The position numbers and the translations under genes are program-made. A stretch of 64,000 bases of DNA, from positions 286 through 64,285 of the forward strand of contig CAWAMU010000017.1 of the NCBI GenBank assembly GCA_963783265.1, given 5' to 3'. Numbering within the stretch: the stretch's first letter is position 1; every line of letters begins with the position of its first letter. The notes under the pieces are model-generated. The model made no database searches, was not told the DNA's origin, and saw only the letters and a program-made list of their open reading frames with translations. The stretch is from an uncultured Alphaproteobacteria bacterium. GTDB lineage: Bacteria > Pseudomonadota > Alphaproteobacteria > Sphingomonadales > Sphingomonadaceae. Below, piece by piece: positions 1 to 64,000 of the stretch.

Positions 1-264
1 ATCGGACGATCGAACAACTCCGGGTTGGACTTCCGATAATCTTCGACCTGCAAGCGGTTGGCGAGCGTAGCGACGATGCTTTCGGCCGTGCGCTGTTCAC
101 CGCCCGGGGTCAGCCTGGCCTCGGCGTCAAAGGGCATCGACAAGTCGCGAAAGCGCGTCGAACATTGCAGGATCGCCGAAATCGGAAAGTCCGGTGCGCT
201 GTCTTGCTGCAGCAAGCAGTTGCTCGGTTTCGAGCTGCGTGGCTGAATTGTCCTTGGTGTCCAT
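1..264 (-). CDS. Sulfotransferase family protein, N-terminal part (runs off window; frameshift ~127)
   Basis: MDTKD..QLLAAARQRTGLSDFGD..ALSRLVDAL continues in another frame as DAEARLTPGG..LANRLQVEDYRKSNPELFDRP, a typical bacterial sulfotransferase N-terminus. Confidence 0.65.
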
Positions 265-345
265 AGTTGCTTTGCTTTCTTTCAGGTTCCTGCGGGGTTC
301 GTCGCGGCTGCATTCTTCCGGACTACAGGAGGACAATCAGAGAAT

Positions 346-1596
346 TCATTCTTCCTCGTTCATCTGCCTATCGACCACCGCGAGTTCCGCTTTCAGCCAC
401 ATGGTCTCCGACAGGTTGTTGCTCCTCCGGAGGCCAGCAACATTTCCAGCGCTGCCCTCTTCGTCCTCGCAGCGCACGCGCGGTGACGAGGCTCTGCGGC
501 GAGCGCAATGTCGAGAAGGTGGATCGCTTCGAGCGGCCTTCCCGCCTCTACATGCTCGCGGGCACGTTCAGCCAGTGGCGTGGCACCGCCGGCCAGTTCT
601 GCCAATCACGATCGATCGAACAGCGCGGCACTCCGTAAAGTCCGGTCGTCCCTTCTTCGAACTTGATCCATCCAGCGTTCTCTCCCAGATCGCCCGCACG
701 GCCCAGCGGGTGTTGCCATGAAACTCTCCGATCCGCGATTCGTCCGGTAGTCGATCTCGCGCATCAGGGTGTGGACGTCCTTGCCTGCGTTCATGCGGGC
801 AATCGTCTCGCTCTCCAGCCAGGACACTGCCGCGTGCATCTTCGCAAGATCGCCACGAATGGTCTCGGCATCGCGCACCGGCTCCCCATGCCCGGTAATC
901 AGAAGTTTGGCCTCCAGGTCTCGCACGATCTCGATTGAGCGGAGATAGGCCCGCACCAGCCGGGCCTGTCCCCGCTTACGGTCGTGAGATTGGGAAGCGA
1001 TTTCCAGACCGGGCCGACCAGGTTGCCCAGGTGAACACGGTCTTCTCATCCGGCAGCCAGACTATAACCGAACATAAAGTCTCGCCGCCGGGAACCTTGA
1101 TAATATCGAAGCGCCGCCCACCCTGCTCGAACTGCAGGAGATCAGACACTTCGATGTCAGGGATGACGACAGGCGGCTTTGGAGGCGGGCCGTTGCGCCG
1201 TGTCAATGACGCCCACAGCTTTCCGGAACGGCGCTTGAGAAACGCATCGAGCCGCCTGAAATAGGCGTCCGTTTCCGTGAAGCCGGCGCCTGCGATAATC
1301 TGCGTATCCGGCTCCACCAGATCAGGCACCGCGCCGAAATGGTCAGCGTGTGCCTGGGTCAGGATGATGCGCCGCAGTGCGCCGGTGCGATGCGGCGCGA
1401 ACAGGTTCCTGTTGCGCTCTCCGTTGCCGAGGAAGCCGGTGTTGACGAGCAGGTCGCCATCGTCGGTGGTAGAAAGGTAGGCGTTGGAAATGTCCTTCAC
1501 CATGAAGATGGTGCTTGTGATCTCCTCTGCGTCAGTCTGGCCGTCGCCCGATGCAACCAGCGCGCCCAGCGGAGTTTGCTTGTCGTCCGCCATCAT
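346..1596 (-). CDS. Metallo-beta-lactamase-fold hydrolase, alkyl/aryl-sulfatase-like (several frameshifts)
   Basis: Contains TQAHADHFG, VPGGET and LITGHGEP, plus a C-terminal helical segment (HLLDIALAAEP..NLSETMWL). Pieces lie in ORFs 976-1596, 606-1049, 393-605 and a final frame ending at TGA 346. Confidence 0.7.
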
Positions 1597-2611
1597 TCGC
1601 CGCTACCAAACTGGATCATGACCTTGGAGGACTGCGGCGTCGCAGCCAGCTCCAGTCCTTGGATCACCTTCTCGAACGGCAGCGTGTGGCTGATCATACC
1701 GGCAATCTTCTCCTTCAGGCGCGGCATCGCGGCGATCACCTCCGGCATCTCTGTCGGATATCCCATCGCAGTGGTTATCGTCATTTCGCTGGTCAGCATT
1801 CGCCCGACGGGAAATTCGATCGGCTTCATGTACGCGGCGGTGATCACCAGGCGGGAATGGTACTTTGCCATCATCACGATGTCGGAAAGGATGCCGGGCG
1901 CACCCGCAGCATCGATGTAGACGTCGGTGCCCACGCCTGCACGATTGAATGAAGCGAGCCCGCCGTGCAGTTGCTCCAGCGTCTCGCGCAGGTCGACCTT
2001 GGTAGGGTCGAGCGCTGCCCTAGCCCCCAGCTCCAGTGCGCGTTCTATCCGTTCGGGCGCAAGATCGAGAGCGACGACATCGGTGATGCCGCGGTCGAGC
2101 AGCCATAAGAATCGTCCCCAGCCCGATCGGGCCACCAAGACCGAAGACAACAACCTTGTCGCCCGGCTTTACCTCCGCGCGGTTGACCCCGTGCATGGCC
2201 ACGGCCAGCGGCTCGCACATGGCCGCGACCTCGTAGGAAATGCCCTCGGGGATCGGCAGGATGCTGTGACCCAGGCGGGCCTCGCGTACCAGCAACTCCT
2301 CTGTAAATGCTCCTTCGGGTCCGCCACTGCCGATAAGACCGGGCGTATTCATCGGATTGACTATCACCCGGTCCCCCGACCTCGATGCCTTCGACTTCGG
2401 CGCCAACTTCCAGCACCTCGCCAGCAGCCTCGTCGACAAAGATCATAATGGATCCCGGTGGAGAGATCCCTCCGAGCTTGATGTAGGATAGATCGCTGCC
2501 GCAGATGCCCACCGCTTTTGTCTTGAGAACCACATCCCGCGGCCCCGTTGCGGGGCGGGCGTAATTATCCAGTCGTACATCGTTGACGTTGTGAATGTTA
2601 AGGACGTGCAT
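1593..2611 (-). CDS. Zinc-dependent (MDR) alcohol dehydrogenase (frameshifted)
   Basis: GICGSDL, AAMCEPLAVAMHGV, VVVFGLGGPIG and DVYIDAAG are spread over three overlapping ORFs. Confidence 0.8.
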
Positions 2612-2632
2612 CTGGCTATCCTCTCGACCGGC

Positions 2633-3426
2633 TCACGGGCTTATCATCCTGCCGCCGTCGATGACGATCGTCTGACCCGTCAGGAACGAGGAGGCGTCGC
2701 TGCACAGATATGCTCCGATACCCTCGAAATCGTCGGGATAGCCAACGCGCTTCAACGGCACTTGCGGCCCGAAATGTCCGGCAAGTGCCTTCGTGCTCTC
2801 TTCGCCTCCCCCCATCATGGGCGATCATGACAAGGCCTGGCGCCACGATGTTGGCGCGTATCGCGTGCTCGCCAAATTCCACGGCCATGCAACGCACAAC
2901 TGCGGCAATTGCTGCCTTGGATGCGGCGTAGTTCTGTTTGCCGGGAAGACCCTGAAACAAAGAAAGACTGCCGCATGCCACTAAAGAGCCGCCCGGCTCG
3001 CCCTTCTCCGCTCGATCAACCATGTGCCGAGCACCTTCGCGGAGGGTGAAGAACGCTCCGTGCAGGGCAACGTCGAGAAACTTGTGCCATTGGTCGGTGG
3101 GTATGTCGAAAACCAAGTCGAAGCCCGGGGGCCCGCCGGAATTAGCGAAGACGCAATCGATCCTGCCAAAGTCGGCCATCAACTGTTCGTAGCCATCCCC
3201 GATCGCTTCTTCGGTGGAGACATCAACCTCGTAGGTCTCCACCCTGCGCGCGCCTGCTTTGATCAGTGTTTGTTTCGCAGCAGCGCTCTTTTCGGCATTG
3301 CGCCCCCAGATCGCAATATCTCCGGCCCATTTTTGCGACCCCGGTCGCGAAACCGAGCCCTATTCCGCCGTTTCCACCTGTGACCAGTGTGACCTTGTCG
3401 GTGCAGTCGAAAAGTCCGCCCGCCAT
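2633..3426 (-). CDS. SDR family oxidoreductase (frameshifted)
   Basis: Shows VTGGNGGIG, YAASK, IRANIVAPG, VPLKRVG and FLTGQTIVIDGG. Confidence 0.85.
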
Positions 3427-3562
3427 TGATACTCTCCAGTTTTTTATGATGCCGAATGTCCGTGAGGCGAAGCAAAGGGTCAAGCGGCCCAATCCACGAT
3501 ATCCAGCCTTACTATCGTTATCTAACAAATTCGACCTGCGCCAAGCGTCTAGGCTGAGACAC

Positions 3563-4595
3563 ATGAAACATAGGAAAACGTACGCAGAAACCGTGTTCGA
3601 GGCGGAGCTTGCTACCCCGTCTGCGACAATACGCCTGGCGCGTTTTTCGCTGGATCGGCCGACCGATCGGGAATTCCGACGCGACAACAGTTATTGGCTA
3701 AGACATGTGCCTCAGCCCGCGTCCCGAAGAACTGCGAGGCTGCTATTATGATCGCTGGGGACCGCATCGCTCGAGCCTCTGGGAGAAATCTTCCTTTTGC
3801 CTCCGGGCAAGTCCCTTCGATTGCGCACTGAAGGATCGACCCGGCACATTTCCATCGTATGCGAGATCAAGAACGATGCAGTGCAGCGATGGCTGCCGGC
3901 GGACATCAAATGGACAGATCAGCGTCTTACGGCCAGTCTCGACATCGTCGATCCGCATATTCGCGCGTGTCTCTTCCGGCTGGCGCAAGAGGTGCGTCGT
4001 CCGGGCGCTGGCAGTAAAGATCTGGCAAATCCACGTCGTAGGACAGTTGGCGATTGAAGTGGCACGCTTTTGCGAAGCGGTGACCGATGGTCCGGCAGTT
4101 GGTGGTCTCGCTTCGTGGCGGCTGCGCCTTATCGACGAGCGCCTTCATCGATACGGCTCTTCCCCTTTACTAGACGAACTGGCAGAGCTGTGCGGATTGT
4201 CTGTCCGCCAGCTTACTCGGGGTTTCAGTGCCAGCCGGGGCTGCACCGTTGGCAGTTACATAGCATCGATGCGCATTGAGCAGGCCAAGCGACGCCTCGA
4301 CACAAACGAAAGCATCAAGGAGATCGCGGGCCTGCTTCCAGGCTTTCCCTCGCCTTCCGCTTTCTCTTATGCATTTCGCCGCGCAACAGGAAGCACGCCG
4401 AGGCAGTTCCGGCCAGGCAACTGCGATCAAGGCCGATACCCACCGCTGGGTTATCGCCTGGCCGGTAATCTGCATGGCCGGGAATTGCCATTGCGCGGCC
4501 CCTCACGCTCGATGCATTCTCGAAACTATCTCGCCGTTCTACGCCGTAGAGCAGAACAGGCGAATGGCGGTTGGTTGAAAGTCATTCGTCATTAA
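3563..4595 (+). CDS. AraC family transcriptional regulator (frameshifted; true stop probably earlier than 4595)
   Basis: C-terminal double HTH: LDELAELCGLSVRQLTRGF..RIEQAKRRL..SIKEIA..GF.SPSAFSYAFRRATGSTPRQFR. Divergent from the SDR operon. Confidence 0.8.
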
Positions 4596-4862
4596 CGGCG
4601 CAAACGCTTGAGCGCTTCGCCGCGATCTGCCGAACCACAGCACTACAAGCAGAACCCGGATTGCTGCCAAAACGCGAGACCTAATTGTTCCATCCATCAC
4701 AGGCAACCCGGGGTTGGCTGTGCATATCGCCGCTGCGCTCTCTTCTCCGGTAACTTTCGCCTCTCCCGCTTTTCTGGTCTTACGAAATTCGTCGAAATGA
4801 TCGCAGAACGGCAGTGCGCAGGATCTCGTTCGCGCAAGGCTTAGTTCGGTACGGAGAGTGGA

Positions 4863-6391
4863 ATGCTGGGAAGGCAAATGAAGGCCCTCGCTGCGGGATT
4901 GGCAATGACTCTGTCGGGCTGCGCCACTGCCTCTGCCCAGCAGGCTGACACGTTGCAGGAGGCGACGGTCACAGTCGATTTTTCTCAGTCGCGCGGCGAC
5001 TTGCTGCGCACGGAACGGTTCAATACCTGGGACAACGGCGATCCTGAGCCGGATCTGCGCGAGCAGGACATTGCCTTCCTGACCGAGCAGGGCCTTCACG
5101 TCCGAAATCGTGCGTATCGGCATCGGCATCGATGACGAGATGTGCGACCTGCAGGCGCAGACCTGCGACTTTTCGGAGGTGGCCTGGATGTTCGATGCTG
5201 CCGACCTGACAGATTCGCTGGTCGTGCATATTACGCCCGAGGGCCTGTTCGAGGACGACCATCAGCCCGCCGACTGCTGCCCCTGCTGACGCTGGCGATC
5301 CGCGAATTGAAGGCACAGGTGCCAAACGTCGATTACATCGAATCCTTCAACGAGCCGGACTGGGTCGATCACGTCATGCAGGTGCGCATGGGTGACGAGC
5401 CGCGGGTTACGCCGGAGGAACTCTACGACTGGTATGTGCCGTTCTACCAGGCCGTGAACACGGTCAACGCCGGACCTGCATCCGAACGAGCGGATCAGGG
5501 TGGGCGGGCCCACCCTGATGAGCTTCGATCATCAGGGCTGGATCCCGTCGTTCCTCGATGGCTTCGCCGCCGATACCAATCCGGACAAGCGGCTCGATTT
5601 CGTGTCCTGGCATGCATACGGCTATTTCGACGAAAGCACGGGCTATCGGTCCTACGTGTTCTTCAAGGACGATCCGACCATGGTGGCCGATCAGCGCGCG
5701 CGGCTGGATGCCATGCTTAAGGAACGCGGCATCACCACCTACATCCCGGCGCTTGTAACGGAAACGGGCATCTACCCCGGACCAGCCTATGACGATCCCA
5801 ATCCCAGCAGGAACGACTGGGTGCGGCAGGGGCCGGGCGTCATGTCACTGCACTACTGGTATGCCGAGCAGCCCGATATCTACCCCTTCCACTGGACGAT
5901 CCGCCACGCTGGCGAAGGGCGCAAGGACCAGCTCGTCACCCTGCGCGGCGATGACGAGACCAGCCCTGTCGAAACCTTCACGCCCTATGGCAACGCGCTG
6001 CTGATGCAGTCGATGCTGCGCGATGAGCGCGTTGTCGCCGAGTCCGATGCGCTGGTCGATGGCAAGGGCGTCTATGCCATTGCCACAAGCGGCGACAACG
6101 GCGCTGCCATCATGATCTGGAACTACCAGGGTACGGACACGCAGGGCTTCCGCGTGAACCTCGATCTTGGCGGTTTTCCCGCAAATGCGCCCGGCCACGC
6201 TGGCGATCCAGCGGCAGTATCACATCGACGCCGAAACCAGCAATTACTGGACCGATCCTGACAACGCCAACCTGCAACAGGTCGGCGAAACCAGAGTTAC
6301 CCTGGGCAATTCGCATCAGGTGACGATCGACCTGCCAGCCAATGCGATGCATCTGATCACGATGGACATCCAGAGCGACCATGCTGACTAG
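4863..6391 (+). CDS. Putative lipoprotein glycoside hydrolase, clan GH-A (GH39-like), frameshifted
   Basis: Lipobox LSGC after a hydrophobic signal. Motifs ESFNEPD (acid/base), LDFVSWHAY and LVTETG (nucleophile), then a C-terminal beta-rich domain. Spread over four ORF pieces. Confidence 0.6.
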
Positions 6392-6500
6392 GGCAGGCCT
6401 CGTGCGCTTTCCGTTCGCGAAAGAGGAATAAGCGCTTCCATCTCCTCGCCGCTCGCAATCACGCATCGGTGAACACTCCAGTCATAAGAAGAGACAATCG

Positions 6501-8536
6501 ATGATCAGGCGTGACCTACTGAAAACCGGGATCGCAGCGCCGGCGCAGGACTGGCCTTTCGGGCGGCGGCGTGAGAATGGCTTTCGCAAGTGCCGTCAGC
6601 CCGTCACCGGACTGGTGGAGGGGACGGGCGATCCGCTGGTTGCAGACCAATCTGCGGGAAACGGACGCTGCGATAGATCCAATTACCTTCGTCGATGAGA
6701 TCGGGCGCTGCATGTGAACACAGCGCTCGTCAACGCGGGCGGGATTACGGCCTATTACCCGACCGACATCGAATTCGCACATGTCAGCGAATATCTGCCC
6801 GAAGGACGCGACCTCTTCGGCGAAATCCTCGCCGAGGCGCACTCGCGCAATATCCGCGTGGTCAGTCGCTGGGACTTCAGCAAGGCTCGCCGCGAAGTCT
6901 ACGAGGCGCATCCCGAATGGTTCTTCAAGATGGCCGATGGCGGACCGGCAATCTACAACGGCCTGTATCAGGTATGCATCAATGGCGGATGGATACAGGA
7001 AAAGGCGGTCGAGATTCTCGGTGAGGGTCTCGAGCGCTACGAGGTGGACGGTTGCTTCTTCAACAACTTCCTCAATCCGTCCCGCGACTATGCAGGCCGT
7101 GAACTGGGTATCTGCCAGTGCGACAACTGCCAGACGTTGTACCAGGAACAATACGGCAAGCCGGTCCCGATGGAGCGAACCCTGGAATACGAGGAGTTCA
7201 TGCAGGAGTGCGGCAGGACGACCTCGGAAAAGATCATCTCCCTGCTGCGCGAAAAGCGTCCCTCGGCAGCGCTTATCGGTGGCACGCCGTCCCTGACCGA
7301 CATCGTTTATGGAGAGTCCAGCACCGCTATCGACAATCCCCTGCCGCTCTGGCCCTACACGGCCAGCGACAATGTGAACAAATGGCGCAATTCCTATCCG
7401 CAGGCCGAGGTGATGTGCCAATCGATGCAGTTCCTGGACTTTCCGTGGCGGTTTTCCTCCGTGCCCCGCGAAGAGATTGCCAGCCGCATCTGGCAAAGCG
7501 TTTCGCACGGCGGTTTCGCGGCGATGAGCCTGAACGGCACGATAGGCGATCTCAAGAACAGGTCTGCCGTCGAAGTAGGCGAGCCGATCTATGCGTGGCT
7601 CAAGGAACACGAGCAACATTACCATAGCCAGGTGAACGAAGCGCGCGTCATGCTTCTCACGCCATCTCAGGGCGGGCAATCAGGCGCTGGTTTCGCTGGA
7701 TCGACGCAATCCTATCGGGGCATGTTCCGGCTTCTATCGGAACAGCATATTCCGTTTGCAGGAATGGCGCATCTGGACTGGCTGGGAACGCGGCCTTCCG
7801 ATCTCGTCATCTCGACCGGTCCGGTTCCGCTCGCCCTGCAAGACTTCGTCAGAAACGGCGGCAACGTGATCGTGACCGGGACGATGGAACCCGAGTTCGA
7901 GATCGCGCCGATCAGGCGACGTCACGAAGATCTGGACGGTGCCTACGTCACGATCCGCGACAAGCAGTTGTTCTCGTCGCTGGAGGATATCGACGTGGCA
8001 ATGCTCGACGGCGATTTCCTCGAGCTTGATGCCGCCGGGCAGAACGCGCTGACCTTCGTGCCGCCCGCGCTCTACGCACCGCCAGAGTTCGTCGGTGCAG
8101 GCTGGGAAGATTCCGGCAAACCCGCCATGGTGGTCAAGCAGATGGGTCGCGGCAGGATTGCCTGGATTCCGTGGGACATTGCGGGCCTCTATCACCGCTA
8201 TAGCCTGGAAAGTCACCAGGGCATTCTGTCCGACCTTGTCGATCACATGCTCCCCCGGGGGAGAGACCTTCGCACGAACGCACATCCCCGGTGCAGATGT
8301 CATTGATGAGGCGGGACGACCGGCATCACCTGCACATGATCAACATGTCCGGCCATTCCGGCACCGCCTATCACGAGCCACTGCCCATGAACCCCTTCAG
8401 GTCGAAGTGAAAGGCAATTTCTCCAGAGCCCGGGCCCTGCGTGCTGGACCAACCGATACCCCTTTCCCGGCGCGACGGTTTTACCGTGTTCGATGTGCCT
8501 CGACTTGGGGAATACGAAATGATCGAGCTTGCATGA
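6501..8536 (+). CDS. Tat-exported GHL6-like hypothetical glycosyl hydrolase with a beta-galactosidase-trimerisation-like C-domain (frameshifted)
   Basis: Twin-arginine MIRRDLLK start. Motifs VNAGGITAYYPT, RVVSRWDFSK, YEVDGCFFN and CQCDNC. The C-terminus VPRLGEYEMIELA ends at TGA 8536. Confidence 0.6.
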
Positions 8537-8539
8537 AGC

Positions 8540-9422
8540 GCGTCCTTTCCAAGTCACGTTGGCAAGCCGTTTTCGCAAGTGAAGCTCCTGCTTGATCTTT
8601 TCGGCAGGGACCATCCACAAGGCGTCGTTGCTATCGGCTTCCAGACTGGCCCTTTCGATACCGGTGATGTCATCCCATCCCATGAACCGCATCATGCCGG
8701 GGCGTTGCGCCGTGAGAGCAAGCCGCCTTGCTCATAAGCCATTAACCAGAGAGGCCCCCTGCACGATCGATATCCGCCATGAGGCTCGGATTGCAGCGAC
8801 AGACAGCAAGACGGAATAGCGCTTCGCTGGAGGCGCGGCTTCAGCGTATCAGTGATTTCCGTAGCGGGGTTCTCGAGCTTCGCGCCCTCTGCGTTGGCAT
8901 AGCGATAGACCGCAGCAACACGTGCTTGAGGCGCCGCGCCGTCTCGATAGCACCTCGGTTCTCAACCTTGCGCAGAACGGCCAGAAGCAGCGGCTTGTCG
9001 ATATCGGCCAAGGGCATGGATCCGAGATCAGGAAAGATGTCACGCTCGAGACGGTGATGCCTCATTGGCATGAACGGACTTCCAGCGCCCCAGTTGAAGC
9101 CCATGCCATTCGCGAGCTACTCCTCGAAGGTCTTCGATGCCCGCTCTTCACCGACGAGTTGTCCGCGTTTCGCAGCATACCGAGGGTCCCGGCCTTCGCG
9201 CAGTATCTTCTTCGCTTCGTCGCGCTTTTCCCGCGCATCCGCTAGCGATACCTCGGGATAGGCGCCGAGCGTGAGCAATCGCTCCTTCTTCTCGAAACGA
9301 TATTGATAGCGCCAACTCTTATGCCCACTCGTAGCTACGTGCAGGTGCAGACCTCTGTTGTCGGTAAGCTTGTAGGCCTTATCCTTCGCCGCCGCCGTGC
9401 GCACTGCCTTGTCCGTCAGCAT
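8540..9422 (-). pseudogene. P4-type tyrosine integrase remnant
   Basis: Arm-binding N-domain MLTDKAVR..YKLTD.RGLHL..SWRYQYRF..LTLGAYPEVSL, with an in-frame TAG at 9117 and frameshifts. Then ERDIFPDLG..RGAIETARR and TAQRPGMMRF..LWMVPAEKIK. No HxxR or catalytic-Tyr region is seen before it meets the GH gene. Confidence 0.85.
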
Positions 9423-9426
9423 CCGA

Positions 9427-9468
9427 TACCCCCAATCCGAGTTTTCGCTACCCCCAAATTACCCCCAC
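9427..9468. repeat. Three direct TACCCCCA repeats, candidate integrase arm-type sites
   Basis: TACCCCCA at 9427, 9449 and 9460, between the integrase start and the tRNA 3' end. Confidence 0.6.
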
Positions 9469-9580
9469 ATACACTTGGCTAGGGGTAGATTGGCATGGAC
9501 GGGATTGGAGTAGTAAATGCCGCAATTGTAAAGGTTTTTGCGCAATTCTGGTTGTGGCTGGACGGCCCTGAAAGGGCAAT

Positions 9581-9671
9581 TGGCGGAGAGGGAGGGATTC
9601 GAACCCTCGGAACCCCATAGGAGCTCAACAGTTTTCGAGACTGCCCCGTTCGACCACTCCGGCACCTCTCC
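9581..9671 (-). tRNA. tRNA-Ser(CGA)
   Basis: GGAGAGG acceptor pairs with CCTCTCC-GCCA. Anticodon loop CT-CGA-AA, long variable arm, GTTCGAATC T-loop, encoded CCA, 91 nt. Confidence 0.97.
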
Positions 9672-9836
9672 GCAAGGGGTATCGGTTAATTTGAGACCCG
9701 CAGTCGATTGGGAACGGCGGCGGTTAGCCGAGAGATTATCTCTTGCCAAGTCCCTTGCGTGCATTTCGTCGCAAAAACGGGGGACGGTAACGGGTCGGTG
9801 CTTGTTACCTCGGGCACACCGCATATATTTGCGCAC

Positions 9837-10217
9837 ATGGAACGCTCTGAATTCTATTCATCCCAGGCTGGTCGGCGCATCGATGCGCCCCGTCGGTCGC
9901 GTGCCCGCTTCGCCATCGGAGACATCGTCAAGCACCGCAAATTCGATTTTCGCGGTGTCGTTTTCGATATCGATCCGGTCTACGCCAATTCGGAAGAATG
10001 GTTCGAGCAGATCCCGGAGGGGCAGCGCCCGGATCGTGACCAGCCCTTCTATCACCTGCTGGCCGAGAACGAAGACAGTTCCTACGTCGCGTATGTCAGC
10101 CAGCAGAACCTGTCGATCGACACCGATGGCGAACCGATCGACCATCCGCAGGTTGAACAATTGTTCGAGGATTTCCGCGCCGGTCGCTATTTCCTGCGCC
10201 GCAGCCTGACGCACTAG
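9837..10217 (+). CDS. hspQ: Heat shock protein HspQ (YccV-like)
   Basis: ARFAIGDIVKHRKFDFRGVVFDIDP..DQPFYHLLAEN..YVAYVSQQNL. Confidence 0.9.
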   Translation: MERSEFYSSQAGRRIDAPRRSRARFAIGDIVKHRKFDFRGVVFDIDPVYANSEEWFEQIPEGQRPDRDQPFYHLLAENEDSSYVAYVSQQNLSIDTDGEPIDHPQVEQLFEDFRAGRYFLRRSLTH

Positions 10218-10220
10218 ACA

Positions 10221-11111
10221 TCAGCTCTTTATCTTCCAGCCGCTTTTGAGCACGCGGTAGGTGATGAAGCCCAGCACCAAATTCAGCACGCCGACGCCGA
10301 TTGCAGCGCCGATCACGGCCTGATTTGTGTCACCGATGTCGCTGGAGCCCAGGAAGCCGAAGCGGAAGCCCGAGATCATGTAGAAGAACGGGTTGGCCTT
10401 GCTCACCATCTGGAAGAACGGCGAGAGGTTGGAAATCACGTAAAACGTTCCCGACAGCAGGCTGAGCGGTGCGACGATGAAATTGGTAATCGCCGCGTTG
10501 TGATCGAATTTCTCTGCCCAGATGCTGGCCAGCAGGCCGACGATCGCCAGCATGGCTGCACCCATCAGGCCAAACCAGATAATCGCCCAGGGGTGCGCGG
10601 CATGCAGGTCCACACCGGGATAAAGCCACATGGCCAGCGCCACCGCGCCGCCCACCATCACCGCGCGCGTGATGGCGGCCATGACAATGCCGATCATCAG
10701 TTCCGCCTCGGACAGGGGCGGCATCAACAGGTCGATGATGGTGCCCTGCAGCTTGCCCGCAAGCAGGCTGAAGCTGGAATTGGCAAAGGCATTTTGCATC
10801 ATGCCCATCATGATCAGGCCCGGCGCCACGAAGGTGCCGAAGTTCACCCCCATGATCTCGCGCCCGCCGCGGCCCAGCGCCACGGTGAAAATCACCAGAA
10901 ACAGCAGGGTGGTGACGGCTGGTGCCCAGACTGTTTGCGTCTGCACCTTGAGAAAGCGGCGGATCTCCTTAATATAGAGACTCCACAGCCCGATCCGGTT
11001 GATACCGGTGATCTGCGGCTCTCCCTTTGGCGGGAATTTGCGCCCGGCGTTGCTGCCGGTGGCCAGGAGATCGCCGTTCGCGGAAAGTGATGCAGGTGCT
11101 TGATCGGTCAT
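10221..11111 (-). CDS. ABC-2 type transporter permease
   Basis: EIRRFLKVQTQTVWAPAVTTLLF..FVAPGLIMM..PLSLLSGTFY..NPFFYMISGFR. Confidence 0.85.
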   Translation of the reverse strand: MTDQAPASLSANGDLLATGSNAGRKFPPKGEPQITGINRIGLWSLYIKEIRRFLKVQTQTVWAPAVTTLLFLVIFTVALGRGGREIMGVNFGTFVAPGLIMMGMMQNAFANSSFSLLAGKLQGTIIDLLMPPLSEAELMIGIVMAAITRAVMVGGAVALAMWLYPGVDLHAAHPWAIIWFGLMGAAMLAIVGLLASIWAEKFDHNAAITNFIVAPLSLLSGTFYVISNLSPFFQMVSKANPFFYMISGFRFGFLGSSDIGDTNQAVIGAAIGVGVLNLVLGFITYRVLKSGWKIKS

Positions 11112-11211
11112 GGGGGCGCGACTATCTCTCCTGTGCCGGGCTGGCAAGAACACAAAGGACCGTGCACATTATCGTGAACGGGCCACAAGATGAACGGAAC
11201 ACGATAACTTC

Positions 11212-11910
11212 ATGAGCTGGACTGAAGAACGCATCGGCACCCTCACCAAGATGTGGGAAGGCGGATCGACCGCGAGCGAGATCGCCACCGAACTGGGCGG
11301 CGTGTCGCGCAACGCGGTGATCGGCAAGGCGCACCGCCTTGGCCTGAAGGCGCGTCCCAGCCCGGTTAAAGCGAACGAGAAGAAGAAGGCCGCCAAGAAG
11401 AAGGAGGCCGCAGCCAAGCCCGCCGCGCCCAAGGCAAGGCCGAAGCCCGCACCTGTCCGGAAGGTTGCCGAGGCGCCTGCGCCACAGCCCGCTGAGGAGC
11501 AGGAACCGGAGGCAGCCGATGCATCTTCGACCAGCAACGCCAGCCAACCCATGCCGGACAAGCGTTCCGACCTGCCCAAGATCGTATCCTACGGTCCCGG
11601 CGGATTCTTGCGCCAGGGTCCGGGTGACCAGCAGCCGCCGATCCCGCCTGCTCCGCCGCGTCGTCTCGTCCCGGCCAAGCCCGATCCGTCGATTGCCGAC
11701 AAGACCAGCTTGCTGGACCTGAACGATCGCGTCTGCCGCTGGCCGATGGGCCATCCGGGCGAGGCCGATTTCCACTTCTGCGGCGACAAGGTGAACCCGG
11801 GTTTCCCCTATTGCGTGCAACATTGCGGCCGGGCCTACCAGGCACAGTTGCCCCGTGGCGCGCGCCGTCCCCCGCCGCCCCTGCCCTTCGGCGGACCCAG
11901 AGTGCGCTAG
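11212..11910 (+). CDS. gcrA: GcrA cell cycle regulator
   Basis: MSWTEERI..LW..G.TASEIA..LGGVSRNAVIGKAHRLGL, and C-terminal LLDLNDRVCRWPMGHP..FHFCG..PYC..HC. Confidence 0.92.
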   Translation: MSWTEERIGTLTKMWEGGSTASEIATELGGVSRNAVIGKAHRLGLKARPSPVKANEKKKAAKKKEAAAKPAAPKARPKPAPVRKVAEAPAPQPAEEQEPEAADASSTSNASQPMPDKRSDLPKIVSYGPGGFLRQGPGDQQPPIPPAPPRRLVPAKPDPSIADKTSLLDLNDRVCRWPMGHPGEADFHFCGDKVNPGFPYCVQHCGRAYQAQLPRGARRPPPPLPFGGPRVR

Positions 11911-11943
11911 GGCGTTCGCCAAAGGACCCGTACCAGTTAACGA

Positions 11944-11980
11944 AAGGCCCGCTGTCCATTGCCGGACAGCGGGCCTTTTT
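11944..11980 (+). terminator. Intrinsic terminator after gcrA
   Basis: AAGGCCCGCTGTCC-loop-GGACAGCGGGCCTT followed by a T run. Confidence 0.85.
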
Positions 11981-12049
11981 CTTGAACGGTGTGGCGGTAC
12001 CGCGCATGAACCGGTGCTGCCTGCTGATGCAGCCGCGGCAATCAGACTT

Positions 12050-13468
12050 TCAACCGACGGGAGTGGCAAGAACCTCGGTAACATCCCTCTCGCGGTATAT
12101 CTCGCCATCCAGATCCCCCATCCGTCGCCTCAGCGTCGAACCGAAAATCACGATCAGCACAGTCCCTGCCAGCGCGATTCCGGCGTTCATCAGCCAGAAC
12201 GACCATGCAGGCATGACTTCGTAATAGCGGGCGATCGTGCCGGAACCGATGCCGGTGACGAAGGCGTTGAGATAGACGCAGGCCATCATGGTGGAGTTGA
12301 TCCGTGCCGGTGCGCGGCGTGAAACCAGCGCCAGCAATGTCGGCCAACCCCACATGAAGGCGACCCCCGAGAGAAAGAAAGTGATGATCGGGAAGATGAT
12401 CGACACCTTCCCGCCATCCGCCAGATAGTCGCCCAATGCCAGTGAACCGGCAGCCACCGCCATGATTACCGAACAGATCGCGATCTTGCCCAGATCATCC
12501 GGTTCCTTGCCGCGCCTTGCCTGCCAGCGCCACAGCATGATCAGCAGCGGAACGATCAATACGGATGCCAGCGCGTCTTCCGACGCAAACCAGGGAACGG
12601 GCACCGCGCCCAGCGGCGTATCGAGCGCCACCCTTTCGGCAACAAACAGGAGGCCGACATTCGCCAGTTGGTCATACGTGAAGCCCCAGAACAGCGAGAC
12701 GACCATGACTCCCCCCAGCAGCAGCATCATCTGCCAGTCACGCCCGGTCATCGGCGGTCTCTGATCGGCTTCGCCTGGCTTTGGCCTGATCCGTTCCGCA
12801 GCGAAATGCGGCAGGCCGACGAAATATACTACCGCTGCCAGCAGCATCATCACCCCGGCCAACCCGAAACCGAAATGCCAGCCGTAAATCTGTGCCAGCA
12901 GTCCGCAGAGAAGCGGGCCAAGGATCGCGCCAATGTTGATGCCGGTGCTGAAGATGGTGAACCCGCGCGTGCGCCGCGCTTCGTCATCGCGGGGATAGAG
13001 GTGGCCTACCTGCGCGGCGATGTTGCCCTTCAGACAGCCGGAACCCAGCACAAGCAACAATAGCGCGAGCAGGAAGCTCCAGTCGAATATCATGGCGAAG
13101 TGACCGGCGGTCATCAGCCCGATGCCGATCATCACGGTCTTGCGCGAGCCAAGCCAGCGATCGGCGAGCAAGCCGCCGAACAGCGGGGTGAAGTAGACGA
13201 AGCCGGAATAAAGGCCAAAGGTCTGGCTGGCGAAAGCCTGGGTGGACAGCGGACCGAAAATCGCCTCGACGACGCTGCGGAAACCCTCCATTCCGGCAAC
13301 ATTCTCGATCCTTCCCGGCAGCAGCAGTTCCTGAACCATGTAAAGGATCAGCAGCGCGCGCATCCCGTAAAACGAGAACCGCTCCCAGATCTCGGTAAAA
13401 GCCAGGAACACCAGCCCCTTGGGATGCCCCCACCAGGTCTCGCCTGTCGGCGCCACGTCGGTATCCAT
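12050..13468 (-). CDS. POT/PTR family peptide:H+ symporter (MFS)
   Basis: WGHPKGL..FTEIWERFSFYGMRALL..YFTPLFGGLLADR..GFTIF..GINIGA. Confidence 0.9.
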   Translation of the reverse strand: MDTDVAPTGETWWGHPKGLVFLAFTEIWERFSFYGMRALLILYMVQELLLPGRIENVAGMEGFRSVVEAIFGPLSTQAFASQTFGLYSGFVYFTPLFGGLLADRWLGSRKTVMIGIGLMTAGHFAMIFDWSFLLALLLLVLGSGCLKGNIAAQVGHLYPRDDEARRTRGFTIFSTGINIGAILGPLLCGLLAQIYGWHFGFGLAGVMMLLAAVVYFVGLPHFAAERIRPKPGEADQRPPMTGRDWQMMLLLGGVMVVSLFWGFTYDQLANVGLLFVAERVALDTPLGAVPVPWFASEDALASVLIVPLLIMLWRWQARRGKEPDDLGKIAICSVIMAVAAGSLALGDYLADGGKVSIIFPIITFFLSGVAFMWGWPTLLALVSRRAPARINSTMMACVYLNAFVTGIGSGTIARYYEVMPAWSFWLMNAGIALAGTVLIVIFGSTLRRRMGDLDGEIYRERDVTEVLATPVG

Positions 13469-13691
13469 CCAGAAGTCCCCCCTCTGTTCGCGCGCCCGAG
13501 ACGAGTTTGCTCACAGAGTGGTGCAATGGTCAATGGCGCTGCATCACAGCGAGGTCTGGTCGGCTGGCTTCCCCCGCCCGATCAACCTCGACGACCGCGG
13601 CGGTGGATCTGGTCGAAGAAACGCAAGAGGCCCTAAAGCAGCCTTGCGCAGCCGGACTGTTGGACGCCAGCCCAATCCAACCCGATTCCGC

Positions 13692-14324
13692 TCAAACCTC
13701 GCCGGATTTCCATCCCCACACCAGCAGGCACGGCGGGATGTTCCGCCATACGTAGCCGGTGTCCACCGTGTCGAAGTACTCCTCGGTCAATTCCTTCGCC
13801 GTCGGGCGGAACTGGTAGGTGAGGAAGGCGCCGCCGCCGCGGATCACGCGCTGGGTGGCTTCCACGATGTTGTTCGCCACCGCCTCTGGCAGGGAAGAGA
13901 ACGGCAGGCCGGAAAGGACGAAGTCCGCCTTGTCATGGCCGATCCGGCGGACATATTCCTCCACGTTCTCCGCCGATCCCAGGATCGCATGGAAGCGTTT
14001 GTCGCGCACCGTGCGCTGGAGGTATTCGATGAAGCGGGGATTGGTGTCGATCACCAGCAGCTCTCCGCCCGGCGGCAGGCGATCGAGAATGTGCGGGCAG
14101 AACGTGCCCACGCCCGGACCGTATTCCACGAACAGCTTGCAGCGTTGCCAGTCCACCCTGTCGAGCATGGCATCGATCGTCACGCGCGAGGACGGGATGA
14201 CGGAACCCACCATGCGAGGATTTTCCAGGAAGCCGCGGAAGAACACGCCAATCGGGCCTAGCATTCGGCTGACAGCCGTGCGCCTTGCGCCATTGGTCGA
14301 CAGGACTTGATCGTTTCCATTCAC
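13692..14324 (-). CDS. Class I SAM methyltransferase, phospholipid N-methyltransferase (PmtA)-like; start uncertain
   Basis: FLENPRMVGSVIPSS..VEYGPGVGTF..SGLPFSSLP..FLTYQF..RNIPP. Confidence 0.75.
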   Translation of the reverse strand: MNGNDQVLSTNGARRTAVSRMLGPIGVFFRGFLENPRMVGSVIPSSRVTIDAMLDRVDWQRCKLFVEYGPGVGTFCPHILDRLPPGGELLVIDTNPRFIEYLQRTVRDKRFHAILGSAENVEEYVRRIGHDKADFVLSGLPFSSLPEAVANNIVEATQRVIRGGGAFLTYQFRPTAKELTEEYFDTVDTGYVWRNIPPCLLVWGWKSGEV

Positions 14325-14516
14325 GTGTCTGGCAGCCTTTTCCTTGCGGTAGGTTGATTGCTTTTCAGCAGGGTTACACCCCATGCCGGTCCATCGCGCC
14401 GAATCCAAGGGGAACTGCCCACCTAAGCACAAGCGCGCACTGAAATTATTGAATTATATGATAAAGTTCTGCGACCTGCGCGGCAACCTTCCTCGACGAA
14501 ATAACGCAAAGGCGAA

Positions 14517-15875
14517 TCAGCCCGTGGCCTTGCCCAGGGGAGGCACGTGGCGATCCACCACGAAGGCGGCGGCCGACACCAGCACGGCAGCGGCGGCCAG
14601 CGTGCCGAAGAACGGCCACACGCTTGTCCCCCCTGCATCGAGCAGCGCCCCGCCCAGCCCGGTGGCCGAAACCGCGCCAAGGCGGCTCATGAAAATTCCG
14701 AAACCGATCCCGCCCGAACGGCAACTGGGCGGATAACCGTGCGTCATCATCACATACATGCCCGCGATGGAGGCGCTGAAGGCGAAGCCGGAAAGGCCCA
14801 CCATCCACGTGACATAGGTGCGCCGCGCCTCGTCCAGCTGATCCGGCAACCCCTCGATCGTGAGGCCGATGGCCAGCATCCATACCACCATGATGGCTGA
14901 AAGCGCTGCCATCACCAGCTTCGAGCCAAAGCGGCGCATGATGATGCCGACAAGGATCGATCCCACCATCGAGCTGATGCCCGCCAACGCCACGGCATCG
15001 CCTGCCTGGTCCAGCGTGAAATCCTCCGCGGTCAGGAAGGTCGTACCCCAGCTGAGGATGCCGTAAGCCACCAGCGTGGAGGCAGCAAAGGCGATGCCGA
15101 TGCCAAGGTTCAGTCGCAGGTTGGAACGGTGCAGCACACCGATCTGCGGTCCGCCCTCGCTGTCGGTGTGGTGCCTGTCAGGCGTCAGCGTGACATCGTC
15201 GTCCAGCACCAGCTTAGCGTGCTCTTGCGCCATTTCGCTGCGCCCGCGTGCCAGCAGGAAGGACGGGCTGTCGCGCAGGACAAGGCCGATCACGAACACC
15301 ACCAGCAGCGTGGCCATGCCGAAAATCAGGAATGTGCCTTCCCAGCCATAGGCCGCTTCAAGATCCGGCCCGATCCACCCGACCACGGTACCGCCGATGG
15401 GTGTGCCCACGGCAAGCGTACTGATCGCCACGGGGCGCCAGCGATCCGGCAGCCATTCACCCGCCATCGCCAGCGCATTGGCATAGGCGCCGCCAAAACC
15501 CAGCCCTGCAAACATGCGCCAGAAGGCCATCGCCCACACCCCGTCGGACGTCGCCGCAGCCATTGTGCCCAGCGAGAAAACCAGAGCGGCGATCACCAGC
15601 GTCCAGCGCCGTCCGATAGCATCGCCCAGCCAGCCCCCGCCCCAGCCGCCAAGGCCAAAGCCGATCAACGCCGCCATCATGGCAATACCAAAGGTGGAAC
15701 GGGTAACGTCGAAATCTTCCATTACCTTTGGCGCGACGACGCCCAGCAATTGCAGGTCGATCCCGTCGCACACCAGCACCAGCATGCAGACGGCCACGAT
15801 AGCCCATTGGAAGGGCTTTACCGGTTGCGCGTTCAGCGCCTCGCCAAATGTGGTGGTGACAGGCTTCGTGGCCAT
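14517..15875 (-). CDS. MFS transporter, aromatic acid:H+ symporter-like
   Basis: LVCDGIDLQLLG, GWLGDAIGRR, FAGLGFGGA, EWLPDRWR and YPPSCRSGGIG, with about 12 hydrophobic segments. Confidence 0.8.
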   Translation of the reverse strand: MATKPVTTTFGEALNAQPVKPFQWAIVAVCMLVLVCDGIDLQLLGVVAPKVMEDFDVTRSTFGIAMMAALIGFGLGGWGGGWLGDAIGRRWTLVIAALVFSLGTMAAATSDGVWAMAFWRMFAGLGFGGAYANALAMAGEWLPDRWRPVAISTLAVGTPIGGTVVGWIGPDLEAAYGWEGTFLIFGMATLLVVFVIGLVLRDSPSFLLARGRSEMAQEHAKLVLDDDVTLTPDRHHTDSEGGPQIGVLHRSNLRLNLGIGIAFAASTLVAYGILSWGTTFLTAEDFTLDQAGDAVALAGISSMVGSILVGIIMRRFGSKLVMAALSAIMVVWMLAIGLTIEGLPDQLDEARRTYVTWMVGLSGFAFSASIAGMYVMMTHGYPPSCRSGGIGFGIFMSRLGAVSATGLGGALLDAGGTSVWPFFGTLAAAAVLVSAAAFVVDRHVPPLGKATG

Positions 15876-16019
15876 TTATCTCTCCCTCTTGGCGACGCAC
15901 AATGCCAGCAGGCTGGCAAATGTCACGCACAAAGCAGATCGGCAGGCGGCCCGTCGCGCTTGCAGAGCTTCGCCAGCAATGGCAGCAGGAAAGCCTGCGC
16001 CGTCTTGAGGAGCCTTGCC

Positions 16020-16544
16020 ATGCCCATTTCACTTTATGATGCCACCATCCCCACCATGATCCAGATGCTGGGTGCTGCGCAGGGATGGATAGAAAAGGCC
16101 AAGGCTTCAGAGCTTTCCGAGGAGGAAATCGCGAGCGCCTGCCTGACGCAGGACATGGCCCCCTTTGCCAAGCAGATAGGCTGGATGGTGTCGCACTCGA
16201 TCGGCGCGATCGAGGCGGTGCGCAAGGGCGAGATGAACCCGGACCTTGAAGAACCGGCCACCGAACTGGAGCAGATGCGCCTGAACCTTGGCGCAGCAGA
16301 GAACAAGCTGCGCGCGCTTTCCATCGGAGAGATAGAAAGCTTCATCGGGCAGGAAGTCCACTTCATCTTCAAGCCGCGCGGGGTGGACATTCCCTTCACG
16401 GCGGAAAACTTCCTGCTCAGCTTCTCGCAGCCGAATTTCTTCTTCCACGCCACCACCGCCTACGCCATCCTGCGCCACAAAGGTGTGGATGTCGGAAAAA
16501 TGGACTACCTCGGACAGGTTCGCGCGGCGCACCCAGCGCCCTAG
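16020..16544 (+). CDS. DUF1993 family protein
   Basis: MPISLYDATIP..LTQDMAPFAKQI..FLLSFSQPNFFFHATTAYAILRHKGVDVGKMDYLG. Confidence 0.8.
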   Translation: MPISLYDATIPTMIQMLGAAQGWIEKAKASELSEEEIASACLTQDMAPFAKQIGWMVSHSIGAIEAVRKGEMNPDLEEPATELEQMRLNLGAAENKLRALSIGEIESFIGQEVHFIFKPRGVDIPFTAENFLLSFSQPNFFFHATTAYAILRHKGVDVGKMDYLGQVRAAHPAP

Positions 16545-16558
16545 GAATTGACCCGCCG

Positions 16559-17623
16559 CTATCCCGTCACTTCCAGCACCATGTTGGTGGGCGTTTCATG
16601 CGCGCGGCGAACATTGGCGAACCCCGCCTCTTTCAGCACCTCGGTCAGGCGTTTCTGCCCGGCCTGCGCCCCCAGCCCCAACCCGACATCCTGCGCCAGC
16701 GAGGCCGGTGTGCAGACCATGGTCGAGGCAGCATAGAAAATCTGTCCCATCGGGTTCATGTTCTCGGCCATCGTGTCGCCTGCCATCGGTTCAACCAGCA
16801 TGAATGTGCCGTCGTCCTTCAGCGTTTCGCGGATATGCCGCGCCGCGCCCACGGGGTCGCCCATGTCATGCAGGGCATCGAATATGCAGGCGAAATCGAA
16901 GCCGCCGCCAGGATAGTCCTGCGCGCGCGCCAGTTCGAACGTCACATTGCCCACACCGGCCTCGGCGGCATGGGCACGCGCTTTCTCGATACTGGGTGCA
17001 TGAAAATCGATGCCGACGAAGGTGGACCTGGGATAACGCTGGGCCATCAGCACGGTGGACGAGCCATGGCCGCAGGCGATATCGGCCACCTTGGCGCCTG
17101 CCTCCAGCTTGGCGGAAACGCCGTCCAGCGCCGGGATCCAGTCGTCGACGAGGTGGGCTGCGTAACCGGGACGGAAAAACCGGTCCGTACCGCAAAAGCA
17201 GCATGGCAGGTGATCGTCCCAGGGACGCCCCTTTCCCGAGATGAAGGTCTCGACAGCCTTTTCCTGCGTCGCGAATTGCGAAACGACGACTTCGAAGAAG
17301 CCCTGCATGCACATGGGCTGGCCCTCGCGGCCCAGCAGCAACGCCTGCTCTGGCGCAAGCGTGAAGGTGTCGCTCTCGCTATCGAAATCGACATAACCCG
17401 CAGCCGAAACGGACCCGAGCCATTCGTGCAGGTATTTCGGATTGAGCCCGGTTTTCTCCGCAAGCTGCGCACAGGTAAGCGGACCCTCGCCATCCATTGC
17501 GGCAAAAACCCCGGCCTTGTCGCCCAGATAGGCCATGAACATGCTCATGGCACCGGCAACATCGCCCATGATGGTTCCGGCCAGCTCTTCCACCCTGGCC
17601 ATATCGATCGTTTCTTCGCTCAC
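16559..17623 (-). CDS. SAM-dependent methyltransferase with N-terminal winged helix
   Basis: LAEKTGLNPKYLHEWL, VADIACGHG, DFACIFDALHDMGDP, MLVEP. GTG start after a GGGAGAGG RBS. Confidence 0.8.
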   Translation of the reverse strand: MSEETIDMARVEELAGTIMGDVAGAMSMFMAYLGDKAGVFAAMDGEGPLTCAQLAEKTGLNPKYLHEWLGSVSAAGYVDFDSESDTFTLAPEQALLLGREGQPMCMQGFFEVVVSQFATQEKAVETFISGKGRPWDDHLPCCFCGTDRFFRPGYAAHLVDDWIPALDGVSAKLEAGAKVADIACGHGSSTVLMAQRYPRSTFVGIDFHAPSIEKARAHAAEAGVGNVTFELARAQDYPGGGFDFACIFDALHDMGDPVGAARHIRETLKDDGTFMLVEPMAGDTMAENMNPMGQIFYAASTMVCTPASLAQDVGLGLGAQAGQKRLTEVLKEAGFANVRRAHETPTNMVLEVTG

Positions 17624-17700
17624 ATTCCCTCTCCCAAAAACGTGCGCGACCCTGATCTTGGCGTCATAGCACATCCAGGCGGTAAAGGGAGAACGGAACG

Positions 17701-18384
17701 CTATCGCTGGCGGCGGGCGAACCAGATGTGGTGCTGCGGGCCCTTGTTGTTCGGGCGGGCGCGCACCCGGCGCACCTCCACATCGAGGCCTGCATCCTTC
17801 AGTCGTCCGGTGAACTTGTGATCGGGCGCGGCGGACCACACGGCCAGCACCCCGCCCACGTTCAGCGCATCGCGCATCCGGGCGATCCCGGTGCGGGTGT
17901 AGAGCCGCTCGTTCCCTTCGCGCACGATACCATCGGGGCCGTTGTCCACATCCAGCAGAATCGCGTCGTATTTCGGCGTGGTGCCGTCCACGGCATCGTC
18001 GATCAATGCCGCCACGTCTGCCAGCACCACTTCGCCGCGCGGATCGTCGAGGCAATCGCCGGTAAGCTCGGCCAGCGGACCCTTCGCCCAATCGAGGATT
18101 TCCGGCACCACTTCGGCGACAACAACTTCACCCTTCTCAGGCATCGCGGCCAGTGCGGCGCGAAAGGTGAACCCCATGCCATAGCCACCGATCAGAATGC
18201 GGGGGTTCGGCATCTCCAGCCGCTCCAGCGTCAACTGCGCCAGCTGTTCCTCGCTGAACTGCATGCGCGTGCCCATCAGCTCGTCCCGGCCCAGCATGAT
18301 GATGAAATCGCGGCCGTGGCTGACCAGTGTCAACGTGTCGCCATCGGGGATCCTGGCGGTGGCGATTTCCTCGCGTGGCAGCAT
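17701..18384 (-). CDS. Spermidine-synthase-like methyltransferase-fold protein
   Basis: RILIGGYGMGFT..VVVAEVVPEILDW..YDAILLDVDNGPDG..GGVLAVWS. Confidence 0.7.
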   Translation of the reverse strand: MLPREEIATARIPDGDTLTLVSHGRDFIIMLGRDELMGTRMQFSEEQLAQLTLERLEMPNPRILIGGYGMGFTFRAALAAMPEKGEVVVAEVVPEILDWAKGPLAELTGDCLDDPRGEVVLADVAALIDDAVDGTTPKYDAILLDVDNGPDGIVREGNERLYTRTGIARMRDALNVGGVLAVWSAAPDHKFTGRLKDAGLDVEVRRVRARPNNKGPQHHIWFARRQR

Positions 18385-18403
18385 TGTCTGTTCTCCAAAT
18401 GGA

Positions 18404-18429
18404 AAGGGCCGCGATTGCTCGCGGCCCTT
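18404..18429 (-). terminator. Terminator-like hairpin after pnp
   Basis: AAGGGCCGCGA-TTGC-TCGCGGCCCTT perfect stem. Confidence 0.65.
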
Positions 18430-18452
18430 CCGTTGTAGTATATCGGACTGGC

Positions 18453-20789
18453 TTAGTCGTCCTTGAGGAAGGCCGGCATGTGATCGGCGTTGCCGCCGTC
18501 ATTGTTGCCGCCGCCGTCACGGTTGCCACCGCGACCGCCGCCACGACCACCACGGTCGCCGCCACGGCCACCGCCGCCGCCGTCACGACCGCCTCTGGGG
18601 CCACGACGATCGCCGCCGCCACCGCTACGCGGTCCGCGGTCGCCACCTTCGCGCTTCTCACGCGGAGGACGGGTATCCTCCAGCTCTTCGCCGGTTTCCT
18701 GGTCAACAACACGCATCGACAGGCGAACCTTGCCACGGCTGTCGATCTCGAGAACCTTGACCTTGACCTCCTGCCCTTCGGACACGACGTCGGTCGGCTT
18801 CTCGACACGCTCGTTCTTCATTTCGGACACGTGGACGAGACCGTCCTTGCCGCCCATGAAGTTCACGAAAGCACCGAAGTCGACGATGTTGACGACCTTG
18901 CCGTCGTAGACCTTGCCGACTTCAGCTTCTTCGGTGATGCCTTCGATCCACTTGCGGGCAGCGGCGATTTCATCGGCGTTCGAAGAGCTGATCTTGATCA
19001 CGCCCTCGTCGTCGATATCCACCTTGGCGCCGGTTTCTGCCACGATTTCGCGGATGACCTTGCCGCCCGTGCCGATAACGTCGCGGATCTTCGACTTGTC
19101 GATCTGCATCGTCTCGATACGCGGGGCATGCTTGGAAACTTCACCGCGAGCACCCGAAAGCGCATCGTTCATCTTGCCGAGGATGTGCGCCCGGCCGGCC
19201 TTGGCCTGCTCCAGCGCGCTCTGCATGATTTCCTTGGTGATGCCGGCGACCTTGATGTCCATCTGGAGCGAGGTGATACCCGCTTCGGAACCGGCCACCT
19301 TGAAGTCCATGTCACCCAGGTGATCTTCGTCACCCAGGATGTCTGACAGAACGGCGAAATTTTCACCGTCGAGGATCAGGCCCATGGCGATGCCGGAAAC
19401 CGGGCGTTCGATCGGAACACCGGCGTCCATCATGGCCAGACAGCCACCGCACACGGTCGCCATCGAGGACGAGCCGTTGGACTCGGTGATGTCGGACAGG
19501 ATGCGGATCGTGTAGGGGAAATCCTCATGGCTGGGCAGCACGGGGTGCAGCGCACGCCATGCCAGCTTGCCATGGCCCGTCTCGCGGCGGCTGGTGAAGC
19601 CGAAACGGCCCACTTCGCCAACCGAATAGGGCGGGAAGTTATAGTGCAGCATGAAGTTGCTGTACGACAGGCCTTCCAGTCCATCGATCATCTGCTCGGC
19701 ATCCTTGGTGCCCAGCGTGGTGGTGCAGATTGCCTGCGTTTCACCGCGCGTGAACAGCGCCGAACCGTGGGTACGGGGCAGCAGGCCGACCATCGCCTCG
19801 ATCGGGCGAACCTCGTCGAGCTTGCGGCCATCGATGCGCGTGCCATCCTTGATGATGGAGCCGCGAACGATGTCGCTTTCCAGCTTCTTCACCAGCTTCA
19901 GGCGGCCCATGTATTCGGCGGGATCGCTTTCCTGAAGGTTGGCGTAATGCTCGCGCGCCTTGGCGCGGGCGGCATTCACCGCGTCCTGACGCTCGGCCTT
20001 GTTGGTGATCTTGTAGGCAGCAGCCAGATCGTCGCCGATGACGCCGCGCAGTTCCTCGATCTTGGCGGACTTGTCTTCCACCTTGTCGAGTTCCCAGGGA
20101 TCCTTGGCAGCCTGTTCGGCCAGATCGATGATGGCACCGATAACCTTGCGGCTTTCGTCATGCGCGAACATGACAGCGCCGAGCATTTCCTCTTCGGTCA
20201 GCTCCTTGGCTTCGGATTCCACCATCATCACAGCGTTGTTGGTGGCGGCCACGACCAGGTCGAGACGACCTTCGTCGAAGATGTCGGAAACGCTGGGGTT
20301 CAGCACGTATTCGCCATCGACGAAGCCGACGCGCGCGGCACCGATCGGGCCCATGAAGGGCAGACCGGAAATGGTCAGCGCAGCAGATGCGGCGATCATC
20401 GCAACGATATCGGGCTCGGTCTCGCCATCATAGGAGAGGACCTGGCAGATCACGTTGATCTCGTTGTAGAAACCTTCCGGGAAGAGCGGGCGCACGGGGC
20501 GATCGATCAGGCGGGAAGTAAGCGTTTCCTTCTCCGTCGCGCGGCCTTCGCGCTTGAAGAAGCCGCCGGGGATACGGCCCGCAGCGGAGAATTTTTCCTG
20601 GTAGTGAACGGTAAGGGGGAAGAAGTCCTGCCCTTCCTTCACGCTCCTGGCGGCGGTCACGGCGCACAGCACCACGGTCTCGCCATAGGTGGCCAGAACG
20701 GCGCCGTCGGCTTGACGGGCAATACGGCCGGTTTCCAGAGTGAGGGTTTTCCCGCCCCACTCCAGCGATACAGTTTTCGTGTCGAACAT
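18453..20789 (-). CDS. pnp: Polyribonucleotide nucleotidyltransferase
   Basis: [58 protein letters not shown], plus KH and S1 domains. Confidence 0.98.
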
Positions 20790-20995
20790 TTGAATTCCTT
20801 CTGAACCCATGCGCCATATTGCGTCACGGGGCCTACTTGTTCCGGGTAATCCGTCCCGGTCCGGTGTGAGGCCTGTTGCGGCCCCGAGGCCCCTTCACCG
20901 AATTGCGAAGGATGCCGTTTGGCTCTGCCAGCCGAATATGACGGCTTGCAGAAAGACGAAGGGGCAGCCCTTTGAGCCGCCCCTTCGAAAAACTC

Positions 20996-21265
20996 TTATT
21001 TACGCAGACCGAGCTTCTTGATCAGGTTGTTGTAGCGATCAAGGTCCGTCTTCTTCAGATAGGCCAGCAAGCTGCGACGCTTGTTGACCATCTTGAGCAA
21101 GCCACGACGGGAATGGTTATCCTTGTGGTTGTTCTTGAAGTGGTCGGTCAGGTTGCGGATACGTTCTGTCAGGATCGCGACCTGGACTTCCGGGGAACCG
21201 GTGTCGCCCTTGTTCTGGGCATTGTCGGCGATAACTTCCTGCTTGCGTTCTGCGGTAATCGTCAT
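20996..21265 (-). CDS. rpsO: 30S ribosomal protein S15
   Basis: [34 protein letters not shown]. Confidence 0.98.
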
Positions 21266-21289
21266 TCGTTTCAACCTTTCGCAGTATCC

Positions 21290-22273
21290 TTAGATATTGA
21301 AACCCCGCACGACCTTCATCGCGCCCCCGTCGAGTTCCACCAATGCCACCGGAACATCGTCCAGCCTCGCAAAGTATAGCCCGTCGGGATGGGGCAACCC
21401 GGAAACGACCCGGCCCTGTCGGGCCGCCTGCGCACTATCCGGATCGAGAGCGAGGGCCGGGATACCGTCCAGCCCCGCCTCCAGTGGCAGGAGGTGGTCT
21501 TGAAGTGGCGCGCCCTTACCGATTTCGTTCAGTTTGTCCAGCGAAATCGCCTGGATTTCGCTGAATGGCCCGGCCTTCGTACGCCTTAGATAGGTAACGT
21601 GGCCCAGCGTTCCAAGGGCATGGGCGATATCGCGCGCCAGGCTGCGGATATAGGTGCCCTTGCTGACATGCGCGACCAGCGTGGCGCTGTCGGCCAGTTC
21701 CAGCGGGGCCTGCGGATCGTAGGGGTCGGGGCGGCCAAGGGTGGTGGCAAAGGCCGATTGCAATCGGTCGTCCGCGCCGCCACGGCCAATCGGTTCCAGC
21801 GAATGGATTGTGACAGCCCTCGTCTTCATCTCCACTTCTTCACCAGCGCGGGCCAGATCATAGGCCCGCTTGCCGTCTATCTTGAGCGCCGAGTATTTGG
21901 GCGGCACCTGCTCGATTTCTCCCGTGAAATGCTCGCAGATGGCTGCGATGGCCGCGCGCGGCGGACGGCGATCGGTGGTTGCGGTCACCTCACCCTCGCT
22001 ATCCAGCGTGTCGGTTTCCTCGCCGAACTGGATGGTGAATTCGTAGATCTTGTCGCTATCCAGCAAGCGGCCCGAAAGCTTGGTCGCCTCTCCCAATGCG
22101 ATGGGCAGCACGCCTTCGGCGAGCGGGTCCAGCGTACCGCCGTGGCCAACCTTCACCTTGGGATAACCGCCCTCGCGCAAATTGCGCTTCATGGCGCCGA
22201 CGGCCTGCGTCGAGCCGAGTCCCACGGGCTTGTCGAGGATCAGCCAGCCATGCGGGGCAGGTTTGTCAGACAC
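21290..22273 (-). CDS. truB: tRNA pseudouridine(55) synthase
   Basis: GWLILDKP, KVGHGGTLDPLAEG, QVPPKYSALK, SKGTYIRSLARD. Confidence 0.95.
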   Translation of the reverse strand: MSDKPAPHGWLILDKPVGLGSTQAVGAMKRNLREGGYPKVKVGHGGTLDPLAEGVLPIALGEATKLSGRLLDSDKIYEFTIQFGEETDTLDSEGEVTATTDRRPPRAAIAAICEHFTGEIEQVPPKYSALKIDGKRAYDLARAGEEVEMKTRAVTIHSLEPIGRGGADDRLQSAFATTLGRPDPYDPQAPLELADSATLVAHVSKGTYIRSLARDIAHALGTLGHVTYLRRTKAGPFSEIQAISLDKLNEIGKGAPLQDHLLPLEAGLDGIPALALDPDSAQAARQGRVVSGLPHPDGLYFARLDDVPVALVELDGGAMKVVRGFNI

Positions 22274-22949
22274 CAGCGATCCATTCGGACACTGCGAAAT
22301 ATTGCCCCATCGCCCATTCCACCGGCGGGAAGACGAAGTTCTCGATGATGTTCGCCTGCGGGAAAATATAGGGCACCACCAACAGCAGGATGAACAACAG
22401 CGGAAAGCCGAATGGACGCACCCTGTTATAGGCGCGCGCGGCAGACGGCGGCAGCAGCCCCTCGATAATATGCGAGCCGTCAAAAGGCGGGATCGGCAAG
22501 AGGTTGAACAGCGCCAGGAACACGTTGATCGCGATAAAATAATATGCGCCATCCGCCAGCCATTGTGGCGGCGTCACATCTGCCGGGAAAAACGCCATCA
22601 GCAGCCCCAGCGCGATTGCGCCAATCAGGGCGAGGATGAAATTTGTGCCAGGTCCGGCAGCCGCCACCGCCATCATGCCAAAGCGCGGATTGTTCAGGCG
22701 CTGCTTTATCACGGGCACAGGCTTGGCCCAGCCGAACACCGGCAATCCCGCCAAGGCCAGGCCGCCGGGCACCAGCAGCGTGCCAATCGGATCGACATGG
22801 CGAATGGGGTTGAGCGACAGGCGCCGCTGCTCCTTCGCGGTGGGATCGCCCAGCATCAGCGCGGTCCAGCCATGCGCCACTTCGTGGAAGACGATGGCAA
22901 CGATCAGGCACGGGATCAGGATCGCTGCCAGCAGGATGGTATCGGTCAT
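22266..22949 (-). CDS. Site-2 protease (M50) family protein
   Basis: FHEVAHG (HExxH) and FNLLPIPPFDG (NxxPxxxxDG). Confidence 0.9.
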   Translation of the reverse strand: MTDTILLAAILIPCLIVAIVFHEVAHGWTALMLGDPTAKEQRRLSLNPIRHVDPIGTLLVPGGLALAGLPVFGWAKPVPVIKQRLNNPRFGMMAVAAAGPGTNFILALIGAIALGLLMAFFPADVTPPQWLADGAYYFIAINVFLALFNLLPIPPFDGSHIIEGLLPPSAARAYNRVRPFGFPLLFILLLVVPYIFPQANIIENFVFPPVEWAMGQYFAVSEWIAGV

Positions 22950-23036
22950 TGCCGCGCTAGATGGGGTGTATCGAGGCTCTGGTAAAGTGCCACGCTTGCG
23001 GTCATGTTGCGCGGCAGGGAAAAACGGGGTTCGGGA

Positions 23037-24630
23037 ATGAGCGCAACAGCAGCGGTGCAATCGCAAACAGGCTTCCTCGGCTGGATTGAACGGACGGGCA
23101 ATCGCCTGCCCGATCCGGTGTTCCTGTTCCTGTGGTTCATCCTCGCGCTGGTGGGCATTTCGGTGGTCGCCGCATGGGCCGGATGGTCCGCGCCGCATCC
23201 GGTGGAGATAGACCCTGCCACCGGCACCTATCGCATCATCGCGGTGGAGAGCCTGCTTTCAGGCGCGAACATCCGCCAGTTGCTGACGCAGATGCCCGAG
23301 ACGTTCACCCACTTCCCGCCGCTGGGATATGTTCTCACCGTCATGCTGGGCGCGGGCGTTGCAGAGCGTTCCGGCCTGTTTGCGACCGCGATGCGCGCCA
23401 GCATGGCCAAGGTCTCAACCTTCTGGCTGACCCCTGCCGTGGCGCTGGTTTCCATGATGGGCAACCACGCCGCGGACGCTGCCTTCGTGGTGATGATCCC
23501 GCTGGCAGGCATCGTCTATCATGCTGCCGGTCGGCACCCGCTGGTGGGCATCGCTGCCAGCTTTGCAGCGGTGTCGGGCGGGTTCTCCGCCAACCTGCTG
23601 CCGGGCCAGCTGGATGCGCTGCTGCTGGGCATAACGGAGGCCAGCGTGCAAACCGTGTTCGGCGACTGGACCGCCAATATCGCGGGCAACTGGTTCTTCA
23701 TCGCGGCGATGACGATAATCTACTTGCCGGTGATCTGGTACGTGACGGACCGCATGATCGAGCCGCGGTTGTCGGGCTATGCGCTCGATGGTTCTGCGGC
23801 AAGAGCCGTGGATGACCAGAAGGATCACACCGCAACCACGGCAGGCGAAAGGCGCGGCCTGCGCAATGCAGGATTGGTCGTGCTGGCGCTGGTGGCGCTG
23901 TGGGCGGCGATGGTGCTGATGCCCAACGCGCCGCTGATCGATCCCGACGCCCCGCCCGAAGGCCGCCTGACCCCGTTCTACCGCAGCCTGCTGCCGTTCT
24001 TCCTGCTGGTCTTTCTGCTGCCCGGCTGGGCCTATGGCCGCGCGGCCGGCACGATCGCCAGCCACCGCGATCTGGTGGACATGATGGCAGAAGCGATGAA
24101 GGACATGGCCTATTACATGGTGCTGGCTTTTGCTGCCGCGCATTTCGTGGCGATGTTCGCATGGTCGAACATGGGGCTGGTGCTGGCGGTGGACGGAGCC
24201 GACGCCCTGCGCGCCAGCGGGCTGCCGGCGTGGGCGATGCTGCTGGGCGTGCTGATCTTCGGCGCGACACTGAACCTGCTGATCGGCTCTGCCAGCGCAA
24301 AATGGGCCGTGCTTGGCCCGGTGATGGTGCCCATGCTGATGCTGCTGGGCCTGTCGCCCGAAATGACCACCGCGGCATACCGCGTGGGCGACAGCGGCAC
24401 CAATATCATCACCCCGCTGATGCCCTATTTTCCGCTGGTGCTGGTGTTCTGCCAGCGCTGGGTGAAAGGCTTCGGCCTCGGCAGCCTGGCGGCAACCATG
24501 GTGCCCTATGCAGTCGGCATCATGGCATCGGGCATGGCGCTGACGGTGGCATGGGTCATATTCGACCTGCCGCTGGGGCCTGATGCCCATGTGTTCATGG
24601 AAGTACCCGCTGCCGAGGTGGCACGAGTGA
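23037..24630 (+). CDS. AbgT family transporter (reads through in frame into the next gene as assembled)
   Basis: WIERTGNRLPDP, FTHFPPLG, ERSG, SGGFSANL, SASAKWA, AYRVGDSGTNIITPLMPYFP. Confidence 0.85.
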
Positions 24631-25118
24631 CCAGGCTTGCAATCATCTGGTATTCGCGCACCGGCGGCAGCCGCCAGCTGGCGCAGGCTGCGCGCGAGGC
24701 TGCGGAAGAGGCGGGCGATATCGAGGTGCGTTTCCTGAAAGCCGAGGAAGCGCAGGCCGAAGACCTGCTGGACACCGACGGATATTTGTTCGCCTGCCCG
24801 GAAAACCTCGCCGCGATTGCCGGTGTCATGAAGGCATTCTTCGACCGCACCTATTACGAAGTGCTCGGCCAGATAGAGGGCCGTCCCTACGCCGCGATGA
24901 TCTGCGCCGGATCGGATGGAGAGAACGCGAAGAAGCAGCTCGAACGTATCTGCACCGGCTGGCGCCTGAAACGGGTGGCGGAAACGCCCATCGTCAATGT
25001 GGCTGCGCAGACGAAGGATGAGATACTGGCTGAAAAGACCATCGCCGAGGATGATCTTGCAAGAGCCCGCGAACTTGGTGCCACCCTTGCCGCAGGGCTG
25101 GAAATGGGCGTTTTCTAG
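24627..25118 (+). CDS. Flavodoxin/WrbA-like flavoprotein
   Basis: [14 protein letters not shown] (flavodoxin FMN loop), [32 protein letters not shown]. Confidence 0.75.
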
Positions 25119-25525
25119 CCCTCGTCCACGGCCTCGTCGTCATCCAGATCACGCCGCACCTTAGGATCGTCCAGCAATTGCTCGATCCGGCCGGCTTCGT
25201 CGAAACTTTCGTCGGGCCGGAATTGCAGCTTGGGCGCGAATTTCAGGCCCAGGCGCTGGGCGACCTCGCGCTGGAAGAATGCGGTGTTGGTGCGCAGTGC
25301 CTTGACGATCACGTCCTCGTCCTCGCCCAGCAGCGGTTTCACATACACCTTCGCATTGCGCAGATCCGGCGACATGCGCACTTCCGTCACGGATATGTTG
25401 GACGCGCGCAAGGTATCGTCATGCGCTTCGCCGCGCGCCAGCAGTTCGGAGAGGATATGCCGCACGCGCTCCCCCACTTTCAGCAGGCGAACGGACTGGT
25501 CTTCGGGTTTGGAATGGCGGGCCAT
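25115..25525 (-). CDS. rbfA: Ribosome-binding factor A
   Basis: [50 protein letters not shown]. Confidence 0.95.
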
Positions 25526-25962
25526 CAGTCGTTTCCTTTTGCCTGCGCGCCGTCACCATCGCTCGCCGGCCATTCGGTCACCATCGACGTGGCCGTTGCG
25601 CGGGCGCAGAGCCTGCCCTGGTGGTCGAACAATTCGGCTTCGAGGAAGCAGATCCGCCGCCCTGCCTTCACTGCCCGCGCCTTCACCGTGATGCGCTCCA
25701 TCGCAACAGGGCGCAGCAACGAAAGGTTGAGGTCGAGCGTCAGCTGAAGCTTGCCGCCAGTCGCCATATACAGCGCGGCGCCGAAGGCCTCGTCGATCGG
25801 GCCCGCCAGCAATCCGCCCTGCACCTGTCCGCGCATCATGGCGAACTGGGGCGGCGGGGTGAAGGCCATCTCGACGGTAAGTGTGTCTTCGTCATAGCCG
25901 ACGAATTCAGCACCCATCATCTTTGCCGATGGCCATTGCAGTTCGGAAGGAAGTTCGGTCAT
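25525..25962 (-). CDS. PaaI family thioesterase
   Basis: [40 protein letters not shown]. Confidence 0.75.
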
Positions 25963-25967
25963 CGGCT

Positions 25968-25997
25968 AAAAACCCCCTCCCGCGATGGGGAGGGGAG
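25968..25997 (-). terminator. Intrinsic-terminator-like hairpin between infB and the PaaI gene
   Basis: On the minus strand CCCCTCCCC-ATCGC-GGGAGGGGG is followed by TTTTT. Confidence 0.6.
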
Positions 25998-26003
25998 TTC
26001 TCC

Positions 26004-28587
26004 TTAGAGCGTGCGCTCTTCCTCGTTCACCTCGTACACTTCAAGCTGGTCGCCCGGCTTGATGTCGTTGGTGTCTTCCAGCACCACACCGCATTCCAGG
26101 CCAGCGCGGACTTCGTCCACATCGTCCTTGAAGCGCCGCAGGCTGGCGATGGTGGTGGCAGAAACGATTACGTCCTCGCGGGTGAGGCGGGCATGCAGAC
26201 CCTTGCGGATAACGCCCTCTTCCACCAGCAGACCGGCGGCCTTGTCCTTCTTGCCGGACTTGAAGACTTCCTTGACCTCTGCACGGCCAACCACGTTTTC
26301 CACCTTGAGCGGGCCAAGTTCGCCCAGCAGGTCCTTCGTGATCTCGTCGGTCAGGTGATAGATCACATCGTGATACATCATCCGCACCCCATCGCGCTTC
26401 ACCAGTTCGCGCGCCTTGGCATTGGGACGCACGTTGAAGCCGATGATCGGGCACTTGGACCCGTTCGCCAGCATGACGTCCGATTCCGTGATGGCACCCA
26501 CGCCCTGCGTGCAGCACACGCACCTTGATATCGTCGTTGGACAGATTGTGCAGCGCCGTGGTGATCGCCTCGACGGACCCCTGCACATCGGCCTTCACAA
26601 CCACGGGCCATTCGATCACGTCCGACTTGTTGAACATGGTATCGAAGCTGGTCGGAGCCAGCGCCGTGCGCTTCTCGGTTGCCTTCTCGCGGCGGTATTC
26701 AGCCACTTCACGGGCGCGCTGTTCGTTTTCGACAACGGTCAGTTTCTCGCCCGCCGACGGCACGCCGCCAAGGCCGAGAACCTCTACCGGCATCGACGGT
26801 CCGGCTTCCTTGATCTGCTGACCCTGGTCGTTGACGATGGCGCGAACCTTGCCGCTTTCGGTGCCGACAACAAAGGTGTCGCCACGCTTCAGCGTGCCGC
26901 GATTGATCAGCACGGTGGCCACGGGGCCGCGGCCCTTGTCCAGCTGGGCTTCGATCACGGTAGCCTCTGCAGCGCGATCGGGGCGTGCCTTCAGCTCCAG
27001 CAGTTCGGCCTGCAACGCGATCTTCTCGATCAGCTCGTCGAGGCCAGTGCCGTTCTTGGCACTGATTTCAACGTCCTGCACGTCGCCCGACATGGCTTCC
27101 ACCATCACCTCATGCTCCAGCAGGCGCTCGCGCACCTTCTGGGCATTGGCTTCGGGCTTGTCGATCTTGTTGATCGCCACGATCAGCGGCACGTTTGCCG
27201 CCTTCGCGTGATTGATGGCCTCGATGGTCTGCGGCATGATGCCATCGTCGGCGGCCACAACCAGCACCACGATATCGGTGACGTTGGCACCGCGCTGGCG
27301 CATTTCGGTAAAGGCCGCGTGGCCCGGCGTATCGAGGAAGGTGACCTTGGACTTGTCCTTGGTCGTCACCTGATAGGCGCCGATATGCTGGGTGATGCCA
27401 CCCGCCTCGCCGCGCGTGACGTTGGTCTTGCGCAAGGCGTCCAGCAGGCTGGTCTTGCCGTGATCGACGTGACCCATGACGGCCACAACCGGCGGACGCG
27501 ACACCTGCGTTTCTTCGGGATCGACATCCTCGTCGTTGACAATGTCGACGTCGCTTTCGGAAACCTTCTCGATATTGTGGCCGAACTGTTCGACCAGCAA
27601 TTCTGCGGTGTCCTGGTCGATGGTCTGGTTGACCGTCACCATCATGTCGAGATTGAAAAGCTCCTTCACCAGGTCGGCACCCTTCTCGCCCATACGCTTG
27701 GCAAGCTCGCCAACCGTGATGGCCTCGGGCACGACGACGTCGCGAATCTGCTTCTCGCGCGGCTGGCTGGATCCGCCGCCGCCCTGGGCGCGGCGCTCCT
27801 TCTCTCGCGCACGCTTCAGCGCGGCGAGGCTGCGGGCACGGCGGCCCTCGTCCTCGTTCAGCGCCTTGTTGACAGTCAGCTTGCCTGAACGACGTTTGTC
27901 GACAGCGCTGCCACCGCCGCCACGATCGGCGCGGCCGCCACTCTTCTTGTCGTCCTTCTTCTTTTCAGGACGCTTGGGTTCCGGACGTGCGACAGGTGTG
28001 AACTTGCGCGCAGCGGGTGCTTTTGCGTCCTGCTCTTCGGGCGCGGTTTCAGGCGCGGCTTCGGCTTCGGTGCTGGTTTCGGCTTCTGCTGCAGGCGCTT
28101 CGGCCTCAGCCTTGGCTGCGGCCGCTTCATCGGCCTTGCGCTGCTTCTCGGCTTCTTCTTCGGCCTGCTTCTTCTCGACGGCGCGTTTTTTCTCGTCCTC
28201 GGCAGCCTGCTTGGCCTCCTCTTCCTCGCGCTTGCGGGATTCCTGTCCCTGGCGCAGGCGGTCTTCCTCGGCCTCGCGCTGCATGCGAGCGACCTTCTCC
28301 TGCGGAGTCTCTCCGTCAGGAACGGTCTTCTTGGGCGCGGGCTTCCTGGGCTCGGGCTTCTTGGCTACCGGTTCGGGAGCCGGCTCCGGCGCGGGTTCTG
28401 GTGCAGGTGCTGGCGCAGCCGCAGGTTCTTCCCCGGGCTTCACGAGCTTGCGACGACGCTTCACTTCGACCGCTACCTTGTTGGTGCGGCCGTGGCTGAA
28501 GGTCTGCTTGACTTCCCCGGCATCCACGGCGCGCTTGAGTCCAAGCGGTTTGCGGGTGCGTTTCGGGGTTTCGTTCTCTTCGCTCAT
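26004..28587 (-). CDS. infB: Translation initiation factor IF-2 (apparent single-base frameshift ~26505)
   Basis: [32 protein letters not shown]. The C-terminus continues in ORF 26004-26588; an extra G in a GGG run explains the break. Confidence 0.97.
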
Positions 28588-28662
28588 GTGCTCGTTTCAG
28601 TCCTTCAAAATCAAACAGTCACGCCGTCCCTCGCGGGGCAGCTACATTCGCCACCCGGCGAG

Positions 28663-29364
28663 TTACGTATCAGCAGCCGTTGGTGCGGCCCCCATAAAGT
28701 TCAGCAGGCGCTGCAGCGGGATAGCTACCCGCTCAGCCGATTTCGCATCGGCCAGCGCCAAGTGGACGACATTTTCCCGGCCCAATGCCACAGACAGGGC
28801 CTCCCGGTCCAGTGGCAGGCGTTCACCAGTCCGCCCCGAACCTTCTTCATCAAGGCCAACGCGCCATGCCTGGTCCAGCTTTCGGCGCCCGTCCTCTTTC
28901 GCATCTTCGGCGTGGTAGAGGGCGGCTACCGCCCCCATCCGCGCTTCATTTGCGATGCGATCAGAGCCCAAGATAAGGCGTCCGCTGCGCATTTCGAGGC
29001 CCAACCGGTCAAGCACCGCCTTTTTCAGCGCGCTTTCGGTTCGTGTAGGCAAGTCTTCCGGCACATTGAGGCCACCGGTCTTGCCACCGATCTTGAATGC
29101 GCGGGCCAGCGCGCCCTTCAACCGGCCATTGTCGATGGCAGCAGCCAGCTCGGTCTTCGAAACGCCAATCCAGGCGCCGCGCCCCGGCGCCTTGGCTAGT
29201 GCATCGGGATGCACGTCCCCATCCGGCGAAACGGCAAGGCGCACGAGTTCGTCGCGCGCGCCGATGTTGCCCGTCAGCACGCAACGACGCTCGCTCCCCT
29301 TTGCAGAGGAGACGTCGGCCTCGGTTTTAGGCGAACCTAATGTGTCATTGTGAGGATTCCGCAT
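28663..29364 (-). CDS. DUF448/YlxR-family RNA-binding protein
   Basis: SERRCVLTG..LVRLAVSPDG..KAPGRGAWI, in the canonical position between nusA and infB. Confidence 0.85.
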   Translation of the reverse strand: MRNPHNDTLGSPKTEADVSSAKGSERRCVLTGNIGARDELVRLAVSPDGDVHPDALAKAPGRGAWIGVSKTELAAAIDNGRLKGALARAFKIGGKTGGLNVPEDLPTRTESALKKAVLDRLGLEMRSGRLILGSDRIANEARMGAVAALYHAEDAKEDGRRKLDQAWRVGLDEEGSGRTGERLPLDREALSVALGRENVVHLALADAKSAERVAIPLQRLLNFMGAAPTAADT

Positions 29365-31016
29365 CGGCGGCCTCCTCTGCTTGGGGTTCGGAAGCGGCGG
29401 CAGCAGGTGCAGCCTCTTCCTCGTCCTCGAACCAGTGCGCGCGGGCAGCCATGATGATTTCGTTGCCCTGCTCTTCACTCAAACCGAACATGCCCAGAAC
29501 GCCGCCCTTGTCCTGCTCGCGCTGCGGGCGGCGGACGGGTGGGCCATCGGGGCTGTTGTTGCGGCGACGCGGCGCTTCGCGCTTCTTGGCGATCAGTTCG
29601 TCAGTGGCGAGATCGGCAAGATCGTCCAGCGTCTTGATGCCCGCCTTGCCCAGCACCACCAGCATTTCCTCCCGCAGGTGCGGAAGTTCGGCCAGATCGT
29701 CCTCCACGCCCAGTTCGCGGCGGGTTTCACGATGCGCGGCTTCCTGGCGCTCGAGCGCTTCCTGCGCACGGCTCTGGAGTTCTTCGGCCAGTTCCTCGTC
29801 GAAACCCTCGATGGTCGCAAGCTCGTCCAGCTGCACATAGGCAACCTCTTCCAACTCGGCGAAGCCTTCGGCCACCAGCAGCTGCGAAAGGGTTTCGTCG
29901 ACGTCCAGCTCTTCCTCGAACATCTTGGAGCGCAGGGAAAATTCCTTGCTGCGCTTTCTCCGAGGCTTCTTCCTCGGTCATGATGTCGATCTGGCTGTCG
30001 GTCAGCTGGCTGGCGAGACGCACGTTCTGCCCGCGGCGACCGATGGCCAGCGAAAGCTGATCATCAGGCACGACAACTTCGATGCGGCTCTCGTCCTCAT
30101 CCAGCACGACGCGCGAAACGGTGGCAGGCTGAAGGGCGTTGACCACGAACGTGGCGGTGTCTTCCGACCACGGGATGATATCGATCTTCTCGCCCTGCAA
30201 TTCCTGCACCACGGCCTGCACGCGGCTGCCCTTCATGCCGACGCAGGCGCCGACAGGGTCAATGCTGGAATCGTGGGAGATCACGCCGATCTTGGCGCGG
30301 CTGCCGGGATCGCGGGCGGCGGCCTTGATCTCGATGATGCCATCGTAGATCTCGGGCACTTCCTGCGCGAACAGCTTGCGCATGAAATCGGGGTTTGCGC
30401 GGGAAAGGAAAATCTGCGGACCGCGGTTGTTGCGCTCCACCTTGGAGATCAGTGCGCGCACACGCTCGCCCACGCGGGCGGCTTCGCGCGGGATCTGCTG
30501 GTCGCGGCGGATCACACCCTCGGCACGGCCGAGGTTGACGATCACGTGGCCGAACTCGACCGACTTGATGACGCCGGTAATGACTTCGCCCGCGCGGTCC
30601 TTGAATTCCTCGAACTGGCGCTCACGCTCTGCATCGCGCACCTTCTGGAAGATCACCTGCTTCGCGCTCTGTGCGTCGATGCGGCCAAGATCGTCCATGG
30701 CGGGCAGCGGGTCGACGATGAAGTCGCCCACGGCAGAGCCCGGCTCAAGCTTCTCGGCCTGTTCCAGATCGACCTGCTTGAAGTAGTCTTCCACTTCCTC
30801 GACCACTTCGACGACGCGCCACAGGCGCAGGTCGCCGGTCACCGGGTCAAGCTTGGCCCGAATATCGTTCTCCTGGCCGAAGCGTGCGCGTGCGGCCTTC
30901 TGGATCGCCTCTTCCATCGCTTCGATCACGATGCTCTTGTCGATCATCTTCTCCGACGCGACAGCGTTGGCGATCGCAAGCAGTTCAGCCTTGTTGGCGG
31001 AAATGGGACTGGCCAT
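29345..31016 (-). CDS. nusA: Transcription termination factor NusA (apparent frameshift ~29945)
   Basis: ARDPGSRAKI, DPVGACVGMKGSRVQ, SLAIGRRGQNVRLAS. The acidic-repeat C-terminus is in ORF 29345-29923; an extra A in an AAA run explains the break. Confidence 0.96.
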
Positions 31017-31576
31017 CAGTTGTTAGCCTCTTCTTCCTGTTCGAGTTCTTCGATATCGTCGACTCCGCTCATATCGAGCGGCTTGGTTGCGGCCATCAGC
31101 TTGTCGGTAAAGACCAGCTGGGCCGAATGAATTTTTTCCAGCGGCACGGCAACATGCCCTGCCTTTTTATCCGCGATGGTGACGATGTCGCCTTCGATGC
31201 CGACCACTTCGCCCGTCAGGTTGCGATGCCCATCCACCTTCTCGCTCAGCGCAATCTTCGCCTCGTGACCGGCCCAGTCGGTATAATCCTTCGGCCGGGT
31301 CAGCGGACGGTCGATGCCGGGGCTGCTGACTTCGAGGTGATACGCGCCGCGCACCAGCTCCTCGCCATTTTCCTCGACCTCGTCGATGCGATTGGAAACG
31401 CGGCGCGACAGTTCCATGCACTGTTCCACCACCAGCTGACCCGTTGCCGGATCCTCCGCCATGATCTGCAAGGTGCGCTCGTCGCCCGTGCCCGTCATCT
31501 TCACGCGCACGAGTTCGAAACCGAGCGCGCGGGCTTCGGGTTCGATCACGTCAGTAAGGCGCGCAATATCGGCCAT
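31016..31576 (-). CDS. rimP: Ribosome maturation factor RimP
   Basis: LGFELVRV..LQIMAED..YHLEVSSPGIDRPLTR. Confidence 0.95.
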   Translation of the reverse strand: MADIARLTDVIEPEARALGFELVRVKMTGTGDERTLQIMAEDPATGQLVVEQCMELSRRVSNRIDEVEENGEELVRGAYHLEVSSPGIDRPLTRPKDYTDWAGHEAKIALSEKVDGHRNLTGEVVGIEGDIVTIADKKAGHVAVPLEKIHSAQLVFTDKLMAATKPLDMSGVDDIEELEQEEEANN

Positions 31577-31622
31577 CGGTTCTCCATCATCAGGTCCATA
31601 TCCCAAACATGGGGCAGACAAA

Positions 31623-31656
31623 GGGTTTGGTGCCGGCCCCGTCTGGCGCCAGCCCC
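31623..31656 (-). promoter_or_regulatory. Hairpin in the rimP leader (possible attenuator)
   Basis: GGGCTGGCGCC..GGCACCAAACCC imperfect stem about 50 nt upstream of the rimP start. Confidence 0.35.
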
Positions 31657-31784
31657 TCCAGTGTCAGACAATGTCGGGATGGCGGCTATGTAGTCGCAGC
31701 GCTGCGGGAAAGCAACATGGCAATGTGAGAAAGCTGCCGGGCGCGATTGCGCCCTGGCCGGTTACGGCTGCGGGTCCTGCCCCC

Positions 31785-32120
31785 TCATGAGGCGCCTGCG
31801 CCCCTTTCCGATGCACGGTCCAGCGCCAACTCGCCCCAGCCCCCGTCATCTTCATCGGCATAGAGTTCAGTCACCGGATCGCCGAAGCTGCCGACGACAT
31901 AGCCGTCGTCCGCCGCGCCCGTTTCGGCAAGGGGCTCGCTATCGCCCTCGTCAGCAACTTGTGCCGGAGAGCCGCCGGCGAAAACAATCATCGCGCCGCT
32001 ATCTTCGTCATCTTCGCCCATTTCAATGCCGGTCAGGCCAAACCATCCCACCACGCCGATGGCCGCGAAAAAGGCGATCACGCTGGTCACCAGGGTAAGC
32101 TTGTCACGCCGGGTGCGCAT
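31785..32120 (-). CDS. Hypothetical single-pass membrane protein with acidic tail
   Basis: One hydrophobic helix (LTLVTSVIAFFAAIGVVGWFGL) followed by a D/E-rich segment. Confidence 0.55.
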   Translation of the reverse strand: MRTRRDKLTLVTSVIAFFAAIGVVGWFGLTGIEMGEDDEDSGAMIVFAGGSPAQVADEGDSEPLAETGAADDGYVVGSFGDPVTELYADEDDGGWGELALDRASERGAGAS

Positions 32121-32322
32121 GCCTGGCGGAGCAGTGTGGCGAGCAATTCTTGAGGCAGCATGTGACATCGGTTCTGTTGAAGCTCTTTCATGTCAGGCGT
32201 TTTCGGCATGCCGCGCCGGACCCGCAAAGGCCCGGAACAGCATTGCCGTTCTCTCGCGACAGATACTTAACCGGTAGTTCCTAAGCCCGCCTTAATACGG
32301 GAAACCCCTCAGCTGGATTGCC

Positions 32323-33352
32323 CTACTTCTCCTGGCCAATCGCGTGCTTCTTCATCGTATGGCGCAACTGGTCATAGGTAAGGCCAAGGGCCTGGGCGGT
32401 CTGGCGCTGGTTCCAGCGATTGGCACCCAGCGCATGTTCGACGATCGACTTCTCGTGATCGTCGACCGCGGCGCGCAAGTCGGTGATGTCGTCCAGCCGC
32501 GGCCGCGGGGCGGACTGCTGGCGCGCCGACTGGCTGGTATTCTCGGCGCCAGCAGGGGTTGCACCGGGCAGCGGTTTCCACGGCGAATCGAACGGGTCGA
32601 ACACGACTTCGCCGATGGGCTGTTCCCAATTATCCCAGCGATAGACCGCGCGCTCCACCACGTTTCGCAGTTCACGCACATTGCCGGGCCAGGGATGGTT
32701 TTCCAGTCCGCGCGCAACATGATCGGCGAAAGCCGGGCCATTCATCCCAGCTCAGCTCTGCGGCCATGCGCCTGCCGAAATAGTCGGCCAGCACGGGAAT
32801 ATCCCCTTCGCGCACGCGCAGGGGCGGCAGGGTGATGACCTCGAATGTCAGGCGGTCGAGCAGGTCGGCACGGAAGGTGCCTTCGTCCGCGCGGCGCGGC
32901 AGGTCTTCATTGGTGGCAGCCACGATGCGCACATCGACGCGGGTCGGTCGACTGGCACCGATGCGCGTAACCTCGCCATATTCCACCGCCCGCAGCAGCC
33001 GTTCCTGGGCGCCCATGGACAAGGTGCCCAGTTCGTCGAGAAATAACGTGCCCCGGTCGGCTTCCTCGAACCGCCCCTCGCGCGCTCTGGTAGCGCCGGT
33101 GAACGCGCCCTGCTCATGGCCGAACAGTTCGGCCTCGATCAGGGTTTCGGGAAGCGCAGCGCAGTTCATGGTGACCAGCGGCTCTTCCCAGCGATCGGAC
33201 AGGCGGTGCAGGCGTTCGGCGATCAATTCCTTGCCGGTGCCGCGTTCGCCGATTACGAGTACCGGGCGCGCCATCGGCGCGGCGCGGCTGGCCCGCTCCA
33301 CCGCATCGAGAAAGGCGCCGGACTGGCCGATGAACTGGTTATCGCGCTCCAT
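32323..33352 (-). CDS. pspF: Psp operon sigma-54 activator PspF (apparent frameshift ~32740)
   Basis: GERGTGKE, GAFTGA, LFLDE, PWPGNVREL and a C-terminal HTH. No N-terminal regulatory domain. Divergent from pspA. Confidence 0.93.
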
Positions 33353-33361
33353 TGCCAAGAT

Positions 33362-33467
33362 ATAGTGCGATTTCCCAACACTTGGCAATAGACACCAACC
33401 ATCTTTTCTCTTTTCTGCGAAAAAACCGCAGGAATCCGCCATTCCTGAAATTTGGCACGGCTGTTGC
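33362..33467 (+). promoter_or_regulatory. Sigma-54 promoter of the psp operon with candidate activator sites
   Basis: TGGCACGGCTGTTGCA at 33452-33467 (GG-N10-GC). Upstream are ATAGTGCGATTTCCCAA (33362) and TTGGCAATAGACACCAA (33382), candidate PspF sites. Confidence 0.85.
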
Positions 33468-33504
33468 AATTCATGGTGTAGAAAGGGTTCAGGAGGAAAA
33501 ACAC

Positions 33505-33657
33505 ATGTTTGATCGCAGCTTCTTCAACAGCCAACTTGGCCAGGCCGCCATGGTTAGCATCGCCGCGATGATCGCCTTCACCATCTTTGCCGGCATGGAG
33601 CCGGTGGCAGACACGCCAGCCATGCTGGTGGGCCTGCCGACGGTGGAACTGGCGTGA
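33505..33657 (+). CDS. 50-aa hydrophobic protein, first gene of the psp operon
   Basis: AGGAGG RBS. MFDRSFFNSQLGQAAMVSIAAMIAFTIFAGMEP..VELA. The stop overlaps GTG 33654. Confidence 0.7.
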   Translation: MFDRSFFNSQLGQAAMVSIAAMIAFTIFAGMEPVADTPAMLVGLPTVELA

Positions 33658-33794
33658 CCGACGAAAACCGCAACCCTTTGAAGCCGCAGGGTAGTGGCAG
33701 GTCTCGCATCGGCTCGCGTCTCGAGAAGGAAATCGAGCGCATCCGCACCAGCCCCACCCCCACCGGCAACTCGCTTAATATCGGAGGACCCTTG

Positions 33795-34502
33795 ATGGGT
33801 ATTTTTTCGCGCACCCGTGACATTATCGCCGCCAACTTCAACGAGCTGCTCGACCAGGCGGACGATCCCTCGAAGATGATCCGCATGATCATCCTCGAAA
33901 TGGAGGAAACGCTGGTGGAAGTCCGGGCGAGCGCTGCTCGCACGATTGCCGACCAGAAGGAAATGCACCGCCACACGGTGAAACTGGACCGGCTCCAGTC
34001 CGACTGGGCAGAGAAGGCGCAACTGGCGCTGAGCAAGGATCGCGAAGACCTGGCCCGCGCCGCGCTGATGGAGAAGCGCAAGTCTTCCGACATGTGCGAC
34101 CAGTTGAAGCAGGAAATCGCCGTACTGGACGATGCCCTGCGCGCCTATGACCAGGACATTACCAAGCTGCAGAACCGCCTGCGCGAGGCCCGCAGCCGCC
34201 AGAGCCAGATATCGGCCCGTCTGGAAAGCGCGGAGAACCGCGTGAAGCTGCGCAGCCTGATGACCAATGAACGGGTGGAAGACGCGCACAGCCGCTTCGA
34301 CCAGCTGGAACGCCGGGTGGATTACGCCGAAGGCCGCGCCGATGCCCTGGGTATCGGCCAGAACAAGGCCACCCTCGCCGACGAATTCGCAGCCCTGGAA
34401 GGCGGCGACAAGGTCGACGACGAACTGGAGGAAATGAAGCGCGCGCTCGGCATGGGAAGCCAGGACAAGGGCAGCAGCGCCAAGACTGAAGAAGGGGAAT
34501 AA
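33795..34502 (+). CDS. pspA: Phage shock protein A (possible upstream in-frame start at 33654)
   Basis: MGIFSRTRDIIAANFN..DPSKMIRMIILEMEETLVEVR..KAQLALSKDREDLARAAL. GGAGG precedes ATG 33795. Confidence 0.95.
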   Translation: MGIFSRTRDIIAANFNELLDQADDPSKMIRMIILEMEETLVEVRASAARTIADQKEMHRHTVKLDRLQSDWAEKAQLALSKDREDLARAALMEKRKSSDMCDQLKQEIAVLDDALRAYDQDITKLQNRLREARSRQSQISARLESAENRVKLRSLMTNERVEDAHSRFDQLERRVDYAEGRADALGIGQNKATLADEFAALEGGDKVDDELEEMKRALGMGSQDKGSSAKTEEGE

Positions 34503-34504
34503 TC

Positions 34505-34807
34505 GTGGACATGGAACCAATTTTCATTGTGTCGGCAATCTTCATCGGATTGCCCTGGGTCGTCCTCCACTACGTGACCAAGTGGAAAACCGCTGCCACC
34601 ATCACCACCGATGACGAGGCTCTGCTGGAAGAACTCTACCAGCTGGCCAAGCGGCTGGACGAACGCATGGATACGGTCGAGCGCCTCGTCTCTTCGGACC
34701 ATCCGGATTTCGAGCCCGCCCGCATCCAGCACGACAAGGCCATCGACAACGTACCGCTGCGCGAGCTGGAGGAACTGCTCGCAGAGAAGAAAGGAAACCA
34801 GGCATGA
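34505..34807 (+). CDS. pspB: Phage shock protein B
   Basis: FIGLPWVVLHYVTKWK..LYQLAKRLDERMDTVERLV..PDF. Confidence 0.9.
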   Translation: MDMEPIFIVSAIFIGLPWVVLHYVTKWKTAATITTDDEALLEELYQLAKRLDERMDTVERLVSSDHPDFEPARIQHDKAIDNVPLRELEELLAEKKGNQA

Positions 34808-35178
34808 ACAGCCCCCGCACGAAACTTTACCGCGACAAGGTGAATGGCAAGCTGATGGGCGTCTGCTCCGGTATCGCCGACTACACCGGCGTAAACGTTC
34901 TCTGGATCCGCCTGGGTATGATCATTCTTGCCATAACCCTCGGCTGGCCCATTCTCGCCTACATCGGCGCAGGCTTCCTGCTGAGCAAGAAGCCGCCACA
35001 TCTCTACACCGCGCCCGATGAAACGCAGTATTGGCAGAACGTCCGGCAGAGCCCGAAGCGTACCGCGCGCGAAATCCGCGCCCGGATGAAGGATATCGAT
35101 CGCCGCCTGGCCGATGTGGAAACCTACTACGTTTCCGCCAATCCGCGCCTGTCGCAGGAAATCGAACAACTGCGCTGA
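34804..35178 (+). CDS. pspC: Phage shock protein C
   Basis: LYRDKVNGKLMGVCSGIADY..IRL..IDRRLADVETYYVSANPRLSQEIEQLR. Confidence 0.92.
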   Translation: MNSPRTKLYRDKVNGKLMGVCSGIADYTGVNVLWIRLGMIILAITLGWPILAYIGAGFLLSKKPPHLYTAPDETQYWQNVRQSPKRTAREIRARMKDIDRRLADVETYYVSANPRLSQEIEQLR

Positions 35179-35212
35179 GGGGCGCACCACACCGAGGAAA
35201 AGGGGACGAAAC

Positions 35213-35522
35213 ATGGGTGAGCTGATTCCCATCGTGGCAATCATCATGGGGTGCGGCATTCCGATCACCGCGATCTGGGCCAAGCACAAGCAGAAGATCG
35301 CCGAGATGCAGGTGGATGCCACCGCCGCCAACACCGCCGAGAAGGCCGCTCAATACGCCAGTCGCACCCAGGAGCTGGAAGACCGGGTCCGCGTGCTGGA
35401 GCGCATCGTCACCGACAAGGGCTACGACATCGCCACCCAGATCGAAGCCCTGCGCGACCAGCGCAGCCGTCGATGAAGGCAACGGCGTTCCCCTCGACAT
35501 CGCTCGCAAGGAGAACGTCTGA
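35213..35522 (+). CDS. psp-array small membrane protein 1 (frameshift ~35465)
   Basis: TM helix then LEDRVRVLERIVTDKGYDIATQIEALR. The alternative-frame tail DEGNGVPLDIARKENV ends in a TGA overlapping the next ATG. Confidence 0.75.
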
Positions 35523-35880
35523 TGGATTGGGGCAGCCCGGAATTCATTATCGCGATCGTCGCCCTGTCCACGCTGGGCTGGATCGTGAACAACTGGATAC
35601 GCGCCAAACACGGCTATCCGCTGGAAGACGAGTGGGGCGGCAAGACGCAGCCGCAAAGACAGCCAGGATGCCGCGAAACTGCGCGAACAGAACCAGCAAC
35701 TGCGCGATGTCATGGAACGGATGGAAGACCGCATGATCGTGCTGGAACGCATCGTCACCGACAAGGGCTACACCGTGGCCGAGGAGATCGAGGCGCTGCG
35801 TGACAAGCCCGCCCGCGAAACCCGCGAAACAAGCGACAATGGCGTGCCCTCTGAACATCAGGAACAGGGAACAGGCATAA
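35522..35880 (+). CDS. psp-array small membrane protein 2 (frameshifts ~35655 and ~35850)
   Basis: MDWGSPEFIIAIVALSTLGWIVNNWIRAKHGYPLEDEWGG..MEDRMIVLERIVTDKGYTVAEEIEALR..DNGVPL. TAATG coupling to the next gene. Confidence 0.7.
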
Positions 35881-36198
35881 TGGATTTCGGATACAATCAC
35901 TCCCGCAGTCCTTGGCGTTGGCGTCATCTCGATTTCGATCGGCTGGGTCGTCAACACGTGGATCCGCGTGAATCACGGCTATCCGCTGGAAAACAGCTGG
36001 GGCAAGGCAGTGTATCCCAAGAACGACCAGGCCGCCGAGCGCGTGAAGCTGCTGACCCAGGAAAACGCGGCGCTTCAGGCTGAACTGGGATCGCTGAAGG
36101 ACCGCCTCGCCAACGTGGAGCGGATCGTCACCGACAGCGGCTATCACCTCACCCACGAGATCGAGAGCCTGCGGAGCGACAAGAAGGACGCGAACTGA
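35880..36198 (+). CDS. psp-array small membrane protein 3 (frameshift ~35890)
   Basis: VLGVGVISISIGWVVNTWIRVNHGYPLENSWGK..LKDRLANVERIVTDSGYHLTHEIESLR. TGATG coupling. Confidence 0.72.
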
Positions 36199-36498
36199 TG
36201 GATATGAACCTGATTGTCATCTTCACCTTCATCCTGCTGGCCGCCGGCCTGGTGTTCGCGATGGCGCACAAGTTTCACCAGCGCACCGTAGAGCATGAGG
36301 AACGCAAGCTGGAACTGAAGGCCCGCATTGCAGAGGCCAAGGCGCAGGAAGGCTGAAGTGCGGCAGGAATTGATGCAATATCTGGAGGACCGGATGCGGG
36401 TGATCGAACGGATCGTGACCGACCCCACGGCCGATCTTTCGCGCCAGATCGAGAATCTGCGCGCAGACGAGGTCGCCCGGCAGGAGAAGGCATCGTGA
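36198..36498 (+). CDS. psp-array small membrane protein 4 (frameshift ~36350)
   Basis: MDMNLIVIFTFILLAAGLVFAMAHKF..YLEDRMRVIERIVTDPTADLSRQIENLR. Not in the supplied ORF track. Confidence 0.7.
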
Positions 36499-36748
36499 GC
36501 ATGTGGGCGCATGATCTTCCTGATCGTACTGGTCGAGCATCGCCTTCGCCGCCTGGAAGCGGTCGCAGGACGCAAGGCAGGGTGTCATCCGCGACAATCG
36601 CGGTAACCCAATTGCCGATACACAGCGCGAGGCAGAGCTTCAGCGGGAAGTCGAAGAACTGCGCGAGCGGATAAAAGTACTTGAACGTATCGCCACCGAT
36701 CCGGCGCGCCGGACGGCCGAGGAAATTGAAAAGCTGCGCGACGAGTAA
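36495..36748 (+). CDS. psp-array small membrane protein 5 (N-terminal frameshifts)
   Basis: GTGA coupling. MIFLIVLV-SIAFAAWKRSQ..LRERIKVLERIATDPARRTAEEIEKLRDE. Confidence 0.68.
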
Positions 36749-36786
36749 TCGTCGCTGCACCCAGTGAAACTTGCAGGGAGGACCAA

Positions 36787-37026
36787 ATGACGCAAATCGA
36801 CCTGTTGTTCGCCGCCAGCAGCCTGCTCGCGATAGCCATGCTCAGCGCCTCTGCGCTGATGGGCTGGCAGGGATGGCTTGCCCTGAAACGGCGCGAGCTG
36901 GAAATGCATCGCACGCCGCCTGAACTGGAAGGCGGATCGCGCGAAGGCATGGCCCGGATCGAGATTGCCGACCTGAAGGAACGCATCCGCAAGCTGGAAG
37001 CCATCGCGAACGGGGTGGACCTCTGA
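36787..37026 (+). CDS. psp-array small membrane protein 6
   Basis: GGAGG RBS. TM helix then IADLKERIRKLEAIANGVDL, a shortened form of the motif. Confidence 0.72.
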   Translation: MTQIDLLFAASSLLAIAMLSASALMGWQGWLALKRRELEMHRTPPELEGGSREGMARIEIADLKERIRKLEAIANGVDL

Positions 37027-37040
37027 CGCGCAGCCACTAG

Positions 37041-37457
37041 ATGGCATCCATGCGAACACTTGAAGACATCCAGGAAGAATACGAATTTCTCGAAGGCGAT
37101 GAACGCTATCGGCTGCTGATAGAGCTTGGCCGCGAGCTGGACGAGATGCCCGCCGCGCTGAAAACCGATGCCACGCTGGTGCGCGGCTGCTCGGCGCAGG
37201 TCTGGGTCTATCCCACCGAAGAGGCAGGCCAGCTGCATTTCCTGGCAGACAGCAATGCTGCCATCACCAAGGGCATCGTCGCGCTGGTAATCTCTGCCGT
37301 GCAGGACAAGCCCGCAAACGACGTGGCGCAGATGGACATCGCCGACGCGCTGGCCCCGTTTGACCTGAAGAACCAGCTTTCCTCCAACCGCACCCAGGGC
37401 GTGCCCAACATGATCGCGCTGGTGCAGGATCATGCCGCCCGGATTGCGCAGGGCTGA
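37041..37457 (+). CDS. sufE: SufE family Fe-S metabolism protein
   Basis: RYRLLIELGREL..VRGCSAQVW..ADSNAAITKGIV..LSSNRTQG. Confidence 0.88.
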   Translation: MASMRTLEDIQEEYEFLEGDERYRLLIELGRELDEMPAALKTDATLVRGCSAQVWVYPTEEAGQLHFLADSNAAITKGIVALVISAVQDKPANDVAQMDIADALAPFDLKNQLSSNRTQGVPNMIALVQDHAARIAQG

Positions 37458-37458
37458 C

Positions 37459-37810
37459 ATGGCGCGCCCGCTGTGGATGGCAGCGGGGATCGTCTGCTTT
37501 GTACTGGGCTGGATCGGAATGGTGTTGCCGATCATGCCCGGCTTCGTGTTCCTGCTGGGCGCATTGTTCTGCTTTGCACGGGGCAATCCGAAGTGGGAAG
37601 CGAAGATGCTGGATCATCCCACCTACGGCCCTGCCTTGCGGGACTGGCGCGAACATCGCCGTATCGCGCGCAGGAGCAAACTTGCAGCCTTGGGATTAAT
37701 GGCCGTGGCCGCTGTGTCTGGCTGGAGTGGCCGCAGGTTTTCCGGTGGCCATCGTTCCAATCGCGATCATGGCGCTTGTGGGCGGATGGATCTGGACCAG
37801 GCCGGAATAA
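37459..37810 (+). CDS. YbaN/DUF454 family membrane protein (frameshift ~37720)
   Basis: LGWIGMVLPIMPGFVFLLGALFCFARG..MLDHPTYGPALRDW..RRSK. Confidence 0.8.
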
Positions 37811-37875
37811 AGGAACAGGCATCGCTTCGCAGGATTGATGGAGCAAGAACCTCTCAATCCCTGACGGAGTTATCC

Positions 37876-38034
37876 ATGAATATCATTATCCTGATCGCCA
37901 CTATCCTTCTGCCGCCGCTGGGCGTTGCGCTGAAGCACGGTCTTGGCAAGACCTTCCTGATCAACCTGATCCTGACGCTGATCCTGTTCGTACCCGGTCT
38001 GATTCACGGCATCTACGTGAACTTCATGCGCTGA
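37876..38034 (+). CDS. YqaE/Pmp3 family proteolipid
   Basis: ILLPPLGV..FLINLILTLILFVPGLIHGIY. Confidence 0.88.
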   Translation: MNIIILIATILLPPLGVALKHGLGKTFLINLILTLILFVPGLIHGIYVNFMR

Positions 38035-38043
38035 GGCGGCGCT

Positions 38044-38544
38044 TCAGGCGCCCACGCTGTCGCGAACGACGGCAATGCCAGCTTCGCGCTGGCGCTTCAG
38101 ATCCGCTTTAAGCCTGGCGGGGTCACGGGCAAAAACGAAGCCGAAGCTGACCCCGCCTTCCTTGCCAACGGTGGCATGGTGCAGCTTGTGCGCCTGCACC
38201 AGCCGTTTCGCATAGCCGCGCTTGGGCACCCATTTGAAGTAGCGCTGGTGCACCAGCCCGTCGTGGACGAGCGTGTAGATCACGCCGTAAACGGTAATGC
38301 CCATGGCAAACCACCACAGCGCATCCGAGATGAAATAACCCACGGTGAACATCACCACCACAATGCTGCCGAACACAACGGCGAACAGGTCGTTCTTCTC
38401 CAGCACATTGTCGTGCGGTTCGTGATGGTCGCGGTGCCAGGCCCAGCCCCAGCCATGCATCACGTATTTGTGCGCCCACCAGGCGAACAGTTCCATGAAT
38501 ATGACCGCGCTCGTCACGGTGAGGATGATTTGCAGCAACGTCAT
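38044..38544 (-). CDS. crtZ: Beta-carotene 3,3'-hydroxylase
   Basis: MELFAWWAHKYVMHG.GW.WHRDHH..EKND..HDGLVHQR..AHKLHH..VSFGF. Confidence 0.92.
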   Translation of the reverse strand: MTLLQIILTVTSAVIFMELFAWWAHKYVMHGWGWAWHRDHHEPHDNVLEKNDLFAVVFGSIVVVMFTVGYFISDALWWFAMGITVYGVIYTLVHDGLVHQRYFKWVPKRGYAKRLVQAHKLHHATVGKEGGVSFGFVFARDPARLKADLKRQREAGIAVVRDSVGA

Positions 38545-39305
38545 TCTGTCAGCTCTCTAACGCTTTTTCCGGCAACCTCGCGGCGGCGGGGCAAGGCCCA
38601 CCACGGCGTTTGCGGAAAGCTGTGATGTTCGTGATGATAGCCGAAATGGAAGCAGGTTGCGAGGCTGACGAGCGGAGAGAAATCGTCAGACCGGGCATTG
38701 TGCCTGTCGCCAAAGCTATCGACGCCATGCCGGTGCGGGCGATAGGTGCCGAAATAGAACAGCTGGATGCTGGACGCGATGGCCGGAAGGCCGAACACCA
38801 GCACGATCTGCTCCATCGGCACCCCCACCACCAGCCAGTAGGTCGTCACGATGGTGGAGACATAGGCGATCGATCGCCAGCCGAAATAGCGCGTCAGGAA
38901 GGTCTTGTACCAGCGCCAGAAATCGCTGGGGTTGGCGGTATCGAAATCGGGATCGCCGTCCAGGCCCGCATGGCGGTGATGGGCGAAATGGGCATCGCGC
39001 ATCTTGCGCCAGCCAAAGCCTGCATAAAGAAACAGCAATCCGCCGCCGATCGCGCCGTTGAGACGCGGCCATCCGGGAGCAAGCGAGCCGTGCATCGCAT
39101 CATGGCTGATGATGAACAGGCCGACCGAAAGCCAGCATTGCAGAACGGCAATGCCAAGACCCAGCGGCAAGGTACTCCACGTCAGTTCGAAAACGAAAAT
39201 GGCGTAGATATGCAACGCCAGCCAGGCGCCGAAAATCAGCGCTGCCAGACCAAGACCGATCATGGCCTGCATCGCGCGGTCGGATTGCGGCAAGGTTTGC
39301 GTCAT
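38541..39305 (-). CDS. crtW: Beta-carotene ketolase
   Basis: WLSVGLFIISHDAMHG, HFAHH, DPDF, QLFYFGTYRPHR, CFHFGYHHEHH..PWW. ATGA-coupled to crtZ. Confidence 0.88.
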   Translation of the reverse strand: MTQTLPQSDRAMQAMIGLGLAALIFGAWLALHIYAIFVFELTWSTLPLGLGIAVLQCWLSVGLFIISHDAMHGSLAPGWPRLNGAIGGGLLFLYAGFGWRKMRDAHFAHHRHAGLDGDPDFDTANPSDFWRWYKTFLTRYFGWRSIAYVSTIVTTYWLVVGVPMEQIVLVFGLPAIASSIQLFYFGTYRPHRHGVDSFGDRHNARSDDFSPLVSLATCFHFGYHHEHHSFPQTPWWALPRRREVAGKSVRELTE

Positions 39306-39415
39306 AACCATGGGTCTTAGAAGCAAAATCGCGACGCGCAAACGCGTCCAGTGGTCGGTATGGCACCGCTCATTTGCGAAAAGGCGGGAAGCATCAGCGC
39401 TTCGCCCCGTGAAAG

Positions 39416-39820
39416 TTATTTGGGAGGCAGGCCGAAATAGCGTTCCGCCACCTTCTGATCGATCCGTGCAGGCCGCAAGGTCGTGCTGTCGATGCAGCAC
39501 CACATGCTCTGCACTTCGGCCAGCACGTCTTCCCCGCGGCGAATCACCGTGTTGTAGAAACTGCGCGCGCCCCTGATCTTTTCCAGCACCGTCTCGGCGA
39601 TCACATCGTCGTTCAGGAATGCCGGGCGACGATAGGTGATCTCGTGTTTCAGCGCGACCCAGCCCTTGTTCGCCACCTCTTCGGCGGGGGCAAGTTTCTG
39701 CCAATGCTGCAGCACCACATCCTGCACCCAGTTGAGATAGCGGGAATTGTTCACGTGACCCATGAAATCGATATCATCGGGAAGGATCTTGATCGGAATT
39801 GCAAATGGCTTGGCTGACAT
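39416..39820 (-). CDS. Acyl-CoA thioesterase (4HBT/YbgC-like)
   Basis: DDIDFMGHVNNSRYLNW. Confidence 0.8.
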   Translation of the reverse strand: MSAKPFAIPIKILPDDIDFMGHVNNSRYLNWVQDVVLQHWQKLAPAEEVANKGWVALKHEITYRRPAFLNDDVIAETVLEKIRGARSFYNTVIRRGEDVLAEVQSMWCCIDSTTLRPARIDQKVAERYFGLPPK

Positions 39821-39918
39821 GTGTGTAAGTTAGTCGCCCAAGGTTAACTTTCCAAGACAATACGAAGCCTTTTTTCGTATTACTTGGCTCGAAACAATCC
39901 GCGCGCTATCTGCCCTGC

Positions 39919-41361
39919 ATGGCCAGCAAACCCCGCACCTTGTACGAAAAGATTTTCGACGCCCATGTGATCGAGCGGCGCGACGACGGCACCTGCCTGA
40001 TCTTTATCGACCGGCATCTCGTTCACGAAGTCACCAGCCCGCAGGCGTTCGAGGCTTTGCGGATGAACGGTCGCACCGTGCGCCATCCCGAGCTGACCCT
40101 GGCCGTTCCTGACCATAACCTGCCCACCACCCCCCGCCTCGACGCGCGGGGTGAGCGAATTCCCATCGCCGACAAGGAAAGCCGCGACCAGCTGGCCGCG
40201 CTGGAGCGCAATGCGCCGGAATTCGGCGTCCGCTATTTCGATGCCACGTCCTCGCAACAGGGCATCGTCCACGTCGTCGGGCCTGAGCAGGGCTTCTCGC
40301 TGCCCGGCACCACGATCGTGTGCGGCGACAGCCACACCGCCTGCCACGGCGGACTTGGCGCCTGGGCCTTTGGCATCGGCACCAGCGAAGTGGAGCACGT
40401 TCTCGCCACGCAAACCCTGCTGCTGCGCCCGTCGAAGACGATGGAAGTGCGCGTGGACGGCGAGCTGGGCCTCGGCATCACGGCCAAGGATCTGATCATG
40501 CACATCATCGGCGTCGTCGGTACCGCAGGCGGCACCGGCCACGTGATCGAATACAGGGGCAAGGTGTTCGAAAAGATGAGCGTGGAATCGCGCCTCACCG
40601 TTTGCAACATGAGCATCGAGGCTGGCGCACGCGGCGGCCTGATCGCACCCGACGAAACCACTTTCGCCTATATCAAGGGCCGTCCCTTTGCGCCCAAGGG
40701 CGAAGAGTGGGATGACGCGGTTGCCTATTGGAAGACGCTGTACACCGATCCCGATGCCGAGTTCGACCGCTCCGTCGTGATCGACGCTACCGACGTCGAG
40801 CCATCGGTCACCTGGGGCACAAGTCCCGAAGACGTAGTGGCCATCGGCGGCACCGTTCCCGCGCCCGAAAGCTTTGACGATCCCTCGAAGCAGGAAGCGG
40901 CACGCGCCAGCCTCGATTACATGGACCTGGCACCCGGCACGCGGATGCAGGATGTGGAAGTGCAGAACATCTTCATCGGCAGCTGCACCAACAGCCGCAT
41001 AGAGGACCTGCGCGCCGCCGCCGAAGTTCTGCGCGGAAGGCACAAGGCCGACAACGTGAAATGGGCCATCGTCGTGCCCGGATCGGGCCTTGTGAAAATG
41101 CAGGCCGAGGCCGAGGGACTGGACAAGATATTTACCGACGCGGGCCTCGAATGGCGTGAGCCGGGCTGCTCTGCCTGCCTCGGCATGAACCCCGACAAGG
41201 TGCCCGCCGGCGAACGCAGCGCCTCCACCAGCAATCGCAATTTCGTGGGCCGACAGGGTCCGGGCGCGCGCACGCACCTTGTCTCTCCCGCCATGGCCGC
41301 CGCCGCGGCGGTGACAGGACGCCTCACCGATGTGCGCGAACTGACGCGTGAGCCAGCGTAA
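39919..41361 (+). CDS. leuC: 3-isopropylmalate dehydratase large subunit
   Basis: [49 protein letters not shown]. Confidence 0.97.
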
Positions 41362-41842
41362 AACATCATTTGCGCCCATCGTTCAGGACGACACGCGACT
41401 GCTGATCCTGGGCAGCCTGCCGGGCGAAAGATCGCTCGCGGCGGGCCAGTATTATGCGCATCCGCAAAACCGCTTCTGGCATCTGATGGAGCGCGTGATT
41501 GGCGCACCGCTGGTGTCGCTGGACTACGAAAAACGGGTCGCGGCACTCCTGCGTCACAAGGTCGGCTTGTGGGATGTGGTCAGGTCGGCCGAGCGGAAGG
41601 GGAGTCTCGATGCAGCAATTCGCGCTGTCGAGACGACAGACCTGCCCTCGCTGGTTTCGGGCCTGTCACAGTTGCAGGCAGTCGCCTTCAATGGCAGGAA
41701 ATCGGAGACAATCGGCAAGCCGCAACTCGACAAATTCCCGGTTCAAACCATCGCCCTTCCATCCTCCAGTCCCGCACATGCGGCGATGAATTTCGCCGAA
41801 AAGGCGGAAGAATGGGACAAACTGCACCATTTTCTTCGCTGA
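41348..41842 (+). CDS. UDG-superfamily DNA glycosylase (hypoxanthine/deoxyinosine glycosylase-like)
   Basis: [34 protein letters not shown]. Confidence 0.82.
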
Positions 41843-41881
41843 ATCTTGCAACATAGCCGTCTCGAGAGCATTTGACCTATT

Positions 41882-42040
41882 ATGACTGATCGTATTCCCA
41901 AGAAGGCGGCCATGGCCGCCGGTGCCATTGGCTCTGCCGCCGTCGCCGCAGCCTTGCTTTACGCCAATCATCGCAAGAAGAAGAGCACGCCCACCCAGCC
42001 CGGCCCGATTCCCAGCGGCGAAAAGCCGGAGACGGACTGA
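41882..42040 (+). CDS. 52-aa hypothetical protein coupled to leuD
   Basis: [37 protein letters not shown]. Its TGA overlaps the leuD ATG. Absent from the ORF track. Confidence 0.65.
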
Positions 42041-42645
42041 TGGACAAGGTCGGCACTGTTGAAGGCCGGGCGATCCCGTTCGGTCGCAAGAATGTCGATA
42101 CAGACCTGATTATTCCCGCGCGCTGGCTGAAAACCACGAGCCGCGATGGTCTGGGTCGTGGCGCATTCGAATCTGTACGGTCCGATAATCCCGATAACAT
42201 CTTCGACCGCGAAGAATTTGCGGGCGCCCCGATCCTGGTCGCCGGCGATAACTTTGGCTGCGGCTCCAGTCGTGAGCACGCCGCATGGGCGCTGCTGGAC
42301 ATGGGCATCCGTGCGGTGATTGCTCCCAGCTTTTCCGACATATTCGCAGGTAACGCCTTCAAGAACGGCATTCTCACCGTGGCCCTGCCGCAGGAACAGG
42401 TGGACCGGTTGCTGGAGGTGGCGAAGACCGATCCGATCTCCATCGACCTGGATGCGCAAAGTGTTACCACTCCGTTCCAGGATCGCTTCACCTTCGAAAT
42501 CGACCCCTTCCGCAAGCACTGCCTGACCGAGGGTCTGGACGAGGTCGGACTGACCCTGACTCGCGACGACGCTATCACCCGCTATGAAAACCGGCTTACC
42601 GCGGACAAGCCATGGCTGGCGCGCGGCACCGGAGTTGCGGCCTGA
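42040..42645 (+). CDS. leuD: 3-isopropylmalate dehydratase small subunit
   Basis: [35 protein letters not shown]. Confidence 0.97.
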
Positions 42646-42687
42646 CGCGCCAGACCCTATTCCATAGTTTTACAGCAAGGATTTCCC

Positions 42688-43014
42688 GTGATGACCAATT
42701 TCAAGGACCGCGAACGCGGCGAAGAAGCCAAATATGCGATGGATGAGGAAACCGCTTTCAAGGTCGCCGCGCGTCGCAATCGCTTGTTTGGCGAATGGGC
42801 TGCCGGGCTGATGGACCTTACCTCCGAAGAAACCGACGCCTACAAGAAGGCCGTAATGCAGGCCGACTTCGAGGAAGCCGGCGATGAAGACGTGATCCGC
42901 AAGGTTCTTGGCGACCTGACGCAGGCCGGATGCGATGTCGACGAAGCTGCTGTGCGGGCCAAGCTGGAAGAAAAGGCCATCGAGGCCCGGCGCCAGTTCA
43001 TGAGCGAATCCTGA
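42688..43014 (+). CDS. DUF1476 family protein
   Basis: FKDRERGEEAKY..FKVAARRNRLFGEWAA..DFEEAGDEDV. Confidence 0.8.
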   Translation: MMTNFKDRERGEEAKYAMDEETAFKVAARRNRLFGEWAAGLMDLTSEETDAYKKAVMQADFEEAGDEDVIRKVLGDLTQAGCDVDEAAVRAKLEEKAIEARRQFMSES

Positions 43015-43039
43015 TCCTCTTGCCGCAAGGACTTTCCTG

Positions 43040-43273
43040 ATGCCCATGCCAGCCGAACAGATCGAGGCGCTGATCAAGTCCGCCATCCCCGATGCAACGG
43101 TAGAGATAGAGGCGCTGGTCGACGATAACGACCACTGGCTCGCCCGCGTCACTTCTGCCGAGTTCGCCGGAAAAAATCGTGTGCAGCAGCACAAGATGGT
43201 GTTCGCTGCACTGGGTGGCCGCATGGGCGGAGAGCTTCATGCCTTGCAACTGCACACCAGCGTTCCCAACTGA
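43040..43273 (+). CDS. BolA family protein
   Basis: DNDHW..SAEFAGKNRVQQHKMV..LHALQL. Confidence 0.9.
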   Translation: MPMPAEQIEALIKSAIPDATVEIEALVDDNDHWLARVTSAEFAGKNRVQQHKMVFAALGGRMGGELHALQLHTSVPN

Positions 43274-43308
43274 CTGTTATCAGTTTTCTCTATGACGTGG
43301 TGTGACAG

Positions 43309-43650
43309 ATGAGCGATATTAACGCCGAAACCAATGACCGTATCTCCAAGATCGTGAGCGACGCGGACGTCGTCCTGTTCATGAAGGGCACTCCGCTATT
43401 CCCGCAATGCGGTTTTTCCAACCGGGCGGTCTCGATCCTTGACCATTGCGGCGTCGCTTTCGACAGCGTCGACGTTTTGCAGGATCAGGAAATCCGTCAG
43501 GGCATCAAGAGCTTTTCCGACTGGCCAACCATCCCCCAGCTTTACGTAAAGGGTGAATTCGTGGGTGGCAGCGACATCATGATGGAAATGTTCGAGGCCG
43601 GTGAACTGAAGCAACTCCTGGACGAGAAGAAGGTCGAAAAGGCCTCCTGA
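43309..43650 (+). CDS. grxD: Monothiol glutaredoxin Grx4
   Basis: [28 protein letters not shown]. Confidence 0.95.
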
Positions 43651-43751
43651 TCGGTGCGTGCCTTCGGGCGCGCAAATTCCTCTGTAGCAGACTCTGTTTC
43701 CGTTCAGGAAAACCCGTCTATGCTCCGGATTATACAAATCCTGGAGCACCC

Positions 43752-44634
43752 ATGATCCGCACGCTTTTCACCGCCGCATTCGTTCTCGCCGCTCCTTTGA
43801 CGGCGCAGGCGCAGGACGCAATGCCCGCCGATCTTGCCGAACGTACGACACTGGCCCGAGAGGCTGAAGCCACCGCGCGCGTGATGGCCGATGTGCAGCA
43901 GGCCAGCGCTATCGCGCAGCAGCAATATGCAGGCATGACAGGTGGCGCATTCGGCGATGGCTATCGCGGCGCGGTGGCGTTCCCGGCAGAGACGCTTGGG
44001 GTCTGGAACGTGGTGATCGTGGCAGCGCGCGGTGAAGGCGCGCAGGCCCCTCTGGTGGCCCTTGCAGAGTATGAAATCGCGCAAGGACAGATCCTCTCCG
44101 AAAACTTGCACGACGGCGCTGATGCGCCCGCCGCTGACTGGCATCGCCCAGCAGATGGCCCGCGCGAAATACGTCGCTCCGCGCGCTGTCATCGCCTCAT
44201 CATCGGCAAGCTATTGCCTCGATGGCGAGCCTGCCCAAGCCGGCGCCAGCCATTCTGTCACCTACATTCCGCTGGTCCTGCCGCCAGACGATACTGGCGC
44301 AATGGTTGCCTATGTCCTCAACGGGCCGATTGCCGAGGGCGCGGTGCCTTTGGGCAAGCATTATCGCGTGTCGTTTGACGAGTTCGGGCAAATCGGCGAT
44401 CCTGAAATCGTGACCGACACCTGCGAAGTGGTGACCTGGGATGCCAATGATCCTGACATCGCGACGAAGGTTTACGCGACCGAGTTCGCGCAAGGGACAG
44501 CGCCCACTGCCATCCATAGCTATATCTCCGGCCAGATACCGATGAGCCTGGCCGTCGTGACGGGCGATATCATCTGGCCGATGGCAGGCGGCATGATCGC
44601 CCCGCCGGTGCCTGTCGCCGAAGCGGGTCTCTAG
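43752..44634 (+). CDS. Secreted hypothetical protein (frameshift ~44140)
   Basis: Signal peptide MIRTLFTAAFVLAAPLTAQA. The coding frame switches from ORF 43752-44378 to ORF 44032-44634. Confidence 0.55.
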
Positions 44635-44639
44635 GCCGA

Positions 44640-45257
44640 ATGTGCAACCTGTATCGCATGTCCAGATCGCAGGACGAGGTCGCGCATTTCTTCGATGCAA
44701 TAGCTCAGGATATGTCCGTCGCGCCAGGCGGGAATGCGCCGGAAATGGTCTACCCCGGTTATCCCGGCATGGTGCTGGCGGAGGGCAGGTTGGCGCAAAT
44801 GACCTGGGGCTTTCCTCTCAACCGCACAGGCGCGAAAGGCCAGCCGCTCAAGCCCAAGCCGATCAACAATGCGCGGACGGACAAGCTTTCCAGCGCGTTC
44901 TGGTCCGCCAGTTTCAAGGCGCGCCGCTGCCTCATTCCCCTCTCTGCATTTGCCGAGGCCGAGGGGCCGAAGGGCGGCAAGACCCGTACGTGGTTCAGCC
45001 TGCCGGATAGCGACCTGATGGCCGTGGCCGGGTTCTGGCGTGACAGCGCCGAATGGGGCGAGGCCTATACGATGGTGATGACCGAGGCCTGCATTCACGT
45101 GCAAGGCGTGCATGACAGGATGCCGGTCATCATGCCGCAGTCCGATTGGGAGCAGTGGATGCGGGGAGCGCCCGAAGAGGCCTTCCAGCTATGTCGACCA
45201 TATGGCGGCGAGATGCAGGTAACGCGCACGGATGAGCCGTGGGCCGGTTGGCGGTAG
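44640..45257 (+). CDS. SOS response-associated peptidase (SRAP/HMCES)
   Basis: N-terminal MC, NARTD, RCLIP..FAE, HDRMPVI. Confidence 0.9.
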   Translation: MCNLYRMSRSQDEVAHFFDAIAQDMSVAPGGNAPEMVYPGYPGMVLAEGRLAQMTWGFPLNRTGAKGQPLKPKPINNARTDKLSSAFWSASFKARRCLIPLSAFAEAEGPKGGKTRTWFSLPDSDLMAVAGFWRDSAEWGEAYTMVMTEACIHVQGVHDRMPVIMPQSDWEQWMRGAPEEAFQLCRPYGGEMQVTRTDEPWAGWR

Positions 45258-45264
45258 CGTTCAA

Positions 45265-45362
45265 AGGTTTCGGGGATGTGGTTCTTCGGGGAGGCGGGAC
45301 CGGGAGACTTGGTTGGGGACCATTGGGTCGGTCCCGCCTCGTTCGAAGAACTCTTGGGTACG
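45265..45362 (-). ncRNA. Candidate sigma-54-dependent small RNA (boundaries predicted)
   Basis: Lies downstream of a sigma-54 promoter with no convincing ORF. Forms a long hairpin, 45281-45302 pairing with 45329-45351, with a C-rich 26-nt loop. Confidence 0.4.
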
Positions 45363-45370
45363 CAAACAAC

Positions 45371-45470
45371 ATTGCATGGCCCGTGCCAGTTTGGCCGATC
45401 CACGGATTCCTGCGGTACACGATGGTTCGTGAAACCTTAACGCCGCCAGCTTGTGTCAAGAAATCCGACA
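45371..45470 (-). promoter_or_regulatory. Sigma-54 promoter with candidate enhancer site
   Basis: Minus strand TGGCACGGGCCATGCA (GG at 45387/86, GC at 45375/74). TGTC-N9-GACA palindrome at 45454-45470. Confidence 0.65.
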
Positions 45471-45599
45471 GCGAGACGAGAATCGCGGGGCCTGCCTTCC
45501 GGTCACCGCTTTGCATGACCGATCCGGCCAATCCAGCGGACCTTACACGGCTGTGAAGCGTCCTTCTTGTATACCCCGAGATCAGAAGGACACAGCAAG

Positions 45600-46979
45600 A
45601 TGAGCACGATCAACACCATCAACCCCGCGACTGGCAAAAATCTCGACACCTACGAGGAGATTGACCGGGACGCCGCCTATGCGAAGGTCGATGCCTGTCA
45701 CGATGCTTTCACGAAATGGAAGCTGAAATCTGCCGAAGACCGCGCCGAAGTCATCAAGGCTCTCGGCCAGGCGCTGCGCGACAACAAGGAAGAGCTTGCC
45801 CAGTTGATGACCGACGAGGTCGGCAAGCTGATCAAGGATAGCCGCGACGAAGTGGAACTGTGCGCGGCGATCTGCGACTACACTGCGCAAACTGGCCCCA
45901 AGGAGCTTGCCTCGGAGCCGCGCGATCCATCCAATGCAGGCCGCGGCATTGTCGCCTATGCGCCAATCGGTGTGGTTTATGGCATCCAGCCGTGGAATTT
46001 CCCTGCCTACCAGGTGATCCGCTATGCCATCGCCAGCCTGATGGCGGGTAATGGCGTGCTGCTGAAACATGCGTCCAACTGCACGGGCAGCGGCCTGAAG
46101 ATCGCGGAGATTTTCGAGAAGGGTGGCCTGCCCAAGAACCTGTTTACCGTGCTGGTGATCGATCACGATACGTCAGACGCGATTATCGAACACGACAAGG
46201 TGCGCGGCGTTACGCTCACCGGATCCGACACGGCGGGCAAGCATGTCGGCCAGGCCGCCGCCAAGGTGCTCAAGCCTACAGTGCTCGAGCTTGGCTCCAA
46301 TGATGCCTACCTTGTTCTGGAAGATGCCGATCTCGATACCGCTGTGGAGGTCTGTTCGCAGGCCCGACTGTATAACAACGGCGAAACCTGCATCAACGGA
46401 AAGCGCTTTATCGTGACCGAGAAGGTCTACGACAAGTTCCTCGAGAAGTTCGTTGCCCGCTTCGAAGCGGTGAAAACCGGCAATCCTAACGATGAGGACA
46501 CCGATCTTGGCCCGATGGCCCGGACCGACCTGCGCGAAACGGTCCACGAACAGGTGGAAGACAGCGTGAAGAACGGTGCCAAGATCGAATGCGGCGGCAA
46601 GATCCCCGATGGCGACGGTGCATTCTATCCCGCCACGGTCCTTTCCAATGTAAAGCCCGGTCAGCCTGCCTATGACGACGAGATTTTCGGCCCCGTTGCC
46701 TCCGTCATCAAGGCCAAGGATGATGAAGACGCAATGCGCCTTGCCAATGACAGCCGCTATGGCCTTGGTGGCGGTATCCTCTCGACGAACGAGGAGCGCG
46801 CGATCGAACTGGCTTCGAAGCATTTCGACACCGGCATGATCTTCGTCAACGTGTACGGCGTGGCGGATCCCTCGATGCCCTTCGGCGGGGTGAAGAACTC
46901 GGGCTACGGCCGCGAGCACGGCGGTTTTGGCGTGAAGGAATTCGTAAACGTGAAGAGTATCTTCGTCGGCGCTGCCTGA
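45600..46979 (+). CDS. NAD-dependent succinate-semialdehyde dehydrogenase-like ALDH
   Basis: QPWNFP, LTGS, LELGSND, NNGETC, EIFGPV, PFGGVKNSGYGRE. Confidence 0.9.
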   Translation: MSTINTINPATGKNLDTYEEIDRDAAYAKVDACHDAFTKWKLKSAEDRAEVIKALGQALRDNKEELAQLMTDEVGKLIKDSRDEVELCAAICDYTAQTGPKELASEPRDPSNAGRGIVAYAPIGVVYGIQPWNFPAYQVIRYAIASLMAGNGVLLKHASNCTGSGLKIAEIFEKGGLPKNLFTVLVIDHDTSDAIIEHDKVRGVTLTGSDTAGKHVGQAAAKVLKPTVLELGSNDAYLVLEDADLDTAVEVCSQARLYNNGETCINGKRFIVTEKVYDKFLEKFVARFEAVKTGNPNDEDTDLGPMARTDLRETVHEQVEDSVKNGAKIECGGKIPDGDGAFYPATVLSNVKPGQPAYDDEIFGPVASVIKAKDDEDAMRLANDSRYGLGGGILSTNEERAIELASKHFDTGMIFVNVYGVADPSMPFGGVKNSGYGREHGGFGVKEFVNVKSIFVGAA

Positions 46980-46994
46980 TTGTTTGTTTTACCC

Positions 46995-47220
46995 TCAAAC
47001 GCCGGGCGCAAGCCGTCCGGCTCGCTTGGCTTTCCTCGCCTAGGCTCGGGCGCGCGTTCGCGCTTGCGGTCGCTTCGCGTCCGAGACTAGCGCGACCTTT
47101 GCAAGGGGCTCGAGTTTCGGTCCGCGCCGAGAAGACCGCGAGGCCGAACGGCCGCCCGCAGCGGGCGCAGCTTGCTGCGCATTGAGCGAGGACGATCCCG
47201 CGGAGGCGGAATCGAAAAAT
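46995..47220. repeat. Palindrome-rich intergenic element (REP/MITE-like)
   Basis: About 220 bp non-coding with several short inverted repeats, e.g. GCGCAGC-TT-GCTGCGC at 47165-47180 and GGCCG-AA-CGGCC at 47141-47152. Confidence 0.35.
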
Positions 47221-47224
47221 AGAA

Positions 47225-47301
47225 TGGTGCGCCCAGCAGGAGTCGAACCTGCGGCCTCAGGATTAGAAGTCCCGTGCTCTATCCAGCTGAGCTATGGGCG
47301 C
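47225..47301 (-). tRNA. tRNA-Arg(TCT)
   Basis: GCGCCCA..AGCTCAGCTGGATAGAGC..CT-TCT-AA..GGTTCGACTCC..TGGGCGCACCA, 77 nt. Confidence 0.97.
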
Positions 47302-47355
47302 GTGGCATGGGCGTTTAGCTGCATTTGCGGAATGCGCAAATGCCGCTAGCACCCC

Positions 47356-48083
47356 ATGATGACAAATAAGTCACCCAACCACCCGCCTGCCCCCACATCC
47401 GCACACGCGCAATTCCGCTATTTCGACCTCGTGATGGCGGCGTTTGTGGTGGTGCTGGTGCTGTCCAACGTCATCGGCGCGGCCAAGCTGTCGACGGTGG
47501 CAGGCTTCACCTTTGGCGCCGGCATCCTGTTCTTCCCGTTGTCCTATGTGATCGGCGACGTGCTGACCGAGGTTTACGGATATGCCCGCGCGCGGCGTGT
47601 GATCTGGGCAGGGTTTGCGGCGCTGGTGTTCATGGCCGTGATGAGCTTCGTGGTCGTCTCCCTGCCTCCCTCGGAAAGCTGGACCGGGCAGGAACTCCTA
47701 TGAGCAGATCTTCGGCCAGGTTCCGCGCATCGTCCTTGCATCTATCACCGCCTTCTGGGCGGGAGAATTCGTCAATTCATACGTGATGGCGAAGATGAAG
47801 CTCTGGACACAGGGCAAGGCGCTGTGGGCGCGCACCATCGGCTCCACGGTGGTGGGCCAGGGCGTCGACAGCCTGCTGTTCTACCCGATCGCCTTCCTCG
47901 GCGTTTGGGAGACGAGCGATGTGTTGCTGGTGATGGTGACGAACTGGGCGCTGAAAGTTGGCTGGGAAGCCTTGCTTACGCCCGTTACCTATCGCGTGGT
48001 CGGCTTCCTGAAGAAGCGCGAGGGTGTCGACATTTTCGACGAGGACACCGATTTCTCTCCCTTCGCGGCACGCGAAAACCGAT
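47356..48083 (+). CDS. Queuosine precursor transporter (YhhQ/VUT family; frameshift ~47695)
   Basis: LSNVIGAAK..FFPLSYVIGDVLTEVYGY..RTIGSTVVGQGVDSLLF..K.GWEALLTP. Confidence 0.85.
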
Positions 48084-48110
48084 AGGGAATGGGCGAAATG
48101 GCCGCCGGCG

Positions 48111-48332
48111 TCAGTCCGCCAGCAGCCAGATCGCTAGGTAGATGAGGATGAAGGTGCCGAACCCGGCGACCGCACCAACGGCGAAGATGATACGCACGAT
48201 GAGCGGGTCCATCCCAATGTATTTGGCAATACCGCCGCACACGCCGGCGATCTTGCCGTTGGTCTTGTCGAGGCGGAACTTCTTCTGTCCCGACAACCCT
48301 ACGGGATTGTCTCTGCGGTCAAGGTTGCTCAT
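48111..48332 (-). CDS. Stand-alone PspC-domain protein
   Basis: FRLDKTNGKIAGVCGGIAKYIGMDPLIVRIIF..ILIYLAIWLL. Confidence 0.88.
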   Translation of the reverse strand: MSNLDRRDNPVGLSGQKKFRLDKTNGKIAGVCGGIAKYIGMDPLIVRIIFAVGAVAGFGTFILIYLAIWLLAD

Positions 48333-48451
48333 GCCAGCAAGCCTACGACGGTGGTTGCGTGGGGGTTGGCAAAGCTGCTTACCAGCATGGTGAAAGTAAC
48401 GGCCACGGCGGCGAGGCCGGCCATCAGCTTGTTCTGGAATTCGTTGGTCAT
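48329..48451 (-). CDS. 40-aa hydrophobic peptide
   Basis: AAGGAG RBS. MTNEFQNKLMAGLAAVAVTFTMLVSSFANPHATTVVGLLA. ATGA overlap with the PspC-domain gene. Confidence 0.75.
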   Translation of the reverse strand: MTNEFQNKLMAGLAAVAVTFTMLVSSFANPHATTVVGLLA

Positions 48452-48490
48452 TTCAGTCTCCTTGGGTTTGGTGGTGGTTGGTGGTTGGCG

Positions 48491-48619
48491 TCAGGCAAGA
48501 ATGCTGGCGAAGATGCTCGCTTCGGGTGTCGAGAAGCTGCTGACGAGGATCGTGGTGGTCACGATAATTGCCGAAAGAGCAGCGGTGATGCGAGCGGCGA
48601 AGTCATTGGTGAAAGTCAT
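48491..48619 (-). CDS. 42-aa hydrophobic peptide, paralogue of the 40-aa peptide
   Basis: GAGGG RBS. MTFTNDFAARITAALSAIIVTTTILVSSFSTPEASIFASILA. Confidence 0.75.
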   Translation of the reverse strand: MTFTNDFAARITAALSAIIVTTTILVSSFSTPEASIFASILA

Positions 48620-48671
48620 TTTGTTTCCCTCTTGTGTTAGATCGGAACCATTCCGTCCCATGCACCAAACA

Positions 48672-48779
48672 TTGCACAGGGTGTGCCAGTTTTGAAAAAC
48701 GGCGGAATTCTGCCATTCTCGTTCACCAAACAGAAAGGTTGGCTCGAATGCGAAACCGATATGTGGTGAAATTCACCAA
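48672..48779 (-). promoter_or_regulatory. Sigma-54 promoter with palindromic candidate activator site
   Basis: Minus strand TGGCACACCCTGTGCA (GG at 48687/86, GC at 48675/74). TGGTGAA-A-TTCACCA palindrome at 48764-48778 and a half-site GTTCACCAA at 48721. Confidence 0.78.
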
Positions 48780-48842
48780 TCAATGGGATTGCTAATTGCG
48801 GTGGCGCCGGCCCATCACCTCGCATAGGGATTGCGCGATATC

Positions 48843-49928
48843 ATGGCGCTCGATCGCATCACCCTTTCAACCTTCCGCAATCACGACGGAACGCAGCTGG
48901 ACGATACGCGCCAGATGAACCTGCTGGTGGGGGAGAACGGCGCGGGAAAGACCAATATCCTCGAGGCTCTGTCGCTATTCTCGCCGGGCCGGGGAATGCG
49001 CCGCGCCGCGCTGGCCGATATGGCGGGGCATGCCGGACAGGGCGGCTTTGCAGCCAGCGTCACGCTGGATACGCGCGATGGCGGGGAACCGGTGAAGCTG
49101 GGCACCGGCATGGCGGCAGATCGCCCCGGCAGACGGATCGTACAGGTCAATGGCGCCGAGACCAGTGCCATCAGCCTGGGTGAATGGCTGGCCGTGGGCT
49201 GGCTGACGCCGGCGATGGACCGCCTGTTTGCCGAAAGCGCCGGGGCACGGCGACGCTACATGGATCGCCTTGCCGTGGCTCTGGAGCCGGAACATGCGCG
49301 CAACGCCAGCCGGTATGAAGCCGCCCTGCGCGAACGAAACAAGCTGCTGTCGGACGATATGGAGCCCGACCCTGCATGGCTGGAATCGATAGAAACGCAG
49401 ATGGCACTGGTGGGTGCCGGGCTGGCGCAGGGACGTGCCCGGCTGGTGGGCGCCCTCACCGCGCGGCTGGCCGAACTGCCCGAAGCGCCCTTTGCCCGGC
49501 CCATGTTATCCTACAATCCCGGTGGGGCGCTGACCCAGGGTGATCTCGCCGCGCAATGGCGCGAGGAACGCGGCCGCGACCGCGCGGCGCAGCGAACCTT
49601 GTCCGGCCCGCATCGTGATGAGCTGGGCGTGGCGATGGCGGGCAAAGACATGCCTGCCGCTGAATGTTCGACCGGCGAGCAAAAGGCCATGCTGGTTGCA
49701 ATCACCCTCGCTCATGCAGACCTGGCAGCGCGCGGCAGGCCCGGCGTACTGCTGCTGGACGAGGTTGCCGCGCATCTCGATCCCGTGCGGCGCGAGGCGC
49801 TGTTTGCAAGGTTGCGCGATAGCGGAACGCAGGTGTGGCTCACGGGCACGGAGCCCGCCCCTTTCACGGCGATACTGGAAGAGGCCGCAGTCTGGCGCGT
49901 CGCCGGTGGCGCGGTCGAGCGGACTTAG
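48843..49928 (+). CDS. recF: DNA replication/repair protein RecF
   Basis: FRNH, GENGAGKTNILEALS, GPHRDEL, STGEQKA, LLLDEVAAHLD. Confidence 0.95.
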   Translation: MALDRITLSTFRNHDGTQLDDTRQMNLLVGENGAGKTNILEALSLFSPGRGMRRAALADMAGHAGQGGFAASVTLDTRDGGEPVKLGTGMAADRPGRRIVQVNGAETSAISLGEWLAVGWLTPAMDRLFAESAGARRRYMDRLAVALEPEHARNASRYEAALRERNKLLSDDMEPDPAWLESIETQMALVGAGLAQGRARLVGALTARLAELPEAPFARPMLSYNPGGALTQGDLAAQWREERGRDRAAQRTLSGPHRDELGVAMAGKDMPAAECSTGEQKAMLVAITLAHADLAARGRPGVLLLDEVAAHLDPVRREALFARLRDSGTQVWLTGTEPAPFTAILEEAAVWRVAGGAVERT

Positions 49929-50695
49929 CTTTCGCCTGGCGGCCCCTCGATTTCCGGAAGCGCCGCCGCAACCTCATCCACCGTCGCCTTCACCATCTCT
50001 TCGATGCCTTGCGCAGTGGGATGGATGCGATCGCCCTGCATCAGCTCGGGCCGCTCGAACAGGGGTTCCATGAAAAAGGGCACCAGTGCCGTGCCGTATT
50101 CTCGGGAAAGGTCCGTATATATTCGATCGAACTGGCCGACATACTCCGCCCCGAGATTGGGTGGCGCGCGCATGCCCATCAGGATGACGGGAATATCGCG
50201 CGATTGCACTTCCTCGATGATGGCGGAGAGATTCTCTCGCGTCTGCTCCACGGGAATACCGCGCAGGAGGTCATTTCCGCCCAGCTCGATGATGGCGAGG
50301 TCGATCTCGGTATCGGCATTGTTGTCGAGCACGAAGGCGATCCGCTGCCGCCCTGCCGCCGTGGTATCGCCCGATACGCCTGCATCGATGACGCGCGCGT
50401 TGACGCCCTGCCCCCGCAATGCGCGCTCCAGTGTCTCGGGATAGCCTTGCTGTTCCTCGACATCATAGCCTGCCATCAGGCTGTCACCAAAGCCAAGGAT
50501 GACGCGCTCGGGCCCCATCACGGGCAAAGGGTCTTCCAGCGATGCTGACGGGGTTGCAGCAGGCTCGGAACCCGCGACGGGTGCCTCGGCCCCGCAGGCG
50601 GCCACAGCCAGCACAAGGGGGGCCAGCGCAAGTGGGGCAATGATAGACGAAGCGCGAATGGCGCTAGGCCACCGACTTAGGACTGGCTTGCTCAT
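49925..50695 (-). CDS. Arylesterase/TesA (SGNH-GDSL), probable lipoprotein
   Basis: FGDSL, AGVSGDTTAAG, ELGGND, DRIHP. Lipobox VAAC. Confidence 0.88.
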   Translation of the reverse strand: MSKPVLSRWPSAIRASSIIAPLALAPLVLAVAACGAEAPVAGSEPAATPSASLEDPLPVMGPERVILGFGDSLMAGYDVEEQQGYPETLERALRGQGVNARVIDAGVSGDTTAAGRQRIAFVLDNNADTEIDLAIIELGGNDLLRGIPVEQTRENLSAIIEEVQSRDIPVILMGMRAPPNLGAEYVGQFDRIYTDLSREYGTALVPFFMEPLFERPELMQGDRIHPTAQGIEEMVKATVDEVAAALPEIEGPPGES

Positions 50696-50722
50696 CCCCC
50701 ATAGCTATGCCATCGCCGCCCG

Positions 50723-51448
50723 GTGACAAGCCCTATGACAAGTTCCGATACCGCAAAGCCCGTCATCGCCGCGAAAGACCTGCGCCTTACCCTGGGCGAG
50801 GGCGCCGCTGCGGTAGAGATCCTGCGCGGGATCGACCTGGAGGTGCTGCCCGGAGAAACGCTGGCCCTGCTCGGGCCATCGGGAAGCGGGAAAAGCTCGC
50901 TGATGTCCGTCCTTTCCGGGCTGGAGCAGGCGAGTTCCGGTTCGCTGATCGTTGCCGGAGAGGATTTCACCGCACTTGGCGAGGATGCGCTGGCCATGGC
51001 CCGCCGCGGGCGCATCGGCATCGTGCTGCAGGCTTTCCACCTGCTGCCCACCATGACCGCGATCGAAAACGTGGCCACGCCGATGGAGCTTTCCGGTGAC
51101 AAGGGCGCGTGGGACCGGGCCGCGGAAGAACTTGAATCGGTAGGTCTCGGCCACCGGCTGACACACTACCCCGCACAGCTTTCGGGCGGAGAGCAGCAGC
51201 GCGTGGCCATCGCCCGCGCAATTGCCCCGCGCCCGCCGCTTATCTTTGCCGACGAACCCACCGGCAACCTGGATGCCAGCACGGGAGACAGCGTTGTGGA
51301 CGTATTGTTCCGCCGCCGCGAAGAAACCGGCGCAACGCTGGTTATCATCACCCATGACAAGCACCTTGCCGACATGTGCAACCGCGTGGTGACGCTGGCC
51401 GATGGCCAGATCGCATCCGACACATCCAAGCATTCCGGGGCTGACTGA
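50723..51448 (+). CDS. ABC transporter ATP-binding protein (YbbA-like)
   Basis: GPSGSGKS, LSGGEQQRV, ADEPTGNLD. Confidence 0.93.
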   Translation: MTSPMTSSDTAKPVIAAKDLRLTLGEGAAAVEILRGIDLEVLPGETLALLGPSGSGKSSLMSVLSGLEQASSGSLIVAGEDFTALGEDALAMARRGRIGIVLQAFHLLPTMTAIENVATPMELSGDKGAWDRAAEELESVGLGHRLTHYPAQLSGGEQQRVAIARAIAPRPPLIFADEPTGNLDASTGDSVVDVLFRRREETGATLVIITHDKHLADMCNRVVTLADGQIASDTSKHSGAD

Positions 51449-51452
51449 ACCA

Positions 51453-53960
51453 ATGGGCTGGGGCCAGGCGTGGATTATCGCCAAGCGCGACCTCTCCAGC
51501 GGTTTTCGCGGACTGCGGCTGTTGCTGGTGTGCCTGTTTCTGGGCGTTGGTGCGCTGGCGGCGATCGGCAGCCTCACCTCTGCAATTCAGGACGAACTTA
51601 ACGGCCAGGGCCAGGCGATCCTGGGCGGCGATCTTGAGGTGGAACTGTGGCAGCGGATGCCGACAGACGCCGAAATGGCCTATCTGGAAGGGCTCGGCAC
51701 CATCTCGCCCGGCTATCGCCTGCAAGCCATGGCAAGCACGCCGGATACCGCCGTTCCGGTGGAGCTGAAAGCGGTTGCACCAAACTATCCGATGTACGGC
51801 GCGCTGCTGCTGCAAGGTGGTGCCACAGCCGGCGCACCGCAGGACGGAGAGGCCTACCTCGCCCCCGGTGCGGCAGAGCGGCTGGGCGTTGCGCCCGGGG
51901 ACAGCTTTACCCTGGGCACCCGGCAGGTAAGCGTGGCCGGCATCATCGCAGAAGAACCGGACCGCCTTTCCGAAGGCTTCGCCTTGGGTCAGACCATCAT
52001 CGTACCGCGTGCATTGCCCGAAGAAGCCGGGCTGGTGGCGCCGGGCGCGATGTTCCAGACCAAGACCCGCATCGCATTCGACGGCCAGCAGGATCCCGAC
52101 GATGTCGCCGAAGCTCTGCAAGAGGCCTTCCCGGACAGCCCCTTCGATATCCGCACCCGCAACCGCGCTTCGCCGGGGGCTGATCGTTTCGTCAGCCGGA
52201 TGGGCGAATTCCTGACGCTGGTCGGCCTCGCCGCGCTGGTCATCGCCGGGATCGGCATCGGCGGCGGCGTGAATTCCTATCTGGAAGCGCGGCGCAATTC
52301 GATTGCCACGCTGAAAATCCTTGGCGCAACTTCGCGCGACATCACCCGCATTTACGCATTGGAAATCGGCATCGCCGCCTGCATCGGCGCGGTGGCAGGG
52401 TTGCTGGCCGGCGTGCTGGTAACACCACTTCTCGCCAGTGCTCTTGGCTCGCTGCTGCCTGTCACCACGGCTTTCGTGTTCGATCCGCTGGCTTTGTTGC
52501 GCGCCGCCGCGTTCGGCCTGCTGGTGGCACTGGTGTTCGCCGCGCCTCCGCTCGCCCGCGCAAAGAAATTTCCTGCCATGGCGCTGATGCGTGCGCGGGT
52601 TTCCCCGCTGTCACAGCAATGGCGCGGCGCGGCGCTTCCCGTGGGCCTTGGCATCGCCGCCATCGTGGCTCTGGCCCTTGTCGGTTCGGAAAATCCCCTG
52701 CTTACCGCCATGTTCCTTGCCGGGGCTGCCGCCATCCTTGGCTTCCTGGCTCTGCTGGGCCGCGCGATCCGCTGGGCTGCATCACGCGTGCCGCGCCCGT
52801 CCGACCCGATCGTGCGCGCCGCCGTCGCCAACCTCCACAGGCCGGGAGCGGCCACCGGCTCGCTCGTCACCGCGCTGGGCTTTGGCCTGTCGGCATTCGT
52901 GCTGCTGGCCGGCGTCCAGTCCAGCCTTGATGGCAACATACAGCAATCCGTGCCTGCGCAGGCGCCTGATTATTTCGTGCTAGACGTGCCGCGCGACGGG
53001 GTGGAGCAATTTCGCGGCCTCGTGAGTGAAAGCGCGCCCGATGCCGTAGTGCAGACAGTGCCCACCCTGCGCGGCGCCATCACCGCTTTCGGCCCCGAAA
53101 ACGCCATGGTCCGCGTGGACGAAATGGAGGAGCGCGAGGGAACCTGGGGCCTGCGCGGCGAACGTGGCCTCACCTATTCGGACGTCGTGCCGGAAGGCAA
53201 TGCCGTGACATCGGGCGAGTGGTGGAACGAAGGCTACACCGGCGAACCGCTGGTTTCGGTGGACGAGGAACTGGCGGACGCCGCGGGTATCGCGATTGGC
53301 GATATGATCAGCATCAACGTGCTGGGCGTGGAATTTACCGCGCGGGTTGCCAACACCCGCCGCATCGACTGGGAAAGCCTTGGCTTCAACAACGTCTGGG
53401 TGTTCTCCGCCAACACGTTCGAGAGCGCGCCGCATAACCTCGCTGCAACTATCGACCTTCCCGAAGGCACGCAGGCCGAAGGATTGCTACGCACGCTGGT
53501 CAACGCCTTCCCATCCTCGAGCGTGATCGAAGTCGGGCCCCTGCTGACAGAAGCCCGCACGATCCTCGATCAGGTGTCTCTTGCGATTCTTGCCGCCGCT
53601 TCTGTTGCGGTGCTGGCCGGCATAGCCGTGCTGTTGGGCGCGATTGCTGCGGCCCGGGCTGCGCGCATTTACGACACCGTGATCCTGCGCGTGCTGGGTG
53701 CAAGCCGCCGCCAGTTGCTGGCGCTGCAATTCGCCGAATTCGGCCTGCTGGCCGCCGTGCTGGCGCTGGTAGCGCTGGCGCTGGGCACCGGCGTTGCATG
53801 GCTGGTTATCGTGCAGATGTTCGAATTCGAATGGCTGCCCGACTGGACAGAAATCCTCGCCGTGCTGGGTGGCGGACTGGTGCTGGTGCTCGCCTTCGCA
53901 CTGGGCGCTTCGCTGCCGCTGCTCAGGGCACGCCCTGCGCAGACGCTGCGTTCGCTCTAG
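51453..53960 (+). CDS. ABC transporter permease (YbbP/FtsX-like)
   Basis: Two FtsX-like repeats (IATLKILGA; ILRVLGASR). tesA-ybbA-ybbP synteny. Confidence 0.85.
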   Translation: MGWGQAWIIAKRDLSSGFRGLRLLLVCLFLGVGALAAIGSLTSAIQDELNGQGQAILGGDLEVELWQRMPTDAEMAYLEGLGTISPGYRLQAMASTPDTAVPVELKAVAPNYPMYGALLLQGGATAGAPQDGEAYLAPGAAERLGVAPGDSFTLGTRQVSVAGIIAEEPDRLSEGFALGQTIIVPRALPEEAGLVAPGAMFQTKTRIAFDGQQDPDDVAEALQEAFPDSPFDIRTRNRASPGADRFVSRMGEFLTLVGLAALVIAGIGIGGGVNSYLEARRNSIATLKILGATSRDITRIYALEIGIAACIGAVAGLLAGVLVTPLLASALGSLLPVTTAFVFDPLALLRAAAFGLLVALVFAAPPLARAKKFPAMALMRARVSPLSQQWRGAALPVGLGIAAIVALALVGSENPLLTAMFLAGAAAILGFLALLGRAIRWAASRVPRPSDPIVRAAVANLHRPGAATGSLVTALGFGLSAFVLLAGVQSSLDGNIQQSVPAQAPDYFVLDVPRDGVEQFRGLVSESAPDAVVQTVPTLRGAITAFGPENAMVRVDEMEEREGTWGLRGERGLTYSDVVPEGNAVTSGEWWNEGYTGEPLVSVDEELADAAGIAIGDMISINVLGVEFTARVANTRRIDWESLGFNNVWVFSANTFESAPHNLAATIDLPEGTQAEGLLRTLVNAFPSSSVIEVGPLLTEARTILDQVSLAILAAASVAVLAGIAVLLGAIAAARAARIYDTVILRVLGASRRQLLALQFAEFGLLAAVLALVALALGTGVAWLVIVQMFEFEWLPDWTEILAVLGGGLVLVLAFALGASLPLLRARPAQTLRSL

Positions 53961-53961
53961 A

Positions 53962-54267
53962 CTATTCGAAAACCGAGGCTTGCGAGGGATCTTTCGGATC
54001 CGGTCCCCAGCGGTTCGGCCCCGCCTCGCCGGGCAATGCACACACCACCAGCAAGGCGACGAAGCCGAAAAAGGTCAGGATATTAACCAGCGGGACGAAG
54101 TTGGCGATCAACAGGCCAGGGCAGAAGGTGCCGAACGGCCCTTGCCACTCTTCGATCATCGGGACGTTGAAGCTATCGTCAAACATCCCTTCCCACGGAA
54201 AACCGGAGAGCATGATCGCGACCAGGACGATAGGGAGAATCGCCCACTCCAACACCGGTCGATCCAT
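53962..54267 (-). CDS. DUF805-like membrane protein (possibly partial)
   Basis: C-terminal LPGEAGPNRWGPDPK is typical of DUF805. The usual N-terminal GR..R motif is not seen. Confidence 0.5.
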   Translation of the reverse strand: MDRPVLEWAILPIVLVAIMLSGFPWEGMFDDSFNVPMIEEWQGPFGTFCPGLLIANFVPLVNILTFFGFVALLVVCALPGEAGPNRWGPDPKDPSQASVFE

Positions 54268-54306
54268 CGCTAAAACGTGCTGAACACTTCGGTGAAAGTC
54301 GTGGGC

Positions 54307-54786
54307 CTAGTCAAAAACGCCTGCCGTTGCGTGTTCGCCTGGCTTGCCCTTTATCACCAGCGTGCTGGCCAGCATGTCGTGGAGACCCTGCTTCTTCTCG
54401 GTAAAGGCAACCATGATGTAGCCGATATAAAGAATGATGCCCGAAAGAATCTTGCCCAATGCCCGGCCAAGTGCCCTCATGAAACTGAGGCGATTTCCAT
54501 TCGCATCAATCACGGTCAGGCCAAGGGCCTTCTTGCCAACGGTCGCCTGCCAGGCAGAGCTTTCAAGTCCGGCAAAATAGGCGATGCCGATAATCAGGGC
54601 CAGCAGCTGGCCGAAACCACTGGCTTCGTTCGCCCCCCCTGCAACCAGCGCATCATTGAATTGGGCGCTGTAGTTGGCCCCCATGTCGATGCCAGTAATC
54701 CCCTGGATAAGCGACATCGTGATGACCAGGATGACAATATCGATCAGATACGCACCCACCCTGATCCAGAAACCTGCAAATTGCAT
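54307..54786 (-). CDS. RDD family protein
   Basis: AGFWIRVGAYLID..QATVGKKALGL..KQGLHDMLASTLV. Confidence 0.9.
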   Translation of the reverse strand: MQFAGFWIRVGAYLIDIVILVITMSLIQGITGIDMGANYSAQFNDALVAGGANEASGFGQLLALIIGIAYFAGLESSAWQATVGKKALGLTVIDANGNRLSFMRALGRALGKILSGIILYIGYIMVAFTEKKQGLHDMLASTLVIKGKPGEHATAGVFD

Positions 54787-54864
54787 TGTGAAGTCCCCCC
54801 TTCAAAAAGCCCGTCCTGGAGGAGAAGGCACCACACTTTGCGATGTGGCGCAAGCTGAGGACCC

Positions 54865-54896
54865 AAAAAAAGGGGGCCACGAAGGGCCCCCTTTTC
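54865..54896 (-). terminator. Intrinsic terminator after the TonB-dependent receptor
   Basis: GGGGGCC-ACGAAG-GGCCCCC stem with T7 on the minus strand. Confidence 0.85.
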
Positions 54897-54919
54897 AATT
54901 ACGCGTCGAGGAATTCCGC

Positions 54920-57640
54920 CTAGAAGCGGATCTTCGCCGTGGCGCCATATGTGCGCGGCTGGTTCGGGTAGGCAGAGATCGAGCCGGGCTGTGCCGGGGA
55001 ATCGAACAGCGACAGGAAATACCGGTCATTCAGCAGGTTGCGACCCCAGACTGACAGTTCGATACCCGGCTCGTCGAAGATGTAGGTCAACGACGCCGAA
55101 AGTTCATCAACCTGGCGGGTGAAAGGCAGCGCTGCTGCAATTGCCTGTGCCTGTCCACCGTCGGGAAGCGTCGGGTCGAGGAAGCCGGGAAGGCCGTCCA
55201 CGATCTGCGTTTCCGATTCGTAGGAATAGGTGGAGCGCAGGATCAATTCGTCACCATTGCCCATCGGCTGGGCATACTGGCCACCGACAACAACAGTCCA
55301 TTCGGGAATCCCGGCAGGCGTCGTGCCGGAGATGTCGCCGAACGGAGAAAGCGGGAAGCTCTTGTAGCTCGGGTCCAGCCAGGTGACTGCAAGGCTGAGG
55401 GTCAGCGGATCAACCGGGTTGGCCGTGCCTTCGAATTCCACACCATAGGTGCGCTGCTTGCCCGCATTTGCCAGGAAGAAGCCGGTGCCGGTGAAGACGT
55501 TGGACTGGAAGCCGTCGATATCCTGCCGGAAGCCGGTGAGGTTCATCGAATAGTCGCCCCAGTTACCCTTCAGGCCAACTTCGATCACCTTTGATTCTTC
55601 GGGCCCTGCAAAGCGGCTGCCGAAGGTCTGGTTGTTCCGCAGCAGGCCTGCCGCAGCCAGCGCTGCCGCATCACCTGGTGCCGGGCGACTGTCGCGGCTC
55701 AGGGCAAAGGAGCTTGCCTTGAATCCGGTCGCGTAGCTTGCGTAGATATTGAGGTCCGGATTGATATCGTAGGCCAGACGCGCGGTGTAGGAGAAATCCT
55801 TGTCGTCCGTCTCGCCGCTTTCCACCACGTTGGGGATGTTCACGAAGCGCGGGAAGTTCTGCAACGCCTGGGCCTGCAACAGCGGGTTCACAGCCGGGTT
55901 GGTGTCGTTGGCATTGGCGAATGCCTGTACGCCCGCCTGGATCGTCGGGAATGCCGCGGCACCGGCCGCGCCAGCCGGGCTCATGCCGGTGGCGAAAGCC
56001 TGGATTTCGGCCTGCGTTGCAGGACGGCCCAGCATCAGCGCCGCACCAACCTGGTTGGCAATGCCCTGCGCCACGATGGCGTTGTTGCCCACCGCGACAA
56101 GATCGATGTCCGAGAAGGTGCCGAACGACTGGTAATCGGTCGTGCCGGTCTTTTCATCCATCGTGTAGTTGCCGCCCAACGTCAGCGTCAGGCCGTCGAC
56201 GATCTCGAAATCGACCTGCGCGAACAGCGATACGGCCTCGTTGTCGAGCGTGAACTGCCCGTTTTCCACCACGCCGGGTGCAAAGAACGTGCCGATGTAC
56301 TGGGCCGGATTACCCGACAGCGCGCCAATGAGACCTTCGGCCTGCGTCAGCGACTGGCCAAGCAACTGCGTGGTCAGCACATTGGCGAAGGGACGGAAAT
56401 CCTCGCCGTAGTTCACGGTCTGGTCTTCGATCACCGATTCGTTGAAATAGAAGAGACCTGCCAGCACCCCGATGCGATCCCAATCGCCAGTGACCCGGAA
56501 TTCCTGTGTGAAGGTATCCAGCGCCTGGTCGTTGAAACGCTGCAACAGGTCGCCCGAGGTGAAATCAACGTCCTGTCCGAAATCGCCACGCGTTTCGCGA
56601 TAGGCAGTGATGGATGTGAGCGTAACGGCGTCGCTCACTTCATATTCGAGCTGTGCGGAAAGACCGTAGTTCTTCACATCGTTGGTGGAGGGGAAATTGT
56701 TGTACACGATGCCGTCGAACGCAGCGGCCGGCGTATTCACCTGTCCGCCAATGGCCTGGATGGCCTGGGTGAAGGACGATGGCTGGACATTGACGACGCC
56801 GCAGCAATTCTCGTCAATCCGGTCGTAGTCGGCGATAAGACGCGCGCTGAAGTTTTCCGCGTTATCGAACAGCAACTGTCCACGCACGAACCAGCGGTCA
56901 CGCTCATTAGTGGTGGTGTCGGAGATGGGATCGTAATTGTAACCGTCGCGCTTGTTGATGCCGGCGGCAAAGCTGGCGGCGATATTTTCACCAAGCGGGC
57001 CGGAGACATAGCCGCGCGCGACCATCGCATCGTAATTGCCGTAGGAAACCTCTGCCGTGCCTTCGAAATCGAACGAAGGGGGCGAGGTGACAATCGAGAT
57101 GATGCCCGCCGATGCGTTCTTGCCGAACAGCGTGGACTGCGGCCCGCGCAGCACTTCGATGCGGCTGACGTTGGGCAGGTCACTGATCTGCGAGGCAGAG
57201 CGGCTGCGATAGACGTTGTCGATAAACACACCGACGGACGGCTCGATACCGACGTTGTTGGCGCCATTGCCGAAACCGCGGATGATGAAATTGGTGTTGG
57301 CAGAGCTTTGCAGCTGCGTGACGCGCAGCGACGGTACGACTGACTGCAAGTCTTTCAGGTCGCGGATCTGTTCGCGGTCCAGCGTTTCCGCGGTGGTAAC
57401 GGAAACCGCCACCGGAATTTCCTGCAGGGTCTGTTCGCGCTTGGTCGCTGTAACAACGATGCTGTTGCCGCGAACGACATCGTCGATAACGGTATCGTCG
57501 ACACCGGCTTCCTCGAGGCGCTCGCCCGTCGAAGCTTCATCCTGCGCGTAGGCGGTAGCAGGCGCAATCAGCGCGATAGCAGCAACGCCGCAAAGGCACC
57601 GACGCGAAAAACCGGCGGAGCCGGCGTGAACTCTGATCAT
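54920..57640 (-). CDS. TonB-dependent receptor
   Basis: Signal peptide, IVVTATKRE, a plug ending RIEVLRGPQSTLFGKNASAG, and C-terminal PRTYGATAKIRF. Confidence 0.93.
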   Translation of the reverse strand: MIRVHAGSAGFSRRCLCGVAAIALIAPATAYAQDEASTGERLEEAGVDDTVIDDVVRGNSIVVTATKREQTLQEIPVAVSVTTAETLDREQIRDLKDLQSVVPSLRVTQLQSSANTNFIIRGFGNGANNVGIEPSVGVFIDNVYRSRSASQISDLPNVSRIEVLRGPQSTLFGKNASAGIISIVTSPPSFDFEGTAEVSYGNYDAMVARGYVSGPLGENIAASFAAGINKRDGYNYDPISDTTTNERDRWFVRGQLLFDNAENFSARLIADYDRIDENCCGVVNVQPSSFTQAIQAIGGQVNTPAAAFDGIVYNNFPSTNDVKNYGLSAQLEYEVSDAVTLTSITAYRETRGDFGQDVDFTSGDLLQRFNDQALDTFTQEFRVTGDWDRIGVLAGLFYFNESVIEDQTVNYGEDFRPFANVLTTQLLGQSLTQAEGLIGALSGNPAQYIGTFFAPGVVENGQFTLDNEAVSLFAQVDFEIVDGLTLTLGGNYTMDEKTGTTDYQSFGTFSDIDLVAVGNNAIVAQGIANQVGAALMLGRPATQAEIQAFATGMSPAGAAGAAAFPTIQAGVQAFANANDTNPAVNPLLQAQALQNFPRFVNIPNVVESGETDDKDFSYTARLAYDINPDLNIYASYATGFKASSFALSRDSRPAPGDAAALAAAGLLRNNQTFGSRFAGPEESKVIEVGLKGNWGDYSMNLTGFRQDIDGFQSNVFTGTGFFLANAGKQRTYGVEFEGTANPVDPLTLSLAVTWLDPSYKSFPLSPFGDISGTTPAGIPEWTVVVGGQYAQPMGNGDELILRSTYSYESETQIVDGLPGFLDPTLPDGGQAQAIAAALPFTRQVDELSASLTYIFDEPGIELSVWGRNLLNDRYFLSLFDSPAQPGSISAYPNQPRTYGATAKIRF

Positions 57641-57946
57641 TGAAATCTCCATCTCTCCCTTGAACATCCGCTCGCCCCCTTCCCAGTGACGTCGAACAGA
57701 CTTCAAGTGCCCTCTTGCTAGGGGCTGCAGTGATACCGGCCTGCGAAGCTTCACACAATCGCTTGTCGCCTAACCGCTTACAGAAGAAACCGCCCATGTA
57801 TCATTCGCGCAACATGGAGGTGTCTAACGTATACGTCAGGCAACTCGGCCCGCAGACGCTTGCGGTGAAGCGCCTCATAGGCTATCGGCGCGCCAATTCG
57901 CAGGTGCAGCATTTAAGCGCCCGCCGTAACCCAGGAAAGCATCGTT

Positions 57947-59785
57947 ATGTCCGCCCCCCTTCGCAACGTGGCGATTATCGCCCACGTCGACCACGGCAAA
58001 ACCACCCTTGTCGACCAGCTCTTCCGCCAGTCCGGCACTTTTCGTGAGAACGAGCGCGTGGAAGAACGCGCAATGGATTCCAACGAGTTGGAGCAGGAAC
58101 GCGGAATTACCATTCTTGCGAAACCCACCAGCGTGGAATGGGCGCCTCCCGGCGGCCAGCAGAATTACCACATCAACATCGTCGACACCCCAGGCCACGC
58201 CGACTTCGGCGCCGAGGTGGAGCGAATCCTGAGCATGGTCGATGGCGTCATCCTGCTGGTGGATGCCGCCGAAGGCCCGATGCCACAGACAAAGTTCGTG
58301 ACCGGCAAGGCGCTGGGCCTGGGCCTGAAGCCGATCGTCGTCGTCAACAAGATCGACCGTCAGGATGCCCGCGCAGCCGAAGTTCTGGACGAAGTGTTCG
58401 ACCTGTTCGTAAACCTCGATGCCAATGACGAGCAACTCGACTTCCCCGTCCTCTACGCCTCCGGCCGCTCCGGCTATGCAAGCGAAGATATCGACGCGCG
58501 CGAAGGCGACCTGATCCCGCTGTTCGAACTGATCGTCAGCCACGTGCCTGCACCAGATCTCGATCCGGATGGCGAATTTGCCATGCTGGCCACGCTGCTG
58601 GATCGCGATGCATTCCTGGGCCGTATCCTGACAGGCCGTATCGAAAGCGGCCGCCTGGAAGTGGGCATGCCGATCAAGGCGCTGGATGTGAACGGCAACC
58701 TCGTGGAATCCGGCCGCGCCACCAAGGTGTTCGCCTATAACGGTCTGGAGCGCGAACCTGTGCTGCATGCCAAGGCTGGCGACATCGTTGCAATTGCGGG
58801 CCTTACCGACGCCACCGTTTCCAACACCTTGTGCGCCCCGCATGTCAGCGTACCGATCCACGCGCAGCCGATCGATCCGCCCACCCTCAGCATGACCTTT
58901 GCCGTCAACGACAGCCCCTATGCAGGGCGCGAAGGCGACAAGGTGCAGAGCCGCGTTATCCGCGAACGTCTGGAACGCGAAGCCGAGGGCAACGTGGCCA
59001 TCCGCATCACCGAGGCCGAGGGCAAGGATGCCTTTGAAGTCGCGGGCCGCGGCGAATTGCAGCTTGGCGTGGTGATCGAAACCCTGCGCCGCGAAGGCTT
59101 CGAACTTTCCATCAGCCGTCCGCGCGTTCTCTACAAGGAAGAGAACGGCCAGCGGATGGAGCCGTACGAAACAGTCGTCGTCGATGTGGACGAAGAATAC
59201 TCCGGCACGGTTGTTGAAAAGATGGCGGCCCGCAAGGCGGAGATGACCGACATGCGCCCCAGCGGCGGTGGCAAGACCCGCCTCACCTTCATCGCGCCCA
59301 GCCGCGGCCTGATCGGCTATCACGGGGAATTCCTGTCCGACACGCGCGGCACCGGCATCATGAACCGCCTGTTCGACAGCTACGGCCCCTACAAGGGCAA
59401 GATCGCCGGTCGCCAGAACGGCGTGTTGATCAGCATGGAAATGGGTGAGGCGCAGGCCTACGCGCTCAACATGCTGGAAGAGCGCGGCGTGCTGTTCATC
59501 GCTCCGGGTGAAAAGCTGTATGAAGGCATGATCATCGGCGAGAACGCCAAGCCCGACGACCTGGAAGTGAACCCGCTGAAATCCAAGCAGCTCACCAACT
59601 TCCGCGCCAGCGGCAAGGATGAAGGCATCCGCCTGACCCCGCCCCGCAAGATGACGCTGGAACAGGCCATCGCCTACATCGGCGACGACGAGATCGTGGA
59701 AGTCACACCGAAGAGCATTCGCCTGCGCAAGGTCCACCTCGATCCGCATGAGCGCAAGCGCGCGAAGCGTTCCAACAAGGACTAA
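57947..59785 (+). CDS. typA: Translational GTPase TypA/BipA
   Basis: [47 protein letters not shown]. Confidence 0.97.
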
Positions 59786-59791
59786 TGGGTA

Positions 59792-60181
59792 TCAACGGCA
59801 GCGGTGAAGAATGAACTCTTCCCGCTGCCCGTAACTTGCGCGCATAGTGTTGGCGTCGTCCAACGCCATGCGGAATTCAACCGTGCCCTCTGCCACCTGC
59901 AGGCGCACGTCGGCTGCGCTATCGGCCATTATCACGCGCTCCACCCTGCCGGAAAAATCGGCACGATCGATCTGGATCGCGCTGATCTCGTAGCGACGCG
60001 TGTTGTGGGAAAGACAGGCGGCCGGCAATTCCGCCCAGCGTCCGCGATAATCGACGGGGATGACATGCGATTGCTGCGTCGCAGTTCCTGCCGGCGCTTT
60101 CTCGCCCTCGCCGGGTGCAGGATCAGCACAGGCTGCGCAGCCAAGCGAAAGCACCATTGCGCAAGTGAACCGGGCCATCAT
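59792..60181 (-). CDS. Hypothetical lipoprotein
   Basis: Signal ending CAAC, then GRWAE..AC. Confidence 0.55.
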   Translation of the reverse strand: MMARFTCAMVLSLGCAACADPAPGEGEKAPAGTATQQSHVIPVDYRGRWAELPAACLSHNTRRYEISAIQIDRADFSGRVERVIMADSAADVRLQVAEGTVEFRMALDDANTMRASYGQREEFILHRCR

Positions 60182-60233
60182 GGGGCGACGTTCCTTTGAT
60201 CCTGCACAGCGGGAGTCGTCATGCCAGCCCGCC

Positions 60234-60989
60234 TCACACCCAGTGCCTCTCTGTCAGGATCAGGCCAGCGTAAAGCAAGACACCCAGCACGAAGGGCAGG
60301 AAAAAACTCTTCCGCTCCGCGGGCAGTTCTTCCTTCAGCACATTCAGGATGATGCCGCCCGCCAGGAAGGCGAACAGGCAGCCGATCAGGACTGGGGACA
60401 GTTCCACGATCAGGCCCAGCACCCAACCGGCCAGGACCGCGGCGCTGATGACCCAGCGACCCAGCCTCTCATAAGCTTCGGGATGATCCTGCCGCATGCC
60501 GAAATCGGCAGTGAGGAAATGCAGGCCCATCGCGACGAAATACAGGCCAAGCGCCCACGCGCCGCTTTCTTCGCGGTGCAGTAGCAGGTACCCGATCAGG
60601 GCATTGAATGTGCCATAGGTGACGAGATGCAGGTACAGCACGTCATTGCGCATCCGGTCCCCCTCGCCCGCCTCGCGGCTTTCGCCCCGGCTGACCTTTA
60701 CCGCCCGCTCCAGCCCGTAGAATACGGCCAGCCCCGCCAGGGTCAGCGAGTAGATGACGCTTTCCGCCGCCATGGCATCCACGCCCATGCTTTCGGCGAA
60801 TTCCCGTTGGTGAGCGGCGATATCGGGCAAGACGTGCAGGAACACATAGGCAACGGCCACGCCGCCCGCGAAAGATAGCCAACCGCTGCGCGGGGTGACA
60901 TCGAGGAAGTGCAGGCGGCGCACCAGCAGGTGAATGGCAATGAAACCACTGGCCATTGCTGCGGTAATGATGACTTCGCCCTGCTCCAT
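60234..60989 (-). CDS. Membrane protein, ZIP metal-permease-like
   Basis: SFAGGVAVAYVFLHVLP and FAFLAGGIILNVLKEELP resemble ZIP TM2/TM7 segments. Confidence 0.5.
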   Translation of the reverse strand: MEQGEVIITAAMASGFIAIHLLVRRLHFLDVTPRSGWLSFAGGVAVAYVFLHVLPDIAAHQREFAESMGVDAMAAESVIYSLTLAGLAVFYGLERAVKVSRGESREAGEGDRMRNDVLYLHLVTYGTFNALIGYLLLHREESGAWALGLYFVAMGLHFLTADFGMRQDHPEAYERLGRWVISAAVLAGWVLGLIVELSPVLIGCLFAFLAGGIILNVLKEELPAERKSFFLPFVLGVLLYAGLILTERHWV

Positions 60990-61127
60990 GATACTCCCAA
61001 CGCAGGCGCGGCTTTTGCCGTTCCATCGCAGGGCTGATGCCGGAGCGACAGATCACCACTTCGCGGAAATCGTCACACCATCCGCACCCTCTCGCCAAGC
61101 GACGGTGTCTCGCCTAAAGGCCTGCGA

Positions 61128-62294
61128 ATGGATTTGAGCGATCTTCGCGTGGCCCTGTTCAGCGGCAACTATAATTATGTCCGCGATGGCGCGAACCAGG
61201 CGCTTAACCGGCTGGTGGATTACCTGCTGCGACAAGGTGCGCAGGTGCGCGTCTACTCTCCCACGACGGATACCCCCGCCTTCGAACCCGCCGGTGAGCT
61301 TGTCAGCCTGCCTTCGGTGCCGATACCGGGCCGCGGAGAGTATCAGTTTTCCACCGGACTTGGCGCACAGATCAAGGCCAACCTGGCCGAATTCGATCCT
61401 CACATCGTGCATCTTTCCAGCCCCGATGTGGCCGGTCATCGCGCCCTTACCTGGGCGCGCGCGCAGGAAAAACCGGTGCTGGCCAGCGTCCATACGCGGT
61501 TCGAGACATATCCGCGCTATTATGGCTTTGGCTTCGTCGAACCTGTGTTCGTGGCCCTGCTGCGGCGCTTCTACAAACGCTGCGATGCCATCGTCGCCCC
61601 GTCTGCCAGCATGATCGCGGAACTGCGCGAACAGGGAATGCATGAGGATATCGGCACCTGGTCGCGTGGGGTGGACCGCAATACATTCACGCCGCAACAG
61701 CGTGACCTGGAGTGGCGGCGCGCGCTGGGCATCGCCGATGATGAGATGGCGATCGGCTTTCTCGGTCGGCTGGTGCTGGAAAAAGGCATCGACATTTTCG
61801 CCGAGACCATGGTCGAACTGCGGAGGCGCAAGGTCCCCCATCAGGTGCTGGTGATCGGAGAGGGGCCGGCGAAGGATTTCTTCGCCAGCAAGGTGCCCGA
61901 GGCGAAATTTGTCGGCTTCCAGCAGGGCAAGGATCTTGGCCGTGCGGTGGCCAGCATGGATGTCTTGCTGAACCCGTCTGTTACCGAGACTTTCGGCAAT
62001 GTGACGCTGGAGGCGATGGCCTGCGGTGTGCCGGTGGTGGCGGCCGATGCGACGGGGGCGGCCAGCCTGGTGATGGATGGCGAGACGGGATATCTCGTCC
62101 CGCCGCGCGATATTGCAGCCTATTCGGAAAAGCTGGCTGGATATTCCGCCGACCCGGACCTGCGCAGGGCACACGGCCAGGCTGGCGCGGCCCGCGCAGA
62201 TGCGTTCGACTGGGATGCAATCAACGGGGCGGTGGCTGATACCTACCTGCGCCTGATCGATCAGCGCAGATCAGACGCCGCAGTGTCAGCGTAG
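61128..62294 (+). CDS. GT-B glycosyltransferase family 4 (PimB/MgtA-like)
   Basis: GFLGRLVLEKG and ETFGNVTLEAMACG (EX7E). Confidence 0.9.
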   Translation: MDLSDLRVALFSGNYNYVRDGANQALNRLVDYLLRQGAQVRVYSPTTDTPAFEPAGELVSLPSVPIPGRGEYQFSTGLGAQIKANLAEFDPHIVHLSSPDVAGHRALTWARAQEKPVLASVHTRFETYPRYYGFGFVEPVFVALLRRFYKRCDAIVAPSASMIAELREQGMHEDIGTWSRGVDRNTFTPQQRDLEWRRALGIADDEMAIGFLGRLVLEKGIDIFAETMVELRRRKVPHQVLVIGEGPAKDFFASKVPEAKFVGFQQGKDLGRAVASMDVLLNPSVTETFGNVTLEAMACGVPVVAADATGAASLVMDGETGYLVPPRDIAAYSEKLAGYSADPDLRRAHGQAGAARADAFDWDAINGAVADTYLRLIDQRRSDAAVSA

Positions 62295-62729
62295 AACGCC
62301 CTTGCGGGCCATGTTAAATGCGTAAAGGGCCAGCAGTATCTGGCTTACCCAGATCACCACAGTCATGATCAGACCGGTACCGTCCAGCACGCCATCGGGC
62401 GCGGGATTGGTGAACTGATAGACCGACGATCCCGCCAGTCCGACAAGCCCAAGCACGAATCCATGAACGGCGAAACGACTGCGGATCAGGAGCAGTACCG
62501 CGCCCAGCAGCGCGCACCATACTCCCACGGCCCAGAACGCTTCCACCCACACGGGAAAGCTATAGAAATACTCGAGCTGTTCCGGAGTAAATGCAGACAT
62601 GTATGTCGCGTTGCGCGTCTGCGTCATTACGTAGTCGTAAGCGCCAAAAGCGTTCCACAACAGCGCCAGAATGCCGATCACCCAAAGGTGCCACGGTGTG
62701 GCGGGCCGATCCATGATAGCCATATGCAA
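62286..62729 (-). CDS. Conserved four-helix membrane protein
   Basis: TPWHLWVIGILALLWNAFGAYDY..FYSFPVW..WAVGVW. Confidence 0.7.
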   Translation of the reverse strand: MHMAIMDRPATPWHLWVIGILALLWNAFGAYDYVMTQTRNATYMSAFTPEQLEYFYSFPVWVEAFWAVGVWCALLGAVLLLIRSRFAVHGFVLGLVGLAGSSVYQFTNPAPDGVLDGTGLIMTVVIWVSQILLALYAFNMARKGVLR

Positions 62730-62789
62730 GTCTCCCCTGTTGCGACAAATCTAACACAATTCGCCGCAACAGGGAAACGCTCTATCGTT

Positions 62790-63722
62790 CTAAAGGCGCT
62801 CGATCTTCCGGGCAAGCTCGTCGATCAGGTCGACAACCTTGTCCTTGTCCATATCCTTCAGCCCGCCATTCGATGCCTTGTTCTTGAGCACCGAACCGAG
62901 GTTACCCATGGCGCGGAACAGCTCGCCCGAACCGGTGGGGCGTGCCCGCTCCCGCTTGCGACCCAACCGTTCCCACAGTTCCTCCAGCTCGTCCTTGCGG
63001 TCTTCCAGTTCGGCAAGGCCGGTCTTGGTCGCCTGGAACAGCTTCTTGGCATCATCGCTGTCCTTCTCGGCGATCACGCCTTCGTCGGCCAGCATCTGCA
63101 AGGTCGGGTAGATCGTGCCGGGACTGGGCGAGTAGGAACCCGCTGTCATTTCCTCCAGCGCCTTTATCAGTTCATAGCCATGACGCGGTTCCTCCGCCAG
63201 CATGGCAAGCAGCACCAGTCGCAATTCACCGGGACCAAACAGGCGACGCCTGCGCGGTGCGTCATCGCCCTGGGGGCGGCGTTGCTGTCGCCTGGCGCCC
63301 TTGCCGCTCTTGGCGAACAGTCCGCCGGGGCCAAACATTCCATCCTTGCCGAATGGGCCACCGGGGCCAAAAGGTCCACCCGGACCGAATGGGCCATCGC
63401 GGCCCAGCGGACCGTCGGAACCGAAAATACCATCAGAACCGAACAGGTCGTTGGTGCTATAGGCGCGCCGGCGATAGCGGTTTGAACCGCGTTCACCCCG
63501 ATCTTCGTCTTCGTCTCCGCCGTTGCCGTTGATTTCCACTTCGATCTCCACGTCGAAATTCTCCCCTTCCGGGTGATCCTCGATCTCGCCTTCGACCTCC
63601 TCGATATCGTCGGGCTCGACCACCTCTTCGCGTGCCTTGGCGCTGCCTTGACGCGAGGCGGCGCCAGTGGCCGCTTTCCCCGTCTGGCGCGTTTTGCGCG
63701 GCTTCTTGTTATCCTTGCTCAT
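62790..63722 (-). CDS. PadR family regulator with long low-complexity N-terminus
   Basis: GELRLVLLAML..PRHGYELIK..YSPSPGTIYPTL..EG.I. Confidence 0.9.
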   Translation of the reverse strand: MSKDNKKPRKTRQTGKAATGAASRQGSAKAREEVVEPDDIEEVEGEIEDHPEGENFDVEIEVEINGNGGDEDEDRGERGSNRYRRRAYSTNDLFGSDGIFGSDGPLGRDGPFGPGGPFGPGGPFGKDGMFGPGGLFAKSGKGARRQQRRPQGDDAPRRRRLFGPGELRLVLLAMLAEEPRHGYELIKALEEMTAGSYSPSPGTIYPTLQMLADEGVIAEKDSDDAKKLFQATKTGLAELEDRKDELEELWERLGRKRERARPTGSGELFRAMGNLGSVLKNKASNGGLKDMDKDKVVDLIDELARKIERL

Positions 63723-63750
63723 AAATGCACTCCAGCCTGTCCCACGCCCT

Positions 63751-63764
63751 TAAGATATATCTTA
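63751..63764. promoter_or_regulatory. Palindromic operator candidate upstream of the PadR gene
   Basis: Perfect 14-bp palindrome TAAGATATATCTTA, 29 bp upstream of the start codon. Confidence 0.65.
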
Positions 63765-63842
63765 GTGCTATCGTAACAAGAGGAGGCGAAAAATTTTCCG
63801 GCCCGCCCTACCTCGTGCAGGCAGAACCGCTACATAGGCATC

Positions 63843-64000
63843 ATGGCCGATCTATTTGCCGACGAAGCCCCGCAATCCGCGCCCGATGCGGTGAGCGATG
63901 ACGCCCCCCTCGCGGATCGCCTGCGCCCGCGCAGCCTGGCGGACGTTATCGGGCAGGAACACATCACCGGGCCCGAGGGGGCAATCGGGCGGATGGTGGC
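63843..64000 (+). CDS. rarA: Replication-associated recombination protein A, N-terminus (runs off window)
   Basis: MADLF..PLADRLRPRSLADVIGQEH. Confidence 0.85.
   Translation, partial: MADLFADEAPQSAPDAVSDDAPLADRLRPRSLADVIGQEHITGPEGAIGRMV

Follow-up and report, generated by a model that had tools for sequence, protein, structure and literature searches.

Why does the same short sequence stand at exactly the same distance from three sigma-54 promoters in one stretch of DNA, and what might it bind? The stretch analysed here (the window, 64 kb, from a marine alphaproteobacterium) contains exactly three matches to the box GCAGRAWTCCG, at 33428-33438 on the plus strand and at 45413-45403 and 48713-48703 on the minus strand. 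Starting 14 bp 3' of each box is TGGCAC-N5-(T/A/G)TGCA (33453-33468, 45388-45373 and 48688-48673), and the composite GCAGRAWTCCG-N14-TGGCAC likewise occurs three times, at the promoters called here P1, P2 and P3, in the same order. All three have the sigma-54 form TGGCAC-N5-TTGCW with GG and GC ten bases apart, and in their alignments no columns are better conserved than the -24 and -12 elements. The three strings quoted in the preliminary description are present as it gave them, each with the box-N14-TGGCAC arrangement; the strings of P1 and P2 begin with 13 identical bases, and those of P1 and P3 are equal at 23 of 31 positions. Its statement that the loci are unrelated is wrong: two of them are Psp-type operons and all three belong to a single gene neighbourhood. 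In a relative (genome G007) the same three sites are found with similar spacing on one contig. The genes between the three loci are housekeeping genes, and an Rfam scan of the window returned two tRNAs and nothing else.

P1 (TGGCACGGCTGTTGCA, 33453..33468, plus strand) drives an open reading frame for a 50-aa peptide (33505-33657) followed by pspA, pspB and pspC, which have Pfam matches to PspA, PspB and PspC. Its box, GCAGGAATCCG plus CCATTCC (33428..33445, plus strand), is closely preceded by the A-tract AAAAAA (33420..33425, plus strand), which is kept family-wide (A in 47-73% at -32 to -28). Further upstream, the PspF enhancer CCAAG-ATATAGTGCGATTTCCCAAC-ACTTGGCAAT (33355..33389, plus strand; core TAGTGCGATTTCCCAAC at 33363-33379) borders the pspF start codon (33352-33350, minus strand). 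The pspF gene (32326..33352, minus strand) encodes a sigma-54 activator without receiver domain, with TIGR02974 as best family; in this assembly a one-base frameshift splits the gene after residue ~210. Enhancers of the P1 type are found at a fixed distance in 74 psp loci.

P3 (TGGCACACCCTGTGCA, 48673..48688, minus strand) drives two peptides of ~40 aa (48619-48491 and 48451-48329) and a 73-aa PspC-domain protein (48332-48111; PspC E = 2.5e-19). Its PspF enhancer, the palindrome TTGGTGAATTTCACCAC (48763..48779, minus strand; -91 to -75 from TGGCAC), lies at a distance from TGGCAC identical to that of the P1 enhancer, within an enhancer region of -98 to -63. Both enhancers resemble a repeated motif at E. 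coli pspA (GATGAAATTCGCCAC) and pspG (AGTCAAATTCACCAC), which we take to be the PspF UASs. More specifically for P3, the core box (48713-48703) is part of an extended dyad with halves AGAATGGCAGAA and TTCCGCCGTTTT (48696..48719, minus strand), centred between -20 and -19 relative to TGGCAC. It is a 5-6-5 palindrome, TGGCA-GAATTC-TGCCA, lengthened by A/T flanks, with a palindrome score of 5.1/6 (z ~5.5); among 33 sequences, complementarity is seen in at least 85% for eight of the first 10 mirror pairs. P1 shows this symmetry weakly and P2 not at all. Two box-like palindromes were also seen as a pair at 862.9 kb of contig C10, beside ATTGTGCCAC repeats and without a promoter.

At P2 (TGGCACGGGCCATGCA, 45373..45388, minus strand) the box is again GCAGGAATCCG (45403..45413, minus strand). 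The sequence tGTCGGATTTCTTGACA (45454..45470, minus strand), 65 nt 5' of TGGCAC, matches PEP-CTERM motif 1 (the PrsR box) and is by its sequence the predicted distal enhancer of P2; its consensus in the genus at this promoter is tGTCGG.aatttTtACA. P2 had been considered as a PspF target, and this was dropped when motif 1 was recognised, which points to PrsR. This motif also occurs upstream of PEP-CTERM genes. The PEP-CTERM cis-regulatory region has been described as a 17-nt motif 1 ending in TTTACA, a spacer of 62.8 +/- 10.6 nt and a sigma-54 motif 2 (Haft et al. 2006). P2 is like this region in its 17-nt motif ending in T(T/G)ACA, its 65-nt spacer, its sigma-54 promoter and the presence of a PrsR gene (TIGR02915, 684.7 bits) in its host genome, and differs in driving a hairpin RNA instead of a PEP-CTERM protein. 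The hairpin (45291..45340, minus strand; 12-bp stem GAGGCGGGACCG ... CGGTCCCGCCTC) is found in 58 of 61 genus genomes with 12/12 pairs retained, and its compensatory and G-U changes are compatible with the minus strand only. No conserved open reading frame was found downstream of P2, and the hairpin is a candidate small RNA.

Is the box a general companion of sigma-54 promoters? On both strands of the 3.25-Mb genome there are 18 boxes, and only the three in the window adjoin a sigma-54 promoter; from these 18 we estimate a chance expectation of ~0.006 at the N14 spacing. The box is lacking at about seven further good matches to a sigma-54 promoter (three on contig C2, one on C6, one on C8 and two on C18, one of them glnK-type), and we therefore rejected a general sigma-54 co-factor site. 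The outcome that the preliminary description named as a refutation is seen only in half, in that the box shows no enrichment at the other sigma-54 promoters of the genome. The exact composite occurs in 12 of 25 genus genomes versus 0 of 16 genomes from other sampled genera, and the reversed control pattern had no match in either set. A relaxed composite, GCNNRAWTYCGC-N13-TGGCAC, was found in 41 of 301 genomes of the order (reversed control 0), with at least five of the inspected loci lying inside coding sequence as chance matches.

The box, spanning -25 to -12 relative to TGGCAC, is kept at orthologous promoters throughout the genus and in a looser form family-wide (Erythrobacteraceae-type Sphingomonadales). 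At the three promoters and their orthologues it is conserved well above the adjacent spacer positions: conservation in the P2 and P3 sets is 90-100% at G-25, C-24, A-23, G-22, C-14 and C-13, and among 34 genus sequences of P2, G-25 and C-24 reach 100% and A-20 and A-19 94-97%. The spacing of enhancer, box and promoter is unchanging across genera. The box is not tied to one activator, having a PspF-type enhancer upstream at P1 and P3 and PEP-CTERM motif 1 at P2. In another family of the order, the promoter of a PEP-CTERM gene (locus L168) also combines motif 1 with GGCGGAATTCCGCGC at the box position. The box is a property of particular promoters, of psp and PrsR type, conserved across species.

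What is known of psp regulation in E. coli suggests a candidate for the bound protein. IHF has a role at E. coli pspA, where it assists PspF binding and looping (PMC3709507). Both E. coli pspA and pspG have perfect IHF cores (AATCAGATCTTTA and AATCAATAGATTA) between the UAS-like motif and the promoter. The psp-type loci described here share this order of PspF upstream sites, intervening site and -24/-12 promoter, and here too pspF is divergent from pspA; with the activator sites on one side and the sigma-54 promoter on the other, the box keeps a fixed helical phase. The core starts 17 bp (pspG) and 34 bp (pspA) 5' of TGGCA in E. coli, compared with 20 bp for the box. Whereas the E. coli cores are A/T-rich and match WATCARNNNNTTR perfectly, the box reads AWTCCGCCRTTYY, has a conserved GCAG on its 5' side and a dyad at P3, and is a putative IHF site.

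For scoring, the 13-bp IHF core WATCAANNNNTTR was taken as WATCARNNNNTTR. In the -20 register the box matches 6-7 of the 9 positions, with three mismatches at P1 (AATCCGCCATTCC, 33433-33445, plus strand), two at P2 (AATCCGTGGATCG, 45408-45396, minus strand) and three at P3; the first base of the P1 core (W of the consensus) is 20 bp 5' of the T in TGGCAC. The background has its mode at six mismatches, and three or fewer are found in 3.8% of windows. Departures of the box from the E. coli consensus fall on the normally strong A of ATCAA (fifth core position, C here) and on the final R. A core with at most one mismatch is found in a single P2 orthologue and in no P3 orthologue. Some orthologues, GCCGGAAATCAGCCGTTTC (locus L029) among them, are set apart from box-type sequences mainly by the one base at -16, A against C. 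It is important to note that in psp promoters of the family 15 of 74 have a core with at most one mismatch, seven of these forward at -20 and eight reversed at -32, compared with 2 and 5 such cores per ~4100 windows each in the remaining registers. In sister genera, psp promoters have near-consensus cores in the slot occupied by the box. PrsR-type promoters, taken from one metagenome scan, carry a core with at most one mismatch in 21 of 35 cases, clustered at -32 to -29 (reversed) or at -20/-19 (forward), and P2 differs from this majority in having the box. Judged by sequence, the box shares its slot, register and bend centre with the near-consensus cores that sister genera have in their psp promoters and that PrsR-type promoters have elsewhere. 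Because related promoters carry an IHF site at this same fixed position, an IHF-type site is the most likely identity of the box, and we lean towards reading it as a diverged, lineage-specific, off-consensus IHF-type bending site.

If this is true, the box would serve as the DNA-bending, architectural part of a compact module of enhancer and promoter, placed between the activator upstream sites (about 65-98 bp 5' of TGGCAC) and the -24/-12 promoter. The bend would be centred ~20 bp 5' of the T in TGGCAC, roughly -46 from the start site. By bending sharply at this fixed point and helical phase, the DNA would place its bound activator hexamer, predicted to be PspF at P1 and P3 and PrsR at P2, on the closed sigma-54 complex. 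We infer IHF as the binder and bending as the function, next to the observed conservation, fixed position, use with two activators and positional equivalence.

The genome has three PF00216 genes, which look like ihfA, ihfB and a hupB-like gene, i.e. IHF-alpha-like, IHF-beta-like and one HU-like. The arm and body residues which we take to be those contacting DNA in IHF seem conserved here, and so there is no reason to expect a changed specificity of IHF. We found no canonical IHF site at any sigma-54 promoter of the genome that could serve as a calibrator. To our knowledge IHF does not read the positions G-25, C-24, A-23, G-22, C-14 and C-13. Moreover, IHF is an asymmetric heterodimer, for which a 20-bp near-perfect dyad as at P3 is unexpected. 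The preliminary description had offered two options, and the comparative evidence speaks for the first, a divergent IHF-type site, more than for the second, an undescribed co-factor site specific to the lineage. The conserved GCAG/CCGCC arms and the P3 dyad are what IHF does not account for; another protein is possible.

Such a protein could be lineage-specific and dimeric, neither IHF nor the activator, and could have taken over the IHF slot either to bend DNA or to co-regulate envelope-related sigma-54 promoters. The strongly conserved G/C arms, the P3 palindrome with its A/T flanks, the sharing of the box by two regulons and its consistent departure from the IHF consensus all fit this. However, no candidate regulator gene was found in the conserved neighbourhood, the symmetry hardly extends beyond P3, and GCAGAWWTCTGC with at most one mismatch has 42 genomic matches against ~26 expected by a rough estimate, without a location pattern, for which we rejected a genome-wide palindromic operator. 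Since near-consensus IHF cores take the place of the box at orthologous promoters, and in the same register, one protein fits better than two, and we regard a separate dimeric protein as rather unlikely. A little less doubtful, though still tentative, is a broader version in which an undescribed dimeric protein that bends DNA, or an IHF whose specificity has shifted to reading G/C, would have the box as its operator. Sphingomonadales would use this operator instead of the canonical IHF site at sigma-54 promoters that are envelope-related and served by at least two activators (PspF and PrsR), and the P3 dyad AATGGCAGAATTCYGCCATT would be the optimal site.

The box might instead be a promoter-proximal PspF site, a third in-phase UAS tethering the activator beside the closed complex with no loop needed. 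Its right half reads CGCCAT (= ATGGCG) and is similar to TTRGYG, the PspF half-site derived from E. coli and local enhancers, and by eye 12-13 of 16-18 positions agree with the E. coli pspA motif. Compared inside each promoter, the enhancer is slightly closer to the box than to control segments, with a preference for an offset of 63 bp or six helical turns (p about 0.007-0.03, the sequences not being independent). The ring formed by PspF touches DNA from -30 to -27 (PMC3467059), which puts a site at -46 within its reach. Against this, an enhancer matrix of TTRGYG-N5-CRCYAA type, built from the local enhancers and from the motifs at pspA and pspG in E. coli, gives the box 3.5 bits at P3 (p ~1e-3) and does not place it among the top positions at P1 or P2; the box matrix in turn fails to single out the E. 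coli UAS-like motifs (p = 0.025 for the pspA motif). These weak tests and the occurrence of the box at PrsR-type promoters (P2, L168), which have another enhancer, led us to reject this very improbable reading. Another explanation dispenses with a dedicated protein: phased A/T tracts would replace IHF by an intrinsic bend or by UP-like contact with the RNA polymerase alpha subunit. Intrinsic curvature can reportedly replace IHF at sigma-54 promoters, and K. pneumoniae nifLA is an example. Like such promoters, those with the box have A and T tracts in phase in the stretch from enhancer to promoter, and at the family level the top conservation is in A/T blocks ~10 bp apart (-30, -19.5, -9.5, -1.5), with an A-tract 5' of the core, and not in G/C positions. 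Unlike in curved-DNA promoters, specific G and C bases are conserved as well and, within the genus, hardly vary at P2 and P3; this speaks for a bound protein. Sister genera, too, retain consensus IHF cores in the slot. We consider that curvature alone has little chance of explaining the box.

Our literature search found no paper on the PspF or PrsR regulons in Erythrobacteraceae. As predicted here, the PspF set would comprise pspABC and a second peptide/PspC operon, and the PrsR target is apparently a non-coding RNA. If the box is an IHF-type site, it would indicate how much sequence drift a functional bending site can undergo in a G+C-rich lineage when position and phase stay fixed, and the consensus cores, the one-base variants and the box would form a natural series for testing what IHF requires. 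If it is the site of another protein, it would represent a new architectural co-factor of sigma-54 transcription. On either reading, the box helps to map sigma-54 targets in Erythrobacteraceae.

The preliminary description reported one box, GCAGRAWTCCG, in front of three sigma-54 promoters. The window sequence contains all three strings at the coordinates claimed, and the gap of exactly 14 bp between box and TGGCAC holds for every copy, each with a good -24/-12 promoter. Specifically, these are P1, the pspABC promoter (TGGCACGGCTGTTGCA, 33453-33468, forward strand), P2, the promoter of a hairpin RNA (TGGCACGGGCCATGCA, 45388-45373, reverse strand), and P3, the promoter of small peptides and a PspC-domain protein (TGGCACACCCTGTGCA, 48688-48673, reverse strand). 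A pattern scan of the window found no further exact copy. Both strands of the genome (3.25 Mb, 18 contigs) hold 18 boxes, and only the copies at P1-P3 flank a sigma-54 promoter. The proposed genome-wide scan for box-N14-TGGCAC returned three composites where we estimate about 0.006 by chance, but the box is absent from about seven other good sigma-54 promoter matches of the genome (three on contig C2, one on C6, one on C8 and two on C18, one of the last two being glnK-type). The observation at P1-P3 is real, and the box is clearly functional. Outside the window, an intergenic stretch at C10:862,880-863,070 carries two palindromes that resemble the box, GGCAGATTTCTGCG and CCGCAGAATTCCGCC, together with a GTCGGGAATCTTTT string and three tandem ATTGTGCC(A/C)C repeats. 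The stretch lacks a sigma-54 promoter and could be the control region of a mobile element.

The exact composite of box and promoter occurs in 12 of 25 genus genomes, and its reversed control in none. Of 61 genus genomes, 58 have the P2 locus and 44 the P3 locus. A relaxed pattern matched 41 of 301 genomes and 13 of 86 genera of the order, and its control matched none; the matches to the relaxed pattern include chance ones, with at least five of the inspected loci falling in coding sequence. In gapless alignments anchored on TGGCAC, with positions counted upstream from its T, conservation is much higher in the box columns than in the adjoining spacer. In the P2 set, G-25 and C-24 are conserved at 100% and A-20 and A-19 at 94-97%, while -28 and -30 vary freely. 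In 74 psp promoters of the family, drawn from many genera, conservation at the G/C positions of the box goes down to 50-60%, and A/T blocks are kept about 10 bp apart: an A-tract at -32 to -28, WWWTC at -21 to -17, TTT at -11 to -9 and TT at -2 to -1. The P2 and P3 alignments also have in common a short block, (T)AAC-N-TTTC, which lies around -52 to -43 with a 2-bp offset between the promoters (48735-48745 at P3 and 45429-45441 at P2, both reverse strand). At P2, AACCATCGT at -39 to -31 is invariant as well. Neither of these elements fits the IHF consensus.

A second element, CCAA-N3/4-T(A/T)(T/G)(A/G)G-TGAAAWWTCCCAA, lies at the same distance (-98 to -63) in P1 and P3, with the core TAGTGCGATTTCCCAAC at P1 and TTGGTGAATTTCACCAC at P3. 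It resembles a repeated motif that we read from the E. coli K-12 sequence, GATGAAATTCGCCAC and TAGTGTAATTCGCTAAC at pspA and AGTCAAATTCACCAC at pspG. Two upstream activating sequences (UASs) of PspF have been described at pspA and one at pspG, their sequences not being given in the paper (PMC3709507), and the repeated motifs are taken to be these UASs. Because of this resemblance, P1 and P3 are predicted to be PspF-type promoters. The gene context is as follows. pspF is divergent from P1, whose operon runs in the order 50-aa peptide ORF, pspA, pspB, pspC; the nearest PspA relatives are in Alteraurantiacibacter and Aurantiacibacter (Erythrobacteraceae-type Sphingomonadales). recF is divergent from P3, which is followed by genes for two peptides, each about 40 aa long, and for a PspC-domain protein of 73 aa. 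This gene set looks like a second, unlinked Psp-type operon. Note that single-helix peptide ORFs of 40-50 aa come first after both PspF-type promoters (33505-33657, forward, at P1; within 48111-48619, reverse, at P3), and that the PspC-domain gene after the P3 peptides, in the same interval, stands alone (E = 2.5e-19). The genes between the three loci include no regulator and are of housekeeping types (leuCD-like, SufE, BolA, glutaredoxin and others).

In pspF itself, a one-base frameshift after ...AAELSWDEWPGF (32672-32745, reverse strand) breaks the ORF and leaves the AAA+ part and the lid/HTH part in different frames; five close relatives have a single intact ORF. The split is either an assembly error or a true pseudogene, and the latter would uncouple PspF from its DNA-binding domain. 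The gene of the vitamin uptake transporter Vut_1 is also in two ORFs, 47356-47703 and 47783-48085 (forward strand, 47356-48085). Two apparent frameshifts within 15 kb suggest that the assembly contains indel errors. No Shine-Dalgarno sequence precedes the pspF start codon (33350-33390), and on the pspF strand the same region reads TTGCCA-N18-TATATC-N6-ATG. The pspF mRNA may be leaderless, and a putative sigma-70-type promoter overlapping the PspF enhancer would make pspF autoregulated, as it is in E. coli.

P2 is flanked on one side by an aldehyde dehydrogenase gene and on the other by a convergent SRAP gene, which has its 3' end towards P2. Its conserved upstream region ends 82 bp before TGGCAC, beyond which the neighbours differ by species, and starts with tGTCGG.aatttTtACA, a 17-nt stretch with TTTACA at its end and a spacer of 65 nt after it. 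Both motif and spacer fit PEP-CTERM motif 1, the predicted PrsR site, which was described as 17 nt ending in TTTACA with a spacer of 62.8 +/- 10.6 nt before a sigma-54 motif (Haft et al. 2006, PMC1569441). PrsR is encoded in the genome (TIGR02915, 684.7 bits, with the cut-off at 502.6). In a metagenome scan, many promoters before PEP-CTERM genes matched GTCGG-N6-TKACA-N45-75-TGGCAC. L168, a PEP-CTERM gene promoter from another family of the order, has GTCGGAAAAATTGACA, with GGCGGAATTCCGCGC at -25 to -12. There is no conserved ORF downstream of P2. Instead, a hairpin with a 12-bp stem and the loop GGUCCCCAACCAAGUCUCCC follows; all its pairs are kept in 22 species, the compensatory and G-U changes are compatible only with the P2 strand, and the structured RNA, present in 58 of 61 genus genomes, recurs on two metagenome contigs (L202 and L237). 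P2 (45270-45470 with the RNA, reverse strand) looks like a PrsR-dependent promoter of a conserved structured RNA and not of a PEP-CTERM protein. No description of a PrsR-controlled small RNA was found in the literature. In RefSeq, the small regulatory RNA PspH is annotated just downstream of E. coli K-12 pspG (L161, 4,263,139-4,263,249), a precedent for the Psp response having an RNA arm.

The same box would then serve two activators at their respective promoters, which argues against the box being a promoter-proximal PspF site. That was our earlier favourite. It was weak in PWM tests, and statistically it was backed only by a slightly raised similarity of enhancer and box at a 63-bp offset.

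The position of the box points to IHF. In E. coli, perfect IHF cores lie between the UAS-like motif and the promoter at both pspA (AATCAGATCTTTA, from -34) and pspG (AATCAATAGATTA, from -17), and at pspA IHF helps PspF to bind and the DNA to loop (PMC3709507). Cores with at most one mismatch are present in 21 of 35 metagenome PrsR-type promoters, nearly all of them reversed at -32 to -29 or forward at -20/-19. Most telling is the psp set, where 15 of 74 promoters have such a core and all fifteen fall at two registers, seven forward at -20 (e.g. TATCAGGGGTTTA, TTTCAATGGCTTG) and eight reversed at -32 (e.g. TAAATTGTTGATT, CAATCCATTGATA); all other registers from -70 to -14 gave only 2 and 5 cores in about 4100 windows each. 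In the IHF-H' crystal structure of Rice et al. 1996 the pseudo-dyad reportedly lies about one base pair 5' of W, so both registers would share one bend centre, about -20 from TGGCAC. The centre of the P3 dyad coincides with this position. In the -20 register the box has 3 (P1), 2 (P2) and 3 (P3) mismatches, with a background mode of 6, and some orthologues are both box-like and IHF-like, differing from the box mainly at -16 (GCCGGAAATCAGCCGTTTC vs GCAGAAATCCGCCATTTTC). The genome has IHF-alpha-like, IHF-beta-like and HU-like genes.

The box is on balance probably an IHF site in a diverged, lineage-specific variant. The best support is for the preliminary suggestion of an architectural site, IHF-type or lineage-specific, with IHF favoured, but the box departs from the IHF consensus. 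It lacks the A at core position 5 and the final purine, has a near-invariant GCAG on the 5' side of the core and a CC within the unspecified N4, and at P3 forms a near-perfect 20-bp dyad with the halves AATGGCAGAA and TTCYGCCATT; of the orthologues, only a single one of P2 and none of P3 has at most one mismatch to the consensus. A symmetric dimer would account for these features better than IHF, so a distinct lineage-specific protein is kept as the main rival, although no candidate gene was found and elsewhere in the genome the palindrome shows no enrichment. The family-level A/T phasing would also fit a purely structural element, an intrinsic bend or an alpha-subunit contact, but the conserved G/C bases of the box do not.

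Spacing between enhancer, box and promoter is constant to the base pair across genera, and the module they form is rigid. The PspF ring is known to contact DNA at -30 to -27, immediately before the -24 element (PMC3467059). With an enhancer-promoter gap of only about 65-85 bp, a protein-induced bend at fixed phase would bring the activator hexamer to the closed complex and would be the simplest route for its delivery. The arrangement of the box is a lineage variant of the textbook arrangement.

Follow-up and report, generated by a model that had tools for sequence, protein, structure and literature searches.

The psp locus and its small-gene array

We analysed a psp locus in which a divergently transcribed pspF, a leader ORF, pspABC and a sufE-like gene accompany six small tandem genes, here called g1 to g6 (Table 1; the window is the whole 64,000-nucleotide stretch of DNA that was analysed). 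The pspF orthologue of the relative L001 (GCA_947499975.1, 87% nucleotide identity) encodes the Sigma54_activat and HTH_8 domains, and L001 PspF was detected in the window by tblastn as two pieces, in frames -1 and -2. The leader peptide shows 84% amino acid identity to its L001 counterpart and is conserved among the relatives. The tail of the window PspC can be aligned with the profile of the small proteins.

Table 1. Genes and features of the psp locus and other relevant positions in the window; limits of g1 to g5 are those after frame repair
Feature	Position	Strand	Remarks
nusA	29348-31016		split by a single frameshift near 29956
pspF, sigma-54 enhancer-binding activator	32323-33367	-	divergent from the psp operon; assembly frameshift near 32736
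Sigma-54 type promoter, TGGCAC-ggctg-TTGCA	33453-33468	+	TGGCAC-N5-TTGCA; direct sequence reading
Leader ORF	33505-33657	+	50-aa hydrophobic membrane peptide, between the sigma-54 promoter and pspA
pspA	33795-34502	+	TIGR02977, 277 bits; PF04012
pspB, canonical	34505-34807	+	TIGR02976, 90 bits; PF06667, 72 bits
pspC	34804-35178	+	PspC domain and C-terminal PspB-like tail (IDRRLADVETYYVSANPRLSQEIEQLR); TIGR02978, 126 bits
g1, PspB-like paralogue	35213-35522	+	+1 frameshift near 35466
g2, PspB-like paralogue	35522-35880	+	frameshifts near 35650 and 35846
g3, PspB-like paralogue	35880-36198	+	frameshift near 35893
g4, PspB-like paralogue	36198-36498	+	frameshift near 36360
g5, PspB-like paralogue	36495-36748	+	frameshifts near 36508 and 36536
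g6, distant short paralogue	36787-37026	+	first motif half (LKERIRKLEAIA) only; intact in the assembly
sufE-like gene	37041-37457	+	conserved downstream neighbour; PF02657 in the L001 orthologue; synteny
DUF454 gene	37459-37807		split by a single frameshift near 37720
PspC-domain gene, 73 aa	48111-48332	-	second, unlinked copy without the C-terminal tail
Two small ORFs	48329-48451; 48491-48661		hydrophobic peptides of ~40-56 aa preceding the 73-aa PspC-domain gene

The sequence-only reading had described six small proteins, each with one TM helix at the N-terminus, a coiled coil and a common motif. We recovered this tandem arrangement, in which a long cytoplasmic helix follows the membrane helix. 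All eight motif strings that it quoted, including those of PspC and PspB, are present in the three-frame translation of positions 35150-37060, and the stop/start overlaps by which it had chained the genes were all located in the window sequence (TGATG at 35520 and 36196, TAATG at 35878, GTGA at 36495). The juxtamembrane motif of g2 is W-I-R-x-K-H-G-Y-P-L-E, g3 is the class with the highest conservation across genera, and g6 takes the final array position throughout the locus maps, adjoining sufE.

The N-terminal flanks of the small proteins are short and acidic. Among 146 family sequences, K+R average 0.14 ahead of the membrane helix and 3.28 over the 15 residues that follow; the positive-inside bias was found in 98% of them, and no second hydrophobic segment was detected in the set. 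Because of this charge distribution around the hydrophobic segment, the small proteins are predicted to be single-pass inner-membrane anchors, N-out/C-in and uncleaved, like PspB. Cleaved signal peptides, the label given to such N-termini in a table published in 2024, were considered and rejected on the basis of the charge distribution. An AF2 model of g3, built from a 51-sequence alignment, gave a helix at residues 2-31, a low-confidence loop at 32-47 and a long helix at 48-103 (pLDDT 81-94). The g3 loop motif GYPLENSWGK is highly conserved among the g3 orthologues, with G-Y-P-L and W-G nearly invariant.

Coding status of the array

Only g6 is intact among the six small genes of the window assembly. 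We aligned the DNA of the window with that of four relatives and detected seven insertions present in the window only, all net +1, at approximately the g1 to g5 sites of Table 1. At the same position L001 has six intact genes (102, 122, 104, 99, 78 and 83 aa). The seven window-only insertions and the intact L001 genes justify the frame repairs made in the sequence-only reading. Measured against L001, the in-frame pieces of the small genes have a dN/dS of 0.16, and the neighbouring pspA, pspB, pspC, sufE and leader have one of 0.12; the array is under strong purifying selection.

Since the genes are intact in the relatives and their dN/dS is 0.16, the breaks in g1 to g5 are most likely insertion-type assembly errors, and the same dN/dS together with the broken nusA, pspF and DUF454 genes makes them look like assembly indels and not like decay. 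The frameshift density is about 10 times higher within g1 to g5 than in the flanking 10 kb (7 per ~1.1 kb versus 3 per ~10 kb), which would be expected if the array in the window genome consisted of true pseudogenes, with seven genuine frameshifts and products that are no longer made. We consider this very unlikely, since every one of the seven events is a net +1 insertion, the pieces contain no in-frame stops or deletions, the small-gene dN/dS is like that of the neighbours, and the genes are intact in every relative examined. The nusA, pspF and DUF454 genes, which lie outside the array, are broken as well, and nusA is essential in E. coli. Programmed or real frameshifting was also considered and was rejected because of the broken nusA, the +1 sense of all events and the purifying selection. 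A run search for the source reads of the window strain gave relatives only, and the best run contained 10% of the sampled words.

Relationship to PspB and to the PspC tail

The small proteins share the motif L-x-[DE]-R-x-x-x-[LV]-E-R-I-[VA]-T-D...EIExLR. The PspB-type zipper core, L-x-[DE]-R-x-x-x-[LV]-E-R-I, is present in all six, and the second half, T-D-x-x-x-x-[LIV]-x-x-[EQ]-I-E-x-L-R, as at the PspC C-terminus, in five (g6 lacks it). For the comparison of the paralogues, 146 family members were gathered from related loci and used for leave-one-class-out profiles. With the other five classes as the profile, each of L001 g1 to g5 is recovered at E 4e-16 or better and L001 g6 at E 6.7e-5 (Z=3000), and by this measure the similarity among the six paralogues exceeds chance. 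The g6 protein, with the first half of the motif and its weaker E-value against the other classes, is indeed the shortened copy that had been described, and the distant member of the set.

None of the repaired small proteins reaches the curated cut-offs of PF06667, TIGR02976 or TIGR02978 (the best small-protein scores are 13.1 bits versus a cut-off of 25.6 for PF06667, and 19.0 versus 51.7 for TIGR02976), so their membership in the PspB family rests on profile-profile evidence. The sub-threshold top NCBIfam matches of g1 to g5 are the C-terminal part of PspC and PspB. TIGR02978 matches g1 to g4 at E 1e-4 to 4e-3 and g5 at E 0.5; the alignments of g1, g2, g3 and g5 cover model positions ~68-121, which is the tail, and that of g4 starts at 42, with the last membrane helix included. 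The Pfam scan gave no match of the small proteins to the PspC domain itself (PF04024), and neither PspD nor PspG was among the Pfam or NCBIfam matches at E up to 10.

We compared the 146 family members by hhalign with 36 PspC (95.5%, E 1.6e-8, 66 columns), with the PspC tails alone (94.6%, E 7.3e-8, 41 columns) and with 35 PspB (91.7%, E 7.8e-7, 44 columns). The direct comparison of PspB with the PspC tail gave 2-7%, E 0.005-0.02 and 25-27 columns. Helical, charge-rich segments can inflate profile scores, and the controls argue against such inflation here: the alignments gave E 1e-3 to 2e-2 when reversed, and E 0.007 to 0.8 in twenty shuffles of their columns. The family HMM matches E. coli PspB at residues 6-65 of 74 (29.4 bits), the membrane helix included, and E. 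coli PspC at residues 75-113 (9.9 bits), overlapping LeuZ (77-98). A profile from an 11-sequence family alignment matches some sphingomonad PspB and PspC directly (E<1e-3). Judged from these profiles, the motif is a homologue of both PspB and the C-terminal tail of PspC, as the sequence-only reading had suspected, and the small-protein family bridges the two. Since the HMM matches PspB nearly end to end and also the PspC tail, the small proteins have a PspB-like architecture in which the helix runs into an ending of the PspC-tail type.

The Pfam matches are all sub-threshold and occur mixed with those to generic coiled-coil families (ZapB, bZIP), as would be seen if the shared motif were only a convergent coiled-coil composition and the genes unrelated passengers beside pspABC. 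This is extremely improbable in our view. In hhalign the family E-values surpass those of the reversed or column-shuffled controls by 4-5 orders of magnitude, the match to E. coli PspB is full-length with the membrane helix included, the genes follow pspC in every family-f1 locus that was mapped (at least 16 genera), and in a relative the genes have a transcript in common with pspABC.

The small proteins resemble PspB of E. coli and Yersinia enterocolitica in length (~75-120 aa), in the N-terminal membrane helix followed by a cytoplasmic helix, in the core L-x-x-R-x-x-x-L-E-x-I and in the gene location within a PspF/sigma-54 operon. They differ from PspB in scoring far under the family cut-offs (PF06667, TIGR02976), in having the PspC-type second half TD..EIExLR where E. 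coli PspB ends with AEHPNW, and in occurring as several copies per operon besides the canonical PspB. The family has its best profile match in the LeuZ region at the PspC C-terminus, with which it shares the pattern E-R-[IY]-V-T-[DS]-x-x-[YF]-x-L, also found in E. coli PspC (MERYVTSDTFTL); the small proteins differ from PspC by lacking the PspC domain, and PspA binding by their tail is putative.

The same layout has been catalogued already. Ravi et al. 2024 (mSystems, PMC11237479) list the context of Erythrobacter litoralis AOL22920.1 as "PspB duplicates" in their Table S3 and read the PspC tail as a divergent PspB domain, so the layout, which the sequence-only reading did not know to be characterised, has a published description. 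The E. litoralis entry comes from the same bacterial group and has the divergent pspF, a small gene X, pspA, pspB, pspC with a PspB-like tail, and a run of small genes that encode a hydrophobic N-terminus and a PspB-like part; the window leader peptide corresponds to X. The entry has five extra genes, whereas the window has six and the relatives have 3-8. Four N-termini are given as SIG in that survey, whereas the charge pattern described above points to uncleaved N-out/C-in anchors. The window fits the architecture of PspB duplicates in the operon, with the divergent pspF, X-pspA-pspB-pspC (plus PspB tail) and at least two small PspB-like genes. The survey (PMC11237479) presents the PspB-duplicate layout without functional, expression or distribution analysis.

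Transcription and distribution of the array

No terminator-like site was detected on the + strand between pspC and sufE in the window. The RNA evidence comes from a relative: marine metatranscriptomes, which contain 34-53% of the sampled words from the Qipengyuania flava locus (L064), were mapped onto this orthologous locus as assembled contigs, not as reads, and some DNA carry-over is possible. Contigs from four runs start at L064 positions 1579-1606, that is 24-51 nt past the -12 element of TGGCACaccgcTTGC (1541-1555), the Q. flava counterpart of the window's sigma-54 promoter. One contig (1593-4992) extends from the leader into g6 and another (4286-6421) from g4 through sufE and the DUF454 gene; the leader peptide of Q. 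flava is covered by RNA contigs. In the X14 data the word depth is 1487 for pspABC, 1326 for g2-g3 and 565 from g4 to ~6420, compared to 70-85 beyond ~6420 and 41 for pspF, which in Q. flava lies on separate and far shallower contigs. These data support a single sigma-54 transcript that includes pspABC and all six genes in the Q. flava-like relative. The sequence-only reading had proposed that the small genes extend the psp operon, and both the lack of a terminator between pspC and sufE and the contigs spanning from the promoter through g1 to g6 in the relative agree with it. The sufE-like gene is probably in the same transcript as the array.

As separate observations, the psp transcript may extend into both the sufE-like and the DUF454 genes, and in X14 a 172-nt contig at L064 3550-3721, covering the g1 3' end and the g2 start, has a depth of 5098, compared to ~1400 on both sides. 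This contig may be a stable fragment, or its depth may be summed over organisms or paralogues at the conserved sequence coding for the motif.

The family was detected in 263 of the 301 genomes of the order to which the window belongs (78 of 86 genera), and is nearly absent from the other Alphaproteobacteria, where only four of about 298 gave a match, one each. A count of the copies per genome, which the sequence-only reading had called for, gave mostly 3-8 in the window's own family and 0-3 in the other families of the order; within the genome of the window, the members are confined to this one cluster. At least 543 matching stretches were found in species-representative genomes by the g1-g3 alignment search, and the named records belong to Aurantiacibacter, Erythrobacter, Qipengyuania, Citromicrobium, Altererythrobacter, Novosphingobium, Sphingopyxis and Sphingomonas. 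Homologues in related genomes, expected earlier as hypothetical proteins, are thus widespread.

According to the gene maps (more than 30 loci, at least 16 genera), the layout pspF / pspABC / small genes / sufE is kept throughout the family, the leader ORF having been checked in close relatives, and several genera retain the gene order g1-g2-g3-g4-g5-g6. By these comparisons the array of pspF, leader-pspABC, 3-8 small genes and sufE is conserved across Sphingomonadaceae and Erythrobacteraceae. The "amplified" set of the earlier description, if recent amplification is meant, does not agree with these maps, by which the array is an old, maintained and order-conserved set of paralogues across the family.

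PspC-domain and PspB-like genes were also observed in other arrangements. Four loci from another family of the order (L036, L040, L051 and L053) have the gene order pspA, pspB, pspC (135 aa), a short PspC-domain gene (75-84 aa) and a PspB-like gene (90 aa), which resembles a pspC duplicate divided between two genes, one with the domain and one with the tail. One idea is that tail-less PspC-domain proteins, such as the unlinked 73-aa protein in the window, and tail-only proteins are split PspC variants that pair in trans. PspB-like small genes, single or in pairs, occur in ten further loci from the other families of the order (L035, L037-L039, L041-L044, L046 and L047); no psp genes were detected within their 1.5-kb flanks, and they may be orphan copies outside the operon.

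Proposed role of the PspB-like paralogues

We suggest that the six genes encode divergent PspB paralogues in a PspF/sigma-54-driven pspABC operon, which would add tail helices at the membrane, and we consider this interpretation likely as a whole. Its two basic parts, the PspB-like identity and the operon membership, are very probable. The more specific proposal that the small proteins are regulatory or PspA-recruiting modules is tentative, with a chance that we place slightly short of even. The overall interpretation of the sequence-only reading is thereby partly supported.

Work on E. coli and Yersinia assigns both PspA binding and PspF release to the PspC tail, with PspB as the partner of PspC (PMC3068692; PMC5596341); without the PspC C-terminal region that includes LeuZ (77-98), PspA is not bound (Jovanovic et al. 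2010, PMC3068692). Because the PspC C-terminal region binds PspA and PspB partners PspC, the extra proteins most likely present the same type of helix. Each paralogue would present a helix of the PspB/PspC-tail type at the inner membrane face, as a possible partner for PspC, PspB or PspA. In this way the array would increase both the number and the variety of the membrane anchors that trigger the response or keep PspA at the membrane, and the differing membrane and juxtamembrane segments might provide differing inputs or partners. We found nothing relevant in the literature on psp expression or function in sphingomonads, and no experiments on a PspA-recruiting or multi-input role of such small proteins in the literature searched.

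The main rival to regulatory or PspA-recruiting modules is a pure effector role, in which the PspB homologues are co-induced effectors, not sensors or PspA recruiters, and act by membrane insertion or by binding mislocalised envelope proteins, without feedback on PspF. PspD and PspG of E. coli are proposed to insert into the membrane, and PspBC bind secretins. The effector role agrees with transcription of the small genes in the relative at about the pspABC level, as expected for bulk effectors, with the effector role of Yersinia PspBC that is independent of regulation (PMC5596341), and with the conserved juxtamembrane segment of g2 and g3 (GYPLENSWGK), which could bind a non-Psp partner. We nevertheless judge it unlikely, since the best-conserved part of the small proteins is the helix that PspC needs for PspA binding, and they are without similarity to PspD or PspG.

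Going further than the recruiting modules, the array could be a combinatorial multi-input switch, in which each membrane/juxtamembrane segment senses a different envelope perturbation or client and the paralogues compete via the common tail for PspC, PspB or PspA. An example of such a sensing segment would be the GYPLE..WG loop, which is invariant in g2 and g3. We regard this extension of the model as doubtful; if true, it would represent a multi-input sensing logic that is not known in the enterobacterial Psp system.

The six "hypothetical" fragments of the window are better annotated as PspB-family proteins, and the assembly needs polishing. To our knowledge, the sensing of membrane damage by PspB and PspC and the hand-over of PspA are not settled even for E. 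coli and Yersinia. Differential binding of PspA or PspC by the paralogues, if it occurs, would reveal which tail residues matter and would show whether the input specificity lies in the membrane segment. The order keeps 3-8 extra PspB-like, PspC-tailed proteins together in a single operon with high expression, which amounts to a sensor dissected by nature into its modules.

Follow-up and report, generated by a model that had tools for sequence, protein, structure and literature searches.

Between a SRAP-family gene and an aldehyde dehydrogenase gene, both encoded on the plus strand, the window (the whole stretch of 64,000 nucleotides that was analyzed) contains a spacer of 342 bp with a sigma-54-type promoter that faces left on the minus strand. 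This raises the question of what is transcribed from this promoter and which regulator controls it. The original prediction, made from the letters of the DNA, had offered three answers, namely a sigma-54-controlled sRNA, a gene for a peptide of 20 codons, or the relic promoter of a deleted gene. The first of these has prevailed, as a unit of promoter, enhancer, and hairpin recurs in at least 15 genera, the stems of the hairpin covary, and a transcript is found in a relative. Accordingly, the locus very probably harbors a real sigma-54-type sRNA gene, the features of which are compiled in Table 1.

Table 1. Features of the sRNA locus and of further loci considered in the same genome.
Feature	Position	Strand	Details
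SRAP-family gene	44640-45257	+	PF02586, 97.5 bits; convergent with the sRNA
Aldehyde dehydrogenase gene	45600-46979	+	PF00171
Enhancer (UAS) 17-mer	45469-45453	-	TGTCGGATTTCTTGACA, palindromic; variant of TGTCGG-N5-YT(T/G)ACA
Block between enhancer and promoter	45441-45419	-	GTTAAGG...AACCATCGT; genus-wide form GTTAAC-TTTTCGCCAACCATCGT
Promoter-proximal box	45413-45403	-	GCAGGAATCCG; starts 25 nt upstream of TGGCAC
Sigma-54 -24/-12 promoter	45388-45373	-	TGGCACGGGCCATGCA; one mismatch to TGGCAC-N5-TTGCW
Conserved part of the sRNA	45363-45268	-	bounds from blastn; covariance model R1, 101.7 bits
Main hairpin	45351-45281	-	two stems (next two rows)
Outer stem, 8 bp	45351-45344 paired with 45288-45281	-	GUUCUUCG/CGAAGAAC
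Inner stem, 12 bp	45340-45329 paired with 45302-45291	-	GAGGCGGGACCG/CGGUCCCGCCUC
GUCUCC loop motif	45308-45303	-	invariant or near-invariant in the family (at least 90% in the columns); complement GGAGAC
pspF, frameshifted	33352-32323		in the window
pspA-B-C operon	promoter at 33453		perfect sigma-54 promoter; in the window
Second psp-type operon	promoter at 48688		sigma-54 promoter; two peptides of about 40 aa and a PspC-domain protein
Second sigma-54 promoter with 17-mer	C10 104653-104717	-	42-nt spacer; drives a small membrane protein
17-mer before the epsB2-prsK-prsR operon	C10:829393		65 nt upstream of the operon C10:829328-824464
EpsB_2			TIGR03013, 498.5 bits, cut-off 393
PrsK			TIGR02916, 509.6 bits, cut-off 300
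PrsR			TIGR02915, 684.7 bits, cut-off 502.6

The promoter, box, palindrome, and hairpin of the original prediction are all present, with coordinates that are right to within 1 nt. The enhancer is located upstream of the promoter, at a distance of 65 nt between its 17-mer and TGGCAC. The conserved block between both elements, to which a related CTTAACCAT block in the second PrsR-box promoter class corresponds, may be the site of an architectural protein. Transcription is predicted to start at about 45362 (+/-2) on the minus strand, which fits the position of the -12 GC with its C at 45374, and the RNA would begin with GCGUACCCAAGA. As had been noted before, no gene led by a ribosome-binding site follows the promoter, and the convergent SRAP gene comes next. 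The genome encodes six Sigma54_activat proteins and, on C18, the RpoN-box coding sequence ARRTVAKYR, and no sigma-70 promoter was found around the sRNA locus. The sRNA promoter is predicted to be sigma-54-dependent. The promoter consensus alone and the 11-mer box alone each occur in the window at chance-level frequency; the conservation of the entire unit and the covariation of the stems, by contrast, greatly exceed what chance would give.

The RNA is composed of a C-rich 5' leader (GUACCC...), the hairpin, and a C-rich tail. Outer and inner stem of the hairpin are separated by an asymmetric internal loop. With an MFE of -40.2 kcal/mol versus -21.6 +/- 3.4 kcal/mol for 200 shuffled sequences (z = -5.4), the hairpin is more stable than any of the latter (0/200 as stable). 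The apical loop has 26 nt in this genome, with GUCUCC at its end, and is reduced to about 10 nt elsewhere in the family, in which GUCUCC is the sole invariant or near-invariant loop motif. The 5' leader G-UACCC(C) and the C-rich tail are also conserved across the family. Of the loop that had been read as anti-Shine-Dalgarno-like, GUCUCC is thus retained family-wide, whereas the additional GGGACC, along with the other pairing proposed for it, is confined to the genus.

In blastn searches with the spacer, the stretch 45443-45283 was recovered with 69-86% identity from all 24 genomes sampled from the same genus, Aurantiacibacter, and no match was found in 16 genomes of other families. The covariance model R1, built from an RNAalifold-supported alignment of 25 sequences from one genus, detects exactly one copy in each of 63 out of 63 Aurantiacibacter genomes, copies in 107 of 151 Novosphingobium genomes, and copies in 41 of 301 genomes of the order, which all belong to one family and to 15 genera, including Novosphingobium, Allopontixanthobacter, Citromicrobium, Pelagerythrobacter, Qipengyuania, and Croceibacterium; as searches covering more than 40 genomes applied strict filters and R1 was derived from one genus, the sRNA is probably more widespread than these counts show. 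The sigma-54 promoter element is kept at 24 of 24 loci of the genus, where the 17-mer and the hairpin are likewise present throughout, and at 22 of 22 distant loci examined, and every copy examined retains a promoter of the form TGGCACG-N4-TGCA and an enhancer of the form TGTCGG-N5-YT(T/G)ACA. An ORF behind the promoter was found in none of the copies examined.

The genes surrounding the sRNA differ between genera. In Aurantiacibacter, the sRNA gene is convergent with the SRAP gene at 18 of 20 loci examined. In other genera, its neighbors are a NUDIX gene in divergent orientation and a gene for a grx4-type glutaredoxin in convergent orientation, and in G046 it adjoins pspF. At the loci examined, the sRNA faces a convergent gene, either SRAP or grx4. 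As there is neither an ORF behind the promoter nor a fixed neighbor, the RNA is not a 5' leader, an antisense RNA dedicated to one neighbor, what is left of a lost gene, or a mere terminator of the SRAP gene. The Infernal/Rfam search that had been suggested at the outset reveals no known family at the locus: with Rfam 15 at gathering thresholds, only two tRNAs are found in the window, and the best E values at the locus with permissive thresholds (1.9-9.4) are far below gathering and at chance level. Literature searches returned no description of such an RNA.

The fold of the RNA is supported by covariation across relatives, which had been proposed as a check of the hairpin. RNAalifold predicts the same two-helix fold with compensatory changes for the alignment of 25 sequences. 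When 84 distinct sequences were aligned independently with MAFFT, 89.3% of the stem cells are paired and changes on both sides occur in 13 of 20 base pairs; for the inner helix alone, 97.9% are paired and seven of 12 pairs covary. All five covariation measures exceed 500 of 500 shuffles and every slid control. In the outer stem, UCUUCG/CGAAGA is swapped for GUCUCG/CGAGAC between clades. Furthermore, G·U cells outnumber A·C cells in the inner helix by 42 to 11, which indicates that the minus-strand RNA is the selected molecule. The covariance model scores 78-102 bits on the true strand versus 27-30 bits on the opposite strand.

The genome of the window is a low-coverage MAG from soil, represented by thin metagenomic DNA runs, and evidence from RNA-seq was obtained from the Novosphingobium homologue L236, a chromosome of 3,979,506 bp with many RNA-seq runs, three of which were used as stranded raw reads. 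For the calibration of strands, the plus-strand genes grx4 and NUDIX correspond to 'first mate on minus' and minus-strand RNA corresponds to 'first mate on plus'. The predicted start in L236 is at 1582, given that the -12 GC has its C at 1594. In all three runs, the depth on the minus strand is about 25x upstream of the start (1580-1669), increases to about 47x at 1570-1579, and reaches about 70x over 1500-1569; a plateau close to 60x extends to 1430, and below 1420 the depth is about 12x. Adapter-flanked fragment ends are located at 1569 and molecule ends at 1424. These data indicate a discrete transcript of about 146-155 nt. Thus, a minus-strand transcript, for which stranded RNA-seq had been suggested, is found in the Novosphingobium relative at the predicted site, and its beginning is equivalent to the start near 45362 that had been proposed for the window. 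At about 70x versus about 1500x for the neighboring grx4, expression of the sRNA is low, which agrees with tight gating of a sigma-54 promoter when inducing conditions are lacking. The relative's RNA runs at contig level are flat, unstranded, and uninformative with regard to the transcription start.

The 3' end of the RNA differs between genera. The transcript in Novosphingobium continues for about 60 nt beyond the hairpin and ends ahead of the coding region of grx4, just before a shared hairpin. In some genera (L106, L107, L111, L114), the RNA is followed by terminators consisting of a hairpin and a T-run. In the window, no intrinsic terminator or T-run was found after the hairpin on either strand. 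With the length of the homologue, the RNA may reach to about 45210 here and would overlap with the last 45 nt or so of the SRAP gene.

Regarding the regulator, the TGTC-N9-GACA palindrome had been proposed to be a sigma-54 enhancer site; this reading is supported and can be refined to the motif of the PEP-CTERM box. The proteobacterial PEP-CTERM box consists of a 17-nt motif 1 ending with TTTACA, a spacer of 62.8 +/- 10.6 nt, and a sigma-54 motif, and PrsR has been predicted to act at motif 1 (Haft et al. 2006, PMC1569441). Later work confirmed that a PEP-CTERM gene depends on RpoN, as well as the epsB2-prsK-prsR arrangement (PMC9850573). With its 17-mer, the 65-nt spacer (compared to about 63 nt), and the -24/-12 promoter, the sRNA promoter fits motif 1 as verbally described, logo aside (PMC1569441), in which the ending TT(T/G)ACA is represented by the TTGACA variant in the window and by TTTACA in most relatives.

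A scan of the genome of the window with the pattern TGTCGG-N4-7-T(T/G)ACA returned six matches, four of which are 17-mers. One of these 17-mers is located in a coding region (C5:134139) and three are intergenic, namely at the sRNA promoter, at the second sigma-54 promoter on C10, and before a three-gene operon on C10. According to NCBIfam, this operon encodes EpsB_2, PrsK, and PrsR, each with a score higher than its curated cut-off, so that the genome resembles known PEP-CTERM-box systems in having these three proteins and the motif at the prsKR operon. The 17-mer of the operon is TGTAAA(G/A)TTTACCGACA, which is the reverse complement of TGTCGGTAAAYTTTACA. Of 16 genomes sampled from the same family, spanning Aurantiacibacter, Novosphingobium, Citromicrobium, and others, 14 keep it at a distance of 69-94 nt upstream of epsB2-prsK-prsR; in L272 the motif differs by one base, and in L274 it is replaced by an oppositely oriented TGTCGGCCAACCTTACA. 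The motif is absent in four genomes of other families. In the genome of the window, it is followed by no obvious sigma-54 promoter, and this site may be autoregulatory. Because the UAS of the sRNA fits the PEP-CTERM box and the same 17-mer is found at epsB2-prsK-prsR across the family, PrsR is, given that the promoter is real, the likely activator; control by some other or by a dual regulator is less likely.

The composite pattern TGTCGG-N5-YTKACA-N35-65-YTGGCAC was searched for in 18 genomes. It has one or two matches per genome in 15 of them, and the reversed pattern, used as a control, has none. The matches always include the sRNA and, in eight genomes, also the gene for a small protein with two TM segments (about 85 aa, MxRKxGRLFVIKTRWEAYLIIYALALGA...). 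This small TM protein at the second PrsR-box promoter has no match in Pfam and NCBIfam. The conserved targets of the composite pattern in the family, the sRNA and the two-TM protein, thus differ from the targets of known PEP-CTERM boxes, and the sole PEP-CTERM protein gene recognized in the genome of the window has no box. The product of the sRNA promoter is a structured RNA instead of a PEP-CTERM protein, and there is no ORF behind it. The promoter would thus function in the manner of PEP-CTERM-box promoters, yet as an atypical member of this group.

In the proposed mechanism, RNA polymerase with sigma-54 would start at about 45362 on the minus strand after activation by an enhancer-binding protein that occupies a site about 65 nt ahead of the -24 element. 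This protein would most likely be PrsR, the response regulator of the PrsK/PrsR system for XrtA/PEP-CTERM (exosortase/exopolysaccharide), and the sRNA would be made upon signaling by PrsK. The exposed GUCUCC, perhaps together with the C-rich leader, could then pair with GGAG-containing ribosome-binding sites, which is the weakest step, and this pairing would adjust the translation or stability of target mRNAs in trans within the envelope/exopolysaccharide program. The entire explanation including control by PrsR can be held with moderate confidence. For the anti-Shine-Dalgarno mechanism as such, the chances are clearly below even. The conservation of GUCUCC suggests that it is a candidate seed for putative action in trans. 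It is a more tentative and rather doubtful idea that the sRNA and the two-TM protein of about 85 aa are the most conserved direct output of PrsK/PrsR in Erythrobacteraceae and Novosphingobium and that the sRNA silences ribosome-binding sites of the GGAG(AC) type upon activation of PrsK.

Target prediction on the loop, which had been recommended as a check, yielded no conserved GGAGAC target. In a target scan of the genome of the window, which combined a search for GGAGAC at start codons with RNAduplex, spurious ORFs dominated and no conserved target emerged. Only two to three genomes share a 7-nt match to the Shine-Dalgarno sequence of the second psp-type peptide, and a 9-nt match, GAGACUUGG, seen by eye in the epsB2 leader, is absent in G016 and G015. 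The missing of a conserved target agrees with an alternative in which the RNA depends on PrsR and sigma-54 as described above and acts without base pairing, either by sequestration of a protein or by convergent transcription against the neighboring SRAP or grx4 gene. This is unlikely, albeit the best of the alternatives. The RNA is always encoded opposite a convergent gene, its hairpin is not followed by a terminator in this genome, and read-through from grx4 covers the sRNA locus on the other strand in L236. However, the convergent partner changes from SRAP to grx4 between clades although the RNA sequence is conserved, and the end of the L236 transcript before the grx4 coding region argues against an effect in cis. 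In addition, an unpaired loop motif of invariant sequence is characteristic of seed regions. Action in trans by pairing of the loop is retained as the preferred, though tentative, mode of action.

A second alternative concerns the activator of the same sRNA, which would be PspF instead of PrsR, so that the sRNA would form a third, non-coding arm of the phage-shock (Psp) regulon. PspF had been the initial working reading; it was demoted by the 17-mer at prsKR, by the commonness of the promoter-proximal box, and by the different UAS of pspA. In the window, the sRNA gene is located between two psp-type sigma-54 operons (33453 and 48688), and in many genera it lies 10-17 kb from pspF. The UAS of the sRNA sometimes has the center GGGAAAT, as in the UAS of pspA. 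Moreover, the sRNA and psp promoters of Aurantiacibacter share the GCAGGAATCCG box at identical spacing: in the window, the box recurs at the same spacing at the psp promoters 33428 and 48688, and all three promoters have GCAG(G/A)AWTCCG exactly 25 nt upstream of TGGCAC. Thus, the shared box is present as originally described, but it is not a marker of a regulon, as boxes of this type also occur at flagellar-region and other sigma-54 promoters. Similar GAAWTC boxes are found at the sigma-54 promoters C2:40079, C18:529050, and C10:104653, and in Novosphingobium at pspA promoters and many sRNA promoters. Within the family, the GAAWTC box belongs to sigma-54 promoters in general and is perhaps an architectural site. 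Further evidence against PspF comes from the enhancers themselves. The UAS of the pspA type has a conserved center with other outer triplets and another spacing (TATAGGGAAATTTCCCACA in the genus, TTAGCGAAATTTCCCATT in Novosphingobium), whereas the UAS of the sRNA conserves the outer TGTCGG and TT(T/G)ACA alone. In addition, the 17-mer of the sRNA type is present at prsKR and not at the psp loci. PrsR is encoded in 222 and PspF in 275 of 301 genomes of the order, and with PrsR in about 96% of the family both are near-universal there, so co-occurrence with the sRNA cannot discriminate between them. All in all, activation by PspF is quite improbable, and PrsR remains the preferred activator.

Little can be said for the possibility that the hairpin is a terminator, perhaps a bidirectional one, of the SRAP gene and that the promoter is the decaying relic of a lost gene. 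The hairpin does lie 24 nt past the stop codon of SRAP, and no gene is present behind the promoter. However, hairpin and promoter are conserved in genera in which the neighbor is not SRAP, the DNA of the locus, at 75-86% identity, is conserved at least as well as the flanking protein, the G·U bias favors the minus strand, a T-run is present on neither strand, and transcription of the homologue begins where predicted. The relic promoter of a deleted gene, one of the three original answers, has to be given up, as a relic would show neither conservation of such depth nor covariation, and this explanation as a whole is very improbable. The gene for a peptide of 20 residues (45323-45261), for which an ATG-led frame of 20 codons exists in this genome, can practically be discarded, since neither start codon nor frame is conserved (the ATG is AAG in L004 and TAG in L005, loop indels are not multiples of three, and the loop is almost deleted in Novosphingobium) and no Shine-Dalgarno sequence is present at a proper distance.

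Among known systems, the sRNAs GlmY and GlmZ of Enterobacteriaceae are transcribed from a sigma-54 promoter that is activated by GlrR/QseF at TGTC-N10-GACA sites, and GlmY acts by sequestration of a protein. The sRNA described here likewise has a sigma-54-type gene with a TGTC...GACA palindrome for an NtrC-family regulator of an envelope-related two-component system. In contrast to GlmY/GlmZ, the palindrome has the spacing N9 instead of N10, regulator family and phylum-level lineage are different, and there is no similarity in sequence or structure and no Rfam match. Other sigma-54-dependent sRNAs are Qrr1-5 (LuxO), CrcZ/CrcY (CbrB), NrsZ (NtrC), and Pxr, which share with the present case the principle of an sRNA gated by an enhancer-binding protein as post-transcriptional output of signaling, but differ in RNA family, regulator, and clade. 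Anti-Shine-Dalgarno sRNAs of Alphaproteobacteria, such as AbcR1/2, have loops of the CUCCCA type. Similarly, the C-rich single-stranded motifs of the sRNA (loop GUCUCC, leader UACCC) could mask GGAG ribosome-binding sites; unlike AbcR1/2, it has no Rfam homology, a sigma-54 instead of a sigma-70 promoter, and a seed of just 6-7 nt.

To our knowledge, sigma-54-dependent sRNAs are few, and each of those known (GlmY, Qrr, CrcZ, NrsZ) is a key output of a signaling pathway. The RNA described here is an uncatalogued family and a probable new member of this group. We know of no RNA member of the PrsK/PrsR (PEP-CTERM/exosortase) regulatory system, and the sRNA is the first candidate for a non-coding member of the PEP-CTERM-box/PrsR regulon. 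If this is true, no riboregulator of the exosortase/exopolysaccharide (floc/biofilm) program would have preceded it. It is a concrete candidate for the way in which PrsK/PrsR reshapes the envelope/exopolysaccharide program, and would offer a compact reporter for PrsK/PrsR activity. With its good covariation and defined promoter, it is also a new structured RNA family for Rfam, and it illustrates that scans for promoter architecture can find real sRNA genes in unannotated MAG sequence. PrsK and PrsR are near-universal in the family, though the genome of the window has one recognizable PEP-CTERM protein.

The 17-mer enhancer element that precedes the sRNA gene is also found 69-94 nt upstream of the epsB2-prsK-prsR operon, where it is nearly invariant across the family (L255-L267 and L273 among the loci from relatives; TGTCGGTAAAYTTTACA in G000, the genome of the window). 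Downstream of this copy, no obvious sigma-54 promoter is present. The element probably represents an autoregulatory site of PrsR. A further copy belongs to a second promoter class, in which the 17-mer is separated from a sigma-54 promoter by a 42-nt spacer. The gene behind this promoter encodes a conserved two-TM protein of ~80-90 aa (153 aa as called in G000) without a match in Pfam or NCBIfam. Homologues of this class occur at L276-L281, L288, L289, and L293, and it is kept in Aurantiacibacter, Citromicrobium, Novosphingobium, and another genus. The sole PEP-CTERM-type protein found in G000 with a C-terminal regular expression (…GAVPEPATWAMMLLGFGFVGGAIRSVKR…) is encoded by an ORF that has neither motif 1 of the PEP-CTERM box nor a sigma-54 promoter within 450 nt upstream.

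Two psp-type operons are encoded in the window. In the first, pspA, pspB, and pspC are preceded by a gene for a 50-aa hydrophobic peptide and followed by genes for several small one-TM proteins with the motif 'LERIVTDKGY' in common. The second encodes two paralogous hydrophobic peptides of 40-42 aa, which are kept genus-wide, and a PspC-domain protein of 73 aa. The pspF gene is broken in two by a frameshift; compared with intact orthologues, residues 1-208 are encoded in one frame and residues 206-341 in another. This is either an assembly error or a pseudogene, which a k-mer depth of about 2-3x is too thin to discriminate. The RpoN ORF on contig C18 appears to be cut short in its reading frame as well. 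As both genes appear broken, the MAG may carry several indel errors.

Sigma-54 promoters that belong to different regulons repeatedly carry a box resembling GC(A/G)GAAWTC(C/G)G, which begins about 25-27 nt before TGGCAC and is found in Novosphingobium, too. This box may have an architectural function, as an IHF-like site.

Coordinates of features in the window and on other contigs (C) of G000
Feature	Position	Strand
Sigma-54 promoter TGGCACACCCTGTGCA with psp-type UAS TTGGTGAATTTCACCA and downstream genes	window 48111-48688	minus
psp operon (50-aa peptide, pspA, pspB, pspC)	window 33453-36200	plus
pspF	window 32323-33352	minus
pspF frameshift	window, near 32729-32736	
17-mer TGTCGGTTTGCCTTACA, 42-nt spacer, sigma-54 promoter	C10:104653-104717 (outside window)	minus
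17-mer TGTCGGTAAAYTTTACA upstream of epsB2-prsK-prsR	C10:829393 (outside window)	
PEP-CTERM-type ORF	C10, ending 742781 (outside window)	minus
GC(A/G)GAAWTC(C/G)G-like box at sigma-54 promoters	C2:40079; C18:529050; C10:104653; window 33428, 45413, 48713	

In the Novosphingobium chromosome with stranded RNA-seq data (L236), at 1397-1420, coverage of the sRNA homologue stops just short of the terminator hairpin of the convergent gene grx4. On the opposite strand, read-through from grx4 spans the entire sRNA locus with a coverage of 80-150x, and sense and antisense transcripts therefore overlap there.

Follow-up and report, generated by a model that had tools for sequence, protein, structure and literature searches.

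A small operon lying divergent from recF in an Aurantiacibacter genome is probably a separate transcription unit of the PspF/sigma-54 Psp envelope-stress regulon, from which small inner-membrane proteins would be produced. This satellite operon, with all its elements, occupies positions 48111-48790 (minus strand) of the window, i.e. the whole stretch of 64,000 nucleotides that was analysed, and it adjoins recF (48843..49928, plus strand, with its ATG at 48843). A sequence-only reading had listed for this locus a palindrome, a box shared with other promoters, a -24/-12 promoter, two paralogous peptides and an ATGA-coupled gene for a 73-aa PspC-domain protein, and each of these was recovered on the minus strand at the positions given below. 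They represent more than chance, because they are conserved in 27 loci and because the peptides are under purifying selection. The operon can be regarded as real, conserved and probably PspF-controlled, with an undescribed family of microproteins, while the stress regulon to which it appears to belong is of a kind already known and not a new system.

Promoter, enhancer and palindromic box

The predicted -24/-12 promoter (TGGCACaccctgTGCA, 48688-48673, minus strand) has the GG at -24, the GC at -12 and the TGGCAC-N5-TTGCW spacing of a sigma-54 promoter, and would initiate transcription near 48662; the minus strand of the satellite locus yielded no sigma-70-like promoter. The pattern TGGCAC-N5-(C/G/A)TGCA is kept at 18 loci of the genus and at nine loci of other genera. 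In a phylogenetic footprint of 17 genus loci, conservation was confined to the inverted repeat, a pair of spacer blocks, the palindromic box and the promoter, other intergenic DNA being randomised. The spacer blocks (AACCTTTCTG and TGAAC, 48721..48740, minus strand) are situated between the enhancer and the box, and it is possible that they are bound by an architectural protein. A further match of this general type, the fourth in the window and of the form TGGCAC-N6-TGC (TGGCACATTCAATGC, 60601-60615, minus strand), is present without the box.

Upstream of the satellite promoter lies a 17-bp inverted repeat (TTGGTGAATTTCACCAC, 48779-48763, minus strand), the 5' end of which is located 91 bp upstream of TGGCAC, and the TGGTGAA-A-TTCACCA contained in it occurs a single time in the 3.25-Mb genome. 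This is an inverted-repeat upstream activating sequence (UAS) of the PspF type, as expected of a member of the PspF regulon. The main psp promoter of the same genome, which adjoins pspF (33362..33468, plus strand), served for comparison and carries two such sites as opposed to the one of the satellite: UAS I (ATAGTGCGATTTCCCAA, 33362-33378, plus strand) at offset 91 and UAS II (TTGGCAATAGACACCAA, 33382-33398, plus strand) at offset 71, followed by a box (GCAGGAATCCG, 33428-33438, plus strand) at offset 25 and by the sigma-54 promoter itself (TGGCACggctgtTGCA, 33453-33468, plus strand). As the sequence-only reading had noticed, these 17-bp sites end in CCCAA (UAS I) and CACCAA (UAS II). Across the genus, main psp promoters possess ATAGTGAAATTTCCCAA-type and TTGGCAAT-N5-ACCAA-type sites beside pspF, and the same motif is found at the known UAS position of the E. 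coli pspF-pspA intergenic region (ATGATGAAATTCGCCAC and TTAGTGTAATTCGCTAA); the satellite UAS and the E. coli pspA UAS ATGATGAAATTCGCCAC are identical at 13 of 17 positions. The helix-turn-helix of the local PspF (NQRQTAQALGLTYDQLRHTMKKH) is also close to that of E. coli PspF (NQKRAAELLGLTYHQFRALLKKH).

The likeness of the satellite repeat to PspF sites was quantified with two position weight matrices. The first of these drew solely on main-psp UAS I sites from other genomes. Among about 6.5 million positions scored with it, the genome's own main psp site ranked 1st and the satellite repeat 16th; when the psp site of one more genome (G010) was added to this matrix, the satellite repeat ranked 1st. 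Of the top 25 sites obtained with the first matrix, three lie no more than 220 bp from a match resembling a sigma-54 promoter, and an offset of 91 was seen only for the main psp and the satellite sites. The third of these sites, on contig C6 (offset 59), was considered as a further regulon member and was judged a chance match, being inside a coding region. The second matrix combined main-psp and E. coli sites, and the best site was taken in the region from -150 to -30; this site was found at offset 90-92 in all of the 27 satellite promoters and at offset 91 in 11 main psp promoters of the genus.

The palindromic box of the satellite (GGCAGAATTCCGCC, 48714-48701, minus strand) has its GCAG core 25 bp upstream of TGGCAC. 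Boxes of the GGCAGAATTCYGCC type were found at 33428-33438 (plus strand), 45413-45403 (minus strand) and 48713-48703 (minus strand), in each case with GCAGRAWTC exactly 25 bp upstream of the TGGCAC of a sigma-54 promoter (33453, plus strand; 45388, minus strand; 48688, minus strand, respectively). Genome-wide, the box is present at three of 49 sigma-54-like matches, all three of which are inside the window, and the other 46 lack it. It is near-invariant at the satellites of the genus, and retained at only about seven of 11 main psp promoters. In several relatives the box is a perfect palindrome (GGCAGAATTCTGCC), of 14 bp in locus L013, which suggests a dimeric binder rather than IHF, and its constant distance from three sigma-54 promoters may reflect an additional level of regulation.

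Microproteins, truncated PspC and their conservation

The first gene of the operon (48619-48491, minus strand, preceded by the ribosome-binding site AGAGGGA) specifies microprotein 1 (MTFTNDFAARITAALSAIIVTTTILVSSFSTPEASIFASILA), a 42-aa product with one predicted transmembrane helix at residues 11-29, and the second (48451-48329, minus strand, ribosome-binding site AAGGAG) specifies its 40-aa paralogue, microprotein 2 (MTNEFQNKLMAGLAAVAVTFTMLVSSFANPHATTVVGLLA). The two are 48% identical, and both fit the shared pattern that had been described for them from the sequence, TN(D/E)F..(R/K)..A.L.A..VT.T.LVSSF..P.A.....LA. For microprotein 1 a longer form of 56 aa, starting from an ATG at 48661, was considered and rejected, as this ATG coincides with the predicted transcription start and lacks a ribosome-binding site; the 42-aa form is thus the likely product. 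A ribosome-binding site precedes each peptide gene in every orthologue. Among close orthologues, variable sites at codon positions 1, 2 and 3 numbered 15, 7 and 28 for peptide 1 and 9, 4 and 20 for peptide 2, and pN/pS was 0.24 in frame versus 1.2 and 3.0 off frame for the former, and 0.16 in frame versus 1.0 and 7.5 off frame for the latter. Both peptides are therefore coding and under purifying selection in frame only, and this selection, together with the ribosome-binding sites and the conservation, rules out that they are chance open reading frames.

Each peptide contains a 19-residue window with a Kyte-Doolittle value of 1.95 and a basic residue in front of it, and the hydrophobic segment has a mean column identity of 0.64 as compared to 0.55 for the tail. 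Based on these features, the peptides are predicted to be single-pass inner-membrane proteins with the N-terminus inside and a tail of about 12 residues outside. A database search with the family profile returned about 144 clusters, all of 40-42 aa, of which the named ones are all 'hypothetical protein' from Aurantiacibacter, Alteraurantiacibacter or Erythrobacteraceae, names from which the genus can also be recognised. The sequence-only reading had held that the peptides are missed by annotation, and this is not universally so, since several public Aurantiacibacter annotations do call them 'hypothetical protein'. Searches against Pfam (E up to 10) and NCBIfam (E up to 1) gave chance-level matches only (YlmH_1st, E 0.014; mini_HHHH, E 0.19), and homology to any Psp protein, including PspG, PspB and PspD, was not detected in these two collections. 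The number of peptide copies per locus varies from one to three (locus L007 of genome G018, 1003-1498; L013 and L018-L021), with a deep single-copy clade characterised by LHRAMA...VSYFA.

A small hydrophobic protein is also specified at the head of the main psp operon, where a leader ORF of 50-58 aa occurs in 11 of the 11 genus promoters examined; in this genome it encodes 50 aa (MFDRSFF...VELA, 33505-33657, plus strand) and has its own ribosome-binding site. Profile-profile alignment of the satellite peptides with these leader peptides (hhalign) revealed no homology (probability 0.2%, E 0.31), and it is in architecture alone that the two resemble each other, both having one transmembrane helix between a short N-terminus and a tail that terminates in -LA.

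The third gene (48332-48111, minus strand), the start of which overlaps the stop of microprotein 2 by ATGA, encodes a 73-aa protein, here termed mini-PspC. It matches the Pfam PspC domain PF04024 over residues 17-72 with 69.3 bits (cut-off 25; E 2.5e-19), whereas against the TIGR02978 equivalog model it reaches 56 bits, below the cut-off of 104, and covers positions 2-59 of 121. The main PspC of the same genome, to which mini-PspC is 39% identical, aligns with positions 2-121 of this model at 125.8 bits. The restriction of the match to positions 2-59 implies that mini-PspC is without the C-terminal half, which agrees with the earlier proposal that it lacks the C-terminal coiled coil. The split anatomy that had been put forward was likewise borne out, in that mini-PspC corresponds to the N-terminal half and one array protein, encoded after pspC, shows a weak match (E 0.004) to the C-terminal half; that the mini-PspC half combines with array proteins is speculation. 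Mini-PspC itself would have a cytoplasmic N-terminus and one transmembrane helix, as judged from its sequence.

Mini-PspC is present in 24 of 24 genomes of the genus, in all of which the module adjoins recF and includes one to three peptide copies, and the complete module, i.e. a sigma-54 promoter (TGGCAC-N5-NTGCA), one to three peptide genes and then mini-PspC, was recovered in 18 of 20 fetched loci, the other two being one locus with the promoter stretch as N and one not matching the pattern. Outside the genus, a family profile search of 201 genomes detected the peptides at E < 1e-5 in 12 further genomes from nine other genera, and all nine of the loci inspected have the sigma-54 promoter, the peptides and then a mini-PspC of 67-72 aa, most of them with recF upstream and yhhQ downstream. 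The distance between the satellite and the main pspC is 13 kb here, 9-27 kb in 18 of 19 genus genomes with both on one contig, and about 10-22 kb between the satellite and main psp in several other genera. Consequently, the description of the operon as a second, unlinked one holds as far as it is a separate operon, but not in the sense of true unlinkage, given that the two lie 13 kb apart in one neighbourhood at a syntenically conserved distance. Co-occurrence across genomes, which had been proposed as a check, gave a mixed outcome: pspA is present in all 15 peptide-bearing genomes of the family, a result that is uninformative because pspA is nearly universal there (184 of 201), and three genus genomes keep the satellite without pspF-pspABC.

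The presumed activator and alternative readings

The presumed activator gene, pspF (32323..33352, minus strand), has one base more than in three relatives, near 32729, and is thereby divided between two frames; its two pieces match positions 2-194 and 200-336 of TIGR02974 (332.6 and 118.5 bits, respectively), and the protein is of the PspF type. The rpoN gene is present and also split (C18:584013-584488), and so is the yhhQ-like gene beside the satellite (47356-48085, plus strand). That yhhQ and rpoN are split as well as pspF makes it likely that these frameshifts are assembly indel errors; the alternative is that the strain has lost PspF and sigma-54 function. Public sequencing runs covering the locus consist of four metagenome DNA runs, in which it is partially represented, with no RNA or isolate runs among them, and contigs from these metagenome runs do not reach the pspF frameshift site. 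The genome encodes six sigma-54 activators, namely PspF and five others, so that PspF is singled out by the cis evidence and not by the mere presence of its gene.

Three genomes of the genus (G001, G008 and G011) have no PspF orthologue, their best enhancer-binding protein (bEBP) being 49-51% identical as compared to 92-99% in the others, and pspA was not found in them either. In the corresponding loci (L043, L046 and L044, respectively) rimP directly adjoins the last small gene before the sufE-like gene, indicating a clean deletion that removed pspF, pspABC and most of the small-protein array. All three keep rpoN, intact peptide genes and an intact mini-PspC, and G008 and G011 also retain the satellite promoter, box and UAS; a run of 100 N covers the satellite promoter of G001 (L015, about 1240-1340), and the DNA preceding the residual array gene of G001 and G011 (L043 and L044) contains such runs as well. 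In G008, no convincing sigma-54 promoter was found upstream of this residual gene. In a RecF tree, very short branches join G001 and G011 to the psp-bearing G012, and G008 is placed beside G023, which also bears psp; it follows that psp was lost at least twice in the genus, and recently in G001 and G011. Because the losses are repeated and, in these two genomes, recent, retention of the satellite represents weak evidence against its dependence on PspF.

The persistence of the satellite, with promoter, box and UAS, in genomes without pspF-pspABC would nevertheless suit a reading in which the operon depends on sigma-54 but another enhancer-binding protein takes the place of PspF or acts in addition to it, which would make the operon part of a different or overlapping stress regulon. 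The five other bEBPs of the genome provide candidates for such a role, and the invariant palindromic box could be the site of a further factor. We consider this reading unlikely, since the UAS is of the PspF type in both sequence and spacing, pspF was lost only recently in G001 and G011, and the neighbour of G008 in the tree is a psp-bearing genome; furthermore, the only bEBPs of G001 are NtrC- and NtrX-like, and the known sites of NtrC and NtrX look different from the satellite UAS. The inverted repeat might also be mainly an operator of recF for an unrelated regulator, its likeness to a PspF site being coincidental. The repeat does lie in the upstream region of recF, 64-80 bp from the start codon, and the psp UAS of E. 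coli likewise extends over the promoter of the divergent pspF and affects pspF. However, across genera the repeat keeps a distance of 90-92 bp from the sigma-54 promoter, whereas the spacing and the sequence on the recF side vary, and the motif matches PspF sites, which leaves a dedicated recF operator as a very improbable explanation. Under PspF control of the satellite, the position of the site would still mean that PspF binding might affect recF transcription as well.

A different kind of alternative concerns the products. The peptides of about 40 aa could be Sec signal peptides, cleavage of which would release an 11-13-residue peptide (e.g. NPHATTVVGLLA) as a secreted or periplasmic signal, and this could occur under PspF regulation as well. 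Their layout, with an n-region containing R/K, a 15-residue h-region and a c-region of SSFA or SSFS, would be that of a signal peptide, and the conserved S-x-A before x-Pro, the invariant P32 and the near-invariant C-terminal Ala after hydrophobic residues are reminiscent of a cleavage site and of a nonpolar C-terminus that could be recognised. What disfavours this interpretation is that the hydrophobic segment is the best-conserved part of the peptides, better conserved than the tail and thus the opposite of what is typical of signal peptides, and that the single-copy clade has Y, a disfavoured residue, at -3 (VSYFA). Processing of the peptides into a signal is accordingly regarded as quite unlikely, and an anchored single-helix protein is preferred. 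It is also conceivable, if not very likely, that the microproteins and mini-PspC form a self-contained membrane device that operates without PspA, PspB and full-length PspC, in which the peptide helices would pack on the transmembrane helix of mini-PspC as a 'split' sensor/effector, with dosage set by peptide copy number (one to three) and gating by PspF and a box-binding protein; such a device would explain why the satellite survived after repeated loss of pspF-pspABC.

Proposed mechanism and relation to known Psp systems

The preferred reading remains that of a satellite member of the PspF regulon, as had been suggested from the sequence. It is favoured by the type of the UAS, its 91-bp offset, the helix-turn-helix of PspF, the shared box and the single UAS, as at pspG, while the three pspF-less genomes that keep the satellite, the five other activators, the interruption of both pspF and rpoN and the lack of detectable homology between the peptides and Psp proteins count against it. 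According to this model, membrane stress would cause PspA to release PspF, which, bound to the repeat at 48763-48779, would remodel the sigma-54 holoenzyme at 48688-48673 as it does at pspA; we hold activation of this kind, in which one PspF-type enhancer acts from 91 bp before the -24 element, to be likely. Induction would probably be weaker than at the main promoter, as at E. coli pspG, owing to the presence of one UAS instead of two. One mRNA starting near 48662 would then direct synthesis of the two paralogous single-helix microproteins and the coupled 73-aa mini-PspC, all of which are expected to insert in the inner membrane. There they would probably act jointly, considering that the ATGA coupling suggests matched production and that the peptide helices carry small-xxx-small motifs (AAxGAxA), and they may, speculatively, serve as accessory effectors or modulators of the PspB/PspC complex. 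Equally speculatively, contacts along the conserved helix (AAxGAxA, TLLVSSF) could bring the peptides and mini-PspC together, and they could in this way modulate PspBC or add to its function.

What is known of the Psp response comes almost entirely from enterobacteria, in which the PspF regulon comprises pspABCDE plus pspG. If the present assignment is true, this alphaproteobacterial locus would represent a second type of satellite documented for the PspF regulon, and would place an uncharacterised microprotein family in a regulatory setting. It would also offer a compact test case, in which nature provides different peptide copy numbers, relatives without pspF and a truncated PspC, and with which the regions of PspC and the small partners required for sensing of membrane stress or protection against it could be addressed.

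With respect to its PspC component, the satellite can be compared to two classes of known proteins. Mini-PspC shares with the canonical PspC of pspFABC operons (TIGR02978) the PF04024 domain, with an N-terminal cytoplasmic segment and a transmembrane helix, but differs from it in being without the C-terminal coiled-coil/leucine-zipper half and in not being preceded by pspA or pspB. It resembles the stand-alone PspC-domain proteins of PspA-free contexts in being short, with little beyond the PspC domain, and in being located away from pspA (PMC11237479). For such stand-alone proteins, a survey of Psp systems has described Toastrack, LiaF-TM, HAAS/PadR and histidine-kinase partners, contexts which do not include a PspF-type sigma-54 promoter with upstream microproteins (PMC11237479). 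With respect to its control region, the satellite is similar to the E. coli pspA promoter (UAS I/II and IHF site) in that an inverted-repeat enhancer of the same motif is positioned about 80-100 bp upstream of TGGCAC and in that the DNA between enhancer and promoter is conserved. It departs from that promoter in having one UAS rather than two, and in that the intervening 14-bp palindrome is unlike the asymmetric IHF site.

The closest analogue of the satellite operon is E. coli pspG, reportedly described by Lloyd et al. in 2004, a gene that is unlinked, depends on PspF and sigma-54 and encodes a small protein of the inner membrane. Both are separate units of the Psp regulon, as predicted in the case of the satellite, with a sigma-54 promoter, a single UAS and small membrane products. 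Unlike pspG, the satellite lies 9-27 kb from the main operon, is fixed beside recF and has an extra palindromic box 25 bp before the -24 element, and its products, one to three single-helix microproteins and a truncated PspC paralogue, show no sequence relation to PspG (Pfam, E up to 10). The difference in UAS number between the main and satellite promoters has its parallel in E. coli, where pspA has two UASs and pspG one (PMC3709507). PspG interacts with PspC, and in Aeromonas salmonicida pspG is found beside pspA and pspC paralogues (PMC3041696); this pspA'-pspC'-pspG cluster shows that there is a precedent for satellites that include PspC paralogues (PMC3041696).
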